Origin: Treponemataceae bacterium
GTDB taxonomy: Bacteria; Spirochaetota; Spirochaetia; Treponematales; Treponemataceae
DNA: 64,000 bases
Assembly: GCA_045597345.1 (NCBI GenBank)
Contig: JAZLJW010000047.1
Location: 26,437-90,436, forward strand
Reading direction: 5' to 3'
Shown: piece by piece, positions 1 through 64,000 of the stretch
How positions within the stretch are numbered: the stretch's first letter is position 1
How the letters are laid out: every line of letters begins with the position of its first letter
Notes under the pieces: model-generated
Told to the model about the DNA's origin: nothing
The model's input: the letters and a program-made list of their open reading frames with translations, nothing else
Database searches by the model: none
Program-made: the position numbers and the translations under genes

Positions 1-626
1 GTCTGTTTACAGAATATAAAAAACACGGGACCCGTCCTTATTATCAAGAAGGAAATTTTGAAGAACGAAGTCTGGCCGTATTGGACAAAACTCTTAATTC
101 AGATGTTACTTTTTTTGTTCCTCATATTACAGATGACAATTTGCGGCTGATGAATGCTGTTATCGGGACTATAGCAAACGCTGCAATTCCAAGAATTCAA
201 GTCCGTTCGCTGTGTTCTGATTGGAATGTGGGAGCTGAAAAGTTATACCAACTGTTAGAAGTTATGGAATCTGTTGGCGCAATCAGAATTATACGGTATC
301 AGAATGAAACAAAGGCAAAATCAGCAGGAGCAAAGGTATTTTATTCTGACCCTTGTTTATATGCAGTGTTGCGTGGAACAGAAGGAAATATTCGGGAGTC
401 CTTTGTATCACTTGCCCTGCAATCTGCAGGATATCAGGTATTTGCGGCTAAAGATGAAAGAGATGGCGATTTTGTTACGATTTCTTCAAAAGATGGAAAG
501 AGAATGACGATTGAAGTTGGCGGTCATAAAAAAATCCTGAAGAATGCCGATTTTGTCGTCCGGGATGATATAGATTATCCTGCAGATAAAGTAATCCCAC
601 TGTGGCATTTACTGATGATGTGGTGA
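1..626 (+). CDS. NTPase (COG1373/AAA_14-type), C-terminal part with PD-(D/E)xK-like tail; 5' end lies outside the window
   Basis: The frame of ORF 81..626 stays open back to nt 3, so the CDS enters from the left edge. The tail 'DGDFVTISSKDGKRMTIEVGGHKK' fits a D..ExK nuclease-fold motif, as in the ATPases starting at 2245 and 6881. Confidence 0.55.
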   Translation, partial: LFTEYKKHGTRPYYQEGNFEERSLAVLDKTLNSDVTFFVPHITDDNLRLMNAVIGTIANAAIPRIQVRSLCSDWNVGAEKLYQLLEVMESVGAIRIIRYQNETKAKSAGAKVFYSDPCLYAVLRGTEGNIRESFVSLALQSAGYQVFAAKDERDGDFVTISSKDGKRMTIEVGGHKKILKNADFVVRDDIDYPADKVIPLWHLLMMW

Positions 627-663
627 ATGTTTCACCTGATTTTTTTACTGATGTACATCTATA

Positions 664-775
664 CCTGTCATGCTGTACTGAACACTTGTCATCCTGAACT
701 AAGCACTTGTCATGCTGAACTTGTTTCAGCATCTAACCCCTTTGCCAGTGAATAAAATCATTGGTGAAGTTTTTT
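664..775. repeat. Family-A mini-repeat cluster: three 21-bp tandem units capped by hairpin ATGCTGAA-cttgt-TTCAGCAT, plus a shared tail
   Basis: TGTCAT units start at 666, 687 and 708. Nt 704-770 are nearly identical to 2086-2152. The tail CCCCTTTGCCAGTGA..TCATTGGTGAAG plus T-run is terminator-like. Confidence 0.8.
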
Positions 776-849
776 TTCTCCGGTGGAAAAAAATTATTCG
801 ATTATGATAGGATGAATAGAGTAGAGAGAATTCCATCAGGAGATTAAGT

Positions 850-1941
850 ATGAGGAATAAGAGAGTACTTGTCAGTATCTGCTGTTTCTTTATCTGTGTA
901 ACAAATGTAAAGGCATTATCTGCAACTGAGAGCGCAAATTGGCAGTCAAAACTGCGTCGTTTGTACGAAACGTCTCGAGGCTCCTATACAACGTATTACT
1001 ACGATGAAGTGATGAAAATGGTAGATGAATATGAAACGTTTTCAGATGAGGACCAGGATTTATTAGGGGCTGTTAACCGGGAATTGCTTTTGGAACTGGC
1101 TGCATCGTATAAAATGATACGGGCAATTGATGAGAAAGACTATATTCTTCTTGATGGATTTCTCAAACAGTACCAGGAAACATTTTTCACAGTATCAAAT
1201 GAATTAGCAAAATCACTTGAAGTAATGAACCCAAATATTCGTGAGGAACCCTGGTTTAAGGAATTTAGGGCTTACCGTGACGTGTATTTTGAACGTTTAT
1301 CCAAGGGACCTTTGAAAGATTCTCCAATGCAGCATGCAATTGATAACTATGATACAGAAGCCATAGATATTCTGTTGGATAATAATTTTAATGCCCGGTA
1401 TTTTAATTCAGAAAGAGGTCCGGGAGGCCAGGGGCTTCCTTGTTCGTGGCTGAATTACTGTATACAAACCGGGAACATCGAAATGCTCAGGTATTTATCT
1501 CGAAAAGGTCTTACTCTTGATGGCTGTTCAGGGGAGTTTCCAGAGAACGATGCAGGTATTCTATATGCAATATATAAAGGCTGTTCTGATGAGATGCTTC
1601 TCTCTGTTTGGGAAATTGATGACTGTAAAGATACGATGTATCGTTCAGGTGAAGAATATAGCGTTTTGAATTATCCGCTTCTGTACTGGGTTGCTTCCCG
1701 AGATAATGCCATTCATGTGATGCAGCTTCTGAATCTGGAATATCAGGCGGCATTGTTGATAGAGTACCGGTATTCTTACCCAGATAGTCCTGCCGGATGC
1801 TCTTACTATACGGTATACGAAAAATTGAATCCTGTTTTGCAGGATCTCATACCTGTAGAGTACAGAAAAACTTTCTCAGAAGTCTTTGCAGATATGAACG
1901 AAGAAGAAAAACAGCAGATTCTCACTCAGCTTTCTGAGTAG
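850..1941 (+). CDS. secreted hypothetical protein with weak ankyrin-like repeats
   Basis: 363-aa ORF with SD AGGAG 8 nt upstream. The hydrophobic N-terminus (VLVSICCFFICVTNVKA) looks like a signal peptide. 'LNYCIQTGNIEMLRYLSRKGLTLD' resembles an ANK repeat. Confidence 0.6.
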   Translation: MRNKRVLVSICCFFICVTNVKALSATESANWQSKLRRLYETSRGSYTTYYYDEVMKMVDEYETFSDEDQDLLGAVNRELLLELAASYKMIRAIDEKDYILLDGFLKQYQETFFTVSNELAKSLEVMNPNIREEPWFKEFRAYRDVYFERLSKGPLKDSPMQHAIDNYDTEAIDILLDNNFNARYFNSERGPGGQGLPCSWLNYCIQTGNIEMLRYLSRKGLTLDGCSGEFPENDAGILYAIYKGCSDEMLLSVWEIDDCKDTMYRSGEEYSVLNYPLLYWVASRDNAIHVMQLLNLEYQAALLIEYRYSYPDSPAGCSYYTVYEKLNPVLQDLIPVEYRKTFSEVFADMNEEEKQQILTQLSE

Positions 1942-2071
1942 ACTGTTGTTACTGATACCCTTTTCTCGTTCAACCATAAATGCTCTTCATATCTCCAAAC
2001 TATTAATTATTTTTTCGTATATCCGCAAAAATAATTAATAGTTGTTGTGTACCGTGATATCACTAGATATG

Positions 2072-2167
2072 TATGCTGACCGAAACACTTGTCATGCTGA
2101 ACTTGTTTCAGCATCCATACCCCTTTGCCAGTGAATAAAATCATTGGTAAAGGGGATTTTTTTCATT
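2072..2167. repeat. Family-A repeat copy with terminator-like hairpin
   Basis: CACTTGTCATGCTGAACTTGTTTCAGCATC..CCCCTTTGCCAGTGAATAAAATCATTGGTAAAGGGG is followed by ATTTTTTTCATTTTT. It is near-identical to 704-770. Confidence 0.8.
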
Positions 2168-2210
2168 TTTGGGCGTAATTTTTAAGTTGAACTTGAAAAT
2201 TACGCCCAAA
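2168..2210. promoter_or_regulatory. perfect 15-bp inverted repeat TTTGGGCGTAATTTT-N13-AAAATTACGCCCAAA upstream of an ATPase gene
   Basis: Arms at 2168-2182 and 2196-2210 were read directly. It ends 34 nt before the ATG at 2245. Confidence 0.6.
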
Positions 2211-2244
2211 TGTATTACGATTAATCTGTAAAAGGGGAATAGGT

Positions 2245-3426
2245 ATGATTAATCGATTGCTGAATGACCAAATTCAAAGAAGTACAACACAGGTTCCCGT
2301 GGTCACTATCCTGGGCCCTCGTCAAGCTGGAAAAACCACTTTAGTTAGAAATCTTTTCCCGCAATATACGTATGTTAATCTTGAAGATAGAGCGACAAGG
2401 GATTTGGCAGAAAATGACTACATAGGATTTTTTAAAAAGTTTCCTGAACCGATGATTATTGACGAAGTGCAAAGAGTTCCTGAACTTTTATCTGCTATTC
2501 AGGTAAAGGTTGATGAAGACAGGCGAAGAAATGGTCGCTTCATTCTGACCGGTAGTCATCAACCTAGATTACGTGAAGCCGTGGCACAATCTCTTGCAGG
2601 CAGAACGACAATTCATACTCTGTTACCCTTAAGTATCGAAGAACTGCAACATGACGGCTGTTTACGGGATCTGGACGAATCAATTGTTCAGGGGTTCATG
2701 CCGGAACTATATCTGGAGAATGCGCGAGAAGCAACTGTTTACTATCGCGACTATCTTGATACATATATTGAAAAAGACCTTCGGCAGATGATATCGGTAA
2801 AAAACTTGAATGCATTTATCAGGTTTATGACACTTCTTGCTGGGAGAGTGGGTCAGGTCTTGAATCTTTCAAGCCTGGCAGGAGAAGTAGGTGTATCTTC
2901 GACTACTTTAGGAGAGTGGCTTTCAGTATTGGAAGATTCGTTTGTTGTTTTTAAATTACAACCATATTTTTCAAATATCAGTAAGCGGGTGGTGAAATCA
3001 CCTAAAGTGTATTTTGTTGAGCCTGGATTGGCATCTTTCCTACTTGGAATTGAAACTTCCCGTCAGGCATCAAGAGACCCCCTGAGGGGAAATTTGTTTG
3101 AAAATATTGTTGTTGTAGAGGCTTTGAAAGCCAGACTGAATGAGAATAAAACACCTAATTTGTTTTATGTACGCACAGAAAAAGGAATAGAAATTGATTT
3201 GATTCTGAAAAAAGAAGGGATGTTGATTCCGTTTGAAATCAAATCTTCAATGACGCCACATATTGATTTCACAAAAAATCTGAAATTATTTTTGAACAGC
3301 GAGCAAAATGCAGTACCTGGGCGGGTTATTTACTGTGGTGAGGAATATGAGTCATTTGGGGATTGCAGATTTATCCAGTACACGCATGTTGCAGATGCTG
3401 TCAGAAACGATGAATACAGTTTGTGA
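2245..3426 (+). CDS. ATP-binding protein (AAA_14 NTPase plus DUF4143-type PD-(D/E)xK-like C-terminus)
   Basis: Walker A 'GPRQAGKTTL' and Walker B-like 'MIIDEVQ'. The C-terminal 'GIEIDLILKKEGMLIPFEIKSS' fits a D..ExK motif. SD AAGGGGA lies upstream. Confidence 0.8.
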   Translation: MINRLLNDQIQRSTTQVPVVTILGPRQAGKTTLVRNLFPQYTYVNLEDRATRDLAENDYIGFFKKFPEPMIIDEVQRVPELLSAIQVKVDEDRRRNGRFILTGSHQPRLREAVAQSLAGRTTIHTLLPLSIEELQHDGCLRDLDESIVQGFMPELYLENAREATVYYRDYLDTYIEKDLRQMISVKNLNAFIRFMTLLAGRVGQVLNLSSLAGEVGVSSTTLGEWLSVLEDSFVVFKLQPYFSNISKRVVKSPKVYFVEPGLASFLLGIETSRQASRDPLRGNLFENIVVVEALKARLNENKTPNLFYVRTEKGIEIDLILKKEGMLIPFEIKSSMTPHIDFTKNLKLFLNSEQNAVPGRVIYCGEEYESFGDCRFIQYTHVADAVRNDEYSL

Positions 3427-3458
3427 ATGATTTCATTCGTACAGTAGAGTGACATATT

Positions 3459-3910
3459 TTGACATCCTTGTACATGCTGGATATAAAGTTTAAGAGGCTT
3501 GCCAAAGGAATATATCAAACGATAGATGGCGAAGAATCCTGTGGGTTTATGTACTATTCAAAAGTTACCTGGAAAAAAGGAAACTTTGTAAGTAATACAG
3601 GGCGAAAATCCAAGAACTCTCAGGATGTAATGATTTTCTCAAAAGGAAAGGCCCGTAATTTACGGATTGATGCAAAAATAGAATCCATCAAAGCGAAATG
3701 CCGGTTTCTTTGATAGAACAAATACTGGGATTTGTGACTACCGAAGGCGAAATAGTGCTGGATTCTTTTGCCGGCAGCGGTGTTGTAGGAGAAGCATGCC
3801 TGAACAAGAAACGAAATTGCATTCTCATCGAGCTATGCCATGAAAACATCGAGAAAATCAAACGACGATTTGAGAACGTATCATATTTCAGTTCGTTTTC
3901 GCTTCAATAA
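3459..3910 (+). pseudogene. truncated and frameshifted beta-class N6/N4 DNA methyltransferase remnant
   Basis: Two overlapping ORFs in different frames (3459..3713 and 3698..3910). The second carries 'MPVSLIEQILGFVTTEGEIVLDSFAGSGVVGEA', which matches the KPxxLxExxI plus FxGSG SAM motif. No DPPY-type catalytic motif is present and there is no room for one after the ATPase stop at 3426. Confidence 0.6.
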
Positions 3911-3924
3911 ATTGGTAGAGACCT

Positions 3925-4106
3925 TAGTTTTCCTGTCTGGACAGAAAACTGTTGGCAGACAGGAATTATAAAGTACGATTTTCCGGCTTTTTCTGAAAAA
4001 AAGGGATATTGTTACCAGGTTTTCCTGCCATCAGGCAGATATTTTCCTGTCTGAATGAGAAATGAGTCATCTACAGGAAACTTCAGCTAAAAAAGTTCCC
4101 TGTAGA
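3925..4106. promoter_or_regulatory. array of TTCCTGTC / GACAGGAA motif copies arranged as inverted repeats
   Basis: AGTTTTCCTGTCTGGACAGAAAACT (3926-3950), GGCAGACAGGAATT (3954-3967), ATTTTCCTGTCTGA (4041-4054), CTACAGGAAACTT..AAGTTCCCTGTAG (4070-4105). Confidence 0.5.
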
Positions 4107-4193
4107 AACAAAAATGCCGTACAGATGGGAAAAATGGACTGATCTTTTTCTTGACTACACTTCAGATCATCAGCAGATTCCATTACACTGCAG

Positions 4194-4580
4194 GTGAGGT
4201 TTTCTATGGGAGCTTGTTACGATGTCTGTTTTAAGTTGAAATATCAAAATAAAAAAGATACTGTTTGTGCACTGAATGATTTTATCAGAACCCGTTTTGA
4301 ACTTTCAGTCCCATTAGAATCGGAGAACATGTCACAGACTATGTCTTTCATTTTGCCTCAAACCTGTCATTGGGCGTTTGTTGAAGAACAGGGCAGTTTC
4401 TACTCCGCCTTTGATGCTAGTTACAGTTGGCTTACTCTCTTGTGGGATGCTTTTAAAGCAATGACTCCTTCGCTGCTCGAGGGCTCCACTCTGGAAATCT
4501 GGCCAGACAATGACTACTGCAGACTCACTGTAATGAATGGAACAATCAGCTTTGAAGGAGAAGGGTTCTGGTATAGTTGA
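4194..4580 (+). CDS. hypothetical protein
   Basis: 128-aa ORF with no recognisable motif. The start is uncertain (GTG 4194 or ATG 4206). Confidence 0.4.
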   Translation: MRFSMGACYDVCFKLKYQNKKDTVCALNDFIRTRFELSVPLESENMSQTMSFILPQTCHWAFVEEQGSFYSAFDASYSWLTLLWDAFKAMTPSLLEGSTLEIWPDNDYCRLTVMNGTISFEGEGFWYS

Positions 4581-4609
4581 TATTATCTGAAAATAAAACT
4601 CCAGGTTAA

Positions 4610-5518
4610 TCAGTAATCGTAGCTTGCATCTTTGTATTCCTTAAGGGAGATGCCACTCCTTCTTTCTGTGAAGGTAGTTAAATTAATGAACATATCGAGA
4701 TTCCCAGTATCAGTCCTGAGTTTGAACCCCTTTTCTTCTGCGGTTTCTAAATGAAATGTACCATGGGGAATTCTGAAAATATGAAGTTTTCTCCTTTCCA
4801 TGTCATTCAGGATAAGGTACCAGTCTGATTTGAGTCTGTTCGGATTAGGATTGACCCAGCATTCATCCTTATAGGTAGAATTCTCTGTCTCCTTTTGTCT
4901 GGCAGAATAATTGACCTCATATTCATCATGAAAAGGATATGCCTTACTTTTTAGATATTGTATGGCAGCACTCTTAGCTCCGTTACCATATTTCAATTTA
5001 CCAATGATGTTATCTCTTTCCTCTATCGCACTTTTGGTGTTGATTTTCATGACTCCAAGAACTTCCATTATGGATAGAGCCTCTTCAAGAAATGGATCAA
5101 GTTCTGCTTTTTTCATCTCGTCTAACTTTTTCCTATTTCCTGTTTGTTTGTTCTCACACTTGAGGTAGCTTTGCTCCCTGACGATACTGATGATGGATGT
5201 TTCAAGATAATTGATATCGGTTTGGTCAAAAGAATCATCTGTAGTAGTGATGAGGACAGCACGTTCCCACCAGTCTTTTGCCTTGTCATGTTGTTTGATA
5301 CGATTTTTGAGATCGGAGGCTTCTCCGGCATATATCTGGGTATCAGAAAGAAGAATGTAGACCCCAAATCGATTAAGTTCATCAAGATCCAACATCTTGT
5401 TAATATCAGAGCGATGGACAATGTATATCAGCCCTTTCCAAAGAGTAGATTTGATTTGCATCAAACTGTCATATCTGCCGTCTTTGAAAAATAGATTGAT
5501 TCCTCTTCCTCGTTCCAC
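4610..5518 (-). CDS. GIY-YIG nuclease-family protein with a methylase-associated-type (DUF4357-like) C-terminal domain
   Basis: 'FGVYILLSDTQIYAGEASDLKNRIKQH' matches the GIY..YIG..R core. At 302 aa, its size and C-terminal region are typical of GIY-YIG proteins found beside R-M genes. Confidence 0.65.
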   Translation of the reverse strand: MERGRGINLFFKDGRYDSLMQIKSTLWKGLIYIVHRSDINKMLDLDELNRFGVYILLSDTQIYAGEASDLKNRIKQHDKAKDWWERAVLITTTDDSFDQTDINYLETSIISIVREQSYLKCENKQTGNRKKLDEMKKAELDPFLEEALSIMEVLGVMKINTKSAIEERDNIIGKLKYGNGAKSAAIQYLKSKAYPFHDEYEVNYSARQKETENSTYKDECWVNPNPNRLKSDWYLILNDMERRKLHIFRIPHGTFHLETAEEKGFKLRTDTGNLDMFINLTTFTERRSGISLKEYKDASYDY

Positions 5519-5870
5519 TTTGATACCTCTATTTTATTAGATCATGGCAACAAAAATAGGTCAAGATCTGGATAAACCAAGGCTATATTCAAAAACGGGT
5601 TTTAGACCCCATATACAGACCTACTCACTGAGTTTCTGGCAGCGTCACCGATGTGCCTTATAAAGTTCCTGTAGCATAGGTGCTTATAAGTCATTTTCGA
5701 CCTGTTTCAGCTTTTTTCAGCTGCAGGCTGCTAGAATCCCCAATTTCGGACCAAACTGGCTTATTAATTGGGGAAACTAAAAAAATTTCATTTTTTTCGC
5801 GAAAAACGGCATAAAAGCTCAAACAGACACATATATACATAGGTGAATCTACAGATAAGGAGTAGCACCT

Positions 5871-6710
5871 ATGAAGTCGTATATCCCGTATAAGGGAGCT
5901 TTGCTGAATCCGCGCAGGGACCGCACGTTTAAAGCCATTTTTGGAGGTGATTCGCCGGAAGCCAGATTAGCTTTGAAATCGTTTCTGGAAGCCATTTTTG
6001 AAAAAGAGGTCGGTAATATTCAGTTAGGTCCTAATGAGTTGCCCGGTGATGATGATGTGGAAAAAATTCCTCGTTTTGACATTACCTGTACCATGGATGG
6101 TGAGCGGGTAAATGTGGAAATGCAGAATATCGATACATTCTTGAATTATGCGAACAGAGTTGAATACTATGTGGCACATCTCCTGAACCACTATGCGCCA
6201 AAAGGTAAAAAATGGACAGATATGGAAAAGGTATATCAGGTCTCCGTTCTGAATTTCCTGTTTCACAAAGATTCTAAGGATTCGGCAATAACGCAATATC
6301 AGATGCGTAGTGAAGACGGTAAAATGCTCAATAGCCGTCAGAATATCATTATCCTGGAATTACCGAAAATTCTTGAAAAATCCGATGATATAGCAACGTT
6401 GACACCGGTAGAACGTTGGTGTACCTTTTTGAAGTACGCTGATGTTCCTGAAAAGCGTGATGTCATTACATCTTTATGTAAAGCGGAGGCTGGTATTATG
6501 GCTGCAACAACAGTATTGTCCCGTGAAAGTCAGGATGAAATAGCCTGGCGTCTTGAAACAGCCCGTGATATGGCTGAACGCGATTACCTTGACCTTGTTG
6601 GCGGTATTGAAGACCGCGACGCAATCATCGCGCAGAAAAATGCCGAACTGAAGCAGCAAGCTGCTGAAATCGCCCGGCTAAAAGCCCAGCTGGCTGAATT
6701 GCAGCAGTGA
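5871..6710 (+). CDS. Rpn-family recombination-promoting nuclease / PD-(D/E)XK putative transposase (PDDEXK_2)
   Basis: The N-terminus 'RDRTFKAIFG..LKSFLEAIF...RFDITCTMDGERVNVEMQ' matches the family hallmark. SD AAGGAG upstream. Coiled-coil C-terminus. Confidence 0.75.
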   Translation: MKSYIPYKGALLNPRRDRTFKAIFGGDSPEARLALKSFLEAIFEKEVGNIQLGPNELPGDDDVEKIPRFDITCTMDGERVNVEMQNIDTFLNYANRVEYYVAHLLNHYAPKGKKWTDMEKVYQVSVLNFLFHKDSKDSAITQYQMRSEDGKMLNSRQNIIILELPKILEKSDDIATLTPVERWCTFLKYADVPEKRDVITSLCKAEAGIMAATTVLSRESQDEIAWRLETARDMAERDYLDLVGGIEDRDAIIAQKNAELKQQAAEIARLKAQLAELQQ

Positions 6711-6715
6711 CGGGC

Positions 6716-6780
6716 GGTCCTGAGTCAAGCTCAGGATGACTAGGCTTGGCTCAGGATAACGAGTCTTGGCTCAGGTGATA
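6716..6780. repeat. Family-A-related repeat in inverted orientation (CCTGAG-tcaag-CTCAGG hairpin plus 20-bp CTTGGCTCAGGAT units)
   Basis: The reverse complement reads GTCATCCTGAGCTTGACTCAGGA, i.e. the family-A consensus with CCTGAG in place of GCTGAA. Confidence 0.7.
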
Positions 6781-6817
6781 CAAACACCGGTCTCTCCTGA
6801 TATTTGAGTATCCATTT

Positions 6818-6856
6818 ACCGTCTTTTACCGTATTAACAAAACGGTAAAAGACGGT
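6818..6856. promoter_or_regulatory. perfect 15-bp inverted repeat ACCGTCTTTTACCGT-N9-ACGGTAAAAGACGGT upstream of an ATPase gene
   Basis: Arms at 6818-6832 and 6842-6856. It ends 24 nt before the ATG at 6881. Confidence 0.6.
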
Positions 6857-6880
6857 TAAACTGTAAAAAGTGAGGTGGAT

Positions 6881-8701
6881 ATGTCGCAAATTGAAGAGCT
6901 TGAAAAACAGATTGCAGAACTTCCATCAGGATATATAACACATAGGACCGTAAATAAGAAAATCTACTACTACCGACAGGGGTCAAAAGACGGTGAACAG
7001 TTCAGTATCCGTATTCCAGATGATGAAGTTGATTCTGTTTCTGAAAAAATAGCATTACGAAAGTTGCTTGAAAGACAACTGAAATCATTACATGTCGCAT
7101 CTCCTGACAGAAAAACAGTTTCTGAAAAACTGATACTCACCTCAAGCGTTATCACTGGCTCTGTATTACGAAACTTTTCAGAACCGGCAAAACGATTCCA
7201 GAAAAGAGACTGTTTTAATACTGTTGAAAAATATGTGTATGGAGAAACTGAAGACAAGGTTTGTGTTGTATATGGACTTCGCCGCACTGGAAAAACTACT
7301 CTTCTTAAACAGATTATGGCAGGTTTTAATGAAGAAACGTTTTCAAGAACTGCGTACATTAAATGCCGGATAACTGACACGATTGCAAATCTCAACAGAG
7401 ACATTATCCAGCTTCGGGATGCAGGTTATACATATCTTTTTATTGATGAAGTTACCTTAATCGAAGATTTTATAGATTCCTCTTCACTCTTTTCTGATGT
7501 TTTCGCAGCTCAGGGAATAAAAATTGTTCTTTCTGGAACTGATTCCCTTGGGTTCCATTTTGCAATTAATGATGAACTCTATGACCGCGCCATTATGGTA
7601 CACACAACGTATATTCCATTTAAGGAACATTCGCGTCTTCTCGGAATCAATGACATTGATGAATATATACGGTACGGAGGAACGCTGAAAGCTGGCGAAA
7701 TTGATTTTGATAACAGAGAAGTAAATGCAAAAGATGCTTCCTTTCGTGACAATGAATCAACACGTTACTACATCGACACTGCTATCTGTTCTAATATCCA
7801 GCACTCTCTTGAATGTTTCAAGGACGGAAAATACTTCCGTCAGCTCAGGACTTTGTATGAGGCAGATGAACTTACAAATGCAATCAACAGAATAATTGAA
7901 AGTTTCAACCATGATTTTACCGTGAAGATTATTACAAGACTCTTTAAGTCTCATGACTTAGGTTCTGCTGCTCAGCAGCTACGGTCTGCGAAAAACGAAA
8001 ATAACCGTTCTACAATTCTTGATGAAATTGATACTGATAAAATCCTGGAAAGTCTCAAAAAAATTCTTTCAATCAAGGAAAAAGAAGAACAGTCAATCGG
8101 AATAACGCCGGTTCATATCGAAGAAATCAAAGAATATCTTACATCTCTGGATTTGATTGAAAAGGTAAACATAGAACGGCGCTACGCTGATAATACATCG
8201 CTGAATTCAACAGAAGTCTATTACATTTTCACTCAGCCAGGCATGCGTTATTGTCAGGCCCAGGCTTTAATCTATTCTCTTTTGAAAGATCCTCAGGTTG
8301 ATGCACTTGATATTAACCTGAAAAAACTCATCACCACAAAGATTTCAGAAGATGTTATTGGGCGCATGCTGGAAGATATCGTACTGCTGGAAACCAGAAA
8401 ATCCCTTTCAAAAAAATGGAACAACAAAGAGGAAGCATTCAAACTCCAGTTCTCGGATGGCGAATTTGATATGATAATTACTGACCGGGAAAATGGATCC
8501 TGCAGGATTTATGAAGTAAAGCATTCAAAGGAAAGATTTGAAAAACAGTACCAGCACCTTATCAACAAAGAGAAGCTGGAACTAACAGAAAAAATCTATG
8601 GACAGATTCTTTCACGGACAGTCCTCTATAAAGGTGAGAATTGCATAGAAGAAAACGGAATTGAATATAAAAATGTTGAAGAATATTTGAAGGAATTATA
8701 A
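6881..8701 (+). CDS. ATP-binding protein (AAA_14 NTPase plus PD-(D/E)xK-like C-terminus) with an N-terminal extension
   Basis: Walker A 'GLRRTGKTTLLKQ' and Walker B 'LFIDEV'. The tail 'GEFDMIITDRENGSCRIYEVKHSK' fits D..ExK. The ATG at 6881 has SD GAGGTGG; the ORF track starts at GTG 6875. Confidence 0.75.
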   Translation: MSQIEELEKQIAELPSGYITHRTVNKKIYYYRQGSKDGEQFSIRIPDDEVDSVSEKIALRKLLERQLKSLHVASPDRKTVSEKLILTSSVITGSVLRNFSEPAKRFQKRDCFNTVEKYVYGETEDKVCVVYGLRRTGKTTLLKQIMAGFNEETFSRTAYIKCRITDTIANLNRDIIQLRDAGYTYLFIDEVTLIEDFIDSSSLFSDVFAAQGIKIVLSGTDSLGFHFAINDELYDRAIMVHTTYIPFKEHSRLLGINDIDEYIRYGGTLKAGEIDFDNREVNAKDASFRDNESTRYYIDTAICSNIQHSLECFKDGKYFRQLRTLYEADELTNAINRIIESFNHDFTVKIITRLFKSHDLGSAAQQLRSAKNENNRSTILDEIDTDKILESLKKILSIKEKEEQSIGITPVHIEEIKEYLTSLDLIEKVNIERRYADNTSLNSTEVYYIFTQPGMRYCQAQALIYSLLKDPQVDALDINLKKLITTKISEDVIGRMLEDIVLLETRKSLSKKWNNKEEAFKLQFSDGEFDMIITDRENGSCRIYEVKHSKERFEKQYQHLINKEKLELTEKIYGQILSRTVLYKGENCIEENGIEYKNVEEYLKEL

Positions 8702-8793
8702 AAGCAATGAACCTGGCTGAATTGCAGTAATATTTTCCCACAGAATGCCAATTCCCCTTTACAATAAAGCATCAAGCCGTAAAGGAGGAAAAT

Positions 8794-10188
8794 ATGGCTG
8801 AAGAAAAAAAAGGACTGACAAAGAAAAATGTTGTCGGTTATGCCTTTGGTGACTTGGGTGGCTGCATGACCTTTACCCTGATGGGGGCAATGGTTACCCG
8901 GTATTATACCAACGTACTGCACGTTAATACCGTTATTCTTGCAACGCTGCTGCTGATCTGGAATGTCTGGGATGCTGTAAATGACCCGATGATGGGTGCC
9001 TTAATGGACAAGATGTTTGCAAAGCATCAGGATAAGCGCGGTAAGTTCCGCCCCTGGCTGCTCCGTTCAACACCGCTTCTGGCCATAACTGCCGTTGTTT
9101 TCTGGACCGTTCCTACCTTCTTTGAAGGAACTGCCATGCTGGTTGTTCTGTTCTTCTGCAAGATTCTGTATGAAGGTATGTATACCATGTTCAACATCCC
9201 CATGGGGTCTCTGCTTTCTGCCATGGCCAATACGGATAACGAACGCGCCAAACTGTCATCGGCCCGCGGTTTCGGCTCCATGATCGGTAACATTATCCCT
9301 ATGATGATCATGCCTCAGATGCTGTCGGCCTGGGGGGATACCAGTAAGGCATTCGGCATTGGTGGTGCTGTCTGTGCCGCCATCGGATTTGTGTTCTGCT
9401 TCCTGCACTATGCCTGGACGGAAGAACGCAATGTATCAGTTTCATCAGAAGATGCCGCCAACGTAAAAATGTCGGATATCTTTGGCGTTTTCAGACATAA
9501 CCGGCCTTTTGTGGCCCTTTGTATCCACGGTATTGCCATCTGTACCATGCAGTATGTCAATTCTACCCTGGGAACTTATATGTATGCCGATGTTCTGGGA
9601 AATGTAGGCCTGATGAGTGCTGCCAGCGGTATCGGTATGGTTCTGGGGCTGCCAATCCTGATTTTTACCCCGAAACTGGCTAAGAAATTCTCTCTTGAAG
9701 GCATTATCCGCTACGGACTGCTTATTTCTGCCGCCATGTACATCGTACTGTTCGGTGTTCTTTCTGTAACCATGATTAACCCCTGGATCTTCATTATCTG
9801 GACTTCTCTGGGTATGTCTTTTGCCATGATTTCCATCTACATGCAGTGGGGTCTGGTGGGAGAAGCCATTGACTACAATGAAATGGTTACCGGTAAACGC
9901 ACCGAAGGCTCTATCTACGGAACATTCAACCTGTGCCGCCGCATCGGTCAGACTGTTGGTAACAGTGCTGCTGTTCTGGCCCTTGGCTGGATCGGCTACG
10001 ATGCCGTTATCGCTCAGGCTGGCGGACAGCAGTCTGCTGGTGCCATTGCCGGCATCAAGGCTCTGTGCCTTCTGGTTCCCGGTATCTTCCTGATTATTTC
10101 GTGGGCATCATTCAAATTCGTTTGGAACATCAAACCAGAAACCCGCCAGCAGCTTAAGGCATTTAAAGAAGGAAAAGGAGCTGAATGA
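8794..10188 (+). CDS. glycoside-pentoside-hexuronide (GPH):cation symporter-family transporter
   Basis: 'WDAVNDPMMGALMDK....RGKFRPWLL' is the GPH/MelB-YicJ signature. About 12 hydrophobic segments. SD AAGGAGG. Confidence 0.8.
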   Translation: MAEEKKGLTKKNVVGYAFGDLGGCMTFTLMGAMVTRYYTNVLHVNTVILATLLLIWNVWDAVNDPMMGALMDKMFAKHQDKRGKFRPWLLRSTPLLAITAVVFWTVPTFFEGTAMLVVLFFCKILYEGMYTMFNIPMGSLLSAMANTDNERAKLSSARGFGSMIGNIIPMMIMPQMLSAWGDTSKAFGIGGAVCAAIGFVFCFLHYAWTEERNVSVSSEDAANVKMSDIFGVFRHNRPFVALCIHGIAICTMQYVNSTLGTYMYADVLGNVGLMSAASGIGMVLGLPILIFTPKLAKKFSLEGIIRYGLLISAAMYIVLFGVLSVTMINPWIFIIWTSLGMSFAMISIYMQWGLVGEAIDYNEMVTGKRTEGSIYGTFNLCRRIGQTVGNSAAVLALGWIGYDAVIAQAGGQQSAGAIAGIKALCLLVPGIFLIISWASFKFVWNIKPETRQQLKAFKEGKGAE

Positions 10189-11555
10189 TGGTGCTTCAGA
10201 CAAACTGTGGTGCCATCCGCGGTACATCCTGCGAACTGTCCGGCGTAACCGCCTTTAAGGGAATCCGCTATGCCGCTGCCGGCCGCTGGGAATATCCGGC
10301 CATTGTAACCCATTGGGATGGCGAGTATGACGCTACCCGGTACGGAAACTGCTCGTACCAGCCACGGTCGTTCTACGATGAATCAAAGACGGCAGAAAAG
10401 GCGTTCTACTACAACGAATTCCGGAAAGGCGAAACCTATACCTACAGCGAAGACTGTCTGTTCTTGAATATCTGGAAGCCGGACAGTGCAACAGCTGACA
10501 GTAAGCTGCCGGTTATCTTCTATATCCACGGCGGTGGGTTTACCGGTGGCTGCGGTCACGAAAAACATTTTGACGGTCCTGCCTGGGCCACAAAAGACTG
10601 TATCGCCGTAACCATCAATTACCGGCTGGGGCCGTTGGGATTTCTGGTATTGCCGGAACTGGCTGCAGAAGTCGGCCACACGGGTAACTACGGACTCTTT
10701 GACCAGCTGACGGCCCTGCAGTGGGTACACGACAATATTGCTGCCTTTGGCGGTGACCCGGATAACGTGACCATTATGGGGCAGAGCGCCGGTGCCATGA
10801 GTGTGCAGCAGCTTCTGTTAAGCCCTCTGGCAAAGCCCTATATTGCCAAAGCGGTGCTCAGCAGCGGCGGTGGCGTAAATAAGATGTTTGGCGGCTACAA
10901 CCCGCCCGAAAAGCGGTATGACTACTGGAAAGCCGTAATGGAACGCTGCGGCTGTGCAACGCTGGAAGAATTCCGTGCCGTAGAGGTAGAAAAACTGCTG
11001 GCGGTATCCAAGGAACTGCAGAAAGAGATGAAAATGGGTATGGCCAGTGCGCCCTGTACGGATGGCGTATTTACCCCAAAGGCTCCCATGGATATCGTGG
11101 CTGCAGGAGAGCAGGCTGCCGTGCCTTTGCTGTTGGGAACCACCAGCCATGACATTTTTCCGCCCATTCTGCATTCCATGGCCGTAGACTTCTGCCAGAC
11201 CATGGCAACGGCAAAAAAGACGCCGGCTTATGCCTGGTTCTTTAACCGGATGCTGCCCGGTGACAAAAACGGCGCCTGGCACAGTGCAGACCTGTGGTAC
11301 TGGTTCGGAACTCTGGCCCACTGCTGGCGTCCTTTTACGGACAAAGACCGGCAGTTGAGTGACGAAATGGTAACCCGTCTGGCAGCCTTTGCCCGTACCG
11401 GTAATCCCAATGCACCGGGACTGGTTGAATGGCAGCCGGTTACAGAAAAAAGCCGGAAAGTGCTGGTTTTAGGCGAAAAGCCCACCCACATGGGCAAGGC
11501 CAGTAAATTAAAGCTGTTCTGGACCATGCTGACCAATAAGGCAGTAGGGGAATAA
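10185..11555 (+). CDS. type-B carboxylesterase/lipase-family protein (PnbA-like)
   Basis: 'EDCLFLNIW', 'FYIHGGGF' and the nucleophile elbow 'GQSAGA'. The start overlaps the GPH stop (ATGA). Confidence 0.8.
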   Translation: MMVLQTNCGAIRGTSCELSGVTAFKGIRYAAAGRWEYPAIVTHWDGEYDATRYGNCSYQPRSFYDESKTAEKAFYYNEFRKGETYTYSEDCLFLNIWKPDSATADSKLPVIFYIHGGGFTGGCGHEKHFDGPAWATKDCIAVTINYRLGPLGFLVLPELAAEVGHTGNYGLFDQLTALQWVHDNIAAFGGDPDNVTIMGQSAGAMSVQQLLLSPLAKPYIAKAVLSSGGGVNKMFGGYNPPEKRYDYWKAVMERCGCATLEEFRAVEVEKLLAVSKELQKEMKMGMASAPCTDGVFTPKAPMDIVAAGEQAAVPLLLGTTSHDIFPPILHSMAVDFCQTMATAKKTPAYAWFFNRMLPGDKNGAWHSADLWYWFGTLAHCWRPFTDKDRQLSDEMVTRLAAFARTGNPNAPGLVEWQPVTEKSRKVLVLGEKPTHMGKASKLKLFWTMLTNKAVGE

Positions 11556-11616
11556 AAAAATTGGCGCCACGGACGGCGCCATAAACGTCGGGTTTTGCAT
11601 CAACAAACCGTCCGTC
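11554..11616. repeat. Family-C repeat (AAAAAATTGGCGCCACGGAYGGCGCCATAAACGTCGGGTTT..)
   Basis: Contains a GGCGCC-acggac-GGCGCC hairpin. It closely matches the copies at 30313-30352 and 30370-30412, and the variant at 18941-18995. Confidence 0.75.
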
Positions 11617-11836
11617 AGTGTTGTAGGTTCACATTTGTGGTCTGTGTCAAAAATTGACTATGACCAGTGAAAAAAACGGAATGATAGGTCAAAGTTTCAG
11701 CCTTACAATCTGTACTATAAACACTGTCTGACCGGAAGGTCGAATAAAAGGAGGTGTGATAAAAATACATCCGTGTATTTTTACCACAGGCAGTTGAAAA
11801 AGCGTTGCTTTCCAACTGCTTATACAGCACTTCCAT

Positions 11837-11858
11837 GTGCTGCCGCTATTGCGGTGGC
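11837..11858 (+). promoter_or_regulatory. 5'-UTR stem-loop GTGCTGCCGC-tatt-GCGGTGGC next to the SD
   Basis: 8-bp stem including two G-U pairs, 7 nt upstream of AGGAGG. The same element is found at 33894-33915 and 21929-21950 (minus strand). Confidence 0.55.
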
Positions 11859-11876
11859 GTAAAAAAGGAGGACATT

Positions 11877-13169
11877 ATGAAATTAAAAGTTGTATCGCTG
11901 TTATTTATTGCTGCAACACTTGCTGCGCTGTTTACTGGTTGCAGCAATAAACCCAAAAACACCAACATTACATTCTTTACCACAGAAACCGGTAAAGATG
12001 ATTACTTCATGGATTTGATTCGGGACTTTGAATCAAAGAATGAAGGTATCAAAGTTGAATATATTGCAGCTGGTGACGACCAGCTTGCTGCCTGGATGGC
12101 CCTGTATGCCAGTAAAGAAGGCCCAACCGTATCACTTATGGACCCCATCAATGTATGGGAAAATCAGGAACGCATGCTGCCTCTTACCGGACACAAAATG
12201 ATTGATAACATCAACAAAGATGCACTGAGCACTATGACTTTCGGTGGCGATGTTTACGCAGTTCCAATGACTGCTGCCGGTATCGGTATCCTGTATAATA
12301 AAGCTGTATGTGATAAAGCTGTTGGCGGAAACTTTGATCCTGCTTCCATCAAAACGATCAATGATCTTGAAGACCTGTTCAAGAAAATTGAAGCTACCGG
12401 TGTTGCTGCCAGCTGTCTTACCGGTGTTAACTGGTCTCTGGGTGCACACTTCCTGTGTCAGACCTACGGTGCTGCCCATGGTTCAACTGCTGACCGTGTA
12501 AATTATGTAAACAGCATTATTGCCGGAAAAACCAAAGAAATTGAAAATCCTGTATTCAACGGATACATGGATACTTTTGACCTGATTGCTAAATACAACA
12601 TCAACAAGGCAGACCCACTGGTAGGGGACGTAAACGTAGATGCTGCAAATCTGGCTTCAGGAAAATGCGGTACCTGGTTTATGGGTGACTGGGCATGGAC
12701 CTACCTTGCAGGTATTGCTGCAGCTGATGCTGAATTCGGACTGCTGCCAATTCCACACAGCAACGATACGTCAGATGTTCTTAATTCAAGCATTCCAACT
12801 TCATATGCAAAAGGCTACTGTATCGATAAAAGCCAGAACACGGAAGAACAGCAGGCAGCCGGTCTTAAATTCATTGAATACCTTACTTCGGATGCCTATG
12901 CCATTGAACGCACTGCCGTAGTTTGTGGTCAGGCTATGCCTGTTAAAAACTTCAATGCTCAGGATCGTCTGAGTCCTCTGGGAAAATCTACTGCCAGCTA
13001 CATGGCCAGTGGAAAAATCTATGACTTCTATGGAACACCTAATCTGTGTCCATCAGACATCTGGTATGAGTGTGGTGCTTATATGTGTAAATATCTGGCA
13101 GGAAAATCTGACAGAGCTACTCTTGCTGCAGAAGTAGACACATACTGGACCAAACAGCAGCCTAGATAA
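11877..13169 (+). CDS. ABC transporter substrate-binding lipoprotein (carbohydrate type)
   Basis: 'MKLKVVSLLFIAATLAALFTGCS' contains a lipobox. Size and composition fit a family-1 sugar-binding protein. The ATG at 11877 is preceded by AAAGGAGG, and the longer track ORF (from 11805) runs through the UTR hairpin. Confidence 0.75.
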   Translation: MKLKVVSLLFIAATLAALFTGCSNKPKNTNITFFTTETGKDDYFMDLIRDFESKNEGIKVEYIAAGDDQLAAWMALYASKEGPTVSLMDPINVWENQERMLPLTGHKMIDNINKDALSTMTFGGDVYAVPMTAAGIGILYNKAVCDKAVGGNFDPASIKTINDLEDLFKKIEATGVAASCLTGVNWSLGAHFLCQTYGAAHGSTADRVNYVNSIIAGKTKEIENPVFNGYMDTFDLIAKYNINKADPLVGDVNVDAANLASGKCGTWFMGDWAWTYLAGIAAADAEFGLLPIPHSNDTSDVLNSSIPTSYAKGYCIDKSQNTEEQQAAGLKFIEYLTSDAYAIERTAVVCGQAMPVKNFNAQDRLSPLGKSTASYMASGKIYDFYGTPNLCPSDIWYECGAYMCKYLAGKSDRATLAAEVDTYWTKQQPR

Positions 13170-13177
13170 CCCGTCCG

Positions 13178-13216
13178 AAAAAGCTGGTCTGGTCATGCGC
13201 CGGCCAGCTTTTTTCC
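13178..13216 (+). terminator. rho-independent terminator-like hairpin after the binding-protein gene
   Basis: AAGCTGGTC-N12-GGCCAGCTT followed by TTTTTT. Confidence 0.6.
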
Positions 13217-13249
13217 GTTTAAAAACACAGTAAACAAAAACAGGTGTGT

Positions 13250-14119
13250 ATGGATAAAAAAAAGAACATCCTGCAATTTGTAGGATTCGCTTTACCCACA
13301 ACCTTCATGTGGGTGTCTATTCTCATCATTCCATTCGTGTACGGTATCTGGATTACCTTTACTGACTGGAATGGTCTTGCAATGAAAATCAATTACATCG
13401 GACTGAAAAACTACATCGATGTTCTGAAAGATCCTACGTTTCTGGATTCTTTCTGGAAAACGGTCATCTATGCTGTTTTTACCGTTATTTTCAGTAATGT
13501 TATCGGATTTCTGCTGGCTTTGGCCGTAACCAGTGGATTAAAGGCGCAGGGACTGTTCCGCGCCGGCTTTTTTACCCCGAACATCATTGGCGGTATCATT
13601 CTGGGATATATCTGGAATTTCATCTTTTCGTATGCCTTTACCGATATAGGCAAGGCTCTCAGTATTGAATGGTTGAGTACTTCCTGGCTGACTCATCCCA
13701 CCAGAGCCTTGATGGCACTGATTCTTGTCAGTTCCTGGCAGATGAGCGGTTATCTGATGGTTATCTACATTGCAGGCCTTTCCAACGTTCCGAAAGAATT
13801 GCTGGAAGCTGCAAGGATTGATGGTGCCCGTAACGGCCAGATTATCCGCAGGGTAAAACTGCCTCTTATCCGAAACTCTGTTACCATCTGTCTGTTTCTT
13901 TCAATAACACGTACCTTTATGTCCTTTGATATGAACCTGTCGCTGACAGCCGGTGGTCCGTATAAATCTACGGAACTTATTGCATATAAGATATATCAGA
14001 CTGCTTTTACCAGCATGGAATTCGGTAAAGGTCAGGCTCAGGCTATCGTACTGTTTGTTATCGTTACGGTTATTTCACTGCTGCAGGTGTACTTTACCCG
14101 AAAAGAAGGAGAACAGTGA
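13250..14119 (+). CDS. carbohydrate ABC transporter permease (MalF/UgpA-like)
   Basis: Six hydrophobic segments. The EAA-like loop 'ELLEAARIDGARNGQIIRRVKLPLI' is present. Confidence 0.8.
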   Translation: MDKKKNILQFVGFALPTTFMWVSILIIPFVYGIWITFTDWNGLAMKINYIGLKNYIDVLKDPTFLDSFWKTVIYAVFTVIFSNVIGFLLALAVTSGLKAQGLFRAGFFTPNIIGGIILGYIWNFIFSYAFTDIGKALSIEWLSTSWLTHPTRALMALILVSSWQMSGYLMVIYIAGLSNVPKELLEAARIDGARNGQIIRRVKLPLIRNSVTICLFLSITRTFMSFDMNLSLTAGGPYKSTELIAYKIYQTAFTSMEFGKGQAQAIVLFVIVTVISLLQVYFTRKEGEQ

Positions 14120-14949
14120 TGAAACGAGAAGCTATAGCATCAAAAATCCGGTTTGCGGTTACGCTTCTGGTCCTGATTCTGTTCATGTTCCCGTTCTTTA
14201 TTCTGGTTATCAACACATTCAAGACAACGGGAGAATTTATTGCGGCTCCTCTGGCACTGCCGCATCATTTCAGTCTGGATAATTATGGTATTGCCATTGC
14301 CCGCATGAATTTCTGGAATGCCTTTACCAATACTGCGGTAGTTACCATTGGTGGAGTGCTGTTAAATACTTTGTTATCGTCCATGACCGGGTATCTGTTT
14401 GCCAGAAAAAAATGGAAAATCAACAGAATAATCTTCGCAGCGTTTCTGGCATCTATGGTTGCACCGTTTCAGGTGTACATGATTCCGCTGGTTAAGCTGT
14501 ATGGTGGATTTTTCGGCCTTTCAAATACTCGCTTTATCGTGGTGTATATTGCAGCCGGCCTGAATATTCCCTTTGCCGTATTCCTGTATCACGGGTTCAT
14601 AGAAGGTATTCCTGCAGAACTTGATGAAGCTGCCACCATTGATGGCTGCAGTTTTACCAAAACGTTCTTTCAGATTATTCTTCCACTGCTGCAACCTATT
14701 ATTATTACGGTTACCGTCTTTGTTGCCATGGGAATTTGGAATGATTATCTGATGACCAGTCTGTTCCTTACGAAAATGCATACCAGAACTCTGGCACTGG
14801 CCATCAAGACATTCCTGACCAACCATACGGCAGAATATGCCCCCATGATGGCAGGCCTTTTTATGAGTGTGCTTCCTGTCCTGATTTTCTATCTCATTGG
14901 ACAGAAATACATTATTGAAGGTGTTGTAGCAGGCAGTGTTAAAGGCTGA
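14119..14949 (+). CDS. carbohydrate ABC transporter permease (MalG/UgpE-like)
   Basis: 'ELDEAATIDGCSFTKTFFQIILPLL' EAA loop. The start overlaps the upstream stop (GTGATG). Confidence 0.8.
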   Translation: MKREAIASKIRFAVTLLVLILFMFPFFILVINTFKTTGEFIAAPLALPHHFSLDNYGIAIARMNFWNAFTNTAVVTIGGVLLNTLLSSMTGYLFARKKWKINRIIFAAFLASMVAPFQVYMIPLVKLYGGFFGLSNTRFIVVYIAAGLNIPFAVFLYHGFIEGIPAELDEAATIDGCSFTKTFFQIILPLLQPIIITVTVFVAMGIWNDYLMTSLFLTKMHTRTLALAIKTFLTNHTAEYAPMMAGLFMSVLPVLIFYLIGQKYIIEGVVAGSVKG

Positions 14950-15775
14950 TTTGTTTTGATGGATTGTACATACTGGGAGTACAACCGAATGCCTTTTTGA
15001 AGGTACTGATGAAAGACTTGGTGTTTGGAAAGCCATTCTGCAGAGCACAGTCCATCACGTTGATTCGTGAGCGTGAAAGCTGCTCTGCAGCATGGCTTAC
15101 CCGTACAAAGTTCAGATATGCCAGAAAGTTTACTCCCAACGTTTTCTTGAACAGTCTGGAAAAATAACTTTCTGAATAGCTGAAATAATCAGCTACGGAA
15201 TTCAGTGTTATGTCTTCACGGTAGTGCTGCTCAATGTATTCCGTAAGATTCTGAAGTAAGGTAATATCCACGTCATTCTCTGTTTCTGTCGCACGTTTTT
15301 CAGTGTCCATGCAGTTGGCAGAGAGCAGCTGCAATAATTGGAAAATATGAGCCATGACAAACAGTTGGTGTTCAGGTGATTGTTCATTAGCGTTATACAG
15401 TTCTTCTGCAATAACTTTCATTTGCTTTGTCAGCTGCATATTGTGGTAATTATTGAGAAAAATTCGTTTCCCTACCCATTTTTCAACAAAATCAAGGGAA
15501 AGGATAATCGTCAGGCCGGTAAAGGTGTCTGTTGGAGATATACAGCGGCAGGAATGAAATTCGCAGCTGTTTACAATAACCCAGTCTGACTCTACCAGCT
15601 GGAAATTGCTGGAACTGGTATTGTATTGAATTTGTCCGTCCAGGTTGATGGTAACTTCTACACTGCGGTGCCAGTGCATGGAAACATCCAGCTTATGCCC
15701 CTGCAGATTATGCTTGTACAGCTTAACAGGTAACGTAGAGAATACATCGTTATGTGATTCGTAAATCTGTGACAT
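14939..15775 (-). CDS. AraC-family transcriptional regulator
   Basis: C-terminal double HTH 'LNSVADYFSYSESYFSRLFKK..' and 'MDCALQNGFPNTKSFISTFKKAFGCTPS'. I prefer the ATG at 15775 because a TGGTATAAT box lies inside the longer TTG-initiated ORF. Confidence 0.8.
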   Translation of the reverse strand: MSQIYESHNDVFSTLPVKLYKHNLQGHKLDVSMHWHRSVEVTINLDGQIQYNTSSSNFQLVESDWVIVNSCEFHSCRCISPTDTFTGLTIILSLDFVEKWVGKRIFLNNYHNMQLTKQMKVIAEELYNANEQSPEHQLFVMAHIFQLLQLLSANCMDTEKRATETENDVDITLLQNLTEYIEQHYREDITLNSVADYFSYSESYFSRLFKKTLGVNFLAYLNFVRVSHAAEQLSRSRINVMDCALQNGFPNTKSFISTFKKAFGCTPSMYNPSKQISL

Positions 15776-15827
15776 GGGTAGTGCATTATACCATATATTA
15801 TGGAAATCCCGGCAATGTATATTACCT

Positions 15828-15863
15828 TGAGTCAAGCTCAGACTGTCGGGCTTGGCTCAGGAT
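15828..15863. repeat. Family-A-related repeat (inverted-orientation type)
   Basis: TGAGTCAAGCTCAG...GCTTGGCTCAGGAT shares both blocks with 6720-6760. Confidence 0.6.
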
Positions 15864-15889
15864 TTTTGGAAAGGGCTTTCTATACTGGC

Positions 15890-17242
15890 TTAGAACTTCT
15901 GTACTTCCATGTTCAGCATGTTGGCAAGAATTTCAAGTTCGGCAGAAACATCGCCGTAAACCACTACAAAGTGCGGTTCCCAGCCTGCCTGTACGCTTTT
16001 ATACACAATGTCTTCGGCACTGTAGTCGGTGCGTACAACCAGGGAACAGCCGTTGAACTGTTTTGGTTTATCCAGGGCTTCTCCGCCTGCAATAAAGAAA
16101 CGGCAGTTGCCTTCTGCATCTTTACCGATACGGAAAATGGTTACACTGTCAGCGGCTTTGCAGCCAAAATCAAGTGTCGGACCAATCTTACGGTTGCAGT
16201 GAACATCAACTTTGGCGCCGGTGTCTGTTCTTGCAAGGGAGCAGGCGGCAGTTCCACAGTGCCAGAAAGAAATGGTGTTTTCTTTTTCATCAAGTGACAC
16301 AGGGTCGCCAAAGAAGGTTGGCATATTGGTCAGCTGCATGCCAAGATACATGCTCAGTGCGCCGTAACAGTCAGCTTCACAGCTGGCTGCAACGCCCAGA
16401 TCGTTTAACATGGCAAGAACTGCACAGACCGGGGTGCCGAATGCGGTAAAGAAATCGGGCCAGCAACGTGAAGCAAGGGCTCCAATGTTGTTTTTCTGCA
16501 CATACTCTGCATAGGCTTTGTACAGGCGCGCAAAGTCATTACGGTTCTTTTCTGGAGTATTTTCCAGACCACGCATGCGGCTGCCGGCATCTTTCAGGTA
16601 CGAAGCAATATCTTCTTCACTGAATGTTTTTGCCACATCAATAAGTTCTCGTGCTTCAATGGATTCTAAGGTTACGCCAAAGTTTTTCAGCAGATCCAGA
16701 TCCATGCCACGGCCAAAACCGAATCCCTGGGGAGTGTGGCCTACTGCAGCCATTTTCAGACTTTTCAGTTTGAATTTCAGTTCAGCGGCACGCACGGTGG
16801 CAGCAATTTTTGCAGAAACTTTCGGTTCTGCAGGGGAACCGTAAATGTACTGCAGCGGCTCCTTGTGAAAAACCTTGATGGCGTTGGCTGCGCTGTATGC
16901 TCCGGTAAGGGAATTCAGGCGCAGACGGCCACCATCAATAACGGGTTCCCGCAGTGTCCAAAGCAGAATCGGGCAGTCAAAGCGGCTGAGCACTTCGCTG
17001 GCATATGCTGCATTGGCAAAAGTTACATTCTGCAGCACAATCAGGTCCGGCTGCAGCCCACCAAGAAAGTCTTTCAGTTTATCAAGAGAAAGCAGCATTT
17101 CTGCGGGGCAGACAACATCAGGAGTAATGGATTGTAACAGTAATACGCTGGCGTCAAACTGAGCCTGTGCGCTTTCCAGATGAAAGGTTGGTACACCAAT
17201 TGGTACATACGCAACCTGAAATTTCTTTCCTTCGTTATTCAT
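15890..17242 (-). CDS. L-fucose/L-arabinose isomerase-family sugar isomerase (COG2407-like)
   Basis: 450 aa. The C-terminal 'GWEPHFVVVYGDVSAELEILANMLNMEV' follows the family pattern. SD AAGGAG. The start overlaps the upstream stop (ATGAATAA). Confidence 0.6.
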   Translation of the reverse strand: MNNEGKKFQVAYVPIGVPTFHLESAQAQFDASVLLLQSITPDVVCPAEMLLSLDKLKDFLGGLQPDLIVLQNVTFANAAYASEVLSRFDCPILLWTLREPVIDGGRLRLNSLTGAYSAANAIKVFHKEPLQYIYGSPAEPKVSAKIAATVRAAELKFKLKSLKMAAVGHTPQGFGFGRGMDLDLLKNFGVTLESIEARELIDVAKTFSEEDIASYLKDAGSRMRGLENTPEKNRNDFARLYKAYAEYVQKNNIGALASRCWPDFFTAFGTPVCAVLAMLNDLGVAASCEADCYGALSMYLGMQLTNMPTFFGDPVSLDEKENTISFWHCGTAACSLARTDTGAKVDVHCNRKIGPTLDFGCKAADSVTIFRIGKDAEGNCRFFIAGGEALDKPKQFNGCSLVVRTDYSAEDIVYKSVQAGWEPHFVVVYGDVSAELEILANMLNMEVQKF

Positions 17243-17918
17243 AGAACAACTCCTTGTTTGGTCCGGTAACTCCCGGCCAGGCGCCCTGTTTAATCAGTGG
17301 TTCCCGTTCAGGATGGGCAATTACCCATTTGTTTTTCTGAAGCAGCAGTTTTGTTTCCGGATCACTGCCGGCTGCAGTACCGCCTTCCAGCGGTGTATTG
17401 GTTCGCCGTGGCAGTACTACAACTCCTTTGAACCCTTCATCGCATACTTTCAGCGGCGAAAGGTGCAGCGTTGTCTGGTACATTTCAATCATGGTACCTG
17501 CCGGAACAAAGAATACAGTAGCCTGAGAAACATCGTACTGCAGTTTTTCCATATCAATGTCATAGGAATGCCCCAGACAGAGCATGAAATCAGTAACCGC
17601 GATATTCAGTTCGCTGCCTTTGTGGTATTCAAATCCGTTATAGGTGCTGTTCCGTCCGTTGCAGTACCCAATCTGAACAGGCATGCCGGCATAAATGTCG
17701 TGTTCCAGCACTGCGGCCACCGGTAGTGCTTCCATTTCTGCAATAGAAGCCTTGTATACATTACCGTTTTCCGGAATATCGGTATGGGTTTTCATGTAGT
17801 CAATTAATGGCTGTACATCGTAGCCCTTTACCACTCGGCCAAAAGACTTGAATTCCGGACCGTTTACGTCATACACGGGAACATCGTTTACCGCATTCAG
17901 TTTTTCTAGCAGGGTCAT
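17235..17918 (-). CDS. DUF4867-like (cupin/ureidoglycolate-lyase-like) protein
   Basis: Start set at 'MTLLEKLNAV' (SD AAGGAA), 13 nt after the upstream stop. The longer track ORF would overlap the dehydrogenase gene. The family assignment is from memory of DUF4867 N-termini. Confidence 0.5.
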   Translation of the reverse strand: MTLLEKLNAVNDVPVYDVNGPEFKSFGRVVKGYDVQPLIDYMKTHTDIPENGNVYKASIAEMEALPVAAVLEHDIYAGMPVQIGYCNGRNSTYNGFEYHKGSELNIAVTDFMLCLGHSYDIDMEKLQYDVSQATVFFVPAGTMIEMYQTTLHLSPLKVCDEGFKGVVVLPRRTNTPLEGGTAAGSDPETKLLLQKNKWVIAHPEREPLIKQGAWPGVTGPNKELFYE

Positions 17919-17931
17919 ACGCTCTGATTCC

Positions 17932-18795
17932 TTACAGCTTCTGATTGCGGACAACCTTGATGGTGGCGCAGAAGTCTTCTTTTCCGTAGCCGGCATCCAT
18001 GGCAGCCTGATAAACACGCAGTGCGTTTGCTTCGCCGGGCATGCTTACACCGCATTCCTTGGCCAGGTTCATGCAGATGTTTACGTCTTTGTACTCGTTT
18101 TCAACACTGAAAGCGGTGGTGTAGTCTTCGTTGGCAATGGGGGTTTTCTTTCCGTCAAGATAGAAGTTCTGACCGCCACCGTAGCTGATAGCCTGAGCGT
18201 AGGTAAGAATATCAATGCCGTTGGCTGCAGCCAGGGTAGCGGTTTCGTTTACGCCGTTCTGAATCTGGGAAACAAGGGCGTTGTGGCAGATTTTCATGAC
18301 AAGACCCTTGCCGTTTTCTCCCATGCGGATAACGTTTTCGCCCATGTAGAGCAGAATGGGTTTCATGGCTTCGTATACGGCTTCGTCACCGCCAACATAA
18401 ATGCCCAGTTTTCCGGCAATGGCAGCTGGTTTTGATTTTACAACGGGAGCATCGATGAACTGAGCGCCGGTAGCTTTTACCATTTTGCTGATTTCTACGG
18501 ACACGCTGGGGTCGATGGTTGACATGTCGATGCAGGTTTTTCCGGCTTTCAGAACAGGGAGTACTTCGGTGTATACGGCGCGGCTGTGTTCTGATTTCGG
18601 TACCATGCTGATGATGACGTCAGCGTTTTCTGCAACTTCTTTTGAACTGGAGCAGGCTACGGCACCAATGGCGGCCAGCTGTTCAACCTTAGCGGTAACA
18701 AAGTCAAAAACGTACACTTTGTCATCGTGTTTCTTTACAATATTTTCGCACATGGACTCGCCCATAATTCCGAGCCCGATAAATCCAATTTTCAT
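17932..18795 (-). CDS. NAD(P)-dependent beta-hydroxyacid dehydrogenase (3-hydroxyisobutyrate / tartronate-semialdehyde / sulfolactaldehyde reductase family)
   Basis: 'MKIGFIGLGIMGESM' Rossmann motif, 287 aa. 'DAPV' and 'GGDE' blocks are typical of the family. Confidence 0.8.
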   Translation of the reverse strand: MKIGFIGLGIMGESMCENIVKKHDDKVYVFDFVTAKVEQLAAIGAVACSSSKEVAENADVIISMVPKSEHSRAVYTEVLPVLKAGKTCIDMSTIDPSVSVEISKMVKATGAQFIDAPVVKSKPAAIAGKLGIYVGGDEAVYEAMKPILLYMGENVIRMGENGKGLVMKICHNALVSQIQNGVNETATLAAANGIDILTYAQAISYGGGQNFYLDGKKTPIANEDYTTAFSVENEYKDVNICMNLAKECGVSMPGEANALRVYQAAMDAGYGKEDFCATIKVVRNQKL

Positions 18796-18815
18796 ATTTC
18801 TCCCCTAATAAAATC

Positions 18816-19037
18816 GTCATGTTGAACTAATAAACTTGTCATGCTGAACTTGATTCAGCATCTGGATTCCGAAACGAGTTCGGAATGACGCCCGAAAGTC
18901 CAGAATGACAATTTGTGTCAGATAATTGTTCTGTCCCACTTCTGCCGCCACGGATGGCGGCACAAAGCCCGTAGTTTTGCAAAGCAAAACTACAAACAAT
19001 TATCTGACAGGATGTCAGATAATTGTTCTGTCCCACG
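18816..19037. repeat. composite structured spacer: family-A unit plus hairpin, ATTCCGAA hairpin, family-C-like module, and a 24-nt direct repeat of the tal 3' end with an internal inverted copy
   Basis: TGTCAGATAATTGTTCTGTCCCAC occurs at 18916-18939 and 19013-19036; the second copy includes the tal stop codon. AACAATTATCTGAC at 18995-19008 is complementary to both. Confidence 0.75.
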
Positions 19038-19692
19038 CATCCTGGAATTTTGCCATACCGTAATCAGTGAAGGCATGGTACATGCTGTCTTTGTATACCT
19101 GCAGTCCTGCAGTTACGATATCAGCGCCGGCAACGGCACAGTCTACAATCTGTTTTCCGTTACGAACTGCGGCACAGATAATCTCGGTGGTGTAGCCGTA
19201 GTTGGCGTAGATGGTAGTAATGTCCTGAATGTACTGAACGCAGTCTTCGCCGCTGTTTTCTTTCCAGCCGATGAATGGAGAAACAAACAGTGAGCCGTTT
19301 TTAGCAGGCAGAATGGCCTGACTTGGGCTGAATACCAGCGTAACGTTGGTGCGGATGCCGGCTTTTTCCAGCTGGCGTGCTGCTGCAATACCTGCTTCTG
19401 TGCACGGAATTTTGATGACAAAGTTGGGGCACAGGGCTGCAATTTCTTTACCCATGGCAACCATGTCTTCGGTTTTGTCCAGATGTGGGTTGATTTCTAC
19501 AGAGATGGGGAATGTTTCCCAACCTTCAATGTTTTTTTCTTTTACGAAATCAGCCATCTGCTGCAGAACCTCTTTAAAAGGTTTTCCGCTGTTCATAATG
19601 TGGTTTGGGTTGGTGGTAACGCCATCAATGCCAAAGGTTTCGTAGGCTTCACGAATTTCATCGATTTTAGCACTGTCTAAAAAATATTTCAT
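19015..19692 (-). CDS. transaldolase-family protein, TalC / fructose-6-phosphate aldolase subgroup
   Basis: 'MKYFLDSAKIDEIREA...GVTTNP' and the Schiff-base-lysine context 'FVIKIPCT'. About 225 aa. SD AAGGAG. Confidence 0.8.
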   Translation of the reverse strand: MKYFLDSAKIDEIREAYETFGIDGVTTNPNHIMNSGKPFKEVLQQMADFVKEKNIEGWETFPISVEINPHLDKTEDMVAMGKEIAALCPNFVIKIPCTEAGIAAARQLEKAGIRTNVTLVFSPSQAILPAKNGSLFVSPFIGWKENSGEDCVQYIQDITTIYANYGYTTEIICAAVRNGKQIVDCAVAGADIVTAGLQVYKDSMYHAFTDYGMAKFQDAWDRTII

Positions 19693-19737
19693 ATTTCACT
19701 CCTTATCGTGATTATGTAGTTTCATTATTCAGTAATT

Positions 19738-19870
19738 GAAAAAACTACCGGCGTGATGTAAAAATGCAAAACCGCTCGATAACGTCGCTATAGGCGAAGC
19801 CCGGCAAGGAAACTATCGTTCCGGGCTTCGACAATTTTTGCATTTTTATCTCCCACCTATCGCTTTTTCA
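19738..19870 (+). repeat. Family-D nested-palindrome element, copy 1
   Basis: GAAAAAACTACCGGCGT..TAAAAATGCAAAA..CGTCGCTA..GAAGCCCGG-caaggaaactatcgtt-CCGGGCTTC..TTTTGCATTTTTA..CGCTTTTTC. Architecture is shared with 41709-41863 and 62125-62248. Confidence 0.75.
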
Positions 19871-21913
19871 GTCTCTTACTGTTGTTAACAAGTTCATAAG
19901 CCCTGAGATTTGCAAATCTGACTCTTTGCGCACGAATACTGGCGGCTGCCCCATGGGAGCTTCTACGGTGATGTCGCCTCCGTAGTATTCGCGGCCGGTC
20001 CATACATGTATCCATTTGTCATCGGGAAGCCAGCAGCGCCGGGTTGTGGCTCCCTGTATGTACACTGGGGCAACCAGCAGGTCACGTCCCAAAAGATACT
20101 CAAATTTTTCGCTATAGGCCCGCTCTTCGGTATCGTAGTGATAGAACAGAGGACGCATTACCGGTGTTCCGTGTGTTGCAGCCTGCTGTTCAAGATTCTG
20201 CAGATAGGGCGTCAGGTTACGGTACCATCCGGCACAGCGGGCAAACTGGGCAAGCAGTTCCGGTGTGTCACTGAACTGTACGTCGCGTCCTGGCTGGTTA
20301 CCTTCGTGGCTTCGGAACAGGGGGCTGAAGGCACACATCTCTGCCCAGCGCATCAGAAGTTCCGTACTGCGGGTCATATGCATTACGGTAGTATAACCGC
20401 CAACGTCACTGTGTGCCATGGGGTATCCACTCATGGCAAGACTGAGCGTTGCCGGAATAACGGATGCAAGACCGTCATCAACTGACCAGTCAACATGCTG
20501 GTCACCGGTCCACATTAAAGTACTGGTGCTGATGGTACCGGTGTGGCCTGCCCGGGTAAAGAAGAACACTTCTCCCAGTTTTCCGCATTCTTCTATGGCT
20601 TCACGGTTCATGCGGGCCCAAATGGCAGGCCACTGATTATGCAGTTCTGCCGCATCCTGACCACTGTACAGAACAGCGTCTACCGGCAAATACTCACCAA
20701 AATCGGCCATCCAGCCACCCATACCAATGCCAATCAGGTTTTTCTTGATGATTTCTTTATACCAGGCATAGGCTTCGGGGTTGGTAAAGTCAATCATGGC
20801 AGCGGGGAAGGTGGTAATGGTAACAAGATAATCTTTGCCCTCTGCATTCTTTACGCAGTAGCCTTTTTCGGCTGCTTCCTTATAAATGTTTTTTTCAAGG
20901 GCAATAAATGGATTGATGTATCCTAAAAAACGGACACCGTCAGCTTTCCACTTCTCAATATGCGCCGGCAGGTCTGCATACTGTTCCTGACTGTATTCCC
21001 AGTTCCACATAACCTGGTAGCCGAACTTTGTACAGCGGCAGCCACACCAGTCCTGACACCATACACCGGTTACCGGGATGCCGGCATCACGGGCTGCAGC
21101 AATTTTCCGGTCCACGTTGCCGCAGCCGTCGTTTTTCTGGCTGGTGACGCCTTTTTCAAAACTCCAGTCCTGCATGGCAAGAATGGCACCATCGTGTACC
21201 CATGAGGGCAATACTGGCGGTCGGCCAAGAACAGCAGAAAGATGCTCTGAAAGTTCAGTAAAGGAATTTGATCGTATCAGCTGCAGTTCCGGCGACTCCT
21301 GAAATTCCAGGGTTATGTGGTCGTCGGCTGTAAAGTCAAAAACGCTGTAGGTGTTTACATTGCAGTGAACGGCATATTTCCGGCTTGAAACAAAGGTTGG
21401 CTGTGCATAATACGACTCGTACCGGTCAAAGGGCAGTGTTTTGAACGGCCGCTTTCCCCTGAGTTTTTCTTTAATCAGCTTTTTTCCGATACGGCCGGCA
21501 TTCTGATGCTCGGCAACCCAGATACGAACTTTCTGTCCGCGTAAATCCAGTTCGCTGTATGTTTCACCACAGCCGTAAAAGTGTTCATCTTTTTTACAGG
21601 GTATTGAAATCCACCAGCGGTTAACGACACTGCCATCGCTCAGTACCGGATTATCTTCCACGCAGGAAAGGCTGAATCCGTCATCATGTATGGTAAGAAG
21701 AAAGCTGAGTGAATATGAACGGTCAGCATCGCAGTAAGTAAGCAGCCAGCCGTCATCTGTTCTGGTACGGTCGGTCTGCTTTAATGTTTTTTTCCAGAAA
21801 ACTTTGGTGTTATAGGTAAAACTACCGCGGCTCATGGAAAAACTGTTTTTTCCGCCACCAATAGCCACATCCAGCTGTACCAGATGATCCAGCTGATTCT
21901 GATTTTCTGACAT
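19868..21913 (-). CDS. GH31 alpha-glycosidase of the YihQ (sulfoquinovosidase-like) subfamily
   Basis: 'GGWMADFGEYLP' (nucleophile Asp), 'WTGDQHVDWS' (acid/base), 'HSDVGGYTT', 'TNPEAYAWYKEIIKKN' and 'CQDWCG..VMWNW' parallel E. coli YihQ as I recall it. Start at 'MSENQ' (SD GGGGAG) rather than the track start 21970. Confidence 0.8.
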   Translation of the reverse strand: MSENQNQLDHLVQLDVAIGGGKNSFSMSRGSFTYNTKVFWKKTLKQTDRTRTDDGWLLTYCDADRSYSLSFLLTIHDDGFSLSCVEDNPVLSDGSVVNRWWISIPCKKDEHFYGCGETYSELDLRGQKVRIWVAEHQNAGRIGKKLIKEKLRGKRPFKTLPFDRYESYYAQPTFVSSRKYAVHCNVNTYSVFDFTADDHITLEFQESPELQLIRSNSFTELSEHLSAVLGRPPVLPSWVHDGAILAMQDWSFEKGVTSQKNDGCGNVDRKIAAARDAGIPVTGVWCQDWCGCRCTKFGYQVMWNWEYSQEQYADLPAHIEKWKADGVRFLGYINPFIALEKNIYKEAAEKGYCVKNAEGKDYLVTITTFPAAMIDFTNPEAYAWYKEIIKKNLIGIGMGGWMADFGEYLPVDAVLYSGQDAAELHNQWPAIWARMNREAIEECGKLGEVFFFTRAGHTGTISTSTLMWTGDQHVDWSVDDGLASVIPATLSLAMSGYPMAHSDVGGYTTVMHMTRSTELLMRWAEMCAFSPLFRSHEGNQPGRDVQFSDTPELLAQFARCAGWYRNLTPYLQNLEQQAATHGTPVMRPLFYHYDTEERAYSEKFEYLLGRDLLVAPVYIQGATTRRCWLPDDKWIHVWTGREYYGGDITVEAPMGQPPVFVRKESDLQISGLMNLLTTVRD

Positions 21914-21928
21914 TTTCTCCCCTTTAAA

Positions 21929-21950
21929 GCCACCGTGGCAGCGGCAGCAC
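21929..21950 (-). promoter_or_regulatory. 5'-UTR stem-loop GTGCTGCCGC-tgcc-ACGGTGGC next to the SD of the GH31 gene
   Basis: The reverse complement of 21929-21950 matches the elements at 11837 and 33894. Confidence 0.5.
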
Positions 21951-22133
21951 CTCTTTTGAAATAACAGCACTATCAGTGTAAACCCGAATCGTCTATTATG
22001 CGAATAGTATTACTATCAGGCTATGCCAATCGTCATATTCCTTATTACGGACATCGCCTTTCTTTTTTACGATTTCCTATATCGTACCTACTATATATCT
22101 GCAACAGAAAAGAAGAATTATCAGGGGGAAAAG

Positions 22134-23900
22134 ATGAGAAGAGATTCATTACATGACTACATTGACATTGACGACGATGATACTGGAAATCAGAATGACA
22201 AAGATGTAAACATGAACGATATTTTCAGGGATATCGAACAGTCTGTATATGGTGATGACGTGCAGGAATCCATGATGGATACCCTGGTAATTCTTGCAGG
22301 ACAGCTGTCTTCAAAAGAAGAACAGAATAAGGACGAAGTAAAGAAACGGATTCAGATTGTGCATGATTACCTGGGCTATGGAACAGATTTTCAGATTATG
22401 CTCTTTACGCTGATATACAGTTGCTATCTGGAAAACGACTCGTCCATGTCCCTTAGAGAACTGGCCAAAGCGCTTCATATAGAATCCTATGAGCTGCAGC
22501 GTCATAAAAAGGCCTTTGATGATATGATCGAAAACAACATCCTCATGTATGCAGAACGTCGTGGCAGGCTTATCACCACTGATTTCGTCATTCCTGATTA
22601 TATTACCAATGCAATTCAGGATGAACGTCCTATTGATAAGCGCGAAGCACTGGCACGCAAAAGTATGAGTCGGTTTGTCGGTCAGATGTATAAGATGATG
22701 GATGACCAGGGGCCTTCTGCCATTCAGGCAGCTGTACGGATGGGTGAAAGAATGTGGAGAGACTGCGAAGGAGTACGCCGTCTGGTTGAAATGATTGAAG
22801 ATACCCGTCTTCGTGCCTGTTTGTATATCGTTATGCATTATCGGATGTTCAGAAATGAATCTGCCAGCATTGCAAAAATCATCAACGATCTGTATTCCAT
22901 TCCAAAAGAAAAAAATGAAGTTCGCAAGGAATTCATGAACGGTACCAACGAGCTGATTGAGAAAGGTCTTGTTGAAATGGAAGAAGCACCGGTTTTTGAA
23001 AACGCAGGAATCTATCTTACAGACGAAGCTCTTACAACCTTTCTTGGGGAAGAAGCTGAATCATTTCTGCTGAAAGGCGCCAATCCTGACCTGATTCAGT
23101 CTGCAGACATCGTGGAAAAACAGCTGTTCTACTCTGATGAAATGAACAAGCAGCTTGATACGCTTTATGGCATTATGGATAAGGAAAACTTTACCGCCAT
23201 GCAGCGCCGTCTTGATTCCAAAGGTATGAAAAAGGGCGTTGCCGTGCTGCTGTACGGGGCCCCCGGTACCGGTAAAACGGAATCGGTACTGCAGATTGCA
23301 AGGCAGACGAGTCGTGCCGTGCATCACGTTGATATCAGTGAAGCAAAAACATGCTTCTTTGGTGAAAGCCAGAAACGGGTAAAAAAAATCTTTACCAGCT
23401 ACAAAAAAGAATGCAAGGCTGCCGCAAAGAACAATGAACCACTGCCTATCCTGCTCTTGAATGAAGCCGATGCCCTTATTTCAAAACGCAAGGATAGTAA
23501 TTCGGGAAATGTTGCTCAGGAGGAAAATGCCATCCAGAATATTCTTCTGGAAGAAATTGAGAATCTGGAAGGAATTCTGATTGCTACTACCAACCTGCCG
23601 GATAACATGGATGCTGCATTTGAACGTCGTTTCCTGTTCAAGGTTAAGTATGAAAAACCGGATCTGGAAAGCCGCAAACAGATCTGGCGCAGTAAAATCA
23701 GCTGTCTTTCAGATGACGACATTGAAACGCTGGCTAAACGTTATGAATTCAGCGGTGGCGAAATTGACAATATCGTGCGGAAAATCGACATTGACGAAAT
23801 TCTTACCGGCAAAGAACCGGATATGGCGGCTGTAATCGAAATGTGCAACCACGAAAAGTTCAACAATGAAGAAATTCGTCACATCGGGTTCGGTGAGTAA
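22134..23900 (+). CDS. classical-clade AAA+ ATPase with a ~390-aa N-terminal region of unknown function (two wHTH-like modules)
   Basis: 'LLYGAPGTGKTE' Walker A, 'ILLLNEADAL' Walker B, 'TTNLPDNMDAAFERRF' sensor-1/Arg-finger region. Start at the ATG at 22134 (SD AGGGGGA). Confidence 0.8.
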   Translation: MRRDSLHDYIDIDDDDTGNQNDKDVNMNDIFRDIEQSVYGDDVQESMMDTLVILAGQLSSKEEQNKDEVKKRIQIVHDYLGYGTDFQIMLFTLIYSCYLENDSSMSLRELAKALHIESYELQRHKKAFDDMIENNILMYAERRGRLITTDFVIPDYITNAIQDERPIDKREALARKSMSRFVGQMYKMMDDQGPSAIQAAVRMGERMWRDCEGVRRLVEMIEDTRLRACLYIVMHYRMFRNESASIAKIINDLYSIPKEKNEVRKEFMNGTNELIEKGLVEMEEAPVFENAGIYLTDEALTTFLGEEAESFLLKGANPDLIQSADIVEKQLFYSDEMNKQLDTLYGIMDKENFTAMQRRLDSKGMKKGVAVLLYGAPGTGKTESVLQIARQTSRAVHHVDISEAKTCFFGESQKRVKKIFTSYKKECKAAAKNNEPLPILLLNEADALISKRKDSNSGNVAQEENAIQNILLEEIENLEGILIATTNLPDNMDAAFERRFLFKVKYEKPDLESRKQIWRSKISCLSDDDIETLAKRYEFSGGEIDNIVRKIDIDEILTGKEPDMAAVIEMCNHEKFNNEEIRHIGFGE

Positions 23901-23908
23901 TTACCGGC

Positions 23909-24151
23909 TTACAGGTAATCCAGCAGGTCCTTGCAGGTAACGGCGCTGCTGTGCAGTTGTTCGGCTCCACGGTGAGCGCAATAAATGCAGGAATGCTGGA
24001 TTTTGCCTTTTTCATTGGTAAAGCCTGCCGGGTAGGGGTAAAAAATGTGCTGCCCTGAAAAAAAGGAACATTCGGGGCAGCTGCAATATTTGCCGTCATC
24101 TGTTTTTATGGTATGGTTAACCGGATTTCCACAAACGGAACAGTAAATCAT
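23909..24151 (-). CDS. small Cys-rich zinc-ribbon protein
   Basis: 80 aa with 'CSVCG', 'CSCPEC' and 'HSCIYCAH'. SD AAGGAG. Lies 31 nt downstream of the sigma/WYL gene on the same strand. Confidence 0.55.
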   Translation of the reverse strand: MIYCSVCGNPVNHTIKTDDGKYCSCPECSFFSGQHIFYPYPAGFTNEKGKIQHSCIYCAHRGAEQLHSSAVTCKDLLDYL

Positions 24152-24182
24152 TTTTTCTCCTTAAAAGTCTCCGTGGCAGCCT

Positions 24183-25628
24183 TTACAGCACCTGTCCGAT
24201 ATGCCGGATCAGTACCTTTATGTAGGCTCCGGCATGAAAATCGTTTTGCAGCCGGAAGTGGGCATCCCGGTGTATTTCAAACGATGTCATGCGGTTCATT
24301 GAATACCATTGTAGCATGTTTTTCTCTTCCGAAAAAATCAGGGCAAGCCAGTCTCCATGGTACAGGAAAATGTAGTGGGGATGGCCGGTAACCGTATAGG
24401 TATTGTTATGGGTATCTGTATATTGGAATGAACAGGGAAAATGACGTCTTGCGCACAGAAAGCAGTCTGAGAACAGCTTGTAGTCGCAGTCTTTGTGCCC
24501 GGCATAGACTAAGGACAAATCCAACTGAATACCTATGGGTTCATCGTCTTGTATCAGGTCTTCTCCCAGGTTTGCACGGCCTTTCATTTCAATAAGAAGC
24601 GTAGAAAGAACTGTTTCAAAACTGTGTTTTACCGGCCCCTGAGGCAGCCCCCGCACAATATACTGCATGATGGAAACTGCCAGAAGGTCATCGGTGGTAA
24701 GCCCCAGAACATCCTCCTTATTCATCAGTTCGTATCCACGGTGTCTCCCCCGCAGTTCAAATACACAGCCTTTTATTTCCCTCAGGCGTTTTATTGACCG
24801 GCTTACTGTATCGCGGCAGTTAAACATGCCCGAAAGATCCCGGATAATGTCATCAGAATTGGGGTATTTCAGCTGCCCGTCACACCGCCCGTTGCTTTCT
24901 GCAATGTACCGTAGCAGCGCCATATCGTTTTCGCCGATAACATCGCCGGTTTTGTTGAACTTTGCCAGCTTTTTGTAATCCGGATGATTTACCAGAATCC
25001 GGTTTATTTCATTCAGGTCTTTCTTTACCTCATTAATTCTGTGTTTCTGACTGCCAGTCTTTTCATATTTGTCTGCCAGCTGGGGATACGTTAAGGGGCT
25101 TGCTCCTGCCACATTCTGTATTCCCAGCCGGTCAAAGAGCATGTCTATTCTGTCATCGTGTTCAGAATCAGGCAGATATTTCTGCAGGTACAGCCGCAAT
25201 TGTTTTCTGAGTTCTACCTCTTTTGATTCTTCTTCCAGAGCTTCACTTTCGCTTCGGTAGACGCGGGTATCTTCAACATGGTAGATACCGGCTTCAAAAT
25301 CTTTGTCTTCCTGTTCCTTTGCTTCCTTATCCGCATAGAACCTGGCTTCCCGCTTTTTTATGGCAGGAAGATCATTGATTCCCTTTAAGAATGCACCGCG
25401 GATAGGCTTCCACAAATAGGCCTCAATGGAATTGTTTTTTGATGAATCATATTTTTCAATCAGTTCAATCGCCACGTCATAGGCATAAAAAGCCTTCATG
25501 TCGTCCCATTCCCATTGGGTAATGTGACCAACCTGCAGTGTCGGATCTTTCTTGATATCAGAAATAACACGGTCAAAAAAATCAGATTTCGGATTTAAAA
25601 CATCCCATTTATCAGTGACTTCGCTCAT
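24183..25628 (-). CDS. fusion protein: sigma-70 region2/region4-like N-half plus wHTH plus WYL-like C-terminal domain
   Basis: 'DMKAFYAYDVAIELIEKYDSSKNNSIEAYLWKPIRGAFLKGIND' (region-2-like). 'LTYPQLADKYEKTGSQKHRINEVKKDLNEI' (region-4-like HTH). 'VSRSIKRLREIKG' (wHTH). 'HGDWLALIFSEEKNMLQWYSMNRMTSFEI' (WYL-like). Confidence 0.6.
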   Translation of the reverse strand: MSEVTDKWDVLNPKSDFFDRVISDIKKDPTLQVGHITQWEWDDMKAFYAYDVAIELIEKYDSSKNNSIEAYLWKPIRGAFLKGINDLPAIKKREARFYADKEAKEQEDKDFEAGIYHVEDTRVYRSESEALEEESKEVELRKQLRLYLQKYLPDSEHDDRIDMLFDRLGIQNVAGASPLTYPQLADKYEKTGSQKHRINEVKKDLNEINRILVNHPDYKKLAKFNKTGDVIGENDMALLRYIAESNGRCDGQLKYPNSDDIIRDLSGMFNCRDTVSRSIKRLREIKGCVFELRGRHRGYELMNKEDVLGLTTDDLLAVSIMQYIVRGLPQGPVKHSFETVLSTLLIEMKGRANLGEDLIQDDEPIGIQLDLSLVYAGHKDCDYKLFSDCFLCARRHFPCSFQYTDTHNNTYTVTGHPHYIFLYHGDWLALIFSEEKNMLQWYSMNRMTSFEIHRDAHFRLQNDFHAGAYIKVLIRHIGQVL

Positions 25629-25753
25629 ACATCACATTTTAGCACATTTTTTTTCATTTTTTATATTTATGTACGGCTTTTTCATACATAAATCGGATTT
25701 ATAAGGATGTACGGCAATAAAGCCTGAATCCAACGAACGCAAGGGGTAATCGT

Positions 25754-26449
25754 ATGAACGTAGTAGAAGCTTTTGTAAAATCAATCGGTGTAGGTCCGGT
25801 TCTTTCCCGGGAAGAAGAAGCAAAACTGATTTTGGCTGCCCAGAATGGCAGTGAAAAAGCAAAGAGACAGTTATTGCAGTCAAACATCCGGTTTATTGTC
25901 CAGACTGCCTGCAAAGGCAAATTCGCTTCCAGCTTTCTGGATGTTGAAGACAAACTGGTATGCGGCACCATGGGCTTTATGCATGCCGTAGAAAAATTCA
26001 ATGTAAACTCCGGCAACAAGCTGATTACCTATGCAAAGCACTGGATTGAAGAAGAAATCCGCAGCAACCTGATGAATTACGAACGTGCTATCCGTATTCC
26101 CCAGAACCAGCTGAAAAACCATACAGAAGGTCTTCCGGTATGCGACTATTCCCTGGATGCTCCCTGCGGCGAAGACAGCACTTCCTTCGGCGATTTATAC
26201 GAAGATGATATCTATGATTCTCCGGAAACTGCCTGGGAGAAAAAAGAACTGCGTTCAGAACTGGAATATTTCCTTGATACCCTTACCTCAGAAGAGTCGT
26301 ATATCATTCGGGCTTATTCCGGCTATGGCTTAGATAAGCCCCTGTCACTGCGCCAGATTGCTGAAAAGGTGAATGTAAGCCACAGCACAGTCCGCAATAT
26401 CCTGAAAAAAATCCGGGAACAGGCTGTGGAATACGGCCTTGCCGCCTGA
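25754..26449 (+). CDS. divergent sigma-70-family RNA polymerase sigma factor (231 aa, short or absent region 3)
   Basis: 'LSREEEAKLI', 'LLQSNIRFIVQTA', 'GTMGFMHAVEKFNVNSGNKLITYAKHWIEEEIRSNL' (region 2) and 'LSLRQIAEKVNVSHSTVRNILKKIRE' (region 4.2). Confidence 0.8.
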   Translation: MNVVEAFVKSIGVGPVLSREEEAKLILAAQNGSEKAKRQLLQSNIRFIVQTACKGKFASSFLDVEDKLVCGTMGFMHAVEKFNVNSGNKLITYAKHWIEEEIRSNLMNYERAIRIPQNQLKNHTEGLPVCDYSLDAPCGEDSTSFGDLYEDDIYDSPETAWEKKELRSELEYFLDTLTSEESYIIRAYSGYGLDKPLSLRQIAEKVNVSHSTVRNILKKIREQAVEYGLAA

Positions 26450-26454
26450 TCTGG

Positions 26455-26582
26455 CATGCTGAACTTGACTATGAATGATGATAACCAGTCATGCTGAGCT
26501 TGATAATGAATGTTGATAACCTGTCATGCTGAGCTTGACTATGAATGATGATAACCTGTCATGCTGAGCTTGTCTCAGCATC
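26455..26582. repeat. three 35-bp tandem repeats plus a terminal hairpin copy (family-A variant)
   Basis: CATGCTGARCTTGAYWATGAATGWTGATAACCWGT units start at 26455, 26490 and 26525. A fourth, partial unit forms ATGCTGAG-cttgt-CTCAGCAT (26561-26581). Confidence 0.85.
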
Positions 26583-26671
26583 TCGCCTGCAATTTTTACG
26601 AACGGAATAATTCAACCTATAGTAGTGTTTGTAAAAACGAATGCAAAGAATAACGTCATAAAGGGGAATAC

Positions 26672-28129
26672 ATGGGACGTTTAACTAACCTGGTGTATAC
26701 CGGAATTGAAGTTTGCCGTGAATCAAAGGTGCCGGTACTGTTTGTATCAAATCCTGGCTACGGCAAAACCACGCTGGTCAAAAAATGGGCCGAAACCAAC
26801 AATTATCACGTAGAAACAATCATCGGGTCTTCGTTTGCAAAAGAAGAAGTACAGGGATATCAGGTTAATACCGGCAAAAAACATCTGGAATTTCTTGAGC
26901 CTTACTGGTATACCCGCATCATGAATGAACACAAAGTCGGCCGTCCTACCATTCTTTTCATCGATGAACTTTCTACAGCCCCCTCAGAAGTTCAGGGATC
27001 CCTTTTCCGCCTGATTTTTGACCGCTGCATCGGTAATGGAGACCTTCTGCCGGAAGACACTCTGATTATTTCTGCCGCCAACTATAAGGAAAACCTGCCT
27101 GATTATTTTGAAATTACCGCCCCGGCCCTGAACAGATTCTGCGTCATTAATCTGCTTCCCCGTTCTCCCCAGGAAGTGGTTCAGGAATTTCTTTCACCCA
27201 TTGATGATGTTCCTGAATATACCCGTATGGAACAGTCTGAAGAAGAGCGGTCTCAGATCAGACAGAAACTGCAGCAGGAACTGTGCAGTCTGATTGTTAC
27301 GTATCCTGAAGAATCTTTTGACAGCAGGAATAAGTCATTTCACGACGTGTACAGTGACAGCCCGGACAATCAGAAACGTGTTCTGAATTTCATGTCTGGC
27401 AGAACCATCAGTTATCTTGCCGAAGTTATCATAGCCATACGAACCCTGTCATTGAAGATCGGAAATCCCTATATCGATGAAGCCCTGGACGGACTTGTCG
27501 GTCTTGGTACCAATAATTTTGCCTCAGAAAAGGAGCATGCTGCCTATCTGCAGTCGCTGCACAAGATCATGAAAGGAGTCATTTTCAATCTGGCAAAACG
27601 GGAATTCACCGCTGATGAGCTTATGGATAAATCTGTTTCAGAAATCATTACAGAAATGCATCAGCTGGCTGACAGTCTGGAACTTACAGAAAAAAGCGCA
27701 ACCTTATTCTGTCAGGTCATGAGTACTAAATTAAATGACTATGCACGCAATATTTCACGGATGGTTTCAACAAACCGGGATTTCCTCTGGTCAGAAGCAA
27801 AAGCTGCACAAATGCTGACTCAGATTGCAAATAAGGTTCACCTGCGGGATACCGTTTCTTTAACAGCGGTAAAGACCATAGCGGATGTACTTTTATCACT
27901 GCTGGGAGAGAAAAAGGGTAAGAATGTTGATTTCAGTCTTGTCCGTATTATTGACGAGCGGGGTAGTATTTGCGAAACAGTTCTGCAGCGCCAGAATCGT
28001 GTGTTTACCACCTGTGCCCTGACTTCCGGCATCATACCGGTTAATCACTATGACCTGTTTGAACGTGTGGTATCTGTCTACGACGGACGCTGCTGGATGC
28101 CACTGCAGAAATACTTAATGGCGGTGTAA
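26672..28129 (+). CDS. MoxR/AAA_5-like ATPase with a ~300-aa C-terminal extension
   Basis: 'VSNPGYGKTTL' P-loop, 'ILFIDELSTAP' Walker B, 'ISAANY..ALNRF' and 'SGRTISYL' lid/sensor-2-like. SD AAGGGG. Confidence 0.75.
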   Translation: MGRLTNLVYTGIEVCRESKVPVLFVSNPGYGKTTLVKKWAETNNYHVETIIGSSFAKEEVQGYQVNTGKKHLEFLEPYWYTRIMNEHKVGRPTILFIDELSTAPSEVQGSLFRLIFDRCIGNGDLLPEDTLIISAANYKENLPDYFEITAPALNRFCVINLLPRSPQEVVQEFLSPIDDVPEYTRMEQSEEERSQIRQKLQQELCSLIVTYPEESFDSRNKSFHDVYSDSPDNQKRVLNFMSGRTISYLAEVIIAIRTLSLKIGNPYIDEALDGLVGLGTNNFASEKEHAAYLQSLHKIMKGVIFNLAKREFTADELMDKSVSEIITEMHQLADSLELTEKSATLFCQVMSTKLNDYARNISRMVSTNRDFLWSEAKAAQMLTQIANKVHLRDTVSLTAVKTIADVLLSLLGEKKGKNVDFSLVRIIDERGSICETVLQRQNRVFTTCALTSGIIPVNHYDLFERVVSVYDGRCWMPLQKYLMAV

Positions 28130-29461
28130 ATGTTTGCGCAGTTTAATTCCGTACTCCAGAAACTGCAGTACCTGCCGGTGGATGTGCAGTGGATTCCAAA
28201 ACAGGCAGGGACAGTAACGGCCAGAAGTTTTTATGATTCGAAAACCCGCTGTTATGTCATTCAGACTCCGCAAGTTGAAGGTCTTTTTATGCATGAAGCA
28301 GGCCATATTCTGTTTCAGCATAACCGGTATTCAGAACTGGCTCATCAGGCTGCAGATTTGGTCTTTGAAAACCAGCTTGCCAGATATTTTCCCGACCTGA
28401 AAAAAGACAGTCCCAGACGCAATGAAATGGTGCATTATGTTTTGAACATGGCAATGGACTGTGAAGTTAATTCAAAGCTCTTTTCCCCTTATGAACAGGA
28501 GTTGCTGGCAGATACAATCAAAAAAACGTTCCGTGTTCCATCAGGGGGAATTTTCCCCAAAGATTTGGGAATGGAAGACGGTCAGTCCTATCTGTTTTAC
28601 CTGCAGAAAATGACGGTAAAAAAGGAGTTGGGGAAAGAAATTGTTAAACAGGCGAATGGGTATACGTGGGTTAAGGAGTTAACCGAAGGTCAGATTGCAT
28701 CAAAACTGCGCACACTGGCCCGGAATCTTGAAAAAGACAACACTATGCCTGATGGCAGTCAGATTACCATTTACCGGCAGCAGACTCCTGAAGACTATGA
28801 TTCCGGTTCAATGGGTATAAAACCAGGACCTCTGCCAGCAGGCGCAAAAAACACGGCTCCCGGTTCCGGTTCGGGCAGTGGAAAACGGATTACGGTGCAG
28901 GGTAAGCATTATGATTCTCTGGAAGAGGCAGTGCATCAGGTGATGCCGAAGAAGGTAAAGGGCAGTCGCAGTGACCCGGTGTACAACTACAACAGAAGGA
29001 AACAGGGAAATACCGGGGTTCTTATCAGTAAATATGTAGAAAGAGAGCGGTATTTGAATCCGGCCGTGTATATTCTGGTGGACTGTTCCGGTTCCATGGA
29101 CCGGAGTACTCTTGATGATGTGGTTACAACGCTTAAAAATACACGGTTTCACAAGCGGTCAAAGATAGTGTTCTGGGATACCGGGTTACTGTCTGAGGTT
29201 TCGTATGAAGACCGGAATAAGATACATGATTTTCCTTCTGGCGGGGGAACCAATATGGCATTGGGAATCAGGTATATCGGGAAGACGTTTAAGGACGATG
29301 ATAACCTGATTGTTATCAGCGATTTCTTCGACAATCTTGATGCCATAGAAAAAGCGCTGGTGGATACGGGAATTAAATCACGACATTTGATGGTTGCAAG
29401 CAGGGGGTACAACCAGGGTATTGAGAGGATTCGCGGTTTTAATCTTTTTGCTCTGAAATAA
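28130..29461 (+). CDS. HExxH metallopeptidase-like N-domain plus vWA C-domain protein (DUF2201_N/DUF2201, COG3864-like)
   Basis: 'MHEAGHILFQH'. MIDAS 'LVDCSGSM', 'GGGTNMALG' and 'VISDFFD'. The ATG directly abuts the MoxR stop (TAAATG). Confidence 0.75.
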   Translation: MFAQFNSVLQKLQYLPVDVQWIPKQAGTVTARSFYDSKTRCYVIQTPQVEGLFMHEAGHILFQHNRYSELAHQAADLVFENQLARYFPDLKKDSPRRNEMVHYVLNMAMDCEVNSKLFSPYEQELLADTIKKTFRVPSGGIFPKDLGMEDGQSYLFYLQKMTVKKELGKEIVKQANGYTWVKELTEGQIASKLRTLARNLEKDNTMPDGSQITIYRQQTPEDYDSGSMGIKPGPLPAGAKNTAPGSGSGSGKRITVQGKHYDSLEEAVHQVMPKKVKGSRSDPVYNYNRRKQGNTGVLISKYVERERYLNPAVYILVDCSGSMDRSTLDDVVTTLKNTRFHKRSKIVFWDTGLLSEVSYEDRNKIHDFPSGGGTNMALGIRYIGKTFKDDDNLIVISDFFDNLDAIEKALVDTGIKSRHLMVASRGYNQGIERIRGFNLFALK

Positions 29462-29530
29462 CAGATTATTATTTTACGATTGGCATTTTCGAATCTAGAT
29501 TAATGGTGTCAGAGATAAGGAGATGTGCAG

Positions 29531-29707
29531 ATGAAAACCGTAAATACCGAAAGAAACACCAGCAAAAAAGCAGTTCAGTCAGGATCTTTTGAAGCCGTAT
29601 ATTTTCTGGCAGATAAAATGGCGCAGCAGGCTGCCAGCAAATACCGCACATCAAACCCAAGACGTTTTGTCCGCAATACTCCCGGCATTTTCCGCAGATA
29701 TGCATGA
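29531..29707 (+). CDS. small basic hypothetical protein (58 aa)
   Basis: SD TAAGGAGA lies 8 nt upstream of the ATG at 29531. No recognisable motif. Confidence 0.35.
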   Translation: MKTVNTERNTSKKAVQSGSFEAVYFLADKMAQQAASKYRTSNPRRFVRNTPGIFRRYA

Positions 29708-29714
29708 GGTTTTA

Positions 29715-29885
29715 ATGAAATCAAAAAAAGAGCCAGAAAAAGAGTGGACTCTGATAAAACCAAGGAATGATTTTTTGAGTTACGAAGGTCTCTGGAAAAA
29801 CTGTATTTTACGCTCAGAACATACACAATGTTTGGAACCCGCAGTCCGTTTGGTGGCGAAGGTGATTACAACTGGGAATTCATAA
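29715..29885 (+). CDS. small hypothetical ORF overlapping the next ORF (possible frameshifted N-terminus of 29828..30250)
   Basis: ATG at 29715 with GAGG 6 nt upstream. It overlaps 29828..30250 by 58 nt in another frame. Confidence 0.25.
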   Translation: MKSKKEPEKEWTLIKPRNDFLSYEGLWKNCILRSEHTQCLEPAVRLVAKVITTGNS

Positions 29886-30250
29886 ATCTTGAAAAAGTTG
29901 CTGCAGGAGAAATGGAGTATGTCTGCTGGCAGCCAGAAGACCTTCCCTATAACAAAGGTCAGAACGTATACAATGTGGAAGACGCAAAGCAGCTATGGAC
30001 ATTGCAGGTAATCTCTACTATTTGTAGCATGCTTGCTCAAATCAGTATGATAAAGGAATTTGAATCAGAGTTCAGTACATATCCCTTATGGCTGAGATCA
30101 CGCTGTGAATTTGCCTGCTACCGGTTCATGCCCTTGTTCAACGAATATCTTAGGAAGGACCCGGATTGCGGGTACCTGGCAGACCGTACTTTTCTTCCAG
30201 TCGAAAATCTGATTCCCAGCCGCCTTCCCGACAAAAAACAGGCTCACTGA
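29828..30250 (+). CDS. hypothetical protein (140 aa)
   Basis: ORF with protein-like composition. No motif recognised. Confidence 0.45.
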   Translation: MFGTRSPFGGEGDYNWEFINLEKVAAGEMEYVCWQPEDLPYNKGQNVYNVEDAKQLWTLQVISTICSMLAQISMIKEFESEFSTYPLWLRSRCEFACYRFMPLFNEYLRKDPDCGYLADRTFLPVENLIPSRLPDKKQAH

Positions 30251-30289
30251 TTCCTGAATAGGATTACCGAGCCTGTCGAAGTGTCCGCT

Positions 30290-30427
30290 GAATATGGCGC
30301 CATGGACGCCAAAAAAATTGGCGCCACGGATGGCGCCATAAACGTCGGGTTTGTTGGCATGGAAGCCAAAAAAATTCGCGCCACGGATGGCGCCATAACT
30401 GTTGAGTTTTGCGCTAGCAAAACTCAG
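30290..30427. repeat. Family-C repeats, two tandem ~58-bp copies plus GAGTTTTGC-gcta-GCAAAACTC hairpin
   Basis: GGCGCCATGGACGCCAAAAAAATTGGCGCCACGGATGGCGCCATAAACGTCGGGTTT, then GGCATGGAAGCCAAAAAAATTCGCGCCACGGATGGCGCCATAACTGTTGAGTTTTGC. Confidence 0.8.
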
Positions 30428-30430
30428 TAA

Positions 30431-30458
30431 GTTGGTCTGACAGGGATGTCAGACCAAC
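30431..30458 (-). terminator. 12-bp stem hairpin immediately downstream of the UPF0210 gene
   Basis: GTTGGTCTGACA-ggga-TGTCAGACCAAC. There is no clean T-run, so function as a terminator is uncertain. Confidence 0.4.
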
Positions 30459-30459
30459 G

Positions 30460-31821
30460 TCAGTTTCTGAAACTGTGGATAGGAGCCGGAATGCGGCCGC
30501 CACGGTTAATAAAGTCGGCACAACCGAACTTGCTTACCTTCATACAGGGCATACCGCCCAGAAGACCACCGAATTCAACCCATTCGCCTTCTTTTTTGCC
30601 GGGGGCCGGAATGATGCGCACAGCCGTTGTTTTGCTGTTTACCATACCGATGGCAAATTCATCAGCCATAATGCCGGAAATAGTGGTTGCCGGAGTATCA
30701 CCGGGAATAGCGATCATATCAAGACCAACAGAACATACGGTGGTCATGGCTTCAAGTTTTTCAAGGCAGATGGAACCTTGCTGAACGGCGTTGATCATAC
30801 CTTCGTCTTCTGAAACCGGAATGAATGCACCGCTTAAACCACCAACAGAAGTGCTGGCCATTACGCCGCCTTTCTTAACCATATCGGTCAGCATGGCAAG
30901 GGCAGCAGTGGTACCGGGGGCTCCACAGCCTTCAATACCCATTTCTTCAATGATGCGGGCAACAGAGTCGCCAACTTCAGGCGTTGGGGCCAGAGAAAGG
31001 TCCAGAATACCAAAGTCAACGCCCAGACGTTTTGCAGCTTCACTACCAACCAGCTGGCCCAGACGGGTAATCTTGAATGCCATCTTTTTAATACCTTCAC
31101 CCAGTTCGTTAATAGGGCGGCCTTTGTATTCACGGGCAGCGGCCAGAATAACACCAGGACCTGAAACACCAACGTTAATAACGCTGTCAGCTTCTCCCGG
31201 TCCGTGGAAGGCGCCGGCCATAAAGGGGTTATCTTCCGGGGCGTTACAGAATACTACCAGCTTGGCACAACCGTTACATTCGCAGTCTTTGCTGGCTTCT
31301 GCAGTCTTCTTGATGACATCACCCATAATCTTAACAGCATCCATGTTGATACCGGCTTTGGTAGATCCTACGTTTACGCTGGAACATACGTAGCTGGTAG
31401 AAGCCAGAGCTTCTGGAATTGATTCCATCAGGATGCGGTCGGCTGGTGTTATGCCTTTTGGAACCAGAGCAGAAAAACCGCCGATAAAGTTAACGCCCAG
31501 CTCTTTGGCACAACGGTCAAGGGTGCGGCAGTAGTCAACATAGCTTTTTGCATTGCTGGCACCGGCTACCAGAGCGATAGGGGTAACAGAAATGCGTTTA
31601 TTGATAATCGGCACACCAAATTCTTTTTCAATATCCTGTCCGGTTTTAACCAGATTGCCGGCTTTGCGCATGATTTTGTCATAAATCTTGTCGCAGGCTT
31701 TTTTCGGGTCGCTTTCGGCACAGTCCAAAAGGGAAATACCCATGGTAATACAGCGCACATCAAGCTTGTGGCGCATGAACATGTCTACAGTTTCCTGTAT
31801 TTCTTCACCGGTATATAACAT
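30460..31821 (-). CDS. UPF0210 / DUF711 (PFL-family) protein
   Basis: '[21 protein letters not shown]' and the overall 453-aa Gly-rich pattern are typical of UPF0210. It is paired with the ACT gene as usual for this family. Confidence 0.75.
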
Positions 31822-31852
31822 GTGGAATCCTTAAATGTGATTTGTGGTGCGG

Positions 31853-32125
31853 TTATACGCGCTGCATGCTGTTGAATACACGCTCGTGCATAACGTTGAT
31901 TTCTACGCCCATTCTGGCACCCAGTGCCTCAAGGTCGGCTCTCATGTCGGCAATGGTTTTTTCTGAAGCTGACAGGTCTACCATCATCATCATAACGAAG
32001 TTACCACTGAGAATAGTCTGGGTAATATCTGCAATGTTAATCTTCTTTTCTGAAAGATACGCACTAACGGCGGCAATAATGCCCACCTGGTCTGAACCTA
32101 CTACGGTAATGATTGCATTATTCAT
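31853..32125 (-). CDS. ACT-domain protein (UPF0237 family)
   Basis: 'MNNAIITVVGSDQVGIIAAVSAYLSEKKINIADI'. 90 aa from the ATG at 32125. The 227-aa track ORF is an upstream read-through extension. Confidence 0.75.
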   Translation of the reverse strand: MNNAIITVVGSDQVGIIAAVSAYLSEKKINIADITQTILSGNFVMMMMVDLSASEKTIADMRADLEALGARMGVEINVMHERVFNSMQRV

Positions 32126-32344
32126 AATACAGACAGTGTAGCGGATACCAGTGAAAATGTGTATACCGATATCCGCTGCCGGTGTGAAAAACTTTAAGTT
32201 TATTAAACTTTCTGCAGTATTATTGAAATTTGACAGAAGGTATGGTACACTGACCGCATCTTGTAATGACGCAGGGTGCTGGTAGTTTTCCGGTATCCCG
32301 CATACCGGCCGGGCTGCCTCGCATCCACAAAAAAAGAGGTAGTT

Positions 32345-33826
32345 ATGATAGAAACAATCACCAATGTAAACAACACAATCAACGGCATTGTATGGGGTAC
32401 CTTCGGTATCGCACTGCTGTTTATTGCCGGCGTTGTCATGACCGTTGTAAACAAGGGGTTCCAGTTTTCTCACTTTGTCCACTGGAACAAAAAGACCCTT
32501 GGGGCCATTTTCAAAGATAAACACGTAACAACTCATACTGGCAAAGAAGATAAATCAATTTCACAGTTTCAGAGCCTTTGTACGGCCCTTGCTGCAACCA
32601 TTGGTACCGGTAATATCGTAGGTGTTGCTACCGCCATCATCAAAGGTGGTCCGGGTGCTATTTTCTGGATGTGGGTTATGGCACTGTTCGGCATGATGAC
32701 CAATTACTCAGAAAACGTTCTGGGTATTTTCTACCGCCGCAAGAATGACCGCGGTGAATGGAACGGTGGTGCCATGTACTACCTTTCTGACGGTCTTGGC
32801 GCTTTTAAAGGATTCAAACACGTAGGAAAAATCCTTGCAGTCCTTTTTGCCGTTTTCTGCCTTCTGGCAAGTTTCGGTATTGGTAACATGAGTCAGGTAA
32901 ACTCTATCTCCGGAAACATGGAAAGTGCCTTTAATATTCCGCCATTCGTTACCGGTATTGCTCTGGTTATCCTTTCAAGCCTGGTAATTGTGGGTGGCCT
33001 TAAGCGTATTGCAAAAGTTACCGAAAAACTGGTTCCCTTCATGGCACTTGCTTATATCGTATTTGCCCTGATTGTTGTTTTTGCCCATATCGGAACCATC
33101 GGCCCCGTATTTGCTTCTATCTTTAAGGGTGCTTTCGGTGCCAAAGCTGTTGGCGGCGGTGTGCTGGGTTACGGCATTAAAATGGCCATTACCTGGGGGT
33201 TCAAACGCGGTGCTTTCAGTAACGAAGCCGGTCTTGGTTCTTCTGTAATGGTTCACTCAAGCAGTAACGTTAAGGAACCGGTTCGTCAGGGTATGTGGGG
33301 TATCTTTGAAGTATTTGCAGATACCATCGTTGTATGTACTCTTACAGCCCTTGTTATCCTTTCAAGTGGTCTGGTAGACCTGAACACCGGTATGATGATC
33401 AGCGGTAACGCCGGTGCCGGCCTTGTTGGAGAGGCTTTTGCTACCGTATTCGGAAAATTCGGACCTGCATTCATTGCCCTTGCCATTCTTCCTTTTGCCT
33501 ATTCAACCGTTCTTGGCTGGAGCCACTATGGTTCGCAGGCCTTTGAATACCTGTTTGGCCGTAACTCCGTAGTATTCTACAAATGTTTCTTTGTCGTAGT
33601 AATTTACTTTGGCTGCACCATGAGCCTTGATCTGGCCTGGGATCTTTCTGATACCTTCAACGGTCTTATGATGATTCCTAACCTGATTGGTGTTCTGGCA
33701 TTAAGCGGTGTTGTTGCAAAGGTTACCAAAAACTACGTAGACCGTGAACTTCGTGGCCTTGATGTAAAACCCATGTACTCAGCATTCCCTGAAGTACAGG
33801 CTGCAGAAGAAGAGCGCGAAGACTGA
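32345..33826 (+). CDS. alanine/glycine:cation symporter (AGCS) family transporter
   Basis: 'SQFQSLCTALAATIGTGNIVGVATAI..GGPGAIFWMW'. Start at 'MIETI' with SD AAGAGG. Confidence 0.8.
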   Translation: MIETITNVNNTINGIVWGTFGIALLFIAGVVMTVVNKGFQFSHFVHWNKKTLGAIFKDKHVTTHTGKEDKSISQFQSLCTALAATIGTGNIVGVATAIIKGGPGAIFWMWVMALFGMMTNYSENVLGIFYRRKNDRGEWNGGAMYYLSDGLGAFKGFKHVGKILAVLFAVFCLLASFGIGNMSQVNSISGNMESAFNIPPFVTGIALVILSSLVIVGGLKRIAKVTEKLVPFMALAYIVFALIVVFAHIGTIGPVFASIFKGAFGAKAVGGGVLGYGIKMAITWGFKRGAFSNEAGLGSSVMVHSSSNVKEPVRQGMWGIFEVFADTIVVCTLTALVILSSGLVDLNTGMMISGNAGAGLVGEAFATVFGKFGPAFIALAILPFAYSTVLGWSHYGSQAFEYLFGRNSVVFYKCFFVVVIYFGCTMSLDLAWDLSDTFNGLMMIPNLIGVLALSGVVAKVTKNYVDRELRGLDVKPMYSAFPEVQAAEEERED

Positions 33827-33893
33827 CCAACCCGAAATAATTACAATTCCCTTAAAACTCCTTTTATGATAATAATCAGTTAATTTTTATCAT

Positions 33894-33915
33894 GTGCTGC
33901 CGCTGCCGCGGTGGC
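33894..33915 (+). promoter_or_regulatory. 5'-UTR stem-loop GTGCTGCCGC-tgcc-GCGGTGGC next to the SD
   Basis: Identical stem to 11837-11858. It lies 5 nt upstream of AAGGAG. Confidence 0.55.
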
Positions 33916-33934
33916 TTTTAAGGAGTTTTTATTT

Positions 33935-34753
33935 ATGAAAAAATTGACTATTCTGGCAGGTATTCTGCTGGCCGTAAGCCTCCTTGCCGGCTGTGCTTCT
34001 ACCCCTATTCCTGAAGCTGACGTGGGATACTACCCAACAGAAGCGGAGTTTTCTGAAGATCAGGTAACCGTAGTTATCAAACTGTCACTTGCCGTACAGA
34101 AATTTGACGGTGAAACCTATGACCTGCTGAACAAATTCGGTGTGATTAAAACCATGCACACCAATGCCGGTGTTCATACCTTTGGTATTCTCTACCAGAA
34201 CGGAAATTCCTACACCATTTTCCCTATCACCATCATCACCAATCTTAAAGCTGGTCACACCTATGATCTGGCCTATACCATTACCGGAAGCAAGATCGAT
34301 TACGATTGTATCGACCGCGAAGACGGATCCAGTGCAAAACTTGATCTGGATGCTCTTGAAGGCAAATCAGACAACGTTATTTCAACATTCATCGGAGCTG
34401 TTCTGAACCCGACTATGGATGATGTAGGACAGACTGTCGTACAGGAAAACGATGACTGGAAACTGACCAGCTATCCGTTCATGAAATTCTCTCTGGAAAA
34501 TAAAGCAACCGGTGAAGTTATTGAAGGATACAGAGGCTTTGTTACTGATTTCTCTTTCTCTAAAGGTGATGTATACCTGGATGTGGCTGAATACGCTTCA
34601 AAAGATGAATTCCTGGATTCAGACTATCAGAAGACTGCCCGCTATCACATGACTGTTACTGCCTGTGATGGTGATACCGTTACCTACACCTTTGTTCGTC
34701 CTGAAGAAAAGAAAGGTCAGACAGTAACCCTGAATATCTCTGTTATTGACTGA
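33935..34753 (+). CDS. hypothetical lipoprotein
   Basis: 'MKKLTILAGILLAVSLLAGCAS' lipobox. ATG at 33935 after AAGGAG. Confidence 0.65.
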   Translation: MKKLTILAGILLAVSLLAGCASTPIPEADVGYYPTEAEFSEDQVTVVIKLSLAVQKFDGETYDLLNKFGVIKTMHTNAGVHTFGILYQNGNSYTIFPITIITNLKAGHTYDLAYTITGSKIDYDCIDREDGSSAKLDLDALEGKSDNVISTFIGAVLNPTMDDVGQTVVQENDDWKLTSYPFMKFSLENKATGEVIEGYRGFVTDFSFSKGDVYLDVAEYASKDEFLDSDYQKTARYHMTVTACDGDTVTYTFVRPEEKKGQTVTLNISVID

Positions 34754-34762
34754 CCTGATTGA

Positions 34763-35608
34763 TTATTTATCCTTGTCAGCAGCTTCTTCCGACAGGGATG
34801 AGTTTTTTTTCTGATAAGCAAATAAGGACAGACCGTCTTTATTTGCTTTTTTTGCTGTTTTGATGTTTATGCTGTCTGGCAGAATTGCTTCGGCTTCTGC
34901 CAGAATTTTTGCAGCATCTGCAGTTTTTCCGTTTTCGAACAGCATCTGGGAATAAAAGTAACAGGCATAGTACTTTTCTGCAGGTGTTTTTGCTGCTGCA
35001 TATGCCCGTTCCAGACAGTTTGTCGCTTTTTTCTTACTTCCGCCGGAAATACCCGGAGCCCAAAAATACCATTGGCCCAGATTTATCAGCCCATAGCAGA
35101 ATTCAGGGTCCTGCTTTACTGCTTCTTCATACATGGGTTTCAAGGCAAGTCCATATTTCATGACATCAGCAACAGTGTAACTCATGTAACAGGATGTAAC
35201 ATCTGCACGGGTGGCCAGAAGCCATTTGTTGCAGGCATTGTTCTTTATATTGGCACCCCAGGATTCAATAACATTCATCTGGTCTTTCAGAAAACCCCGG
35301 ACAAAGTCGTTTTTTTCAGGCATATCCCAATACAGCGCATACCGCTCATTGACATAGAAATTGGTAATGATTACCTGTTCCTGCGGGGAAAGCTGGCTGA
35401 CCAGTGACTCATGATCAGCAATGAATCCATAAAGAATGGATTCTGCTTTTTCCAGATCTTTTGACCGGTCAACAACTGCAAGTTCAAGACGGCAATTCAT
35501 AAATTCATCAATAAGTGATGTACAGGCAGCACTAATTGACGTTGATGCCTGTGCATATAAACCAATGCCTAATATAAGGCCTGTTAAAGAGAAAATAAGT
35601 TTTTTCAT
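34763..35608 (-). CDS. secreted hypothetical protein (helical, TPR-like)
   Basis: Signal-like 'MKKLIFSLTGLILGIGLYAQA'. The C-terminal half is TPR-like ('AAKTPAEKYYACYFYSQMLFENGKTADAAKILAEA'). Confidence 0.55.
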   Translation of the reverse strand: MKKLIFSLTGLILGIGLYAQASTSISAACTSLIDEFMNCRLELAVVDRSKDLEKAESILYGFIADHESLVSQLSPQEQVIITNFYVNERYALYWDMPEKNDFVRGFLKDQMNVIESWGANIKNNACNKWLLATRADVTSCYMSYTVADVMKYGLALKPMYEEAVKQDPEFCYGLINLGQWYFWAPGISGGSKKKATNCLERAYAAAKTPAEKYYACYFYSQMLFENGKTADAAKILAEAEAILPDSINIKTAKKANKDGLSLFAYQKKNSSLSEEAADKDK

Positions 35609-35622
35609 GTGTACCTGATATC

Positions 35623-37440
35623 TTATTCGGTTTTATACGTTAATGGAATTTGATATGTCTTTTCATAAACATCTTTCCATTCTGTATAGTTACACTCCAT
35701 AAGATAATCAAGATTTTCACTTTTGGTAAAAATCTCTTGTGGATAAATCGGCTTGCAGATGTTGATGGTGTACTCCTGCACAGGGAAACCATCGTTACCA
35801 ATGTAGTGGCTGTCCTGCATGGTAATGAAAACGGGCAGAACCGGAACTTTTGCTTTTACTGCAAAACTGAAAGCGCCTTTCTTCATCGGACGGGGTTTGC
35901 GGTAGTTCCACCACATACCCTGTTCAGGATATACCAGGACGTAGTTACCTTCTTTCAGAAGATTATCAGTGGCGGTAAGGAATTCCATCATTACTTTGTG
36001 GTTTGCAGAAAGTGGCAGAGTGTTTACATTGCGCATCAGCATTCCGTAGAATCCAGGGAATCCGGTATAGTTTCCTTCACGGATAACGCGGAAGAATTTA
36101 CCTTTCTTGCCTTTTTTCTTCAGGGCTTCCCATACATATTCAATAGCGAAACTGTCCAGTGCATTAAAGTGATTACAGGTGATGACACAACCACCGTTGA
36201 TTTCATCCAGATATTCGGTACCCGTAATATCGGAAATTATCAGGTTATGCTTACGCTGCATGGAATGTCTGAATTTTCTGGCTCTTTCATGAGCAATAAC
36301 AGCTTTAATTTTTGATGACAGTTTTTTACGTTCAAAGTCAACCTGTCCTGGCTCCAGTGTTGGTGCAGGTGGGTCATTTTCAACGTCTTCATCAAAGCGG
36401 CCTGCCAGTTCATATTCATCAATTTTCTTAAGAACGCGCAGTCTGTCTTCAGCCTGTTTTATCTCAGTTTTTTTAACCAGTGCCTTCACTACTTTCTTGA
36501 ACGAATTCATCAGAGTCTGGCGGTTCAGGTAGTTGTCATCACGATTGATTTCAGTAATGGCAATTTTTTCCAGATGTTCTGCTTCTTTCTTATCTTTCTC
36601 GCGGCGTTCATCAGGATATGAATCGAGAATCTGCTTTATTTCATCATATACTACAGTCTGTTCTGCATATTTCCAGAAGTATTCCTTGTTAGGACAATCA
36701 TGGAAATGCCATGGTTTACTCCACATGATGTAGTGAATGATTTTGAAGTCTTCCGGTTTTACCGGACACACTCCAAACATTTCGCTGTTCCATGCCTGTG
36801 GAAGCCAGAATACTTTATCTTTACAGATGACATTCAGGTAATCTTCGTCCTGAGTAACAACAAAGGTGTATTCATGCAGCATCTTGATGAATTTATCAAG
36901 AACGTGCTGTTCACGGAATTGTTTACAGTTAATGAGCATTACACCAGCATTAAAGTAATTGTACCGGTCGCAACCCAGAACCTTTTCTACATAGGTACCA
37001 AATACATCACTCTGGATCATTGCCTGTTCATTACAGGCTCCTACATAATTATCTCCGATATCGTAGTTGTACATTTCTGCAACATTACCAAGAATAGCAG
37101 TGTCACTGTCGATATAGATTGCTTTGTCATATTCAGGATACAAATCCGGGATAAACAGACGGTAGTAGGTTGTTTTTGAGTAATAGTCACGTACATGCAG
37201 ACGATAGTTAACCGCTTTTAAAAAGTGCGTTACATCATCAAAGGTGATTCCGATATTTTCGTCAGCCAGTGCGAGGGTGGCTTCCTTCATATCGCGGCTC
37301 ATATCAGTGTAAAGGATATGAATATCGTAGAAATGTTCTGTATCAGCATTTGCTTTTAATGAAGTAATAGCAACAATCGTGAATTTAACAAAGTTATCGT
37401 CACAGGCAAAGAATACGGGGACAATTGGTTTATCAGACAT
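35623..37440 (-). CDS. bifunctional GT8 glycosyltransferase / PlsC-type (LPLAT) acyltransferase fusion
   Basis: N-terminal 'VFFACDDNFVKFTIVAITSL', 'IYIDSDT', 'YFNAGVMLIN' (GT8). C-terminal 'CNHFNALDSF' (HX4D) and 'VYPEQG' (LPLAT). About two-thirds identical by eye to 39168..40985. Confidence 0.7.
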   Translation of the reverse strand: MSDKPIVPVFFACDDNFVKFTIVAITSLKANADTEHFYDIHILYTDMSRDMKEATLALADENIGITFDDVTHFLKAVNYRLHVRDYYSKTTYYRLFIPDLYPEYDKAIYIDSDTAILGNVAEMYNYDIGDNYVGACNEQAMIQSDVFGTYVEKVLGCDRYNYFNAGVMLINCKQFREQHVLDKFIKMLHEYTFVVTQDEDYLNVICKDKVFWLPQAWNSEMFGVCPVKPEDFKIIHYIMWSKPWHFHDCPNKEYFWKYAEQTVVYDEIKQILDSYPDERREKDKKEAEHLEKIAITEINRDDNYLNRQTLMNSFKKVVKALVKKTEIKQAEDRLRVLKKIDEYELAGRFDEDVENDPPAPTLEPGQVDFERKKLSSKIKAVIAHERARKFRHSMQRKHNLIISDITGTEYLDEINGGCVITCNHFNALDSFAIEYVWEALKKKGKKGKFFRVIREGNYTGFPGFYGMLMRNVNTLPLSANHKVMMEFLTATDNLLKEGNYVLVYPEQGMWWNYRKPRPMKKGAFSFAVKAKVPVLPVFITMQDSHYIGNDGFPVQEYTINICKPIYPQEIFTKSENLDYLMECNYTEWKDVYEKTYQIPLTYKTE

Positions 37441-38285
37441 TACAGGACTCCTTGATTATTCTCTCTTTTATATTTCTGAATCAGGTACAGATATTCGTAC
37501 AAAATGTCGTCAAATTCATAGTAGCCAAAAATCTTATGTACTTTTGAAACCTGCCACTGTTTGATGTTGTCAGTATGAGGGTAGGGTAACCAGAAAAGAC
37601 GTTTGGAAAAATGGCGTACAACAGTACTTTTGGGGTGCAGAAATTTCTGGTCATTGAACTTCTGTGCAATCAGCTTTTTCTTTGTGGTACTGCGGATAAT
37701 GGCGCTCTGATCTGCAAACATAAGTTTTTTTGTTTTAATCAATTCGCGGGCTTTACCAAAGAGATTTGTTTCCTTGCAGCGCTTGATATTAAACAAAAGT
37801 ACACCGGCATTGATGTAGTGCGGGTTAATAAGGTATTTGCCATAGTGGTCATTAGCTCCGGCATATTCAACGTCAGAAACATCAATATTGTAGAGCAGAC
37901 TGATATCCCGGTTGAACATGATGTCGGCGTCAAGGTACAGCACTTTTTCAGGAATGTCGTCAACTTCATCAATGAAAAGGCGCAGCAGTGTGTAGGGTGA
38001 GCAGTAGCACTGTTCGTTAGGACTGCCACGGAATTCTTTTTCGTACAGTGGCTTTACATCAACCAATCGAACGGTATTTTCCGGATTGTATTCTTTTATT
38101 ACCGATTCAAAAAAACGAACCTGAGAGTCAGATATTGCTTTGTAATCTTCACGGATATCACTGACATCCATAGTAAACAGAATAAAGTGAAATGGTTCCT
38201 TTGTTTGTGTCCGTTTGAAAATAGAAAGAGAACAAGTCAACATCCCATCAAAGACTTTATCATTCCCACAGAATAAAATATTCAC
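37440..38285 (-). CDS. GT8-family glycosyltransferase (stand-alone)
   Basis: 'ILFCGNDKVFDGMLTCSLSI', 'LYLDADIMF', 'YINAGVLLFN'. 1-nt overlaps with both neighbouring genes. Confidence 0.7.
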   Translation of the reverse strand: MNILFCGNDKVFDGMLTCSLSIFKRTQTKEPFHFILFTMDVSDIREDYKAISDSQVRFFESVIKEYNPENTVRLVDVKPLYEKEFRGSPNEQCYCSPYTLLRLFIDEVDDIPEKVLYLDADIMFNRDISLLYNIDVSDVEYAGANDHYGKYLINPHYINAGVLLFNIKRCKETNLFGKARELIKTKKLMFADQSAIIRSTTKKKLIAQKFNDQKFLHPKSTVVRHFSKRLFWLPYPHTDNIKQWQVSKVHKIFGYYEFDDILYEYLYLIQKYKRENNQGVL

Positions 38286-39082
38286 TATTCATTACCTCCG
38301 TCGGTGTCTTTCTTTACATATTTGATTAACTCGACGTTGTTATTTTTTGCACGTTCGCACATGGCATTATAACACTTATTGCGTAAATCCTCACGCTGTT
38401 CTTTCTGCCCCAGATTCTTGTCCGGATAGAATGGTCCATCTATATACGTAACAATCCGCGGTGTTTTCCGGAATCTGCGTTTCTGGTAGGTGTTGGTAAA
38501 GCAGACTACGGGTACGTTGTACTGGCAGGGGTACCGGAAACTGAGGGCGGTAAAAGGACGGATTTTCGTGTAGAACGGCCAGATATGGGCTTCCGGGTAA
38601 ATGGTGATGCATTTTTTCTGGGCTACTCGAATAGCAATACACTGCAGGAAGTTTTTGGTAGCTTCCCGGTCATCTGGGAGTGGTATTGCGCCAAGACTGG
38701 GCATAATCGCTCCTGCAACAGGTATGGAGACATTGTTCGGATGAACGATGACATGGACGCTTCTGGGAAACGTAATCATGGTAGGAATCAAAGGATCACA
38801 CAGATTGTTCGTGTGGTTTCCATACAGAAAAAAGGCAGTAGATTTTGGAATCTGTTTGAAGATTTCTCTGTTTACGATACGATGGCCGTAATGAAGACGG
38901 GTATACAGTCTTGCCAGTGGGGTAGCAACAATACGGTACCAGAAAAACCTGGTAAATACTTTCCATGGAGACCGATGTACATATACCCATGATCCATCAA
39001 TGGTTTTTGCCTTGATGTTATCACCGGCGAACTCATCATTGAGTTCATCGGTGTAGTAAATTGTTTCGGGCAGTTTACTCAT
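38285..39082 (-). CDS. PlsC-type (LPLAT) acyltransferase (stand-alone)
   Basis: 'GNHTNNLCDP' (HX4D) and 'IYPEAH'. Start is either the ATG at 39082 or the TTG at 39091. Confidence 0.65.
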   Translation of the reverse strand: MSKLPETIYYTDELNDEFAGDNIKAKTIDGSWVYVHRSPWKVFTRFFWYRIVATPLARLYTRLHYGHRIVNREIFKQIPKSTAFFLYGNHTNNLCDPLIPTMITFPRSVHVIVHPNNVSIPVAGAIMPSLGAIPLPDDREATKNFLQCIAIRVAQKKCITIYPEAHIWPFYTKIRPFTALSFRYPCQYNVPVVCFTNTYQKRRFRKTPRIVTYIDGPFYPDKNLGQKEQREDLRNKCYNAMCERAKNNNVELIKYVKKDTDGGNE

Positions 39083-39167
39083 ATAGAGCAAAATGGTAGA
39101 CGAAAATGTTCAAAGTGTCAAACTTAAGAGTGTAAAATCGGGCTGTTTGATTCAAACAGCCCATCAT

Positions 39168-40985
39168 CTACTCTGTCAGATAGGATAACGGAATTTTATA
39201 GGCATCCTCATACATCTTTTTCCAGACTTTATAGTTTTCTTCCATAAGGTATTCAACATTTTCATGACGATGAACCCCTTCTTTTGGATATATAAGTTTA
39301 CCAATATTGATGGTGTATGCCTGAATGGGGAATCCATCATCATCGAACCGCTTTGTATCTTCCATTGTGATAAAGACCGGGAGAACAGGAACGTCAGTAC
39401 GTGCTGCCAGAGAGAAAAATCCTTTTTTCATTGGACGTGGCTTCCGGTAGTTCCACCACATACCGTGTTCCGGGTAAACCAGTATATAATTTCCCTGATG
39501 TAACAGGTGTATGCTGGCATGGAGGAATTCGTTCATAACCTGATGATTCTGCGAAATTGGCAGTGTGTTTGCATTTCTGAGTATTGATCCCAGGAAGCCA
39601 CCCATACCGGTAAAGTATTCCTCGCGGATGACACGATAAAAACGACCTTTTTTGCCAAGTTTTTTCATTTCGTCCCAGACATATTCCAGAGCAAAACTGT
39701 CAAGAATGTTAAAATGGTTACAGGTAATAAGACAACCGCCATTCAGCTCCTTAAGGTTCTCAATGCCGTTGATATCCCGAATAATCAAGTCACGTTTTAA
39801 AACCAGATTACGCCGGTATTGACGGGCATTTTTCAGTGCGGTATATGCTTTAAACTGGGCAAGAAGACCTTTTCGTTCAAAATTGACTTCCTGGGGTTTC
39901 AGGACATGTCCTATAGGAAGGTCTTCAATATCCTGGTCAAACCGTCCGTTAATTTCGTATTCATCAATTTTTTTGAGAAGGCGCAGCTTTTCTTCGCTTT
40001 GCTTTACATCCGGGGACAATCTGAATGCCTGGATGTATCGGACAAATGAACGAATCATGGTCTGTCGGTTCAGATAGTTATCCGGACGGTTTGTTTCAGA
40101 AACTGCCAGTTCTGTCAGTTTTTCACCGGCGGCAAGATCTTTTTCTTTCTGCTGTTCAGTATAAGCATCAAGAATGGTATGAATATCAGAAGCAACGGTT
40201 GTCTGATCAGCGTATTTCCAGAATTCGTCACTACCGGGACATTCTTTAAAATGCCAGGGTTTGCTCCACATGTTGTAGTGGAGGATTTTATTGGAACCTG
40301 GTTCACCGGGCTGTTGCGCACACATTTCTGCATTCCAGCGTCCATCAAGCCAGAGAATCTTGTCTTTACACAGGACATTCAGGTAGTCCTGATCCTGGGC
40401 GACGCTGAATACATATTCGTGCAGTTTTTTCAGAAACTGGTCAAGAAACCGTACCTGACGGAAAATCTCACAGTTAATAAGAATGACACCTGCATTGAAG
40501 TAATGGTTTCTGTCAATGCCAAGTACCTTTTCGACATAATCGCAGAAAACCGGGGTTTGAATAACCAGTTTATCCTGGCAGGCAGCCATGTAATATTCGC
40601 CAAGATCATGCAGATACAATTCTGAGATATCTCCGAGAATGGCGATATCACTATCAAGGTACAGAGCCTTTTTATATTCAGGATATAAATCCGGGATAAA
40701 CAGGCGGTAATACGTGGTTTTGGAATAATAATCGCGTACATGCAGACGATAGTTTACTGCCTTCAGAAAGTGGGAAACGTCATCAAAGAAGATGGAAAAG
40801 TCATCATCAGCCAGCGCTAATGCAACGTCTTTCATTTCACGACTCATTTCTGTGTACAGAATATGAATGTTGTAGTGGAAATTACGGCTGGCATTTGCCT
40901 TTAATGACGTAATGGAAACAATAGTAAAGCGGACAAAGTTGTCATCACAAGCGAAAAAAATGGGAATCAGTTCTTTTTCTGCCAT
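39168..40985 (-). CDS. bifunctional GT8 glycosyltransferase / PlsC-type acyltransferase fusion (paralog)
   Basis: Same length (605 aa) and motifs as 35623..37440: 'IFFACDDNFVRFTIVSITSL', 'LYLDSDI', 'CNHFNILDSF', 'VYPEHG'. Confidence 0.7.
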   Translation of the reverse strand: MAEKELIPIFFACDDNFVRFTIVSITSLKANASRNFHYNIHILYTEMSREMKDVALALADDDFSIFFDDVSHFLKAVNYRLHVRDYYSKTTYYRLFIPDLYPEYKKALYLDSDIAILGDISELYLHDLGEYYMAACQDKLVIQTPVFCDYVEKVLGIDRNHYFNAGVILINCEIFRQVRFLDQFLKKLHEYVFSVAQDQDYLNVLCKDKILWLDGRWNAEMCAQQPGEPGSNKILHYNMWSKPWHFKECPGSDEFWKYADQTTVASDIHTILDAYTEQQKEKDLAAGEKLTELAVSETNRPDNYLNRQTMIRSFVRYIQAFRLSPDVKQSEEKLRLLKKIDEYEINGRFDQDIEDLPIGHVLKPQEVNFERKGLLAQFKAYTALKNARQYRRNLVLKRDLIIRDINGIENLKELNGGCLITCNHFNILDSFALEYVWDEMKKLGKKGRFYRVIREEYFTGMGGFLGSILRNANTLPISQNHQVMNEFLHASIHLLHQGNYILVYPEHGMWWNYRKPRPMKKGFFSLAARTDVPVLPVFITMEDTKRFDDDGFPIQAYTINIGKLIYPKEGVHRHENVEYLMEENYKVWKKMYEDAYKIPLSYLTE

Positions 40986-41043
40986 AAATTATACACATCC
41001 TTATTATAAGTTCGCATGAAACAATGGAAGTATATCATGTACA

Positions 41044-41086
41044 CAAAAAAAAGAAGTAATACCAAAAAAAGTATTACTTCTTTTTA
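41044..41086. terminator. bidirectional rho-independent terminator
   Basis: A-run, then AGAAGTAATAC-caaaaaaa-GTATTACTTCT, then T-run. It lies directly downstream of the rubrerythrin stop. Confidence 0.7.
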
Positions 41087-41112
41087 TGAAAATTGTACGG
41101 GATGCCGTGGAT

Positions 41113-41655
41113 TTATCCGAAATAGCGTTTCAGAAGACCTGCAAAGGCTTTTCCGTGGCGGGCTTCATCACGGGCCATTTCGTGAACGGTGTCGTGAATG
41201 GCATCCAGACCGGCGTCTTTGGCACGTTTTGCAAGGTCAGTTTTCCCGGCAGTGGCGCCGTTTTCTGCTTCTACGCGCATCTGCAGGTTTTTCCTGGTGC
41301 TGTCGGTAATGCATTCTCCCAGAAGTTCTGCAAATTTTGCAGCATGTTCTGCTTCTTCCCAGGCAGCTTTTTCATAATACAGACCAATTTCAGGATAACC
41401 TTCGCGGTGAGCAACACGAGCCATGGCCAGGTACATACCTACTTCCGAACATTCGCCGTTAAAGTTGGCGCGCAGGTCAGCAAGAATATCTTCGCTTACA
41501 CCTTTTGCAACCCCTACAACGTGCTCAGAAGCCCAAGACATTTCACCTTCCTGTTTTGTGAACTTTGAAGCCGGTGCTTTACACGTTGGACATGCTGCTG
41601 GTGGTTCATCACCTTCATGAACGTAACCGCATACAGAACAAACATACTTTGCCAT
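41113..41655 (-). CDS. rbr: reverse rubrerythrin (N-terminal rubredoxin-like domain plus C-terminal di-iron ferritin-like domain)
   Basis: '[17 protein letters not shown]', then '[16 protein letters not shown]' and '[13 protein letters not shown]'. The ATG at 41655 has proper SD spacing. Confidence 0.8.
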
Positions 41656-41708
41656 ACTCATTCTCCTTTAAAAAAACTTACGGATTAATTTATGATGCCG
41701 CAATATTT

Positions 41709-41863
41709 GAAAAATCTACCGGCGTACTGGAGTCTGAAAAAACGCTAGCTAGCGTCGCTATTGGTGAAGACCGGCAATGAAACTATCGTTTGTCCATGCA
41801 AATGCATGGACGCCGGTCTTCAACAATTTTTTTTCAGCCCCCATTCCGCCTCTCGATTTTTCA
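41709..41863 (+). repeat. Family-D nested-palindrome element, copy 2
   Basis: GAAAAATCTACCGGCGT..CTGAAAAAA..CGTCGCTA..GAAGACCGGC-[loop with GAAACTATCG and inner hairpin GTCCATGCA/TGCATGGAC]-GCCGGTCTTC..TTTTTTCAG..CGATTTTTC. Confidence 0.75.
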
Positions 41864-41938
41864 ACGTTCGTAGTTAGACTAATTAATACGTACGGTTTAA
41901 ATATAAGACTGGAAAAAGGAGGGGGCAAGGAAAAAATG

Positions 41939-41981
41939 GAACTTTAAAAATACTAAAGTAGTTGCAATATTTTTAAAGTTC
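41939..41981. promoter_or_regulatory. 14-bp inverted repeat GAACTTTAAAAATA-N15-TATTTTTAAAGTTC overlapping the promoter of the HTH-cupin gene
   Basis: Read directly. Its first 22 nt (GAACTTTAAAAATACTAAAGTA) recur at 62284-62305. A TAGTAT -10-like box sits at 41985-41990. Confidence 0.55.
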
Positions 41982-41997
41982 TGATAGTATCAAAAAC

Positions 41998-42549
41998 ATG
42001 AACGAAGCAATTAAAGCGGTTGCAGACCGGCTTATTGGTCTGAGAGAGATTATGGATGTTTCGGTTGAAGAAGCTGCAAAAACCTGCGGCCTTACTCCGG
42101 AACAGTATGTTGAATACGAGTCTGGCGAAAAGGATATTCCTGTAAGCGTGCTCCACTCTATGGCAACCGCTTACAATATTGAAATTACCACCCTTATTTC
42201 CGGTGATGAACCTCATATGCGGTCCTACTTCCTTACCAAAAAAGGATGTGGCCTTTCTGTAGACCGGCGTAAGGACTATAAATATCAGGCTCTTGCCCAC
42301 GGATTTCAGGGGCGTAAAGCAGATCCATTCATGGTTACTGTTTGTCCTGAAGATACACAGGAACTTCACCTGAATTCTCATCCCGGTCACGAATTCAACC
42401 TGATGCTTGAAGGATCCATGAAGATTGTAGTAGACGGAAAAGAAATGGTTCTTGAAGAAGGGGATTCCCTTTATTTTGATGCAACCCGTCCCCATGGTAT
42501 GCAGGCACTGAACGGCAAGTGTGCAAAATTCCTTGCCATCATCATGTAA
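41998..42549 (+). CDS. XRE-family HTH plus cupin-domain transcriptional regulator
   Basis: 'LIGLREIMDVSVEEAAKTCGLTPEQYVEYESGEKDIPVSVL' HTH. C-terminal cupin 'HPGHEFNLMLEGSM....GDSLYFDATRPHG'. Confidence 0.8.
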   Translation: MNEAIKAVADRLIGLREIMDVSVEEAAKTCGLTPEQYVEYESGEKDIPVSVLHSMATAYNIEITTLISGDEPHMRSYFLTKKGCGLSVDRRKDYKYQALAHGFQGRKADPFMVTVCPEDTQELHLNSHPGHEFNLMLEGSMKIVVDGKEMVLEEGDSLYFDATRPHGMQALNGKCAKFLAIIM

Positions 42550-42568
42550 ATTAAGGAAATCACTATAA

Positions 42569-44329
42569 ATGGAAGAACTATTTCTTGAAAAAACAAACTT
42601 CGAAAATTACGAAGATTTCTTTCAGAACTATAAACTGAAAGTCCCTGAAAACTATAACTTTTCATACGATGTCATGGATGTTCTGGCTCAGAAGACTCCT
42701 AACAAGCGTGCCATTGTATGGACCAACGACGAAGGTGTATTTCACGAGTTTTCGTATGCAGAAATCAAACGCCGTACTGATGTTTGTGCTGCATTCTTTG
42801 CAGAACAGGGCATCGGTAAAGGTGATATGGTAATGCTGATTCTGCAGCGCCGCTACGAATTCTGGATTTCAATTCTGGCTCTGCACAAACTGGGTGCCTG
42901 TGTCATTCCTGCAACCCACATGCTTACCAAAGAAGATATCGTGTACCGTAACAATGCTGCTTCCATCAAAGGTATTGTAGCCGTAAATGCCGGTGATATC
43001 ATTAAACACGTTTCAGATTCACTTCCTGAATCTCCTTCTGTAAAAGTTCTGATTGGTGTTAATCCTCATGGTTTTGATCTTGCCTGCGGTGTAAAACTGA
43101 CCGGTGTGGACGGTACCGTGTATGACACTCCTGCTCTTGAAGCTCCTTGGGTAGACTTTGTAGAAGGCTGCAACAAGGTTATGGAAGATGAACAGAACGG
43201 AAAAGCTCTGGCATTCAAATCTCCTGCCAACAAAAAAGAACGTGCAGAAATCAACAGTAACTCAGATTACATGCTGGCTTACTTTACCAGTGGTACTACC
43301 AGTCATCCAAAACTGGTTGCACATGATTTTACCTATCCACTGGGACACATTGTTACTGCCAAATACTGGCAGCAGGTAAAAAAAGACGGCCTGCATCTTA
43401 CCGTTGCAGATACCGGTTGGGGTAAAGCTGTATGGGGAAAACTCTATGGTCAGCTTACCTGTGAATGTGCCGTATTTGTTTACGACTATCACGCTCGCTT
43501 TAAGCCAATTGATCTTATCAAAAAGATTGAGGAATACAAAATTACCAGTTTCTGTGCTCCGCCAACCATTTACCGCTTCCTTATTCAGGAAGACCTTTCC
43601 GGTTTCAATCTTGAAAGTCTGGAACACTGTTCTACTGCAGGTGAACCACTTTCAGACGAAGTATTCAACCGCTGGAAGGATATTACCGGAATTGAACTGC
43701 GTGAAGGTTTTGGCCAGACAGAAACCACCCTGTCCCTGCTGAACTTCGGAAATGAGAGAGTAAAACCAGGTTCCATCGGAAAGCCTGCACCATATTACAA
43801 TGTAGTGCTGCTCAACGATGAAGGACGCGAGTGTGAGGACGGTGAAGTTGGTGAAATCGCATTCCCGCTGAAGAACGGAAAGTTCCCCGGCCTGTTCTGC
43901 GAATATTACCGCGACCCCGAAAAAACTGCAGATGTTCTTCGTGACGGTTACTACTGGACCGGAGATACTGCTTGGCGTGATGAGGACGGTTTCTTCTGGT
44001 TTACCGGCCGCAGTGACGACGTAATCAAATGCTCTGGTTACCGCATTGGTACTTTTGAGGTAGAAAGTGTTCTCATGCAGCACCCGGCTGTAGTAGAATG
44101 TGCAGTAACCGCAGCTCCTGATCCGGTTCGCGGACAGGTAGTTAAGGCAACAATTGTTCTTGCAAAGGGCTATGAACCAGGTGAGGAACTGGTTAAGGAT
44201 ATTCAGACCTTTGTTAAGACAACTACTGCTCCTTACAAATATCCACGTATCGTTGAATTTGTTGAGGAACTGCCAAAAACCATCAGTGGTAAGATTAAGC
44301 GTCGCGATATCCGCGAGAAAAACAAATAA
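42569..44329 (+). CDS. AMP-forming acyl-CoA synthetase (medium-chain / ACSM-like)
   Basis: 'YFTSGTTSHPK' AMP-binding motif, 'GYRIGTFEVES' and C-terminal 'PKTISGKIKR'. Confidence 0.8.
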   Translation: MEELFLEKTNFENYEDFFQNYKLKVPENYNFSYDVMDVLAQKTPNKRAIVWTNDEGVFHEFSYAEIKRRTDVCAAFFAEQGIGKGDMVMLILQRRYEFWISILALHKLGACVIPATHMLTKEDIVYRNNAASIKGIVAVNAGDIIKHVSDSLPESPSVKVLIGVNPHGFDLACGVKLTGVDGTVYDTPALEAPWVDFVEGCNKVMEDEQNGKALAFKSPANKKERAEINSNSDYMLAYFTSGTTSHPKLVAHDFTYPLGHIVTAKYWQQVKKDGLHLTVADTGWGKAVWGKLYGQLTCECAVFVYDYHARFKPIDLIKKIEEYKITSFCAPPTIYRFLIQEDLSGFNLESLEHCSTAGEPLSDEVFNRWKDITGIELREGFGQTETTLSLLNFGNERVKPGSIGKPAPYYNVVLLNDEGRECEDGEVGEIAFPLKNGKFPGLFCEYYRDPEKTADVLRDGYYWTGDTAWRDEDGFFWFTGRSDDVIKCSGYRIGTFEVESVLMQHPAVVECAVTAAPDPVRGQVVKATIVLAKGYEPGEELVKDIQTFVKTTTAPYKYPRIVEFVEELPKTISGKIKRRDIREKNK

Positions 44330-44483
44330 TAAGCAGGAACTTGTTCACCGGCTGAAGTTGCGCTGGTGAATGAGGCTCTGGTTATAAAACAAAGTAAAAA
44401 ATGTCCGCAGTTGCGGATAATACTCAAATCCGCAGGAAGTGTATCTGCTACCTGCGGTTTTGGTGTTTATTGGAGGTATTCTT

Positions 44484-45044
44484 ATGAACTCAGAAATGAA
44501 AGCAGTTGCAGACCGCCTTGCTGGCCTGCGTGATATCCTGGATGTATCGGTCGAAAAGGCCGCTCAGGTCTGCAAAGTCTCTGTGGAAGAATATGTCCGC
44601 TATGAATCCGGTGAAGTTGATATTCCGTTAAGTGTACTTTTCTGCATGGCAAAAGAGTACAAAATGGACGTAAACACTCTGATTACCGGTGAAGATGCCC
44701 GTAAAGTTTCTTATGTTGTTACTCCAAAAGGAAAAGGTGCTACGGTAGACCGTCTTTCAGATTATCACTTTGAAAGTCTTGCTTTTGGATTTGCAGACCG
44801 TATGATCGATCCGTTCCTTGTTACCATTAATCCCGGTGACATTGAAACCATTCATACCACAACCCATCCCGGACAGGAATTCAACTACTGTGTTGAAGGT
44901 CATATGAAAGTCCAGATTGGTTCAAGTGAAGTAGAGCTGCGTGCAGGAGATTCGGTGTATTTTGATTCCATGAAACCACATGGACAGAACTGCCTTGACG
45001 GCGCCCCCTGCAAATTTATTACGATTATTATGAATATGAACTGA
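44484..45044 (+). CDS. XRE-family HTH plus cupin-domain transcriptional regulator (paralog)
   Basis: 'LAGLRDILDVSVEKAAQVCKVSVEEYVRYESGEVDIPLSVL' and 'HPGQEFNYCVEGHM...GDSVYFDSMKPHG'. ATG at 44484 after GGAGG. Confidence 0.8.
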   Translation: MNSEMKAVADRLAGLRDILDVSVEKAAQVCKVSVEEYVRYESGEVDIPLSVLFCMAKEYKMDVNTLITGEDARKVSYVVTPKGKGATVDRLSDYHFESLAFGFADRMIDPFLVTINPGDIETIHTTTHPGQEFNYCVEGHMKVQIGSSEVELRAGDSVYFDSMKPHGQNCLDGAPCKFITIIMNMN

Positions 45045-45056
45045 GGAACTTAAAAA

Positions 45057-46766
45057 ATGGAAGAAAAATTCTTACCTCGTATGGATTTTGAAAACTACGA
45101 GGACTTTTATAAAAACTACAAACTGACTATTCCTGAAAACTTTAACTTTGCCTATGACGTAATGGATGCCATAGCAGCAAAGAAACCGGATGCTCCAGCG
45201 CTGGTATGGACCAATGATGAGGATGATTACATTTCCATTTCATTCGGCAGAATGAAAGAACTGTCTGATGCCGCTGCCAGCTATTACCAGTCGTTAGGCA
45301 TAGGTCACGGGGATTTTGTCATGCTGATTCTGCAGCGCCGCTATGAATTCTGGATCAGCATGATGGCTTTGCACAAGCTTGGTGCCATTGCCATTCCGGC
45401 AAGCCACATGCTGACAAAAGAAGACCTGATTTACCGCAACAACTTTGCAAAGATCAAGGCAATCGTTGCCGTAACAGATTCCAGTGTCATCAAAAATATC
45501 GAAGAAGCACGGCCTGAATCTCCCACTGTTCAGCATTATGTATTCGTAAATGCAACCGGTGTTGATAAGCCGGTAGAAAATCCACCTGCAGGTTGGGATG
45601 ACTTTACTGCAGGCTGTAAATCAGCTCCTGCTTTTGTTGCCCCTCCCCGGGACCAGGTTTCTCACAATGATGACTACATGCTGGGATACTTTACTTCAGG
45701 AACCACCTCACATCCAAAGCTGGCTCTGCATAACTTCCTGTATCCGCTGGGACACATTACCACTGCAAAGTACTGGCAGCATGTTCAGAACGGCGGTCTT
45801 CATCTGACGGTAGCAGATACCGGCTGGGCAAAAACTTCATGGGGACGCCTGTATGGCCAGTGGATCTGCGAAACGGCCCTGTTTGTATACGACTACCACA
45901 GCAAGTTCAAACCTATTGACCTGCTGCACCAGGTAGAAAAACATCACGTAACTACCTTCTGTGCACCACCAACCATCTACCGCTATCTGATTAAAGAAGA
46001 CCTTTCCGGTATCGATCTTTCAAGTCTGACCCACTGTTCTACTGCTGGTGAGCCGCTGGCTGATGAAGTATTCAATAAGTGGCTGGAACTGACCGGACAT
46101 GAAATTCACGAAGGTTTTGGCCAGACAGAAACCACCGTTTGTATCTTTAACTTTGACGGTGAAAAGATTAAACCGGGTAGTGTAGGTAAGCCTTCTCCAT
46201 ACTACGACCTGCACCTGCTTGATGAGAACAACGAAGATGTTGGTATCGCTCAGGTTGGCCAGATTGCCTTTAAGCTTAACAAGGAACTGTTCCCTGAAAC
46301 AGACGGCCGGTTTCCCGGTCTGGTATGCGAATACTACGGTGAACCTGAAAAAACAGCTGTTGCCTTTCACGACGGCTATTACTACACTGGTGATCAGGCA
46401 TGGGTAGACGATGAAGGCTATTACTGGTTCGTTGGCCGCTGTGATGACGTTATCAAATGTTCCGGTTACCGTATCGGTACCTTTGAAGTAGAATCTGTTC
46501 TGCAGCGTCATCCGTCAGTTCTGGAATGTGCGGTAACCGGTGCACCGGATCCTATCCGCGGCCAGGTTGTAAAGGCTACCATCGTTCTGGCAAAGGGCTA
46601 TACCGCCAGCGACGAACTGGTTAAGGAAATTAAGACTTTCGTAAAGACTGAAACCGCTCCGTACAAATATCCCCGTATCGTAGAATTTGTTACGGAACTG
46701 CCTAAGACCATCAGCGGAAAAGTTAAGCGCAATGCTATTCGTGCTGGCGATACCGCAAAAAAATAA
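45057..46766 (+). CDS. AMP-forming acyl-CoA synthetase (paralog)
   Basis: 'YFTSGTTSHPK', 'GYRIGTFEVES', 'PKTISGKVKR'. Collinear with 42569..44329. Confidence 0.8.
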   Translation: MEEKFLPRMDFENYEDFYKNYKLTIPENFNFAYDVMDAIAAKKPDAPALVWTNDEDDYISISFGRMKELSDAAASYYQSLGIGHGDFVMLILQRRYEFWISMMALHKLGAIAIPASHMLTKEDLIYRNNFAKIKAIVAVTDSSVIKNIEEARPESPTVQHYVFVNATGVDKPVENPPAGWDDFTAGCKSAPAFVAPPRDQVSHNDDYMLGYFTSGTTSHPKLALHNFLYPLGHITTAKYWQHVQNGGLHLTVADTGWAKTSWGRLYGQWICETALFVYDYHSKFKPIDLLHQVEKHHVTTFCAPPTIYRYLIKEDLSGIDLSSLTHCSTAGEPLADEVFNKWLELTGHEIHEGFGQTETTVCIFNFDGEKIKPGSVGKPSPYYDLHLLDENNEDVGIAQVGQIAFKLNKELFPETDGRFPGLVCEYYGEPEKTAVAFHDGYYYTGDQAWVDDEGYYWFVGRCDDVIKCSGYRIGTFEVESVLQRHPSVLECAVTGAPDPIRGQVVKATIVLAKGYTASDELVKEIKTFVKTETAPYKYPRIVEFVTELPKTISGKVKRNAIRAGDTAKK

Positions 46767-46820
46767 GTACTTGTTAGGAGTGGGGCTGCGTATGTCGCGG
46801 TCCACTCAAGGAGATATACT

Positions 46821-48053
46821 ATGATCAAGAGAAATCCCGGCTTTGCCGAACTTACCGCCGGCTATCTGTTTCCGGAAGTTGCACGTCGCCGCCGTGAGTA
46901 TCAGGCAGCCCATCCAGATGCAAAAATCATCAGTCTGGGTATCGGTAATACTACCGAACCATTAACACCGGCCATTGATGCTGCCATGGCTGAATATGCC
47001 AAAGGGCTTTCTACCGCTGCCGGTTATTCCGGTTACGGTGAAGAGTGCGGAAATGATGATCTTCGTGCAAAAATTGCAGAAACCTGGTACACCAATGTTT
47101 CTGCTGATGAAGTTTTTGTTTCTGACGGTGCAAAATGTGATATTGCCCGCATTCAGACGCTGTTTGGCAGCGGTGTTCAGGTAGCCGTTCAGGATCCTGC
47201 ATATCCGGTATACGTAGATGGTTCCGTTATTTCCCGCGCTGCCGGTTCTCATAAAGAAAAATACAGCGAAAACGGTTACGGCGGTATTGTGTACATGCCC
47301 TGTACTGCAGAAAACAACTTCTTCCCAGATTTAAGCGTTGTGCCGGATAACAGCCTGATTTATTTCTGTTCTCCAAATAACCCTACCGGCGCTGCTTCTA
47401 CCCGCGAAGAACTGACAAAACTGGTTGCATATGCCAAAGCACACGGCTGTATCATCATTTTTGATGCTGCATACGCCTGCTTTATCCGCGATGAAAAACT
47501 GCCAAAGACCATTTACGAAATTGAAGGTGCCCGTTCCTGCGCTATTGAAATCAACAGCTTCAGTAAGCCTGCCGGATTTACCGGTGTACGTCTTGGCTGG
47601 TCGGTTGTTCCAAAAGATCTGGTATATGAAGACGGCAGTTCAGTAAATGCTGACTACAAGCGCGTTAATACCACACTGTTCAACGGTGCATCAAACATTG
47701 CACAGGCCGGTGGTATGGCAGCCCTTAGTAAAGAAGGCATGAAAGAAATGCGTGGTCTTACCGATTTTTATCTGGAAAACGCCCGCATTATCCGCGATAC
47801 TGTTACTTCTGATCACTTTAAGAAACTTGGAGTAGAAGTATTCGGCGGCGACAATGCTCCCTATGTATGGGTAAAATTCCCCGGACGTAAATCATGGGAT
47901 GTATTCGACGCAATTCTTGATCAGTGCAATGTAGTAACAACGCCAGGTTCGGGATTCGGTCCTGCCGGAGAAAGCTTCATCCGTTTCAGTGCTTTCGGCC
48001 ACCGCGATGCAGTAAAAGAAGCCTGCCAGCGTCTGTTGACTCTGAATGTCTGA
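46821..48053 (+). CDS. dapL: LL-diaminopimelate aminotransferase
   Basis: 'LTAGYLFPEVARRRREY', 'FCSPNNPTG' and 'SFSKPAGFTGVRLGW' (PLP lysine context). 410 aa. Confidence 0.8.
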   Translation: MIKRNPGFAELTAGYLFPEVARRRREYQAAHPDAKIISLGIGNTTEPLTPAIDAAMAEYAKGLSTAAGYSGYGEECGNDDLRAKIAETWYTNVSADEVFVSDGAKCDIARIQTLFGSGVQVAVQDPAYPVYVDGSVISRAAGSHKEKYSENGYGGIVYMPCTAENNFFPDLSVVPDNSLIYFCSPNNPTGAASTREELTKLVAYAKAHGCIIIFDAAYACFIRDEKLPKTIYEIEGARSCAIEINSFSKPAGFTGVRLGWSVVPKDLVYEDGSSVNADYKRVNTTLFNGASNIAQAGGMAALSKEGMKEMRGLTDFYLENARIIRDTVTSDHFKKLGVEVFGGDNAPYVWVKFPGRKSWDVFDAILDQCNVVTTPGSGFGPAGESFIRFSAFGHRDAVKEACQRLLTLNV

Positions 48054-48066
48054 TTTTTAGTGGAAT

Positions 48067-48107
48067 AAAAAAAAAGGTGCACTTCATATGATGTGCACCT
48101 TTTTTTA
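48067..48107. terminator. bidirectional rho-independent terminator
   Basis: AAAAAAAAAGGTGCAC-ttcatatgat-GTGCACCTTTTTTT between convergent genes. Confidence 0.8.
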
Positions 48108-48848
48108 TAGTGAGAACCGCATTCCGCTGGTAATCATCCACGGCCTTGTTCTGGGATTCAATGGCAGGAATGAAGCTGAAGCATAGTATCCCTTTTCCTC
48201 TGTACCAATATCAAATCCAAAACTTACTCCAGCAGAAGGTTCAAATTTTCTGGAATGACGGCTGTCCATACGAATAGTACTGGATAAGCCGAGACAAATC
48301 CTGAATTTTTCATTTTCTGGTGAAATGGCATATGCCTTTATATCGGTTGAGTAATCTGTTCTGGAAAAGGTTTGCGGGTGTATCAACTGCCATTGGAAAC
48401 ATACATCAATTATGGATTCTTCTGTTACAAAGTGCGATTTTGAAGCAACCCGGTACATATATGGCTTTTTTATACTGTCACCGAGTCCGATTGCTCCCAG
48501 AATTCCTGTCTTTGCTTTTCGACCGAGAAAGTTCAAATTTGCCGTAACACCCGGAAATATGAAGCCTTCGTCGGTAAACAGGAAGAAGCCTCCTCCAGTG
48601 GAAAACCATGAAACTGGCGTAAACGCTGCTTGTAATCCGGCCTCGTATTCTCCCTTAATAAAATATTCTACTGATGACTCAAAACTGAGAGTTTTGGTTA
48701 TATCCTGAGAAACAAAGCTTGATACACCAAAGCCCCAACCATTTGATTTCCCGGCATTAAGAGAAATATTGAAGGTTGTTGCAGGCAAAGACGCAGCGAC
48801 AATAAAAAAAGTTACAATGCAGCAGTATGTCTTTTTCAAAATTCTCAT
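48105..48848 (-). CDS. hypothetical secreted protein, beta-barrel-like
   Basis: N-terminal signal-like 'CCIVTFFIVAASLPA'. Alternating hydrophobic pattern rich in G/S/F/Y. Start overlaps the upstream stop (ATGA). Confidence 0.5.
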   Translation of the reverse strand: MRILKKTYCCIVTFFIVAASLPATTFNISLNAGKSNGWGFGVSSFVSQDITKTLSFESSVEYFIKGEYEAGLQAAFTPVSWFSTGGGFFLFTDEGFIFPGVTANLNFLGRKAKTGILGAIGLGDSIKKPYMYRVASKSHFVTEESIIDVCFQWQLIHPQTFSRTDYSTDIKAYAISPENEKFRICLGLSSTIRMDSRHSRKFEPSAGVSFGFDIGTEEKGYYASASFLPLNPRTRPWMITSGMRFSL

Positions 48849-50053
48849 AACAGTGCTTTATACCCAATACTGATGTTAACAAATTCCGTAGGAGTTTTGA
48901 ACATTGAAGGTCTGAATTGAGAAAAAGCGTTAATTTGTCCGTTAAAAAGTGAATATTCAAGGAACGGCGTTAACTGAACATCATAACTTTTAATATCTGA
49001 TGTCAGTGTATGTGCAGAAACAGAGAAATGGGTTCCTGCATGGGCTGCATGGCCCAACAGTAAAAAGTCAGTACTTTTCATCATGATATTGAAACCAATA
49101 GGATTTCGGGTATACATGCAGTTTTCCAACGCCGATTCAGGAAGACAGAATAGCGCAGTTGTGTAAGTAAAGGCATTTGTCTTGAATCGTGGTTCCAGGA
49201 ATATATAGAAATCGGTAAGCTCTGCTTTAAATGCATTTTCTTTTGGTGCCAGCTGAAATCCTGTAGTTCCAAACTGCATGAAAATACTGGTTAGTCCATT
49301 AATTTCAAACAGAGAGGCAATTCCTGTTCTGAGATTAATTTTCCGGAGCATAAGAAGAACATTAGTTCCTGCAGTATCTACTTTTTCAACAGGAAGAATT
49401 ACTCCGACTCCACTATCCAGAGCCCCCCAGTCCCAGGCTAGGGCGTAACGTACATCAAAATTAATTCTTGACTGGTATACAGCTTTTTCTGTTTGTGTTG
49501 CAGCGGTAATCAAATCTTTATCAAATGTTCCATATAAACCGAATGCCATGGAAGCAGGAAGTTTTATTATATAGGAAACACCCACTCCTTCATAATCATA
49601 GATTCCACTCATGGAGTAGTGCAGTTGAGGGGTAAGAAAGGGTGTTGAGAAATTGCGGATTCCGAAATACCTTTTAAGGAAGATATCTGATCCCAGACTT
49701 TCCTGTTTTCCAACAAAACCGGAAAACTGTTGCAGTACACTGTTTCCTAAGAAACGATATGAAAGAGAAAATTCATTAATAGTAAACCGTGCAGAAGTGT
49801 CCTGGAATAATCCTCCGTCAAGGATGTTGTCAGTTTCCATAACAAAATCGCCACGGATAATAAACTTGTTATCTATAGCATATTGTCCGGCAAAAATACC
49901 ACGTGCTTCTATAGATAAGGATTTATTCTGCTGCAGATTGAAATCAGCGGCGGCACCGGCAAAACTACTGAATGAGTTTTCTGCTGCAAGGGCTCCTGTT
50001 ATAAGAGCTGCACCAGTAAACAGTATGCATTTTTTCACGAAAGATCTGATCAT
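48845..50053 (-). CDS. hypothetical secreted protein, beta-barrel-like
   Basis: Signal 'CILFTGAALITGALAAE'. Alternating beta-strand-like sequence throughout. Confidence 0.5.
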   Translation of the reverse strand: MIRSFVKKCILFTGAALITGALAAENSFSSFAGAAADFNLQQNKSLSIEARGIFAGQYAIDNKFIIRGDFVMETDNILDGGLFQDTSARFTINEFSLSYRFLGNSVLQQFSGFVGKQESLGSDIFLKRYFGIRNFSTPFLTPQLHYSMSGIYDYEGVGVSYIIKLPASMAFGLYGTFDKDLITAATQTEKAVYQSRINFDVRYALAWDWGALDSGVGVILPVEKVDTAGTNVLLMLRKINLRTGIASLFEINGLTSIFMQFGTTGFQLAPKENAFKAELTDFYIFLEPRFKTNAFTYTTALFCLPESALENCMYTRNPIGFNIMMKSTDFLLLGHAAHAGTHFSVSAHTLTSDIKSYDVQLTPFLEYSLFNGQINAFSQFRPSMFKTPTEFVNISIGYKALL

Positions 50054-50206
50054 TTGTTTCTCCAGGTACTATTACCCATAACTGTTATCGGCAGTAATAT
50101 GCATTCTCACCACACGGTATACGTAAAAATCCCACAAAATTAGCACAAAACCCTACGGTAAAATATCTTTCTTGACTTCTGATTTCAGTCTGATACACTG
50201 AAAATC

Positions 50207-52696
50207 ATGAGTGACTATCTTGATATTAATAACGAAGAATTGCTGAAAGACTTCTTCTCAGAGGCAGAGCAGCAGGTTGAAAACCTGGAAAGCAACATCC
50301 TCGTTATCGAAAATGACCCATCTAACCACGAGGCTATTGATGAAATCTTCAGAGCAGCACATACGCTGAAAGGCGGTTCTGCGACTGTAGAAATGACTGA
50401 GCTTTCAGGTTTCACACATTGTGTAGAAGATCTCTTGGATGAATTGCGTTCTAATACTATTCCTGTAACAGAACCTGTTGTTGATGCTCTTCTGGAAGGT
50501 ATTGATATCATTAAGGCAATGCTTGAATCCCGCCAGAATGGTTCTGTGTATTCAGAAGATGTAGAACCGGTAAAAACAAGACTGAGAAGCTTTATTCCTG
50601 AAAAAGGTGAAAAGAAAAAGTCTTCATCAGGATCTAAGATGTCTCTTGCTCAGGCACAGGCTATGAGTGCTCCTAAACCAGACCCAGTACCGGCTCCGGC
50701 TGCAGCTCCTGCTGCTCAGGTTCCAGAAGGTGCATCACTGACTGAAGCTGAAATGAATGAACTGAAAGATGCATGCGGTAGTGGAGAAAAACTGTGGAGC
50801 GTAACAGTTACCTTTGATGAATCCAACCCGATGAACAGTGTTGGAGGAATTCAGGTATTCGCTTCATTAAAGAATAAAGGTACTGTTCTTAAAACCGCTC
50901 CTGATTTTGATGCTCTTTATGAAGATGAATTCCAGCCCGTAGTTGTATATTTCATTGCAACAAAATGCGGATCTGATGAACTTGAAGATGCTTCTTTCCT
51001 TGACGATGTCACTCTCTGTACTGATGCTAAATGCCTTGACGGGCAATCATCATATACTGCAGCTCCATCAGTTGCTCCTGTTGCTGCTGCTCCAACCCCT
51101 GCTCCTGCAGCACCTAAACCTGCTCCTGCACCGGTTAAAGCTCCAGAACCAGTTGCAGTAACTCCTGCACCTGTTGCTGCTGCTCCAGCTTCTGCACCGG
51201 AGCCAGCTCCTGCTGCTGAACCAACTCCAGCTGCTCCCGCTGCTGCTTCTGCACCAGCTGAAAAGAAACCGGCGGCTGCTGGTGGGCAGCATAACCAGCA
51301 GGGTAGTGTTCTTCGTGTAGATTCAAGACGTATTGACTCACTGCTCAACCTGGTATCTGAAACAGTAATTACAAAAGCAGCTTTCAATCAGACTTCTTCA
51401 CAGGTAGGAGATTTGCAGTCACAGCTTGCTGCAATTGAAAATACCTATAAAGAAAAGGTTCGTAAGCTGTTCGATACTATTCCACGGTACATTGAGTCGT
51501 CTCAGAATGGTGCAACCATGAAGGATATCAAGACATCGTTGAATGCAGATTTTGGCGATTTGTATAATGTCTTTGATACCTTTGATACTTCATTCAAGAC
51601 AATTGCCGGAAAGTTCCGGTCTTCAACCCAGAACCTGGGTCGTATTGCCGGTGAACTGCAGGAAGGCGTAATGAAAATCCGAATGGTTCCAATCGCTCAG
51701 ATTTTCCAGCGCTTCCCACGTGTAGTCCGTGACTTGAGCCGTGATTTGAACAAAAAGATTAATCTGGTTATTGAAGGTGAAGAGACCGAACTTGACAAGG
51801 CAGTAATTGAAGATCTTCTTGATCCTATCATGCACTGTGTCCGCAACTCACTTGACCATGGTATTGAAACTCCTGATGTTCGTGCTGAAGCCGGCAAGAA
51901 TGAAGAAGGAACCCTGCTTTTGAAAGCAAGCAACGAAGGTAACATGATTGTTATCGATATCGTTGACGATGGTCAGGGTATCAATGTTGAAAAAATCCGT
52001 AAAAAGGCTGTTGACCGTGGTCTGTTGCATCCAAATAAACAGATTACCGATCAGGAAGCTTTCAACCTGATGTTTGAACCTGGATTCTCAACTGCTGATA
52101 AGATTACCAACGTATCAGGACGCGGTGTAGGTCTTGATGTAGTAAAACGTCAGATTGAAAAAATCAACGGTACGGTAGTAGTTACCTCAGAAAGAGGAAT
52201 GGGAAGTAAATTCTCTATCCGCATTCCACTGACCATGGCAATTATCCAAGGTCTTCTGGTACGGGTTGGAAAAGAAGTATACATCATTCCTATTGCTTCG
52301 GTAATCGAATCAGTTCGTGTTCATTCCGATGAAATTGCACGCATTGATAACTACGAAGTACTTAATGTACGTAATGAAGTTATCAGTATTCTTCGCTTAA
52401 GCCGTCTCTTTGGCATAAAGAATACTGTGGAGTCAGAATACAGCTTCATCGTTATTGTTGGTACCGCTGACAAGAAAATCGGTGTAATGGTAGATGCTTT
52501 GATTGGCGAAGAGGATGTTGTAATTAAACCACTTCGTGATCAGTTTACCAATTCACCGGGTATTGCCGGCGCATCAATTCTTGGTGATGGTTCTGTTTCT
52601 CTGATTATTGATGTCAGTCAGTTGCTTGAACTTGGGGTAAAACAGGAACTTGATGCAATCAGTGCTCAAGATTTACTTATTGCCCGTGGAAAATAA
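50207..52696 (+). CDS. cheA: chemotaxis histidine kinase CheA with an extra domain and long Pro/Ala-rich linkers
   Basis: Hpt 'FRAAHTLKGGSA'. HATPase 'HCVRNSLDHG', 'DDGQGI', 'SGRGVGLDVV'. C-terminal CheW-like P5. PA-rich tract at about nt 51060-51290. Confidence 0.9.
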   Translation: MSDYLDINNEELLKDFFSEAEQQVENLESNILVIENDPSNHEAIDEIFRAAHTLKGGSATVEMTELSGFTHCVEDLLDELRSNTIPVTEPVVDALLEGIDIIKAMLESRQNGSVYSEDVEPVKTRLRSFIPEKGEKKKSSSGSKMSLAQAQAMSAPKPDPVPAPAAAPAAQVPEGASLTEAEMNELKDACGSGEKLWSVTVTFDESNPMNSVGGIQVFASLKNKGTVLKTAPDFDALYEDEFQPVVVYFIATKCGSDELEDASFLDDVTLCTDAKCLDGQSSYTAAPSVAPVAAAPTPAPAAPKPAPAPVKAPEPVAVTPAPVAAAPASAPEPAPAAEPTPAAPAAASAPAEKKPAAAGGQHNQQGSVLRVDSRRIDSLLNLVSETVITKAAFNQTSSQVGDLQSQLAAIENTYKEKVRKLFDTIPRYIESSQNGATMKDIKTSLNADFGDLYNVFDTFDTSFKTIAGKFRSSTQNLGRIAGELQEGVMKIRMVPIAQIFQRFPRVVRDLSRDLNKKINLVIEGEETELDKAVIEDLLDPIMHCVRNSLDHGIETPDVRAEAGKNEEGTLLLKASNEGNMIVIDIVDDGQGINVEKIRKKAVDRGLLHPNKQITDQEAFNLMFEPGFSTADKITNVSGRGVGLDVVKRQIEKINGTVVVTSERGMGSKFSIRIPLTMAIIQGLLVRVGKEVYIIPIASVIESVRVHSDEIARIDNYEVLNVRNEVISILRLSRLFGIKNTVESEYSFIVIVGTADKKIGVMVDALIGEEDVVIKPLRDQFTNSPGIAGASILGDGSVSLIIDVSQLLELGVKQELDAISAQDLLIARGK

Positions 52697-52720
52697 GTTG
52701 TACGTAAAAATGGAGAATAA

Positions 52721-54127
52721 ATGATGGAAGCTGTTCAGGATTCAGTTCAGGCTTTGAACGAAGAAATTGCAGAAGAACGCAAAGAACAGGCAATTAACTA
52801 TGATTTCAAAATGGTAGCCTTCTCCCTTGCTGGAAAAGACTATGCCATTGATATCATGAAAGTTAAGGAAATTGCCAAGGCTGGAAACTTCACCTATGTT
52901 CCCAATACGTCACCTTTCGTTCTTGGTGTGTATAACTTACGTGGTGAAATTATCCCTATTCTTGACCTGCGTCTCTTCTTTAATATTGATATGCCGGAAC
53001 GCAAAGGCGATGAAATTGAAAATATGATTATCGTAGGCGTTGGTGATCAGTGTTTTGGTGTTGTAATTGATGTAATTGACCGCGTTGTTGGCGTTCAGAA
53101 AAGTTCAATACAGCCACCACACCCACTGTTTGGTGATATCAGTATTAAATACATTCAGGGTGTAGTTGAAAGCAATGGCCATTTATACATCCTTTTGGAT
53201 GTAGACCGGATTTTTGGAACAAAATCGGCAGAAGCTCCTGCTGAAGAAAATCGTCCATTAGCTGGCATTGCAGTGGATGCTCCTGCAGCCCCAGCGGCTC
53301 AACCTGCAGCAGCATCACGGCCTGCTCCGGCAGCTTCACCTGCGCCCGCAGCTGCTCGTCCAGCACCTGCAGCAGCTCCTGCTGAAGAGGACGTTAACAT
53401 TGGATTTGTTGAAGAAAGTCTTAAAAGCTACAGAAAGTTCTCTGTAAGCGACGTTAATACTTCATGGGTTCAGAATCGCATGAGAGAATGGACCGGATTG
53501 AAGGGTAAAGATAACGTTCAGCTGAATAGTGAACGGGATGCTGATGAATTTTTGAGTACTTTCTATTCACAGAATACCGGTGCGTTGTGGACTGAGGCTT
53601 ATGCTAATGAGTTGTATAAAGCTCTTCCAGATAACAGTGCTCATCAGATTACTGTTTGGAACCCTGGTTGTGGGAAAGGCTTTGAATCTTACTCTTTGGC
53701 ATGTGTTCTTGCCAAACGGTATCCGGAAGCTAAAATCAAGATTTTTGCGCAGGATGTTGACCTGTTGAGTGTTTCAAATGCTCCATTGCTGCAGATTCCA
53801 CCGGAAGCTGCTGGCTCTTGGCTGAAACAGTTTGTTACTAAAACAGTGTCGGGGGCCTATGCCTTTATTCAGAACATTAAAGATGCAGTAATGTTCGAAT
53901 ATCATGACTGCCTGAATACCAGTGCTATGCCGCCAGTAGATATCGTATTCACCCGCGATACGTTGTCATTCCTGACTGGACAGGCTCAGAACACATTACT
54001 GGCAGATTTGCCGGAAAAAATTAAGGGAAATGGTATTGTCATTGTTGGTGAAAACGAAGTTCTTCCTGACAGTACAATTTGGCATACTAGAAAATCTGGC
54101 TCGCTTGTAGTTTACAGCAAGCAGTAA
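52721..54127 (+). CDS. cheW: CheW domain fused to a CheR-like SAM-methyltransferase-fold domain
   Basis: 'FSLAGKDYAIDIMKVKEI..VLGVYNLRGEIIPILDLR' (CheW), a PA-rich linker, then 'VWNPGCGKGFESYSLACVL' (CheR-like GCxxGxExYS motif). Confidence 0.8.
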   Translation: MMEAVQDSVQALNEEIAEERKEQAINYDFKMVAFSLAGKDYAIDIMKVKEIAKAGNFTYVPNTSPFVLGVYNLRGEIIPILDLRLFFNIDMPERKGDEIENMIIVGVGDQCFGVVIDVIDRVVGVQKSSIQPPHPLFGDISIKYIQGVVESNGHLYILLDVDRIFGTKSAEAPAEENRPLAGIAVDAPAAPAAQPAAASRPAPAASPAPAAARPAPAAAPAEEDVNIGFVEESLKSYRKFSVSDVNTSWVQNRMREWTGLKGKDNVQLNSERDADEFLSTFYSQNTGALWTEAYANELYKALPDNSAHQITVWNPGCGKGFESYSLACVLAKRYPEAKIKIFAQDVDLLSVSNAPLLQIPPEAAGSWLKQFVTKTVSGAYAFIQNIKDAVMFEYHDCLNTSAMPPVDIVFTRDTLSFLTGQAQNTLLADLPEKIKGNGIVIVGENEVLPDSTIWHTRKSGSLVVYSKQ

Positions 54128-54151
54128 AACTAAAGATAAAGGAGTGTTAAG

Positions 54152-54616
54152 ATGCGTGTTGAATACATAAACCCGTTCGTAGAAACAGCATTTAATATGC
54201 TTAAAGAAGTTCTTGGCGGCGAAGTTAAAAGAGGTGATTTGTATCTGAAATCAACTTCTCAGCCTGTAATGGGTGTTGCTGCTTTAGTTGGTTTGGCAGG
54301 GGATGTAGAAGGTCGTGTTCTGTTTGACATGTCGATGGAAACTGCCCTTAATATTGCTTCTACCATGAATATGGAAAAACTTACTCAGTTTGACGATTTG
54401 GCAAAGGCCACTATTACAGAGCTTGCAAATCTTATTACTGCTCAGGCTGTTACAAAACTGCAGGATTTGGGATTCCGCTTTGACCTGACTCCTCCAGCGC
54501 TGTTTACTGGTGCTCAGATGGAAATTTCTGACCGCGAAGTAGAAGCACTGATTGTTCCAATGCTTACTGATCAGGGTAAAGTTGAAGTAAACGTTGCAAT
54601 CCGCGAACGCATGTAA
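54152..54616 (+). CDS. cheX: CheX-type CheY-P phosphatase
   Basis: 'MRVEYINPFVETAFNMLKEVLG'. 154 aa, positioned between cheW and cheY as in Treponema/Borrelia operons. Confidence 0.75.
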   Translation: MRVEYINPFVETAFNMLKEVLGGEVKRGDLYLKSTSQPVMGVAALVGLAGDVEGRVLFDMSMETALNIASTMNMEKLTQFDDLAKATITELANLITAQAVTKLQDLGFRFDLTPPALFTGAQMEISDREVEALIVPMLTDQGKVEVNVAIRERM

Positions 54617-54639
54617 TACAATTAAAGAGGTGTTAGATT

Positions 54640-55074
54640 ATGAAGACTAAACAGGATTTCCCTTCAATTAACGAAAGACCGCCGGAAGGCTTGAAAGATG
54701 ACGGAACCAAAGTTCGCGTTTTGGTTGTAGACGATTCTATCTTCGTTGCAAAACAGCTGGGACAGATTCTTACCTCTGAAGGTTATGAAGTTGTAGCTAC
54801 TGCAGAAGACGGAAAAGAAGGTGTAGATAAATACAAGGAACTGTGTCCTAATGTAGATATCGTAACCATGGATATTACCATGCCAAAAATGGATGGTATT
54901 ACCGCATTGGAACACATTATGGCTTTTGATAAGAATGCACGCGTTGTAATGGTTTCTGCACTGGGAAAAGAAGAACTGGTTAAAAAATCATTGCTTCTTG
55001 GTGCAAAAAACTACATTGTTAAACCTCTGGACCGTAAAAAGGTACTGGAAAGAATTGGTGCTTCTCTGAAATAG
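54640..55074 (+). CDS. cheY: chemotaxis response regulator CheY
   Basis: 'VLVVDDS', 'VTMDITMPKMDG' and 'NYIVKP'. Single receiver domain. Confidence 0.85.
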   Translation: MKTKQDFPSINERPPEGLKDDGTKVRVLVVDDSIFVAKQLGQILTSEGYEVVATAEDGKEGVDKYKELCPNVDIVTMDITMPKMDGITALEHIMAFDKNARVVMVSALGKEELVKKSLLLGAKNYIVKPLDRKKVLERIGASLK

Positions 55075-55093
55075 TCAGATAGTATTCTGTAAT

Positions 55094-55133
55094 AAAGCTG
55101 CCAGGTTGGATGTATCCGCTGGCAGCTTTTTTT
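55094..55133 (+). terminator. rho-independent terminator of the che operon
   Basis: AAAGCTGCCAG-N15-CTGGCAGCTTT followed by TTTTT. Confidence 0.8.
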
Positions 55134-55159
55134 ATGTTGTGTACTGTAAAGTATTGCAT

Positions 55160-55190
55160 CAAAAAAAGGGGCTGCCTAAGGCAGTCCCTT
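55160..55190 (-). terminator. rho-independent terminator of efp
   Basis: The minus strand reads AGGGACTGCC-tta-GGCAGCCCCT followed by TTTTTT (7-T run including the last stem base). Confidence 0.75.
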
Positions 55191-55258
55191 TGTGCTGAAA
55201 AGATTACTTCGACAGACTCAGCAACCCTTCATAAAGATAGTTGGAACAACTAAAAAAG

Positions 55259-55825
55259 TCAGTTGTTTACGCGTTCCAGGTATTCGTTGGTTTCAGTGTT
55301 AACGCGGATTTTTTCATCCTGGTTAATGAACAGTGGAACACGAACGGTAAGACCAGTTTCGGTAATGATAGGTTTGGTTGCACCTGAAACAGTATCACCT
55401 TTAACGTAGTTTTCACTTTCAGCAACGGTGAATACCATTTTCTGTGGAATTTTAACGTCAATTGGGTTTTCTTCCCAAATAACGATAGGATATTCTTCAC
55501 CTTCTTTCAGGTAGTACTTCAGGTTTTCGTTCATGCTCAGTGGAACGTTAATGGTTTCGAAAGAAGAAGTATCCATAAAGATGTAGTTGTCGCTGTCCAT
55601 GTACTGGTACTGAGCGGTAATGGTATCTACAGTTGCATCTTCAACCATATCTGGGGTTTTGAAAACCTGCTGGCTGAGAACTGATCCATCTTTAAGGTTC
55701 TTGAGCTTACAGCGGGCAAATGCGGTTCCTTTTCCTGGGTTAACAAATTCGCGTTCTACTACGAGATAAGGAGCGTTCTTAATCAGAAGAACGGTGCCTT
55801 TATTGATATCGCCACCTCTAATCAT
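55259..55825 (-). CDS. efp: elongation factor P
   Basis: 'VVEREFVNPGKGTAFARCKLKNL' with the conserved modifiable Lys in PGKG. 188 aa. SD GGAGGA. Confidence 0.9.
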   Translation of the reverse strand: MIRGGDINKGTVLLIKNAPYLVVEREFVNPGKGTAFARCKLKNLKDGSVLSQQVFKTPDMVEDATVDTITAQYQYMDSDNYIFMDTSSFETINVPLSMNENLKYYLKEGEEYPIVIWEENPIDVKIPQKMVFTVAESENYVKGDTVSGATKPIITETGLTVRVPLFINQDEKIRVNTETNEYLERVNN

Positions 55826-55879
55826 GGGGGTCCTCCAAAAGAAAAAATCATGTAATTATACACAAAGTATGTACGTTTC

Positions 55880-56905
55880 TCAATAGTACCCCGCTTTTAA
55901 GCGGAAAGGAAATGGTAGAACGCTTTCTATTGATTTTTTACCGGCAAGAACCATCAGCAGACGGTCAACTCCCATGGCAACACCGGAACATTTGGGAAAG
56001 TCTGCAAATGTTTTGTAGTAATCAGGATCAATGGCGTGGGGGATTCTAGCCAGCTCATTTTTTAGCCGGCCTTCAATATCAAAATAAGCCTTTACTTTCT
56101 CTGCATCGGTTTCTTCAGAGTAGCAGTTAGCAAGTTCTATTCCGCGTGCATACAGTTCCCAGCGTTCTTTCCACAGGGGACTGCCATCGTCTGCTGCCGG
56201 TACATCCTGAGCAAGGCAGGGAACCTTTGCCGGATAATCCATCAGGAATACCGCTTTATCCTGGGGCAGGTTCGGTTCTATGCATTGCACAAGGATCAGT
56301 TCATACAAGTCATCCCAGGGCCAGGTGTCAAAGTTGCTGTCTTCCAGTTCCGTAATGCCAAGGCGGCGTGCTTCCCGGGCAAGATCATGGTTTGACGGAC
56401 ACTCTGAAAGGCGGAACCCGGCATAGCGGACAAAGGCATCGTCCATGGTAAGACGGGTAAATGGAGGGCGGATATCGGCAAACTGGTCAGAAGTTCCGTC
56501 TGTGGGGACTGGAGGAAGCAGAGCGTCAAAAAGCTGTTCCGTAAGGATAAGTGAATCTTTATAGTCTGCACCCATGGTGTAATATTCCAGCATGGTAAAC
56601 TCAGGACTGTGGGTGCGGCCTACTGATTCTACATTGCGGTAACATTTTGAAAGCTGAAAACAGCTCACCTTGTGCTGGGCAATGATTTTTTTTATGAAAA
56701 TTTCCGGAGAAGGTACCAGATATACTGGTTTTTCCTGATTTGTCCATGGTTCAAGATAATTTGAGGTAAAAACTTCAAGACAGGTTTCTGGAATAAGATT
56801 GGGGCTCATGGCCGGGGTGTCAAGTTCCAGATAGGAGCGGTCAATAAAAAAGTTGCGCACAGCCTGTAGTTTTGCAGCGCGGAATTGTAATAACTCTAAA
56901 TCCAT
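55880..56905 (-). CDS. epmA: EF-P lysine aminoacylase (GenX/PoxA, class-II LysRS paralog)
   Basis: 'AVRNFFIDRSYLELDTPAMS' (motif 1), 'FTMLEYY' (motif 2) and 'GVAMGVDRLLM' (motif 3). No anticodon-binding domain. Adjacent to efp. Confidence 0.7.
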   Translation of the reverse strand: MDLELLQFRAAKLQAVRNFFIDRSYLELDTPAMSPNLIPETCLEVFTSNYLEPWTNQEKPVYLVPSPEIFIKKIIAQHKVSCFQLSKCYRNVESVGRTHSPEFTMLEYYTMGADYKDSLILTEQLFDALLPPVPTDGTSDQFADIRPPFTRLTMDDAFVRYAGFRLSECPSNHDLAREARRLGITELEDSNFDTWPWDDLYELILVQCIEPNLPQDKAVFLMDYPAKVPCLAQDVPAADDGSPLWKERWELYARGIELANCYSEETDAEKVKAYFDIEGRLKNELARIPHAIDPDYYKTFADFPKCSGVAMGVDRLLMVLAGKKSIESVLPFPFRLKAGYY

Positions 56906-56968
56906 AGGGGGAGTGTATCACATCAAAAGTGGACAAAAAAGACATGAGAAGATACAATTTTTAAAGAT

Positions 56969-57973
56969 ATGATACGCGTTTTATTAGTTGATGACAGTGC
57001 TATTATCCGGACTACGCTCCGCCATATTTTAGGCAAGCATGCCGATCTGGAAATTGTAGGTTTTGCTGCAAACGGAGAGGAAGCTGTCCGCCAGAACAGA
57101 ATTCTGAAACCTGATGTAATCATCATGGATATTTACATGCCTGTGCTTGATGGTATTGAAGCTACCAAACGAATCATGCGCGAGCAGCCTACCTCAATCA
57201 TCATATATTCATCTGAAGATACCGCTCGCATGGGTTATACGGCTATGGAAGCCGGTGCCCTGGATATGATAAAAAAACCGGATATTGATAGCGTTACCTC
57301 CGGTTTTTACGATGGCTTCATCCAGCGGATTATAGCTCTTGCGCCCAAAGAAAACCTGCTGGATAAATCAGCTGTCAGAAAGCCGGATCCTATTCCCTCA
57401 AAAGGCGATTACCGTGCATTGTTCATCGGTGCTTCTACCGGTGGACCGGTTGCCGTACAGAAAGTACTTGCCGGTTTGGGAACCAGTTTTCCGTTGCCTA
57501 TTTTTATTACCCAACATATTGATAAAAGCTTTGACGGTCATTATGCCGACTGGCTTGCAGATACTACGTCTGTACCGACAGAACTGGCTAAAGAAAGTGC
57601 CATTGCCTTTCCGGGACATGCTTACGTTGCTCCGGCGGGATATCATCTCCACTTTATCTTTACTTCTGATGGTATCAGGATGCACCTTGATCAGGGTCCT
57701 GAAGAACACTTTCTGCGTCCTGCCGTTGACCCCATGTTTCGTTCTGCGGCCAGTCTGAAAGGAGAATGCCTTGCTGTTCTCTTGACGGGTATGGGCCGTG
57801 ATGGAGCGGATGGTGCTCTTGCCATTCATAATGCAGGTGGGTATGTCATAACCGAAAGCGAAGAAACCTGTGTTGTGTATGGAATGCCTAAAGCAGCAGA
57901 TGATCTGGGTGCAAGCTCTCAATCATTACGTCTTGAAAAAATTGCTGCATACGTAAATGGTATGGTCAGGTAA
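56969..57973 (+). CDS. cheB: protein-glutamate methylesterase CheB
   Basis: Receiver 'VLLVDDSAIIR..IIMDIYMPVLDG'. Esterase 'IGASTGGP', 'QHIDKSF' and 'LLTGMGRDG'. Confidence 0.85.
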   Translation: MIRVLLVDDSAIIRTTLRHILGKHADLEIVGFAANGEEAVRQNRILKPDVIIMDIYMPVLDGIEATKRIMREQPTSIIIYSSEDTARMGYTAMEAGALDMIKKPDIDSVTSGFYDGFIQRIIALAPKENLLDKSAVRKPDPIPSKGDYRALFIGASTGGPVAVQKVLAGLGTSFPLPIFITQHIDKSFDGHYADWLADTTSVPTELAKESAIAFPGHAYVAPAGYHLHFIFTSDGIRMHLDQGPEEHFLRPAVDPMFRSAASLKGECLAVLLTGMGRDGADGALAIHNAGGYVITESEETCVVYGMPKAADDLGASSQSLRLEKIAAYVNGMVR

Positions 57974-57982
57974 TTACCATAT

Positions 57983-58690
57983 ATGGGTCAGCCAAAACTT
58001 TTCAGTATCATTGATAAAGCCTGTTACGATTACCGGCTGATAGAAGAAGGCGATACTATTCTGATTGGTGCCAGTGGAGGAAAGGATTCTACGGCGCTGG
58101 TGGAGTATTTTGCAGCCCGACAGAAGCAGCATCGTGAAAACTTTTCATTTACGGCATTGCATGTGGAATCGGGAATCGGGTCGCCATTGAATCCAGAGCT
58201 GGTAGAGTTGTTTCATTCGTGGGGTGTTGAGCCGGTAACCATAGATGTTGATGTTCTTGGACGATTGAAGCCGGGGCAGAAGATGAACTGCTGGTGGTGT
58301 TCTACCCAGCGGCGCACCGAACTGAATAATTACGCCATAGAACATGGGTTCAACAAAATAGCTTTAGGGCACCATCTGGACGATATTCTTGAAACGGTGC
58401 TGATGAATGCCCTGGTTAAGGGTGAGCTTTCTACCATGCCGCCCCGTCTGAAATACGATAAGTATCCTGTAGAGATTATCCGGCCCCTGTGTTACGCCGA
58501 TGTACAGACCATTATCCGTCACAGCGAATCAGCCGGCTATATCAATGCCACCTGTACCTGCAATTACCAGGACAACAGCGGCCGAAAAACCGCCCGCAGC
58601 AAACTGGAACTGTTGACCGGTGGCAGCCTGAAAGAGAAGCAGCACCTGTTCAACGCCCTGCGCAACGTGCGGCCTGATTACCTGCCGTAA
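57983..58690 (+). CDS. PP-loop ATPase, TtcA-like tRNA thiolation protein
   Basis: 'GASGGKDS' PP-loop, 'CWWC' and 'ALGHHLDDILET'. Confidence 0.6.
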   Translation: MGQPKLFSIIDKACYDYRLIEEGDTILIGASGGKDSTALVEYFAARQKQHRENFSFTALHVESGIGSPLNPELVELFHSWGVEPVTIDVDVLGRLKPGQKMNCWWCSTQRRTELNNYAIEHGFNKIALGHHLDDILETVLMNALVKGELSTMPPRLKYDKYPVEIIRPLCYADVQTIIRHSESAGYINATCTCNYQDNSGRKTARSKLELLTGGSLKEKQHLFNALRNVRPDYLP

Positions 58691-58693
58691 CTG

Positions 58694-60349
58694 TCAGTAC
58701 TTAAACTCGCTGCCACCGATGAATTCGCGGATGATGCTCTGTCCCGGAACATAGGTTGCAGGAATGGTGTAGAAGTTGTTCAGGAACTGCAGCAGACGGC
58801 TTGCTTCTGCGTATTCCGGTTCAAACGGTGTTACGCAGCGGAGCAGTGGAGCGGCATACACCCTAAGCACTGCCAGTTCATAGTCCAGTGCTGTGTTCAG
58901 CATGGCATCGGCATTGTTCTGGAACGGGAAAATATGCAGCCGTTCACCCCGCTGAACTGAGGGCCACATTTTGATGGTATCTGCTGCAGACTTTCCACGG
59001 AACTGACTGTCACGGACAATACGGCGGACAAGGCGGTTATCGCTGGTGGAAATTCGGTTGTGGTCATCCAGATTCAGCTGGGTCAGGGCACTCAGGTAAA
59101 TCTTGAACTTCTGTTCCGGCGCAATAAGCGGTGTCAGCTTATCGTTCAATCCATGAATACCTTCCATAACCAGAATATCGTTCTTTTCCATATGAATCGG
59201 CTTGTTCAGGTAATACTGCTTGCCTTCCCGGAAATCATAATTAGGAAGATCCACCTCTTTTCCTGCAAACAGATCTACCAGATTCCGGTTCAGCTGTTCT
59301 ACATCAAGAGCTTCCAGGCATTCATAGTCATAATCGCCATTTTCATCCCGGGGAGTTTTGGTCCGGTCTACATAATAGTTATCCAGACTGATGACATGGG
59401 GATTATATCCCAGAATCTGCAGCTGGATGGCCAGTTTTTTAGACGATGTGGTCTTGCCTGAACTTGAAGGACCTGCGATAAGAACTACTTTTGCTTCTCC
59501 GTGGGCTTTTACCTGATCGGCAACGTTGGCAAAGTTCTTGTTCTGCTGGGTTTCCGTAACATTGATGTAATCCTTTGTTTTACGGCGATATACCAGGTCA
59601 TTCAAATCTGCAACGCAGGTTACATCCATCATCTTTCCCCATTCTTTGTAATGACGGTATACATTGAACAGCTTTGGGCTGTCTTCAAACGGGGGCATCC
59701 GGTCAGGATTTCCGGTGGACGGGAATTGCAGCAGGAAGCCCTTATCATAAGCCATCAGGTCAAAAAGTTTGACCTTCCCGGTAGATTGGAGTAAGGGTGC
59801 GTAGTAAATATCTGAAAAACCATCCAGGGTATTTACGGAGATTACGGGTCTGGCAAGAAATTTCAGCTGATTGCGTGTCTGAATCAGATTCTGTTTTTCA
59901 AATAGTGCTATGGCTTCTTTGTACGAAATAACATTCCGCTCAATGACCTTATCAGCATCAATAAGATTCTGCATGGCCTTTTTCATGGCCGCAATGTCTT
60001 CATCGGTAATAGGGCGGAAATCTTCCAGCGTGTAGTAGAATCCATAACCAAGACTATGCCCGATTACCAGTCGTGCTTCCGGGAAAAGTTTTGTAGTGAC
60101 TGATGAAAGCATGAAGCAGAGGGTTCTGCGGTACATTTCGGAGCCTTCTTTTGTCTGTGCAAGAACAGGGGCAACGTCAGACGAAACCTGTATAGGCTGA
60201 GAAAGGGGGTAAATTTCATTATTGACACGAATAGCGTAAATATCATCAGCAGATTCGGTAAAGTATTGAAGAAGATCAAATCCGGTAATGCCGACTTTTG
60301 TGTGTATTGTATTTCCCTGAGGAAATGTAATGATAATGTCTGTATTCAT
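58694..60349 (-). CDS. uridine-kinase/PRK-family nucleoside kinase with an N-terminal TGS/ThrRS-like domain
   Basis: 'VLIAGPSSSGKTTSSKKL' P-loop and 'VMEGIHGLN'. The N-terminus, with 'GHSLGYGFYY', resembles the ThrRS second additional domain. Confidence 0.6.
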   Translation of the reverse strand: MNTDIIITFPQGNTIHTKVGITGFDLLQYFTESADDIYAIRVNNEIYPLSQPIQVSSDVAPVLAQTKEGSEMYRRTLCFMLSSVTTKLFPEARLVIGHSLGYGFYYTLEDFRPITDEDIAAMKKAMQNLIDADKVIERNVISYKEAIALFEKQNLIQTRNQLKFLARPVISVNTLDGFSDIYYAPLLQSTGKVKLFDLMAYDKGFLLQFPSTGNPDRMPPFEDSPKLFNVYRHYKEWGKMMDVTCVADLNDLVYRRKTKDYINVTETQQNKNFANVADQVKAHGEAKVVLIAGPSSSGKTTSSKKLAIQLQILGYNPHVISLDNYYVDRTKTPRDENGDYDYECLEALDVEQLNRNLVDLFAGKEVDLPNYDFREGKQYYLNKPIHMEKNDILVMEGIHGLNDKLTPLIAPEQKFKIYLSALTQLNLDDHNRISTSDNRLVRRIVRDSQFRGKSAADTIKMWPSVQRGERLHIFPFQNNADAMLNTALDYELAVLRVYAAPLLRCVTPFEPEYAEASRLLQFLNNFYTIPATYVPGQSIIREFIGGSEFKY

Positions 60350-60491
60350 GATGACAGTGTAGGGCAGAGTGCTATTGATTTCAAAAAAGGTAGGAAAATG
60401 AAGCGGACAGCGTAATTTTATGGCTTTTATGCGAAAGTTTTTACCTACGGTTCAGGTATGAATTAAGTGTATTTTCTCGTATAATAACAGT

Positions 60492-62069
60492 ATGAATGTA
60501 AGTAACAGTGTTTCAATTCTGGATTCTTCCCTTCGGGATGGTGCTCAGGCAGAGGGTATCAGTTTTTCTGTTCGGGATAAGTTGTCAATAGTCGGGATCC
60601 TTGATGATCTGGGCGTTGCATATATTGAAGCAGGAAACCCCAGCAGTAACCCGAAAGATACCGAATTTTTCAATGAAGCAAAAAAACTGTCACTCACTAA
60701 TGCTCAGCTGTGTGCATTTGGTTCAACACGTAGAAAAGGAAAATCGTGCAGGAATGATGCAGGTCTTAACAGCCTTTTGCAGGCTGAGACTGAGACTGTA
60801 ACGATTTTTGGAAAATCCTGGCTGTTTCAGGTAACGGATATTCTGGGCGCTACTGCTGAAGAAAACCTTGATATGATTCGGGAGTCTGTTCAGTATTTAA
60901 CGGAACATGGGCGGACCGTTCTATATGATGCTGAACACTTTTTTGACGGATGGAAGTTCAACGGCGAATATGCGCTGCGTTCTCTGGAGGCTGCTGTAGA
61001 AGGTGGTGCGAAAGTACTGAGTCTGTGCGATACAAAAGGCGGATCCATGACCATGGATGTATACCATGTGGTTCAGGCGGTGCAGCGCCGGTTAGGTGGT
61101 CGGGTTGAAATAGGGGTGCACATGCACGATGACTGTGGGCTTGCTGTTGCAAACTCCCTTATGGGAGTGCAGGCTGGAGCCAGTCATGTACAGGGTACAC
61201 TTTTAGGATTTGGAGAACGGGCAGGAAATGCCAATCTGAGTGCCATTATTGCCAATCTGGAGTTGAAGCTGGGATACCAGTGTCTGCCTGCAGGGCATGT
61301 TGCCAATCTTACCCCGTTGTGCTACCGGCTGGCAGAAGTTACCAATATTTCCGTTAATGACGGTATGCCCTACATCGGTGGTAATGCTTTTGCTCATAAA
61401 GCCGGCATGCATACTGATGCCGTCATCAAAAATCCTATAGCCTATGAGCACGTTAAGCCGGAAAGTATCGGTAACAGCCGCACGTTGCTGCTCAGTGAAG
61501 TATCCGGCCGTTCCGCTGTTATCGAAAAAATTCATTCTTTTGCTCCGGAACTGACGAAAGACAGCCCGGAAGTACTGAAGATTCTCCGCCGTATAAAAGA
61601 TCTGGAACATCACGGATATCTCTTTGAAGGTGCCGACGGCAGCTTTAACCTGATGGTACGGAAAAATCTGGGAACGTACACACCGTTCTTTACTCTTGAT
61701 TACTACAAGGTAATTGGTGAGCAGAGTGGGCCGGATAATCCCAATACCAGTTTTGCACAGTTGAAAATTGAGGTTAATGGTGAAAAGACCATAACTGCCG
61801 GCGAAGGAGACGGTCCGATTCATGCGCTTGATACGGCTCTTCGTTCTGCGCTTGAAAAGTTCTATCCGGTTGTGCACACCATGCGCCTGACCGACTTTAA
61901 AGTTCGTGTTGTTGACGGAAAAGATGCAACTGCAGCCTGCGTCCGCGTACTGGTTGAATCAACTGATGGTCATGAAACCTGGACTACGGTCGGTGTTTCT
62001 ACGGACTTGATCGAAGCTTCCTGGCGTGCCCTGGTAGATTCCTTTGAGTACAAACTGAGCAATTCGTAA
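60492..62069 (+). CDS. cimA: citramalate synthase (2-isopropylmalate synthase family)
   Basis: 'LDSSLRDGAQAEG', 'HMHDDCGLAVANS' and a C-terminal LeuA-type regulatory domain. 525 aa. Confidence 0.7.
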   Translation: MNVSNSVSILDSSLRDGAQAEGISFSVRDKLSIVGILDDLGVAYIEAGNPSSNPKDTEFFNEAKKLSLTNAQLCAFGSTRRKGKSCRNDAGLNSLLQAETETVTIFGKSWLFQVTDILGATAEENLDMIRESVQYLTEHGRTVLYDAEHFFDGWKFNGEYALRSLEAAVEGGAKVLSLCDTKGGSMTMDVYHVVQAVQRRLGGRVEIGVHMHDDCGLAVANSLMGVQAGASHVQGTLLGFGERAGNANLSAIIANLELKLGYQCLPAGHVANLTPLCYRLAEVTNISVNDGMPYIGGNAFAHKAGMHTDAVIKNPIAYEHVKPESIGNSRTLLLSEVSGRSAVIEKIHSFAPELTKDSPEVLKILRRIKDLEHHGYLFEGADGSFNLMVRKNLGTYTPFFTLDYYKVIGEQSGPDNPNTSFAQLKIEVNGEKTITAGEGDGPIHALDTALRSALEKFYPVVHTMRLTDFKVRVVDGKDATAACVRVLVESTDGHETWTTVGVSTDLIEASWRALVDSFEYKLSNS

Positions 62070-62124
62070 CCGTTGACTGAAAAGCTCTGCTATCTGAATA
62101 GTGCGAATACTTGGAAAAGATGTT

Positions 62125-62248
62125 ACAAAAATCGGGAGGTGGGATGGAGACGGGCAAAAAACTGTTGAAGTCTGGCCTGGTAGTTTCCACACCAGACTTC
62201 ATCTGTAGCGACGAAAGGAGCGGTTTTGCACGTCACCAGCACGCCGGT
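62125..62248 (-). repeat. Family-D nested-palindrome element, copy 3 (inverted orientation)
   Basis: The reverse complement reads CAAAAATCTACCGGCGT..GACGTGCAAAA..CGTCGCTA..GAAGTCTGG-tgtggaaactaccagg-CCAGACTTC..TTTTTGCCCGTC..CGATTTTTG. Confidence 0.7.
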
Positions 62249-62283
62249 AGATTTTTGTATGGCACTTATGATTTGTAGTGTCT

Positions 62284-62305
62284 GAACTTTAAAAATACTA
62301 AAGTA
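62284..62305. promoter_or_regulatory. 22-nt motif GAACTTTAAAAATACTAAAGTA shared with 41939-41960
   Basis: Exact 22/22 match, read directly. It lies ~80 nt upstream of korD. Confidence 0.55.
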
Positions 62306-62387
62306 CTTTAAATATATTGAACTTTTTTACCGACCTCGCTATACTCTCGGCATATCGTAAAAAACAACTCTAAACCGGAGGTTTTAC

Positions 62388-62597
62388 ATGGCTGGACGAC
62401 CAGTTATCAATGTTGAGAGATGCAAAGGCTGTGGTCTTTGCCTTCGTGCATGTCCAAAAAAAATTCTTGAAATGTCAAAAGACACCAACGGTCAGGGTGT
62501 GAATTACCCTGTATGTACTGATGAATCACTGTGTATTGCCTGCACATTCTGCGCAACCATGTGCCCGGACTGCGCCATCGAAATTGAAAAGGACTAA
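62388..62597 (+). CDS. korD: 2-oxoacid:ferredoxin oxidoreductase delta subunit (2x[4Fe-4S] ferredoxin)
   Basis: 'CKGCGLCLRACP' and 'CIACTFCATMCP'. SD GGAGG. Confidence 0.8.
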   Translation: MAGRPVINVERCKGCGLCLRACPKKILEMSKDTNGQGVNYPVCTDESLCIACTFCATMCPDCAIEIEKD

Positions 62598-62600
62598 GCT

Positions 62601-63656
62601 ATGAGCAATAAAATCTTAATGAAAGGTAACGAAGCAATCGGTGAAGCTGCTCTCTTAGCTGGCTGCCGTTTTTACTTCGCCTATCCTATTACCCCTCAGA
62701 ACGAAATACCTGCCTATCTGTCAAAACGCCTTCCTCAGGTTGGTGGAACATTCCTGCAGGCAGAAAGTGAACTTGCTGCAATCAACATGGTTATGGGAGC
62801 TTCTGCTGCCGGTGCCCGTGTCATGACTTCTTCTTCTTCACCGGGTATCTCCCTCAAACAGGAAGGTATTTCATATCTGTCCGGTGCCCAGCTGCCAGCT
62901 GTTGTGGTAAACATGATGCGCGGTGGTCCTGGTCTCGGTAACATTTCCGGTGCTCAGGGTGACTATTTCCAGGCTACCCGTGGCGGTGGTAACGGTGACT
63001 ATCATGTAGTAGTACTGGCTCCCGGAACCGTTCAGGAACTGGCAGACTATACCGTAAAGGCTTTTGAAATTGCCGATAAATACCGCTGTGTTGTCATGCT
63101 TCTTGGTGACGGTTACCTGGGACAGATGGCAGAACCTTGTGTTCTTCCTGAACCGGTAAAAGATATTCCTGCAAAACCATGGGCACTGACCGGTAAAACT
63201 GCAGACCGCGCACAGAACAAACTGGCTTCTCTGCGTCTGGGCTACGATACCCAGCTGTCTGAACATACCCACGCTCTGTTTGAAAACTATGCAGAAATTG
63301 CAAAGAACGAAACCCAGTATGAAAACTTCATGTGCGATGATGCCGATGTAGTGCTCTGTGCCTACGGAACTTCTGCCCGCGTATGTAAGAAAGCCGTTAA
63401 GATACTCCGCGAACAGGGTGTTAAAGCAGGTCTGTTCCGTCCTATTACTCTGTGGCCATTCCCTGAAGAAGCTCTTGAAGCAGCCTGTGCCAACGCAAAA
63501 AAAGTACTGACTGTAGAAATGAGTATGGGTCAGCTGCTGCAGGATGTTCGCCTGAACTGTGGAAAGAAAAAGGCTGACGTAGACTTCTATGGTGAAGCCG
63601 GCGGTATCATTCCTAAACTTGATGTAATCGTAGAGAAGGTTAAGAGCTATGTCTAA
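62601..63656 (+). CDS. korA: 2-oxoacid:ferredoxin oxidoreductase alpha subunit
   Basis: 'MKGNEAIGEAALLAGCRFYFAYPITPQNEI' is typical of KorA/PorA N-termini. Confidence 0.8.
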   Translation: MSNKILMKGNEAIGEAALLAGCRFYFAYPITPQNEIPAYLSKRLPQVGGTFLQAESELAAINMVMGASAAGARVMTSSSSPGISLKQEGISYLSGAQLPAVVVNMMRGGPGLGNISGAQGDYFQATRGGGNGDYHVVVLAPGTVQELADYTVKAFEIADKYRCVVMLLGDGYLGQMAEPCVLPEPVKDIPAKPWALTGKTADRAQNKLASLRLGYDTQLSEHTHALFENYAEIAKNETQYENFMCDDADVVLCAYGTSARVCKKAVKILREQGVKAGLFRPITLWPFPEEALEAACANAKKVLTVEMSMGQLLQDVRLNCGKKKADVDFYGEAGGIIPKLDVIVEKVKSYV

Positions 63657-64000
63657 AGTATATTCATTCCCAAAATCAATGAAAGACCAGAAAACCCACT
63701 ATTGTGCCGGTTGTGGTCACGGAATTGTACATAAACTGGTTGCCCAGGTAATGGACGAAATGGGCATTCAGGAAGACGTTCTGCTGGTTTGTCCGGTAGG
63801 ATGTGCCGTATTTGCTTACAACTATCTTGATGTAGATGCTGTAGAAGCTGCCCACGGACGTGCTCCTGCCATCAGTACCGGTCTGAAACGCGTTCATCCT
63901 GATAAAACCGTTCTCTGCTATCAGGGTGACGGTGACCTTCTGGCCATAGGGACAGCAGAAACTGTTCATGCAGCAAACCGCGGTGAAAACATCACCGTTA
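63649..64000 (+). CDS. korB: 2-oxoacid:ferredoxin oxidoreductase beta (TPP-binding) subunit, 3' end outside the window
   Basis: My own translation from the ATG at 63649: 'MSKVYSFPKSMKDQKTHYCAGCGHGIVH...YQGDGDLLAIG'. It is open to the window end and overlaps the korA stop by 8 nt. It is absent from the ORF track because it has no stop. Confidence 0.8.
   Translation, partial: MSKVYSFPKSMKDQKTHYCAGCGHGIVHKLVAQVMDEMGIQEDVLLVCPVGCAVFAYNYLDVDAVEAAHGRAPAISTGLKRVHPDKTVLCYQGDGDLLAIGTAETVHAANRGENITV

Follow-up and report, generated by a model that had tools for sequence, protein, structure and literature searches.

A predicted sigma-WYL fusion, a second sigma factor and a MoxR-metallopeptidase pair in a candidate co-regulated accessory island of a Treponemataceae bacterium

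Introduction

WYL-domain transcription factors include activators that contact RNA polymerase or its sigma factor (PafBC, DriD) and repressors of defence systems (BrxR, CapW). Sensory control can also be built into a sigma factor: ECF41 and ECF42 are ECF-type sigma factors with regulatory C-terminal extensions. A precedent for a defence island under dedicated sigma control is the CBASS-CRISPR island governed by DdvS/DdvA (PMC11506125). Separately, a MoxR ATPase encoded with a metallopeptidase-vWA protein has been reported in group 2.2 jumbo phages, where a role as a virion-assembly chaperone was proposed (Iyer, Anantharaman, Krishnan, Burroughs and Aravind 2021, Viruses 13:63; PMC7824862).

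Here we compare these systems with an ~8-kb accessory island (the block) of a Treponemataceae bacterium, a gut spirochete, within an analysed stretch of 64 kb (the window). The interpretation that we favour, with moderate confidence, is that the block is a horizontally acquired, WYL-sensed and sigma-driven accessory module composed largely of phage-type genes, with ATP-dependent protein remodelling or cleavage as its output.

Results

Gene content and chromosomal setting

The features of the block are as follows (window positions, strand, description):

22065..22090, +, P1, promoter-like motif TTTTACGA-N15-CTACTATA, 46 nt upstream of the AAA+ start codon
22134..23900, +, 588-aa classical-clade AAA+ ATPase (Pfam AAA 4.9e-23, residues 371-504)
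23909..24151, -, 80-aa Cys-rich ORF (CxxC...CxCxxC...CxxC), putative zinc ribbon (sub-threshold matches only)
24183..25628, -, 481-aa fusion of a sigma-70-like sigma2 + sigma4 N-half to a wHTH + WYL C-half (family profile and AF2 model)
25660..25715, no strand, TTTATAnnnATGTACGGC as a direct repeat of two copies spaced 38 bp apart, between the divergent genes (repeat search, family D16)
25754..26449, +, 231-aa alternative sigma factor, regions 2 and 4 with a short linker (TIGR02937 77.2 bits, cutoff 42.9)
26451..26572, +, 35-bp tandem repeat, 3.5 copies (Tandem Repeats Finder score 202)
26594..26619, +, P2, promoter-like motif TTTTACGA-N15-CTATAGTA, upstream of the MoxR-vWA operon
26672..28129, +, 485-aa MoxR-class AAA+ ATPase, AAA_5 (PF07728 4.6e-9, 36.8 bits, cutoff 22)
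28130..29461, +, 443-aa HEAGH zincin-like metallopeptidase fused to a vWA domain with complete MIDAS (alignment with 19 homologs)
29472..29497, +, P3, promoter-like motif TTTTACGA-N15-CTAGATTA, upstream of the small ORFs
29525..29707, +, ~60-aa basic ORF (58 aa in the relative)
29700..30250, +, 183-aa ORF, interrupted in the window but whole in the relative

The gene coordinates given in a first-pass annotation of this DNA were all confirmed by the ORF listing, and the motifs that it quoted (SNPGYGKTT, ILFIDE, HEAGH and DCSGSM) are all found in the translations. Nearly all of its domain calls are also supported by profile and structure searches: a classical AAA+ ATPase, a fusion of sigma-like and wHTH-WYL parts, a sigma-70 protein, a MoxR/AAA_5 ATPase and an HExxH peptidase with a MIDAS vWA.

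The same block is present in one related MAG (the relative). The large ORFs are all intact in the two strains, and dN/dS for all six genes is 0.06-0.18 (0.06 for the 588-aa AAA+ and 0.08 for the 481-aa protein), indicating purifying selection. To the left lie genes of sugar catabolism and to the right housekeeping genes (DUF711, ACT, Na/Ala symporter); GC content in the block is slightly below that of the flanks. The earlier report that integrase, tRNA and phage structural genes are missing was upheld, also for ~13 kb to the left and ~10 kb to the right. No tRNA gene and no Rfam family was found in the window, no conjugation or mobility gene in the block or flanks, and no att-like flanking direct repeats beyond chance around the block; the phage and plasmid DNA collections contained no match to it. 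Lacking integrase, tRNA, att repeats and structural or conjugation genes, the block was rejected as a prophage or integrative element. The 'family-C' repeats (30301-30409), once taken for its right border, are terminator-like palindromes 3' of the minus-strand DUF711 gene. A further copy lies at 11561, which makes them REP-like elements dispersed in the DNA and not the border of an island; neither they nor the 35-bp repeats are functional parts of the module.

The MoxR and peptidase-vWA genes form a pair known from phages

In the 485-aa ATPase, which has the AAA_5 domain of the helix-2-insert clade, the Walker A and B motifs (GYGKTT and LFIDE) are invariant in all 19 homologs; the protein also carries a ~300-aa helical and beta C-terminal extension. 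Its stop codon abuts the start of the vWA gene (28129/28130), so that the two are operonic. Across the 19 homologs of the 443-aa protein, H55, E56, H59, D318, S320, S322, T374 and D398 are invariant, comprising an HExxH zincin site and a complete MIDAS (DxSxS...T...D). Searched directly against Pfam, the 443-aa protein matched just two models, each under cutoff, VWA_2 at 19.5 bits and VWA_CoxE at 16.9 bits, and neither of the COG3864-like metallopeptidase-vWA families DUF2201_N and DUF2201. Homologs did match DUF2201_N (3e-43), DUF2201 (2e-21) and also VWA_CoxE, the first two being matched by 4 and 6 of the 19, respectively, and by the more distant alignment members only.

An AF2 model of the MoxR protein (pLDDT 83) gave as best Foldseek matches NorQ, of the NorQ-NorD(vWA) complex, and the MoxR protein CHU_0153. 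The block pair thus resembles NorQ-NorD and RavA-ViaA in its ATPase fold and in a partner with a complete MIDAS, but that partner has a zincin peptidase fused to it, none of the neighbouring genes encodes a respiratory-enzyme client and sequence identity is just 13-16%. Membership of the vWA-MoxR-VMAP/beta-propeller ternary conflict systems (Kaur et al. 2020) was rejected: there was no match to the bpMoxR family PF20030 at E<=0.1, and no third conserved partner (VMAP or effector) across the pair loci.

The first-pass annotation had presented the whole block as a candidate undescribed module. For the MoxR-vWA part this does not stand, as the pair has already been reported in group 2.2 jumbo phages, with the same two-gene order: first a MoxR ATPase, then a protein in which an HExxH peptidase forms the N-terminal part and a vWA domain the C-terminal part (PMC7824862). 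Unlike the phage pair, that of the block is chromosomal with no virion genes nearby, it is preceded by a dedicated sigma factor and a specific promoter-like motif, and its MoxR has the extra ~300-aa C-terminal region. Similarity to the MoxR proteins of cultured phages is confined to the P-loop domain (about 30%), and tblastn with the 443-aa protein found nothing in cultured phages.

We found the pair at ~25 loci, some on Treponema chromosomes and others on viral contigs, the longest of which measures 386 kb. In most of them the peptidase-vWA gene directly follows the MoxR gene or is separated from it by a few hundred bp at most. At six loci in Treponema MAGs the pair stands alone among ordinary genes, so that it does not require the sigma module.

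The AAA+ ATPase and the extent of phage relatedness

The 588-aa protein has a ~350-aa helical N-region ahead of an ATPase domain with the Walker A sequence GAPGTGKTE, and its profile matches the VAT/CDC48/p97 D2 domain at 3e-30. A longer alternative ORF begins at 22023; because P1 would fall inside it, we favour the start at 22134. Full-length orthologs (33% identity over residues 133-586, 6e-72) occur on three viral contigs (L021, L022 and L025), ~2.6 kb downstream of the MoxR-vWA pair. Orthologs aside, the nearest relatives of the AAA+, MoxR and vWA proteins likewise sit together on viral contigs of 68-386 kb, one of which encodes a tail tube and a DnaC-like loader. Four block proteins match PHROG families: the AAA+ phrog_3757 (1e-37), the 231-aa sigma phrog_351 (3e-42), MoxR phrog_1297 (1e-25) and the peptidase-vWA protein phrog_1314 (2.6e-13).

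These matches, the joint occurrence of the three relatives on large viral contigs, the described jumbo-phage pair (PMC7824862) and the frameshift in the last ORF would all be explained if the block had come from a large Treponema phage and were now a residual or domesticated piece of it. In that case the sigma factor would be a phage middle or late sigma, the MoxR-vWA pair a virion-assembly or maturation chaperone and the AAA+ a morphogenesis or replication factor, either left over or serving a phage or satellite elsewhere, and not host signalling. We consider this possible but unlikely. Within 10-13 kb on either side we found neither an integrase, a tRNA or att-like repeats nor any structural gene, and known phages and plasmids gave no DNA match. 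The large ORFs are intact and under the constraint described above, and the pair resides alone in ordinary chromosomal contexts in the six Treponema MAGs. In addition, the family of the 481-aa protein has no members in the viral contigs searched, its other members being in cellular contexts.

A predicted, divergent sigma-like module fused to wHTH and WYL domains

The 481-aa protein belongs to a very rare family, with 12 homologs among 1.84 billion representatives. Family members match WYL (PF13280; 8 of 12), WCX (5 of 12) and Sigma70_r2 (5 of 12, best 6e-8), and the family profile matches PafBC at 9e-14 and, over positions 51-185, regions 2-4 of SigA/HrdB at about 1e-7. Taken by itself, the protein matches WYL at E 0.016, whilst its N-half alone has no direct Pfam match and reaches FliA/WhiG at E 0.004 (residues 31-86). 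The N-half is thus predicted from sequence to be a very divergent, sigma-70-like module. Its C-half consists of a wHTH followed by a WYL domain (an Sm-like beta-barrel), and the protein ends about 30 residues past the barrel, without a WCX domain. Foldseek matched the AF2 model (pLDDT 74) to PafBC, BrxR, DriD and CapW at E 1e-6 to 1e-4.

The C-half therefore shares the wHTH and WYL fold of these four regulators, and the gene is likewise divergent from its presumed target of regulation. The N-terminus, however, is predicted to be a sigma-70-like sigma2-sigma4 module and not just an HTH, the WCX domain retained by 5 of the 12 relatives is missing, and no BREX, CBASS or DNA-damage regulon gene adjoins. 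Like the ECF41/42-type sigma factors, the protein would couple sigma2 and sigma4 to a module for sensing or regulation at the C-terminus, no anti-sigma factor being evident, but its extension is a wHTH-WYL unit and its sigma-like module is very divergent. In the literature searched, we found no paper describing a fusion of a sigma module to wHTH-WYL.

The 80-aa Cys-rich ORF, 31 nt from the 481-aa gene and upstream of which that gene lies, is predicted to be co-transcribed with it. It is kept in the relative with no nonsynonymous changes; its matches are to FmdB Zn-ribbon (0.004), Zn_ribbon_Nudix (0.028) and phrog_7682 (3e-4), all sub-threshold.

The divergent sigma factor and its intergenic regions

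The 231-aa protein has regions 2 and 4 of the sigma-70 family: Sigma70_r4 was matched at 5.5e-7 (29.4 bits, cutoff 24.1) and Sigma70_r2 with 19.6 bits, under its 24-bit cutoff. Relatives were found in L034, L004 and L044 (37%, 30% and 28% identity, respectively). As a candidate MzaA the protein was rejected (NF041931, 76 bits against a cutoff of 800), there being no other Mza match.

Between this gene and the divergent 481-aa gene, ATGTACGGC occurs twice, at 25660..25715, and nowhere else in the 64 kb (0.28 occurrences expected). We infer that the TTTATAnnnATGTACGGC direct repeats are a candidate operator. Downstream of the sigma gene, the three 35-bp tandem repeats noted earlier are indeed present, as 3.5 copies, but the array is strain-variable: the relative is shorter by exactly 105 bp, or three units. 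The unit holds the left arm of the hairpin GCTGAGCTTGTCTCAGC, and the array is a strain-variable expansion of the sigma terminator region.

A shared promoter-like motif and recurrent gene linkages

The motif TTTTACGA-N15-CTAnnnTA, which was identified post hoc, occurs at exactly three sites in 64 kb, where 0.03 would be expected. Each site is intergenic, lies on the plus strand and precedes one of the block's three plus-strand units by 30-55 nt; these units are the AAA+ ATPase, the MoxR and metallopeptidase-vWA operon and the two small ORFs. All thirteen specified bases are identical and equally spaced in the three copies, which are also kept in the relative. This sharing supports co-regulation and suggests, at the level of sequence, that the genes form one co-regulated module; the block-specific motif is the new element of this analysis. 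The motif also resembles a generic sigma-70 promoter (TTTACG-17-TAnnnT), so the housekeeping sigma factor could use it, and P2 was also flagged by a generic sigma-70 scan (TTTACG-17-TATAGT).

A sigma-WYL protein is encoded divergently from a 231-aa-type sigma factor in three of the four loci with context (the window, L034 and L044); in the fourth, L043, it has no adjacent sigma. L004 has a MoxR-vWA-sigma operon, with the 30%-identical sigma factor. A neighbouring gene in L004 encodes a RelA_SpoT-type synthetase. Counting loci that were retrieved with the block proteins themselves as queries, sigma is linked to sigma-WYL in three, sigma to MoxR-vWA in two and AAA+ to MoxR-vWA in 4-6. The conserved gene neighbourhood that the first-pass annotation had proposed as a check is borne out in L004 (MoxR-vWA with sigma) and in L034 and L044 (sigma divergent from sigma-WYL), in few loci each.

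These data bear on whether the genes are coupled at all. They could be unrelated neighbours in a shared variable chromosomal spot, each with an ordinary housekeeping promoter, as would fit the majority of loci, where the MoxR-vWA pair occurs without the other genes, the generic scan that found no excess of promoter-like sites in the region, and a GC content so close to that of the flanks. Against this, thirteen identical bases at the same spacing lie upstream of exactly three units and nowhere else in the window, and the pairwise linkages recur in independent loci. We regard mere proximity as improbable.

Comparison with defence systems

PADLOC detected no system among the block proteins, only domain-level similarity. 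Its nearest model to the AAA+ domain of the 588-aa protein is IetA (5e-26), and a protease is encoded nearby in the block as in IetAS. However, the N-terminal 350 aa are unrelated, and the protease is a zincin-vWA protein coupled to a second ATPase and not the subtilase IetS. Assignment as IetA was rejected (NF042959, IteA in NCBIfam, 82.6 bits against a cutoff of 510), as was IetAS membership, there being no serine protease in the block. Resemblance to the MZA system is confined to a domain-level match of the 231-aa sigma to MzaA (5e-16), the genes for MzaB-E being missing here. The DdvS/DdvA island (PMC11506125) shares with the block a dedicated sigma-70-family protein encoded with an accessory island; the block lacks the transmembrane anti-sigma, CBASS and CRISPR.

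Of the earlier conflict-system reading, the WYL and MoxR-vWA domains are real, but PADLOC found no system and relatives lie on phage contigs. Because the best relatives of three proteins are on such contigs, a role in conflict or defence is just one option. In its most explicit form, the WYL sensor would de-repress on infection, the sigma factor would amplify the response, and MoxR/vWA-peptidase and AAA+ would be abortive-infection effectors that destroy phage or host proteins. The likeness of the WYL half to BrxR and CapW, the IetA-like and MzaA-like domains, the DdvS/DdvA precedent (PMC11506125), the synthetase gene in L004 and the rarity and patchy distribution of the family are consistent with this. 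We nevertheless judge it quite unlikely: the PADLOC and NCBIfam similarities are domain-level and far under family cutoffs (IteA 83 versus 510 bits; MzaA 76 versus 800), the block encodes neither an IetS protease nor a nuclease, TIR or pore-forming effector, its flanks yielded no further defence genes, and phages themselves carry the same ATPase-peptidase genes.

A model for a WYL-sensed, sigma-driven module

In the accessory module that we favour, the WYL domain would bind a signal derived from nucleic acid, for example ssDNA, which PafBC, DriD and CapW bind. Binding would alter how the fusion protein acts at the divergent promoter, with the two ATGTACGGC direct repeats as candidate operators, and the 231-aa sigma factor would then be produced or released and direct RNA polymerase to the three motif-bearing promoters. 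A MoxR hexamer may grip a target protein via the vWA MIDAS adaptor, as in NorQ-NorD or RavA-ViaA, for cleavage by the fused zincin domain; the classical AAA+ ATPase may unfold or disassemble the same or another target. As to its role, the module could serve in defence, either anti-phage or by abortive infection, or in superinfection exclusion, or it could perform a chaperone function domesticated from a phage.

A bolder version, which we think unlikely, is that the 481-aa protein is a ligand-gated sigma factor of a class not yet described, with a sigma2-sigma4 module and a wHTH-WYL nucleic-acid sensor in one polypeptide. With its partner sigma it would form a two-sigma switch that, in this Treponema lineage, drives phage-derived double-ATPase/peptidase effectors from private promoters. 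The block would then be a sigma-controlled conflict or stress module of a new kind, shared by spirochetes and their large phages.

A natural fusion of a WYL sensor to a sigma-like module, with a second sigma recurring beside it, would offer a compact new means of tying a nucleic-acid signal directly to the choice of promoter. The block places the phage MoxR and peptidase-vWA pair under a definable regulatory input in a cellular genome, and the three candidate promoters and candidate operator offer a handle on what the pair does. It is also a documented case of genes passing between uncultured Treponema of the gut or rumen and very large phages.

Small ORFs at the right end

The ~60-aa basic ORF has no homologs beyond the relative. 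Of the two or three small ORFs previously noted at 29525-30250, ORFs are present, and the relative shows them to be two genes, of 58 and 183 aa. In the window, loss of 1 nt from a homopolymer run (T6 versus T7, ~29771-29776) interrupts the 183-aa gene.

Organization and flanks of the block

The ORF map agrees with the gene list of the first-pass annotation and gives the following layout of the ~8-kb block (22134-30250):

Features of the block (gene coordinates from the ORF map)
22134-23900, plus strand: AAA+ ATPase gene
23909-24151, minus strand: 80-aa Cys-rich (Zn-ribbon) ORF
24183-25628, minus strand: gene for the 481-aa protein
25754-26449, plus strand: gene for the 231-aa sigma factor
26451-26572: 35-bp tandem repeat, 3.5 copies
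26672-28129, plus strand: MoxR-like ATPase gene
28130-29461, plus strand: HEAGH/vWA protein gene
ending at 30250: small ORFs

To the left (8.8-22 kb), the block is flanked by genes for an MFS transporter, a carboxylesterase, an ABC sugar transporter, an AraC regulator, an isomerase, DUF4867, a dehydrogenase, a transaldolase-like protein and GH31; to the right, there are DUF711, ACT and Na/Ala symporter genes. Neither flank contains a mobility gene. The earlier claim that there is no tRNA was borne out by a negative tRNA scan of the window, which is also free of Rfam families.

Several minor features of the flanks were recorded. The minus-strand run at 15890-21970 (an isomerase with a Fucose_iso_C domain, DUF4867, an NAD_binding_2 dehydrogenase, a transaldolase/FSA-like protein and GH31) lies downstream of the AraC gene and the ABC and MFS transporter genes at 8794-15835; by resemblance, it is a candidate sulfoquinovose (sulfo-transaldolase) catabolic cluster. 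A 32-nt stretch occurs at both 21911-21942 and 24149-24180 (84% identity between the sites), spanning the ribosome-binding site and start codon of the GH31 gene and of the minus-strand Zn-ribbon ORF, respectively; a recombination scar or a common translation signal may account for it. The GC-rich palindrome TTGGCGCCACGGATGGCGCCAT is dispersed downstream of convergent or terminal genes (11561-11582, 30318-30339 and 30375-30396) and has the appearance of a REP-like terminator; two of the copies stand in tandem behind DUF711.

Comparison with a close relative

A single near-identical sequence was found, contig JAZLGC010000039 from a Treponemataceae MAG (SGB_4284), in which the block is present at the same position with 97.7-98.6% DNA identity to the window. 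For these two strains, the Nei-Gojobori method gave dN/dS values of 0.06 (AAA+), 0.08 (481-aa protein), 0.09 (sigma), 0.10 (MoxR) and 0.18 (vWA); by this two-strain measure, the large block genes are being maintained and are not decaying. The relative's contig does not extend beyond a point close to the left side of the AAA+ gene, so only the window shows the left junction; the break falls near the first copy of the 32-nt stretch (21911-21942).

The strains differ in the 35-bp array, which is exactly three units shorter in the relative than the 3.5 copies of the window. The array is thus a variable-number repeat rather than an essential element, and a role for the repeats as iterons or operators was ruled out on the same grounds. 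The 35-bp unit duplicates the left arm of a hairpin 3' of the sigma gene. In the small-ORF region, a single 183-aa ORF of the relative corresponds to two in the window (98 aa and 140 aa), the split resulting from a T homopolymer at 29771-29776 (7733-7739 in L001, the locus of the relative) that is T6 in the window and T7 in the relative. The difference may stem from faulty assembly, reflect a pseudogene or be a case of slippage-prone phase variation. Outside the block, the strains diverge sharply (73-79% identity or no alignment) between window positions 33822-41117 and L001 positions 11785-15532; since the window segment encodes glycosyltransferase family 8 and acyltransferase genes, we consider it a strain-variable surface-glycan locus.

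The sigma factor and the sigma-WYL fusion

Of the domain calls of the first-pass annotation, sigma-70, MoxR/AAA_5, HExxH-vWA and sigma-like/WYL found support in profile and structure matches, the last of them at the level of the family. The 231-aa protein belongs to the sigma-70 family (TIGR02937 above cutoff; phrog_351 at 3e-42). The 481-aa protein is the rarest part of the block, with HMMER, run exhaustively on 1.84 billion representatives, giving a family of 12 proteins, amongst which WYL is matched by 8, WCX by 5 and Sigma70_r2 by 5; the window protein is without the WCX domain. The family profile matches PafBC at 9e-14, its positions 51-185 align to regions 2-4 of SigA/HrdB at ~1e-7, and the AlphaFold model of the 481-aa protein (pLDDT 74) matches PafBC, BrxR, DriD and CapW. 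Taken together, the profile, the domain matches and the model mean that the assignment as sigma-like plus wHTH-WYL holds at the family level. The neighbouring Zn-ribbon ORF could encode a putative anti-sigma-like partner.

At two other loci (L034 and L044), sigma-WYL members are divergent from genes for sigmas with 37 and 28% identity, respectively, to the 231-aa sigma, and at a third (L043) there is no adjacent sigma. The L043 member (P0026, sigma-WYL-WCX; locus positions 1-9765) immediately follows a giant ORF of >3,900 residues and precedes a GH2-like gene. Three metagenomic loci with a sigma gene followed by moxR (L035-L037) were discarded: the sigma is RpoH/RpoD-like with DnaJ and MerR, and the MoxR is a housekeeping AAA_3 MoxR with an M20 peptidase, unrelated to the block.

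The MoxR/vWA-peptidase pair and the AAA+ ATPase

MoxR matched AAA_5 above threshold, and the structure to which its AlphaFold model (pLDDT 83) comes nearest is NorQ, which is the MoxR ATPase in the NorQ-NorD(vWA) complex. The vWA protein alone gave only sub-threshold vWA matches; aligned with 18 homologs, it has an invariant HExxH and a complete MIDAS, and more distant members of the alignment match DUF2201_N (3e-43) and DUF2201 (2e-21). Among the loci retrieved, the two genes occur together in ~25. Six of these are Treponema or Spirochaetaceae MAG contigs, and on the two long ones the pair stands on its own, its neighbours being histidine kinases, iron-transport genes and Mfd. Viral contigs, reaching 386 kb in length, make up another part (one has a tail-tube gene and a DnaC-like loader), and a further part consists of phage-like contigs with DNA polymerase A, QueC, Clp protease and NrdD. 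The pair is not undescribed: it is known from group 2.2 jumbo phages, for which it was proposed to be a chaperone for assembly with peptidolytic processing (PMC7824862).

Two viral vWA homologs (L019 5085-7379 and L020 5274-7514) have TIEFCH or TIELAH in place of HExxH and low-complexity insertions, several hundred residues long, in which Gln, Gly, Ser and Asp abound; judging from these sequences, they are probably peptidase-dead variants. The 386-kb viral contig IMGVR_UViG_3300028591_000070 (L016 and L017) has two separate MoxR homologs ~128 kb apart. In a Spirochaetaceae contig (L010), a partial vWA gene immediately precedes a complete MoxR-vWA pair, which suggests tandem pairs.

The ATPase domain of the 588-aa AAA+ protein is of the classical clade (Pfam AAA at 4.9e-23; the profile matches VAT/CDC48/p97 at 3e-30), whilst its N-terminal ~350 residues gave no match. 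Three viral contigs encode full-length orthologs (6e-72; 33% identical across residues 133-586) ~2.6 kb downstream of the MoxR-vWA pair, and weaker relatives adjoin the pair in two Treponema loci. A scan with the AAA+ family alignment gave generic AAA+ matches only.

Megablast of the block DNA against phage and plasmid collections gave no match, tblastn with the vWA protein gave none in cultured phages, and MoxR and AAA+ queries matched cultured phages only over the ~140-200-residue ATPase region (25-33% identity). An ORF beside the MoxR gene of Vibrio phage phiKT1024 was rejected as a vWA homolog (hhalign probability 0.05). Scans of the viral contigs with single proteins and with the sigma-WYL alignment returned nothing. 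A rival reading, that the block is a phage remnant, is favoured by the phage affinities of four of its proteins; it is at odds with the purifying selection, with the absence of mobility and structural genes and with the cellular contexts of the sigma-WYL family.

A PADLOC run, as suggested in the first-pass annotation, returned a likeness of the AAA+ protein to the defence ATPase IetA (5e-26) but no known defence system. The likeness is domain-level only (NCBIfam 83 bits versus a cutoff of 510), and membership of IetAS or MZA was ruled out by score cutoffs and missing partners. A defence function is plausible by analogy with BrxR, CapW, DdvS and IetA, although phages carry the same effector genes.

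A shared promoter-like motif and a proposed cascade

By reading the intergenic regions, we found post hoc the motif TTTTACGA-N15-CTAnnnTA at 22065, 26594 and 29472, where it precedes the AAA+ gene, the MoxR operon and the small ORFs, respectively. With both strands of the 64-kb window scanned, the core TTTTACGA-N15-CTA occurs exactly three times, against 0.03 expected, and 0 of 100 shuffles reached three copies. All three copies are within the block on the plus strand, their CTA elements preceding a start codon by 30-55 nt, and all are kept in the relative. The motif can be read as a -35 element (TTTACG) and a -10 element (TAnnnT) spaced 16-17 nt apart. It is absent upstream of the sigma and 481-aa genes, in whose 125-bp divergent intergenic region TTTATAnnnATGTACGGC occurs twice in direct orientation at a distance of 38 bp (the ATGTACGGC repeats, a candidate operator). 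The motif is the strongest internal evidence for a putative co-regulation of the three plus-strand units.

Synteny, which had been proposed as a check, held in part: the pairwise links sigma with sigma-WYL, sigma with MoxR/vWA and AAA+ with MoxR/vWA each recur independently, in a very small number of loci, but among the loci retrieved all three are combined in the window only. That the genes are adjacent by chance is unlikely given the common motif and the recurrent links.

Whilst the individual parts are of known kinds, we did not find in the searchable literature a description of the sigma-WYL fusion family, of its combination with a cognate sigma, or of the coupling of such a pair to a phage-type MoxR/vWA-peptidase and AAA+ under a private promoter. 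The most economical model joining the observed parts, conservation, links and motif statistics is a cascade, the steps of which we infer. By analogy with PafBC, DriD and CapW, whose structures the AlphaFold model matched, the WYL domain would sense a nucleic-acid-derived ligand; the fusion protein would then alter transcription at the divergent promoter, and the 231-aa sigma would guide RNA polymerase to three private promoters. The outputs would be the MoxR/vWA-peptidase machine, the classical AAA+ unfoldase-like ATPase and two small proteins.

One locus outside the window (L004) has a MoxR (50% identical) and its vWA partner followed by a sigma 30% identical to the 231-aa sigma, in an operon between carB and a RelA_SpoT-type gene. 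A search there for the motif gave TACGA-N15-CTATATT at 8185, after the sigma gene, and a near-match upstream of the gene for an 839-aa protein; over the loci outside the window, L004 included, the number of matches is at chance level. The 839-aa protein (1919-4438) matches phrog_8308 (2.8e-86, function unknown), and the 329-aa RelA_SpoT-domain protein (8592-9581) is, from its sequence, possibly a small alarmone synthetase or toxSAS.
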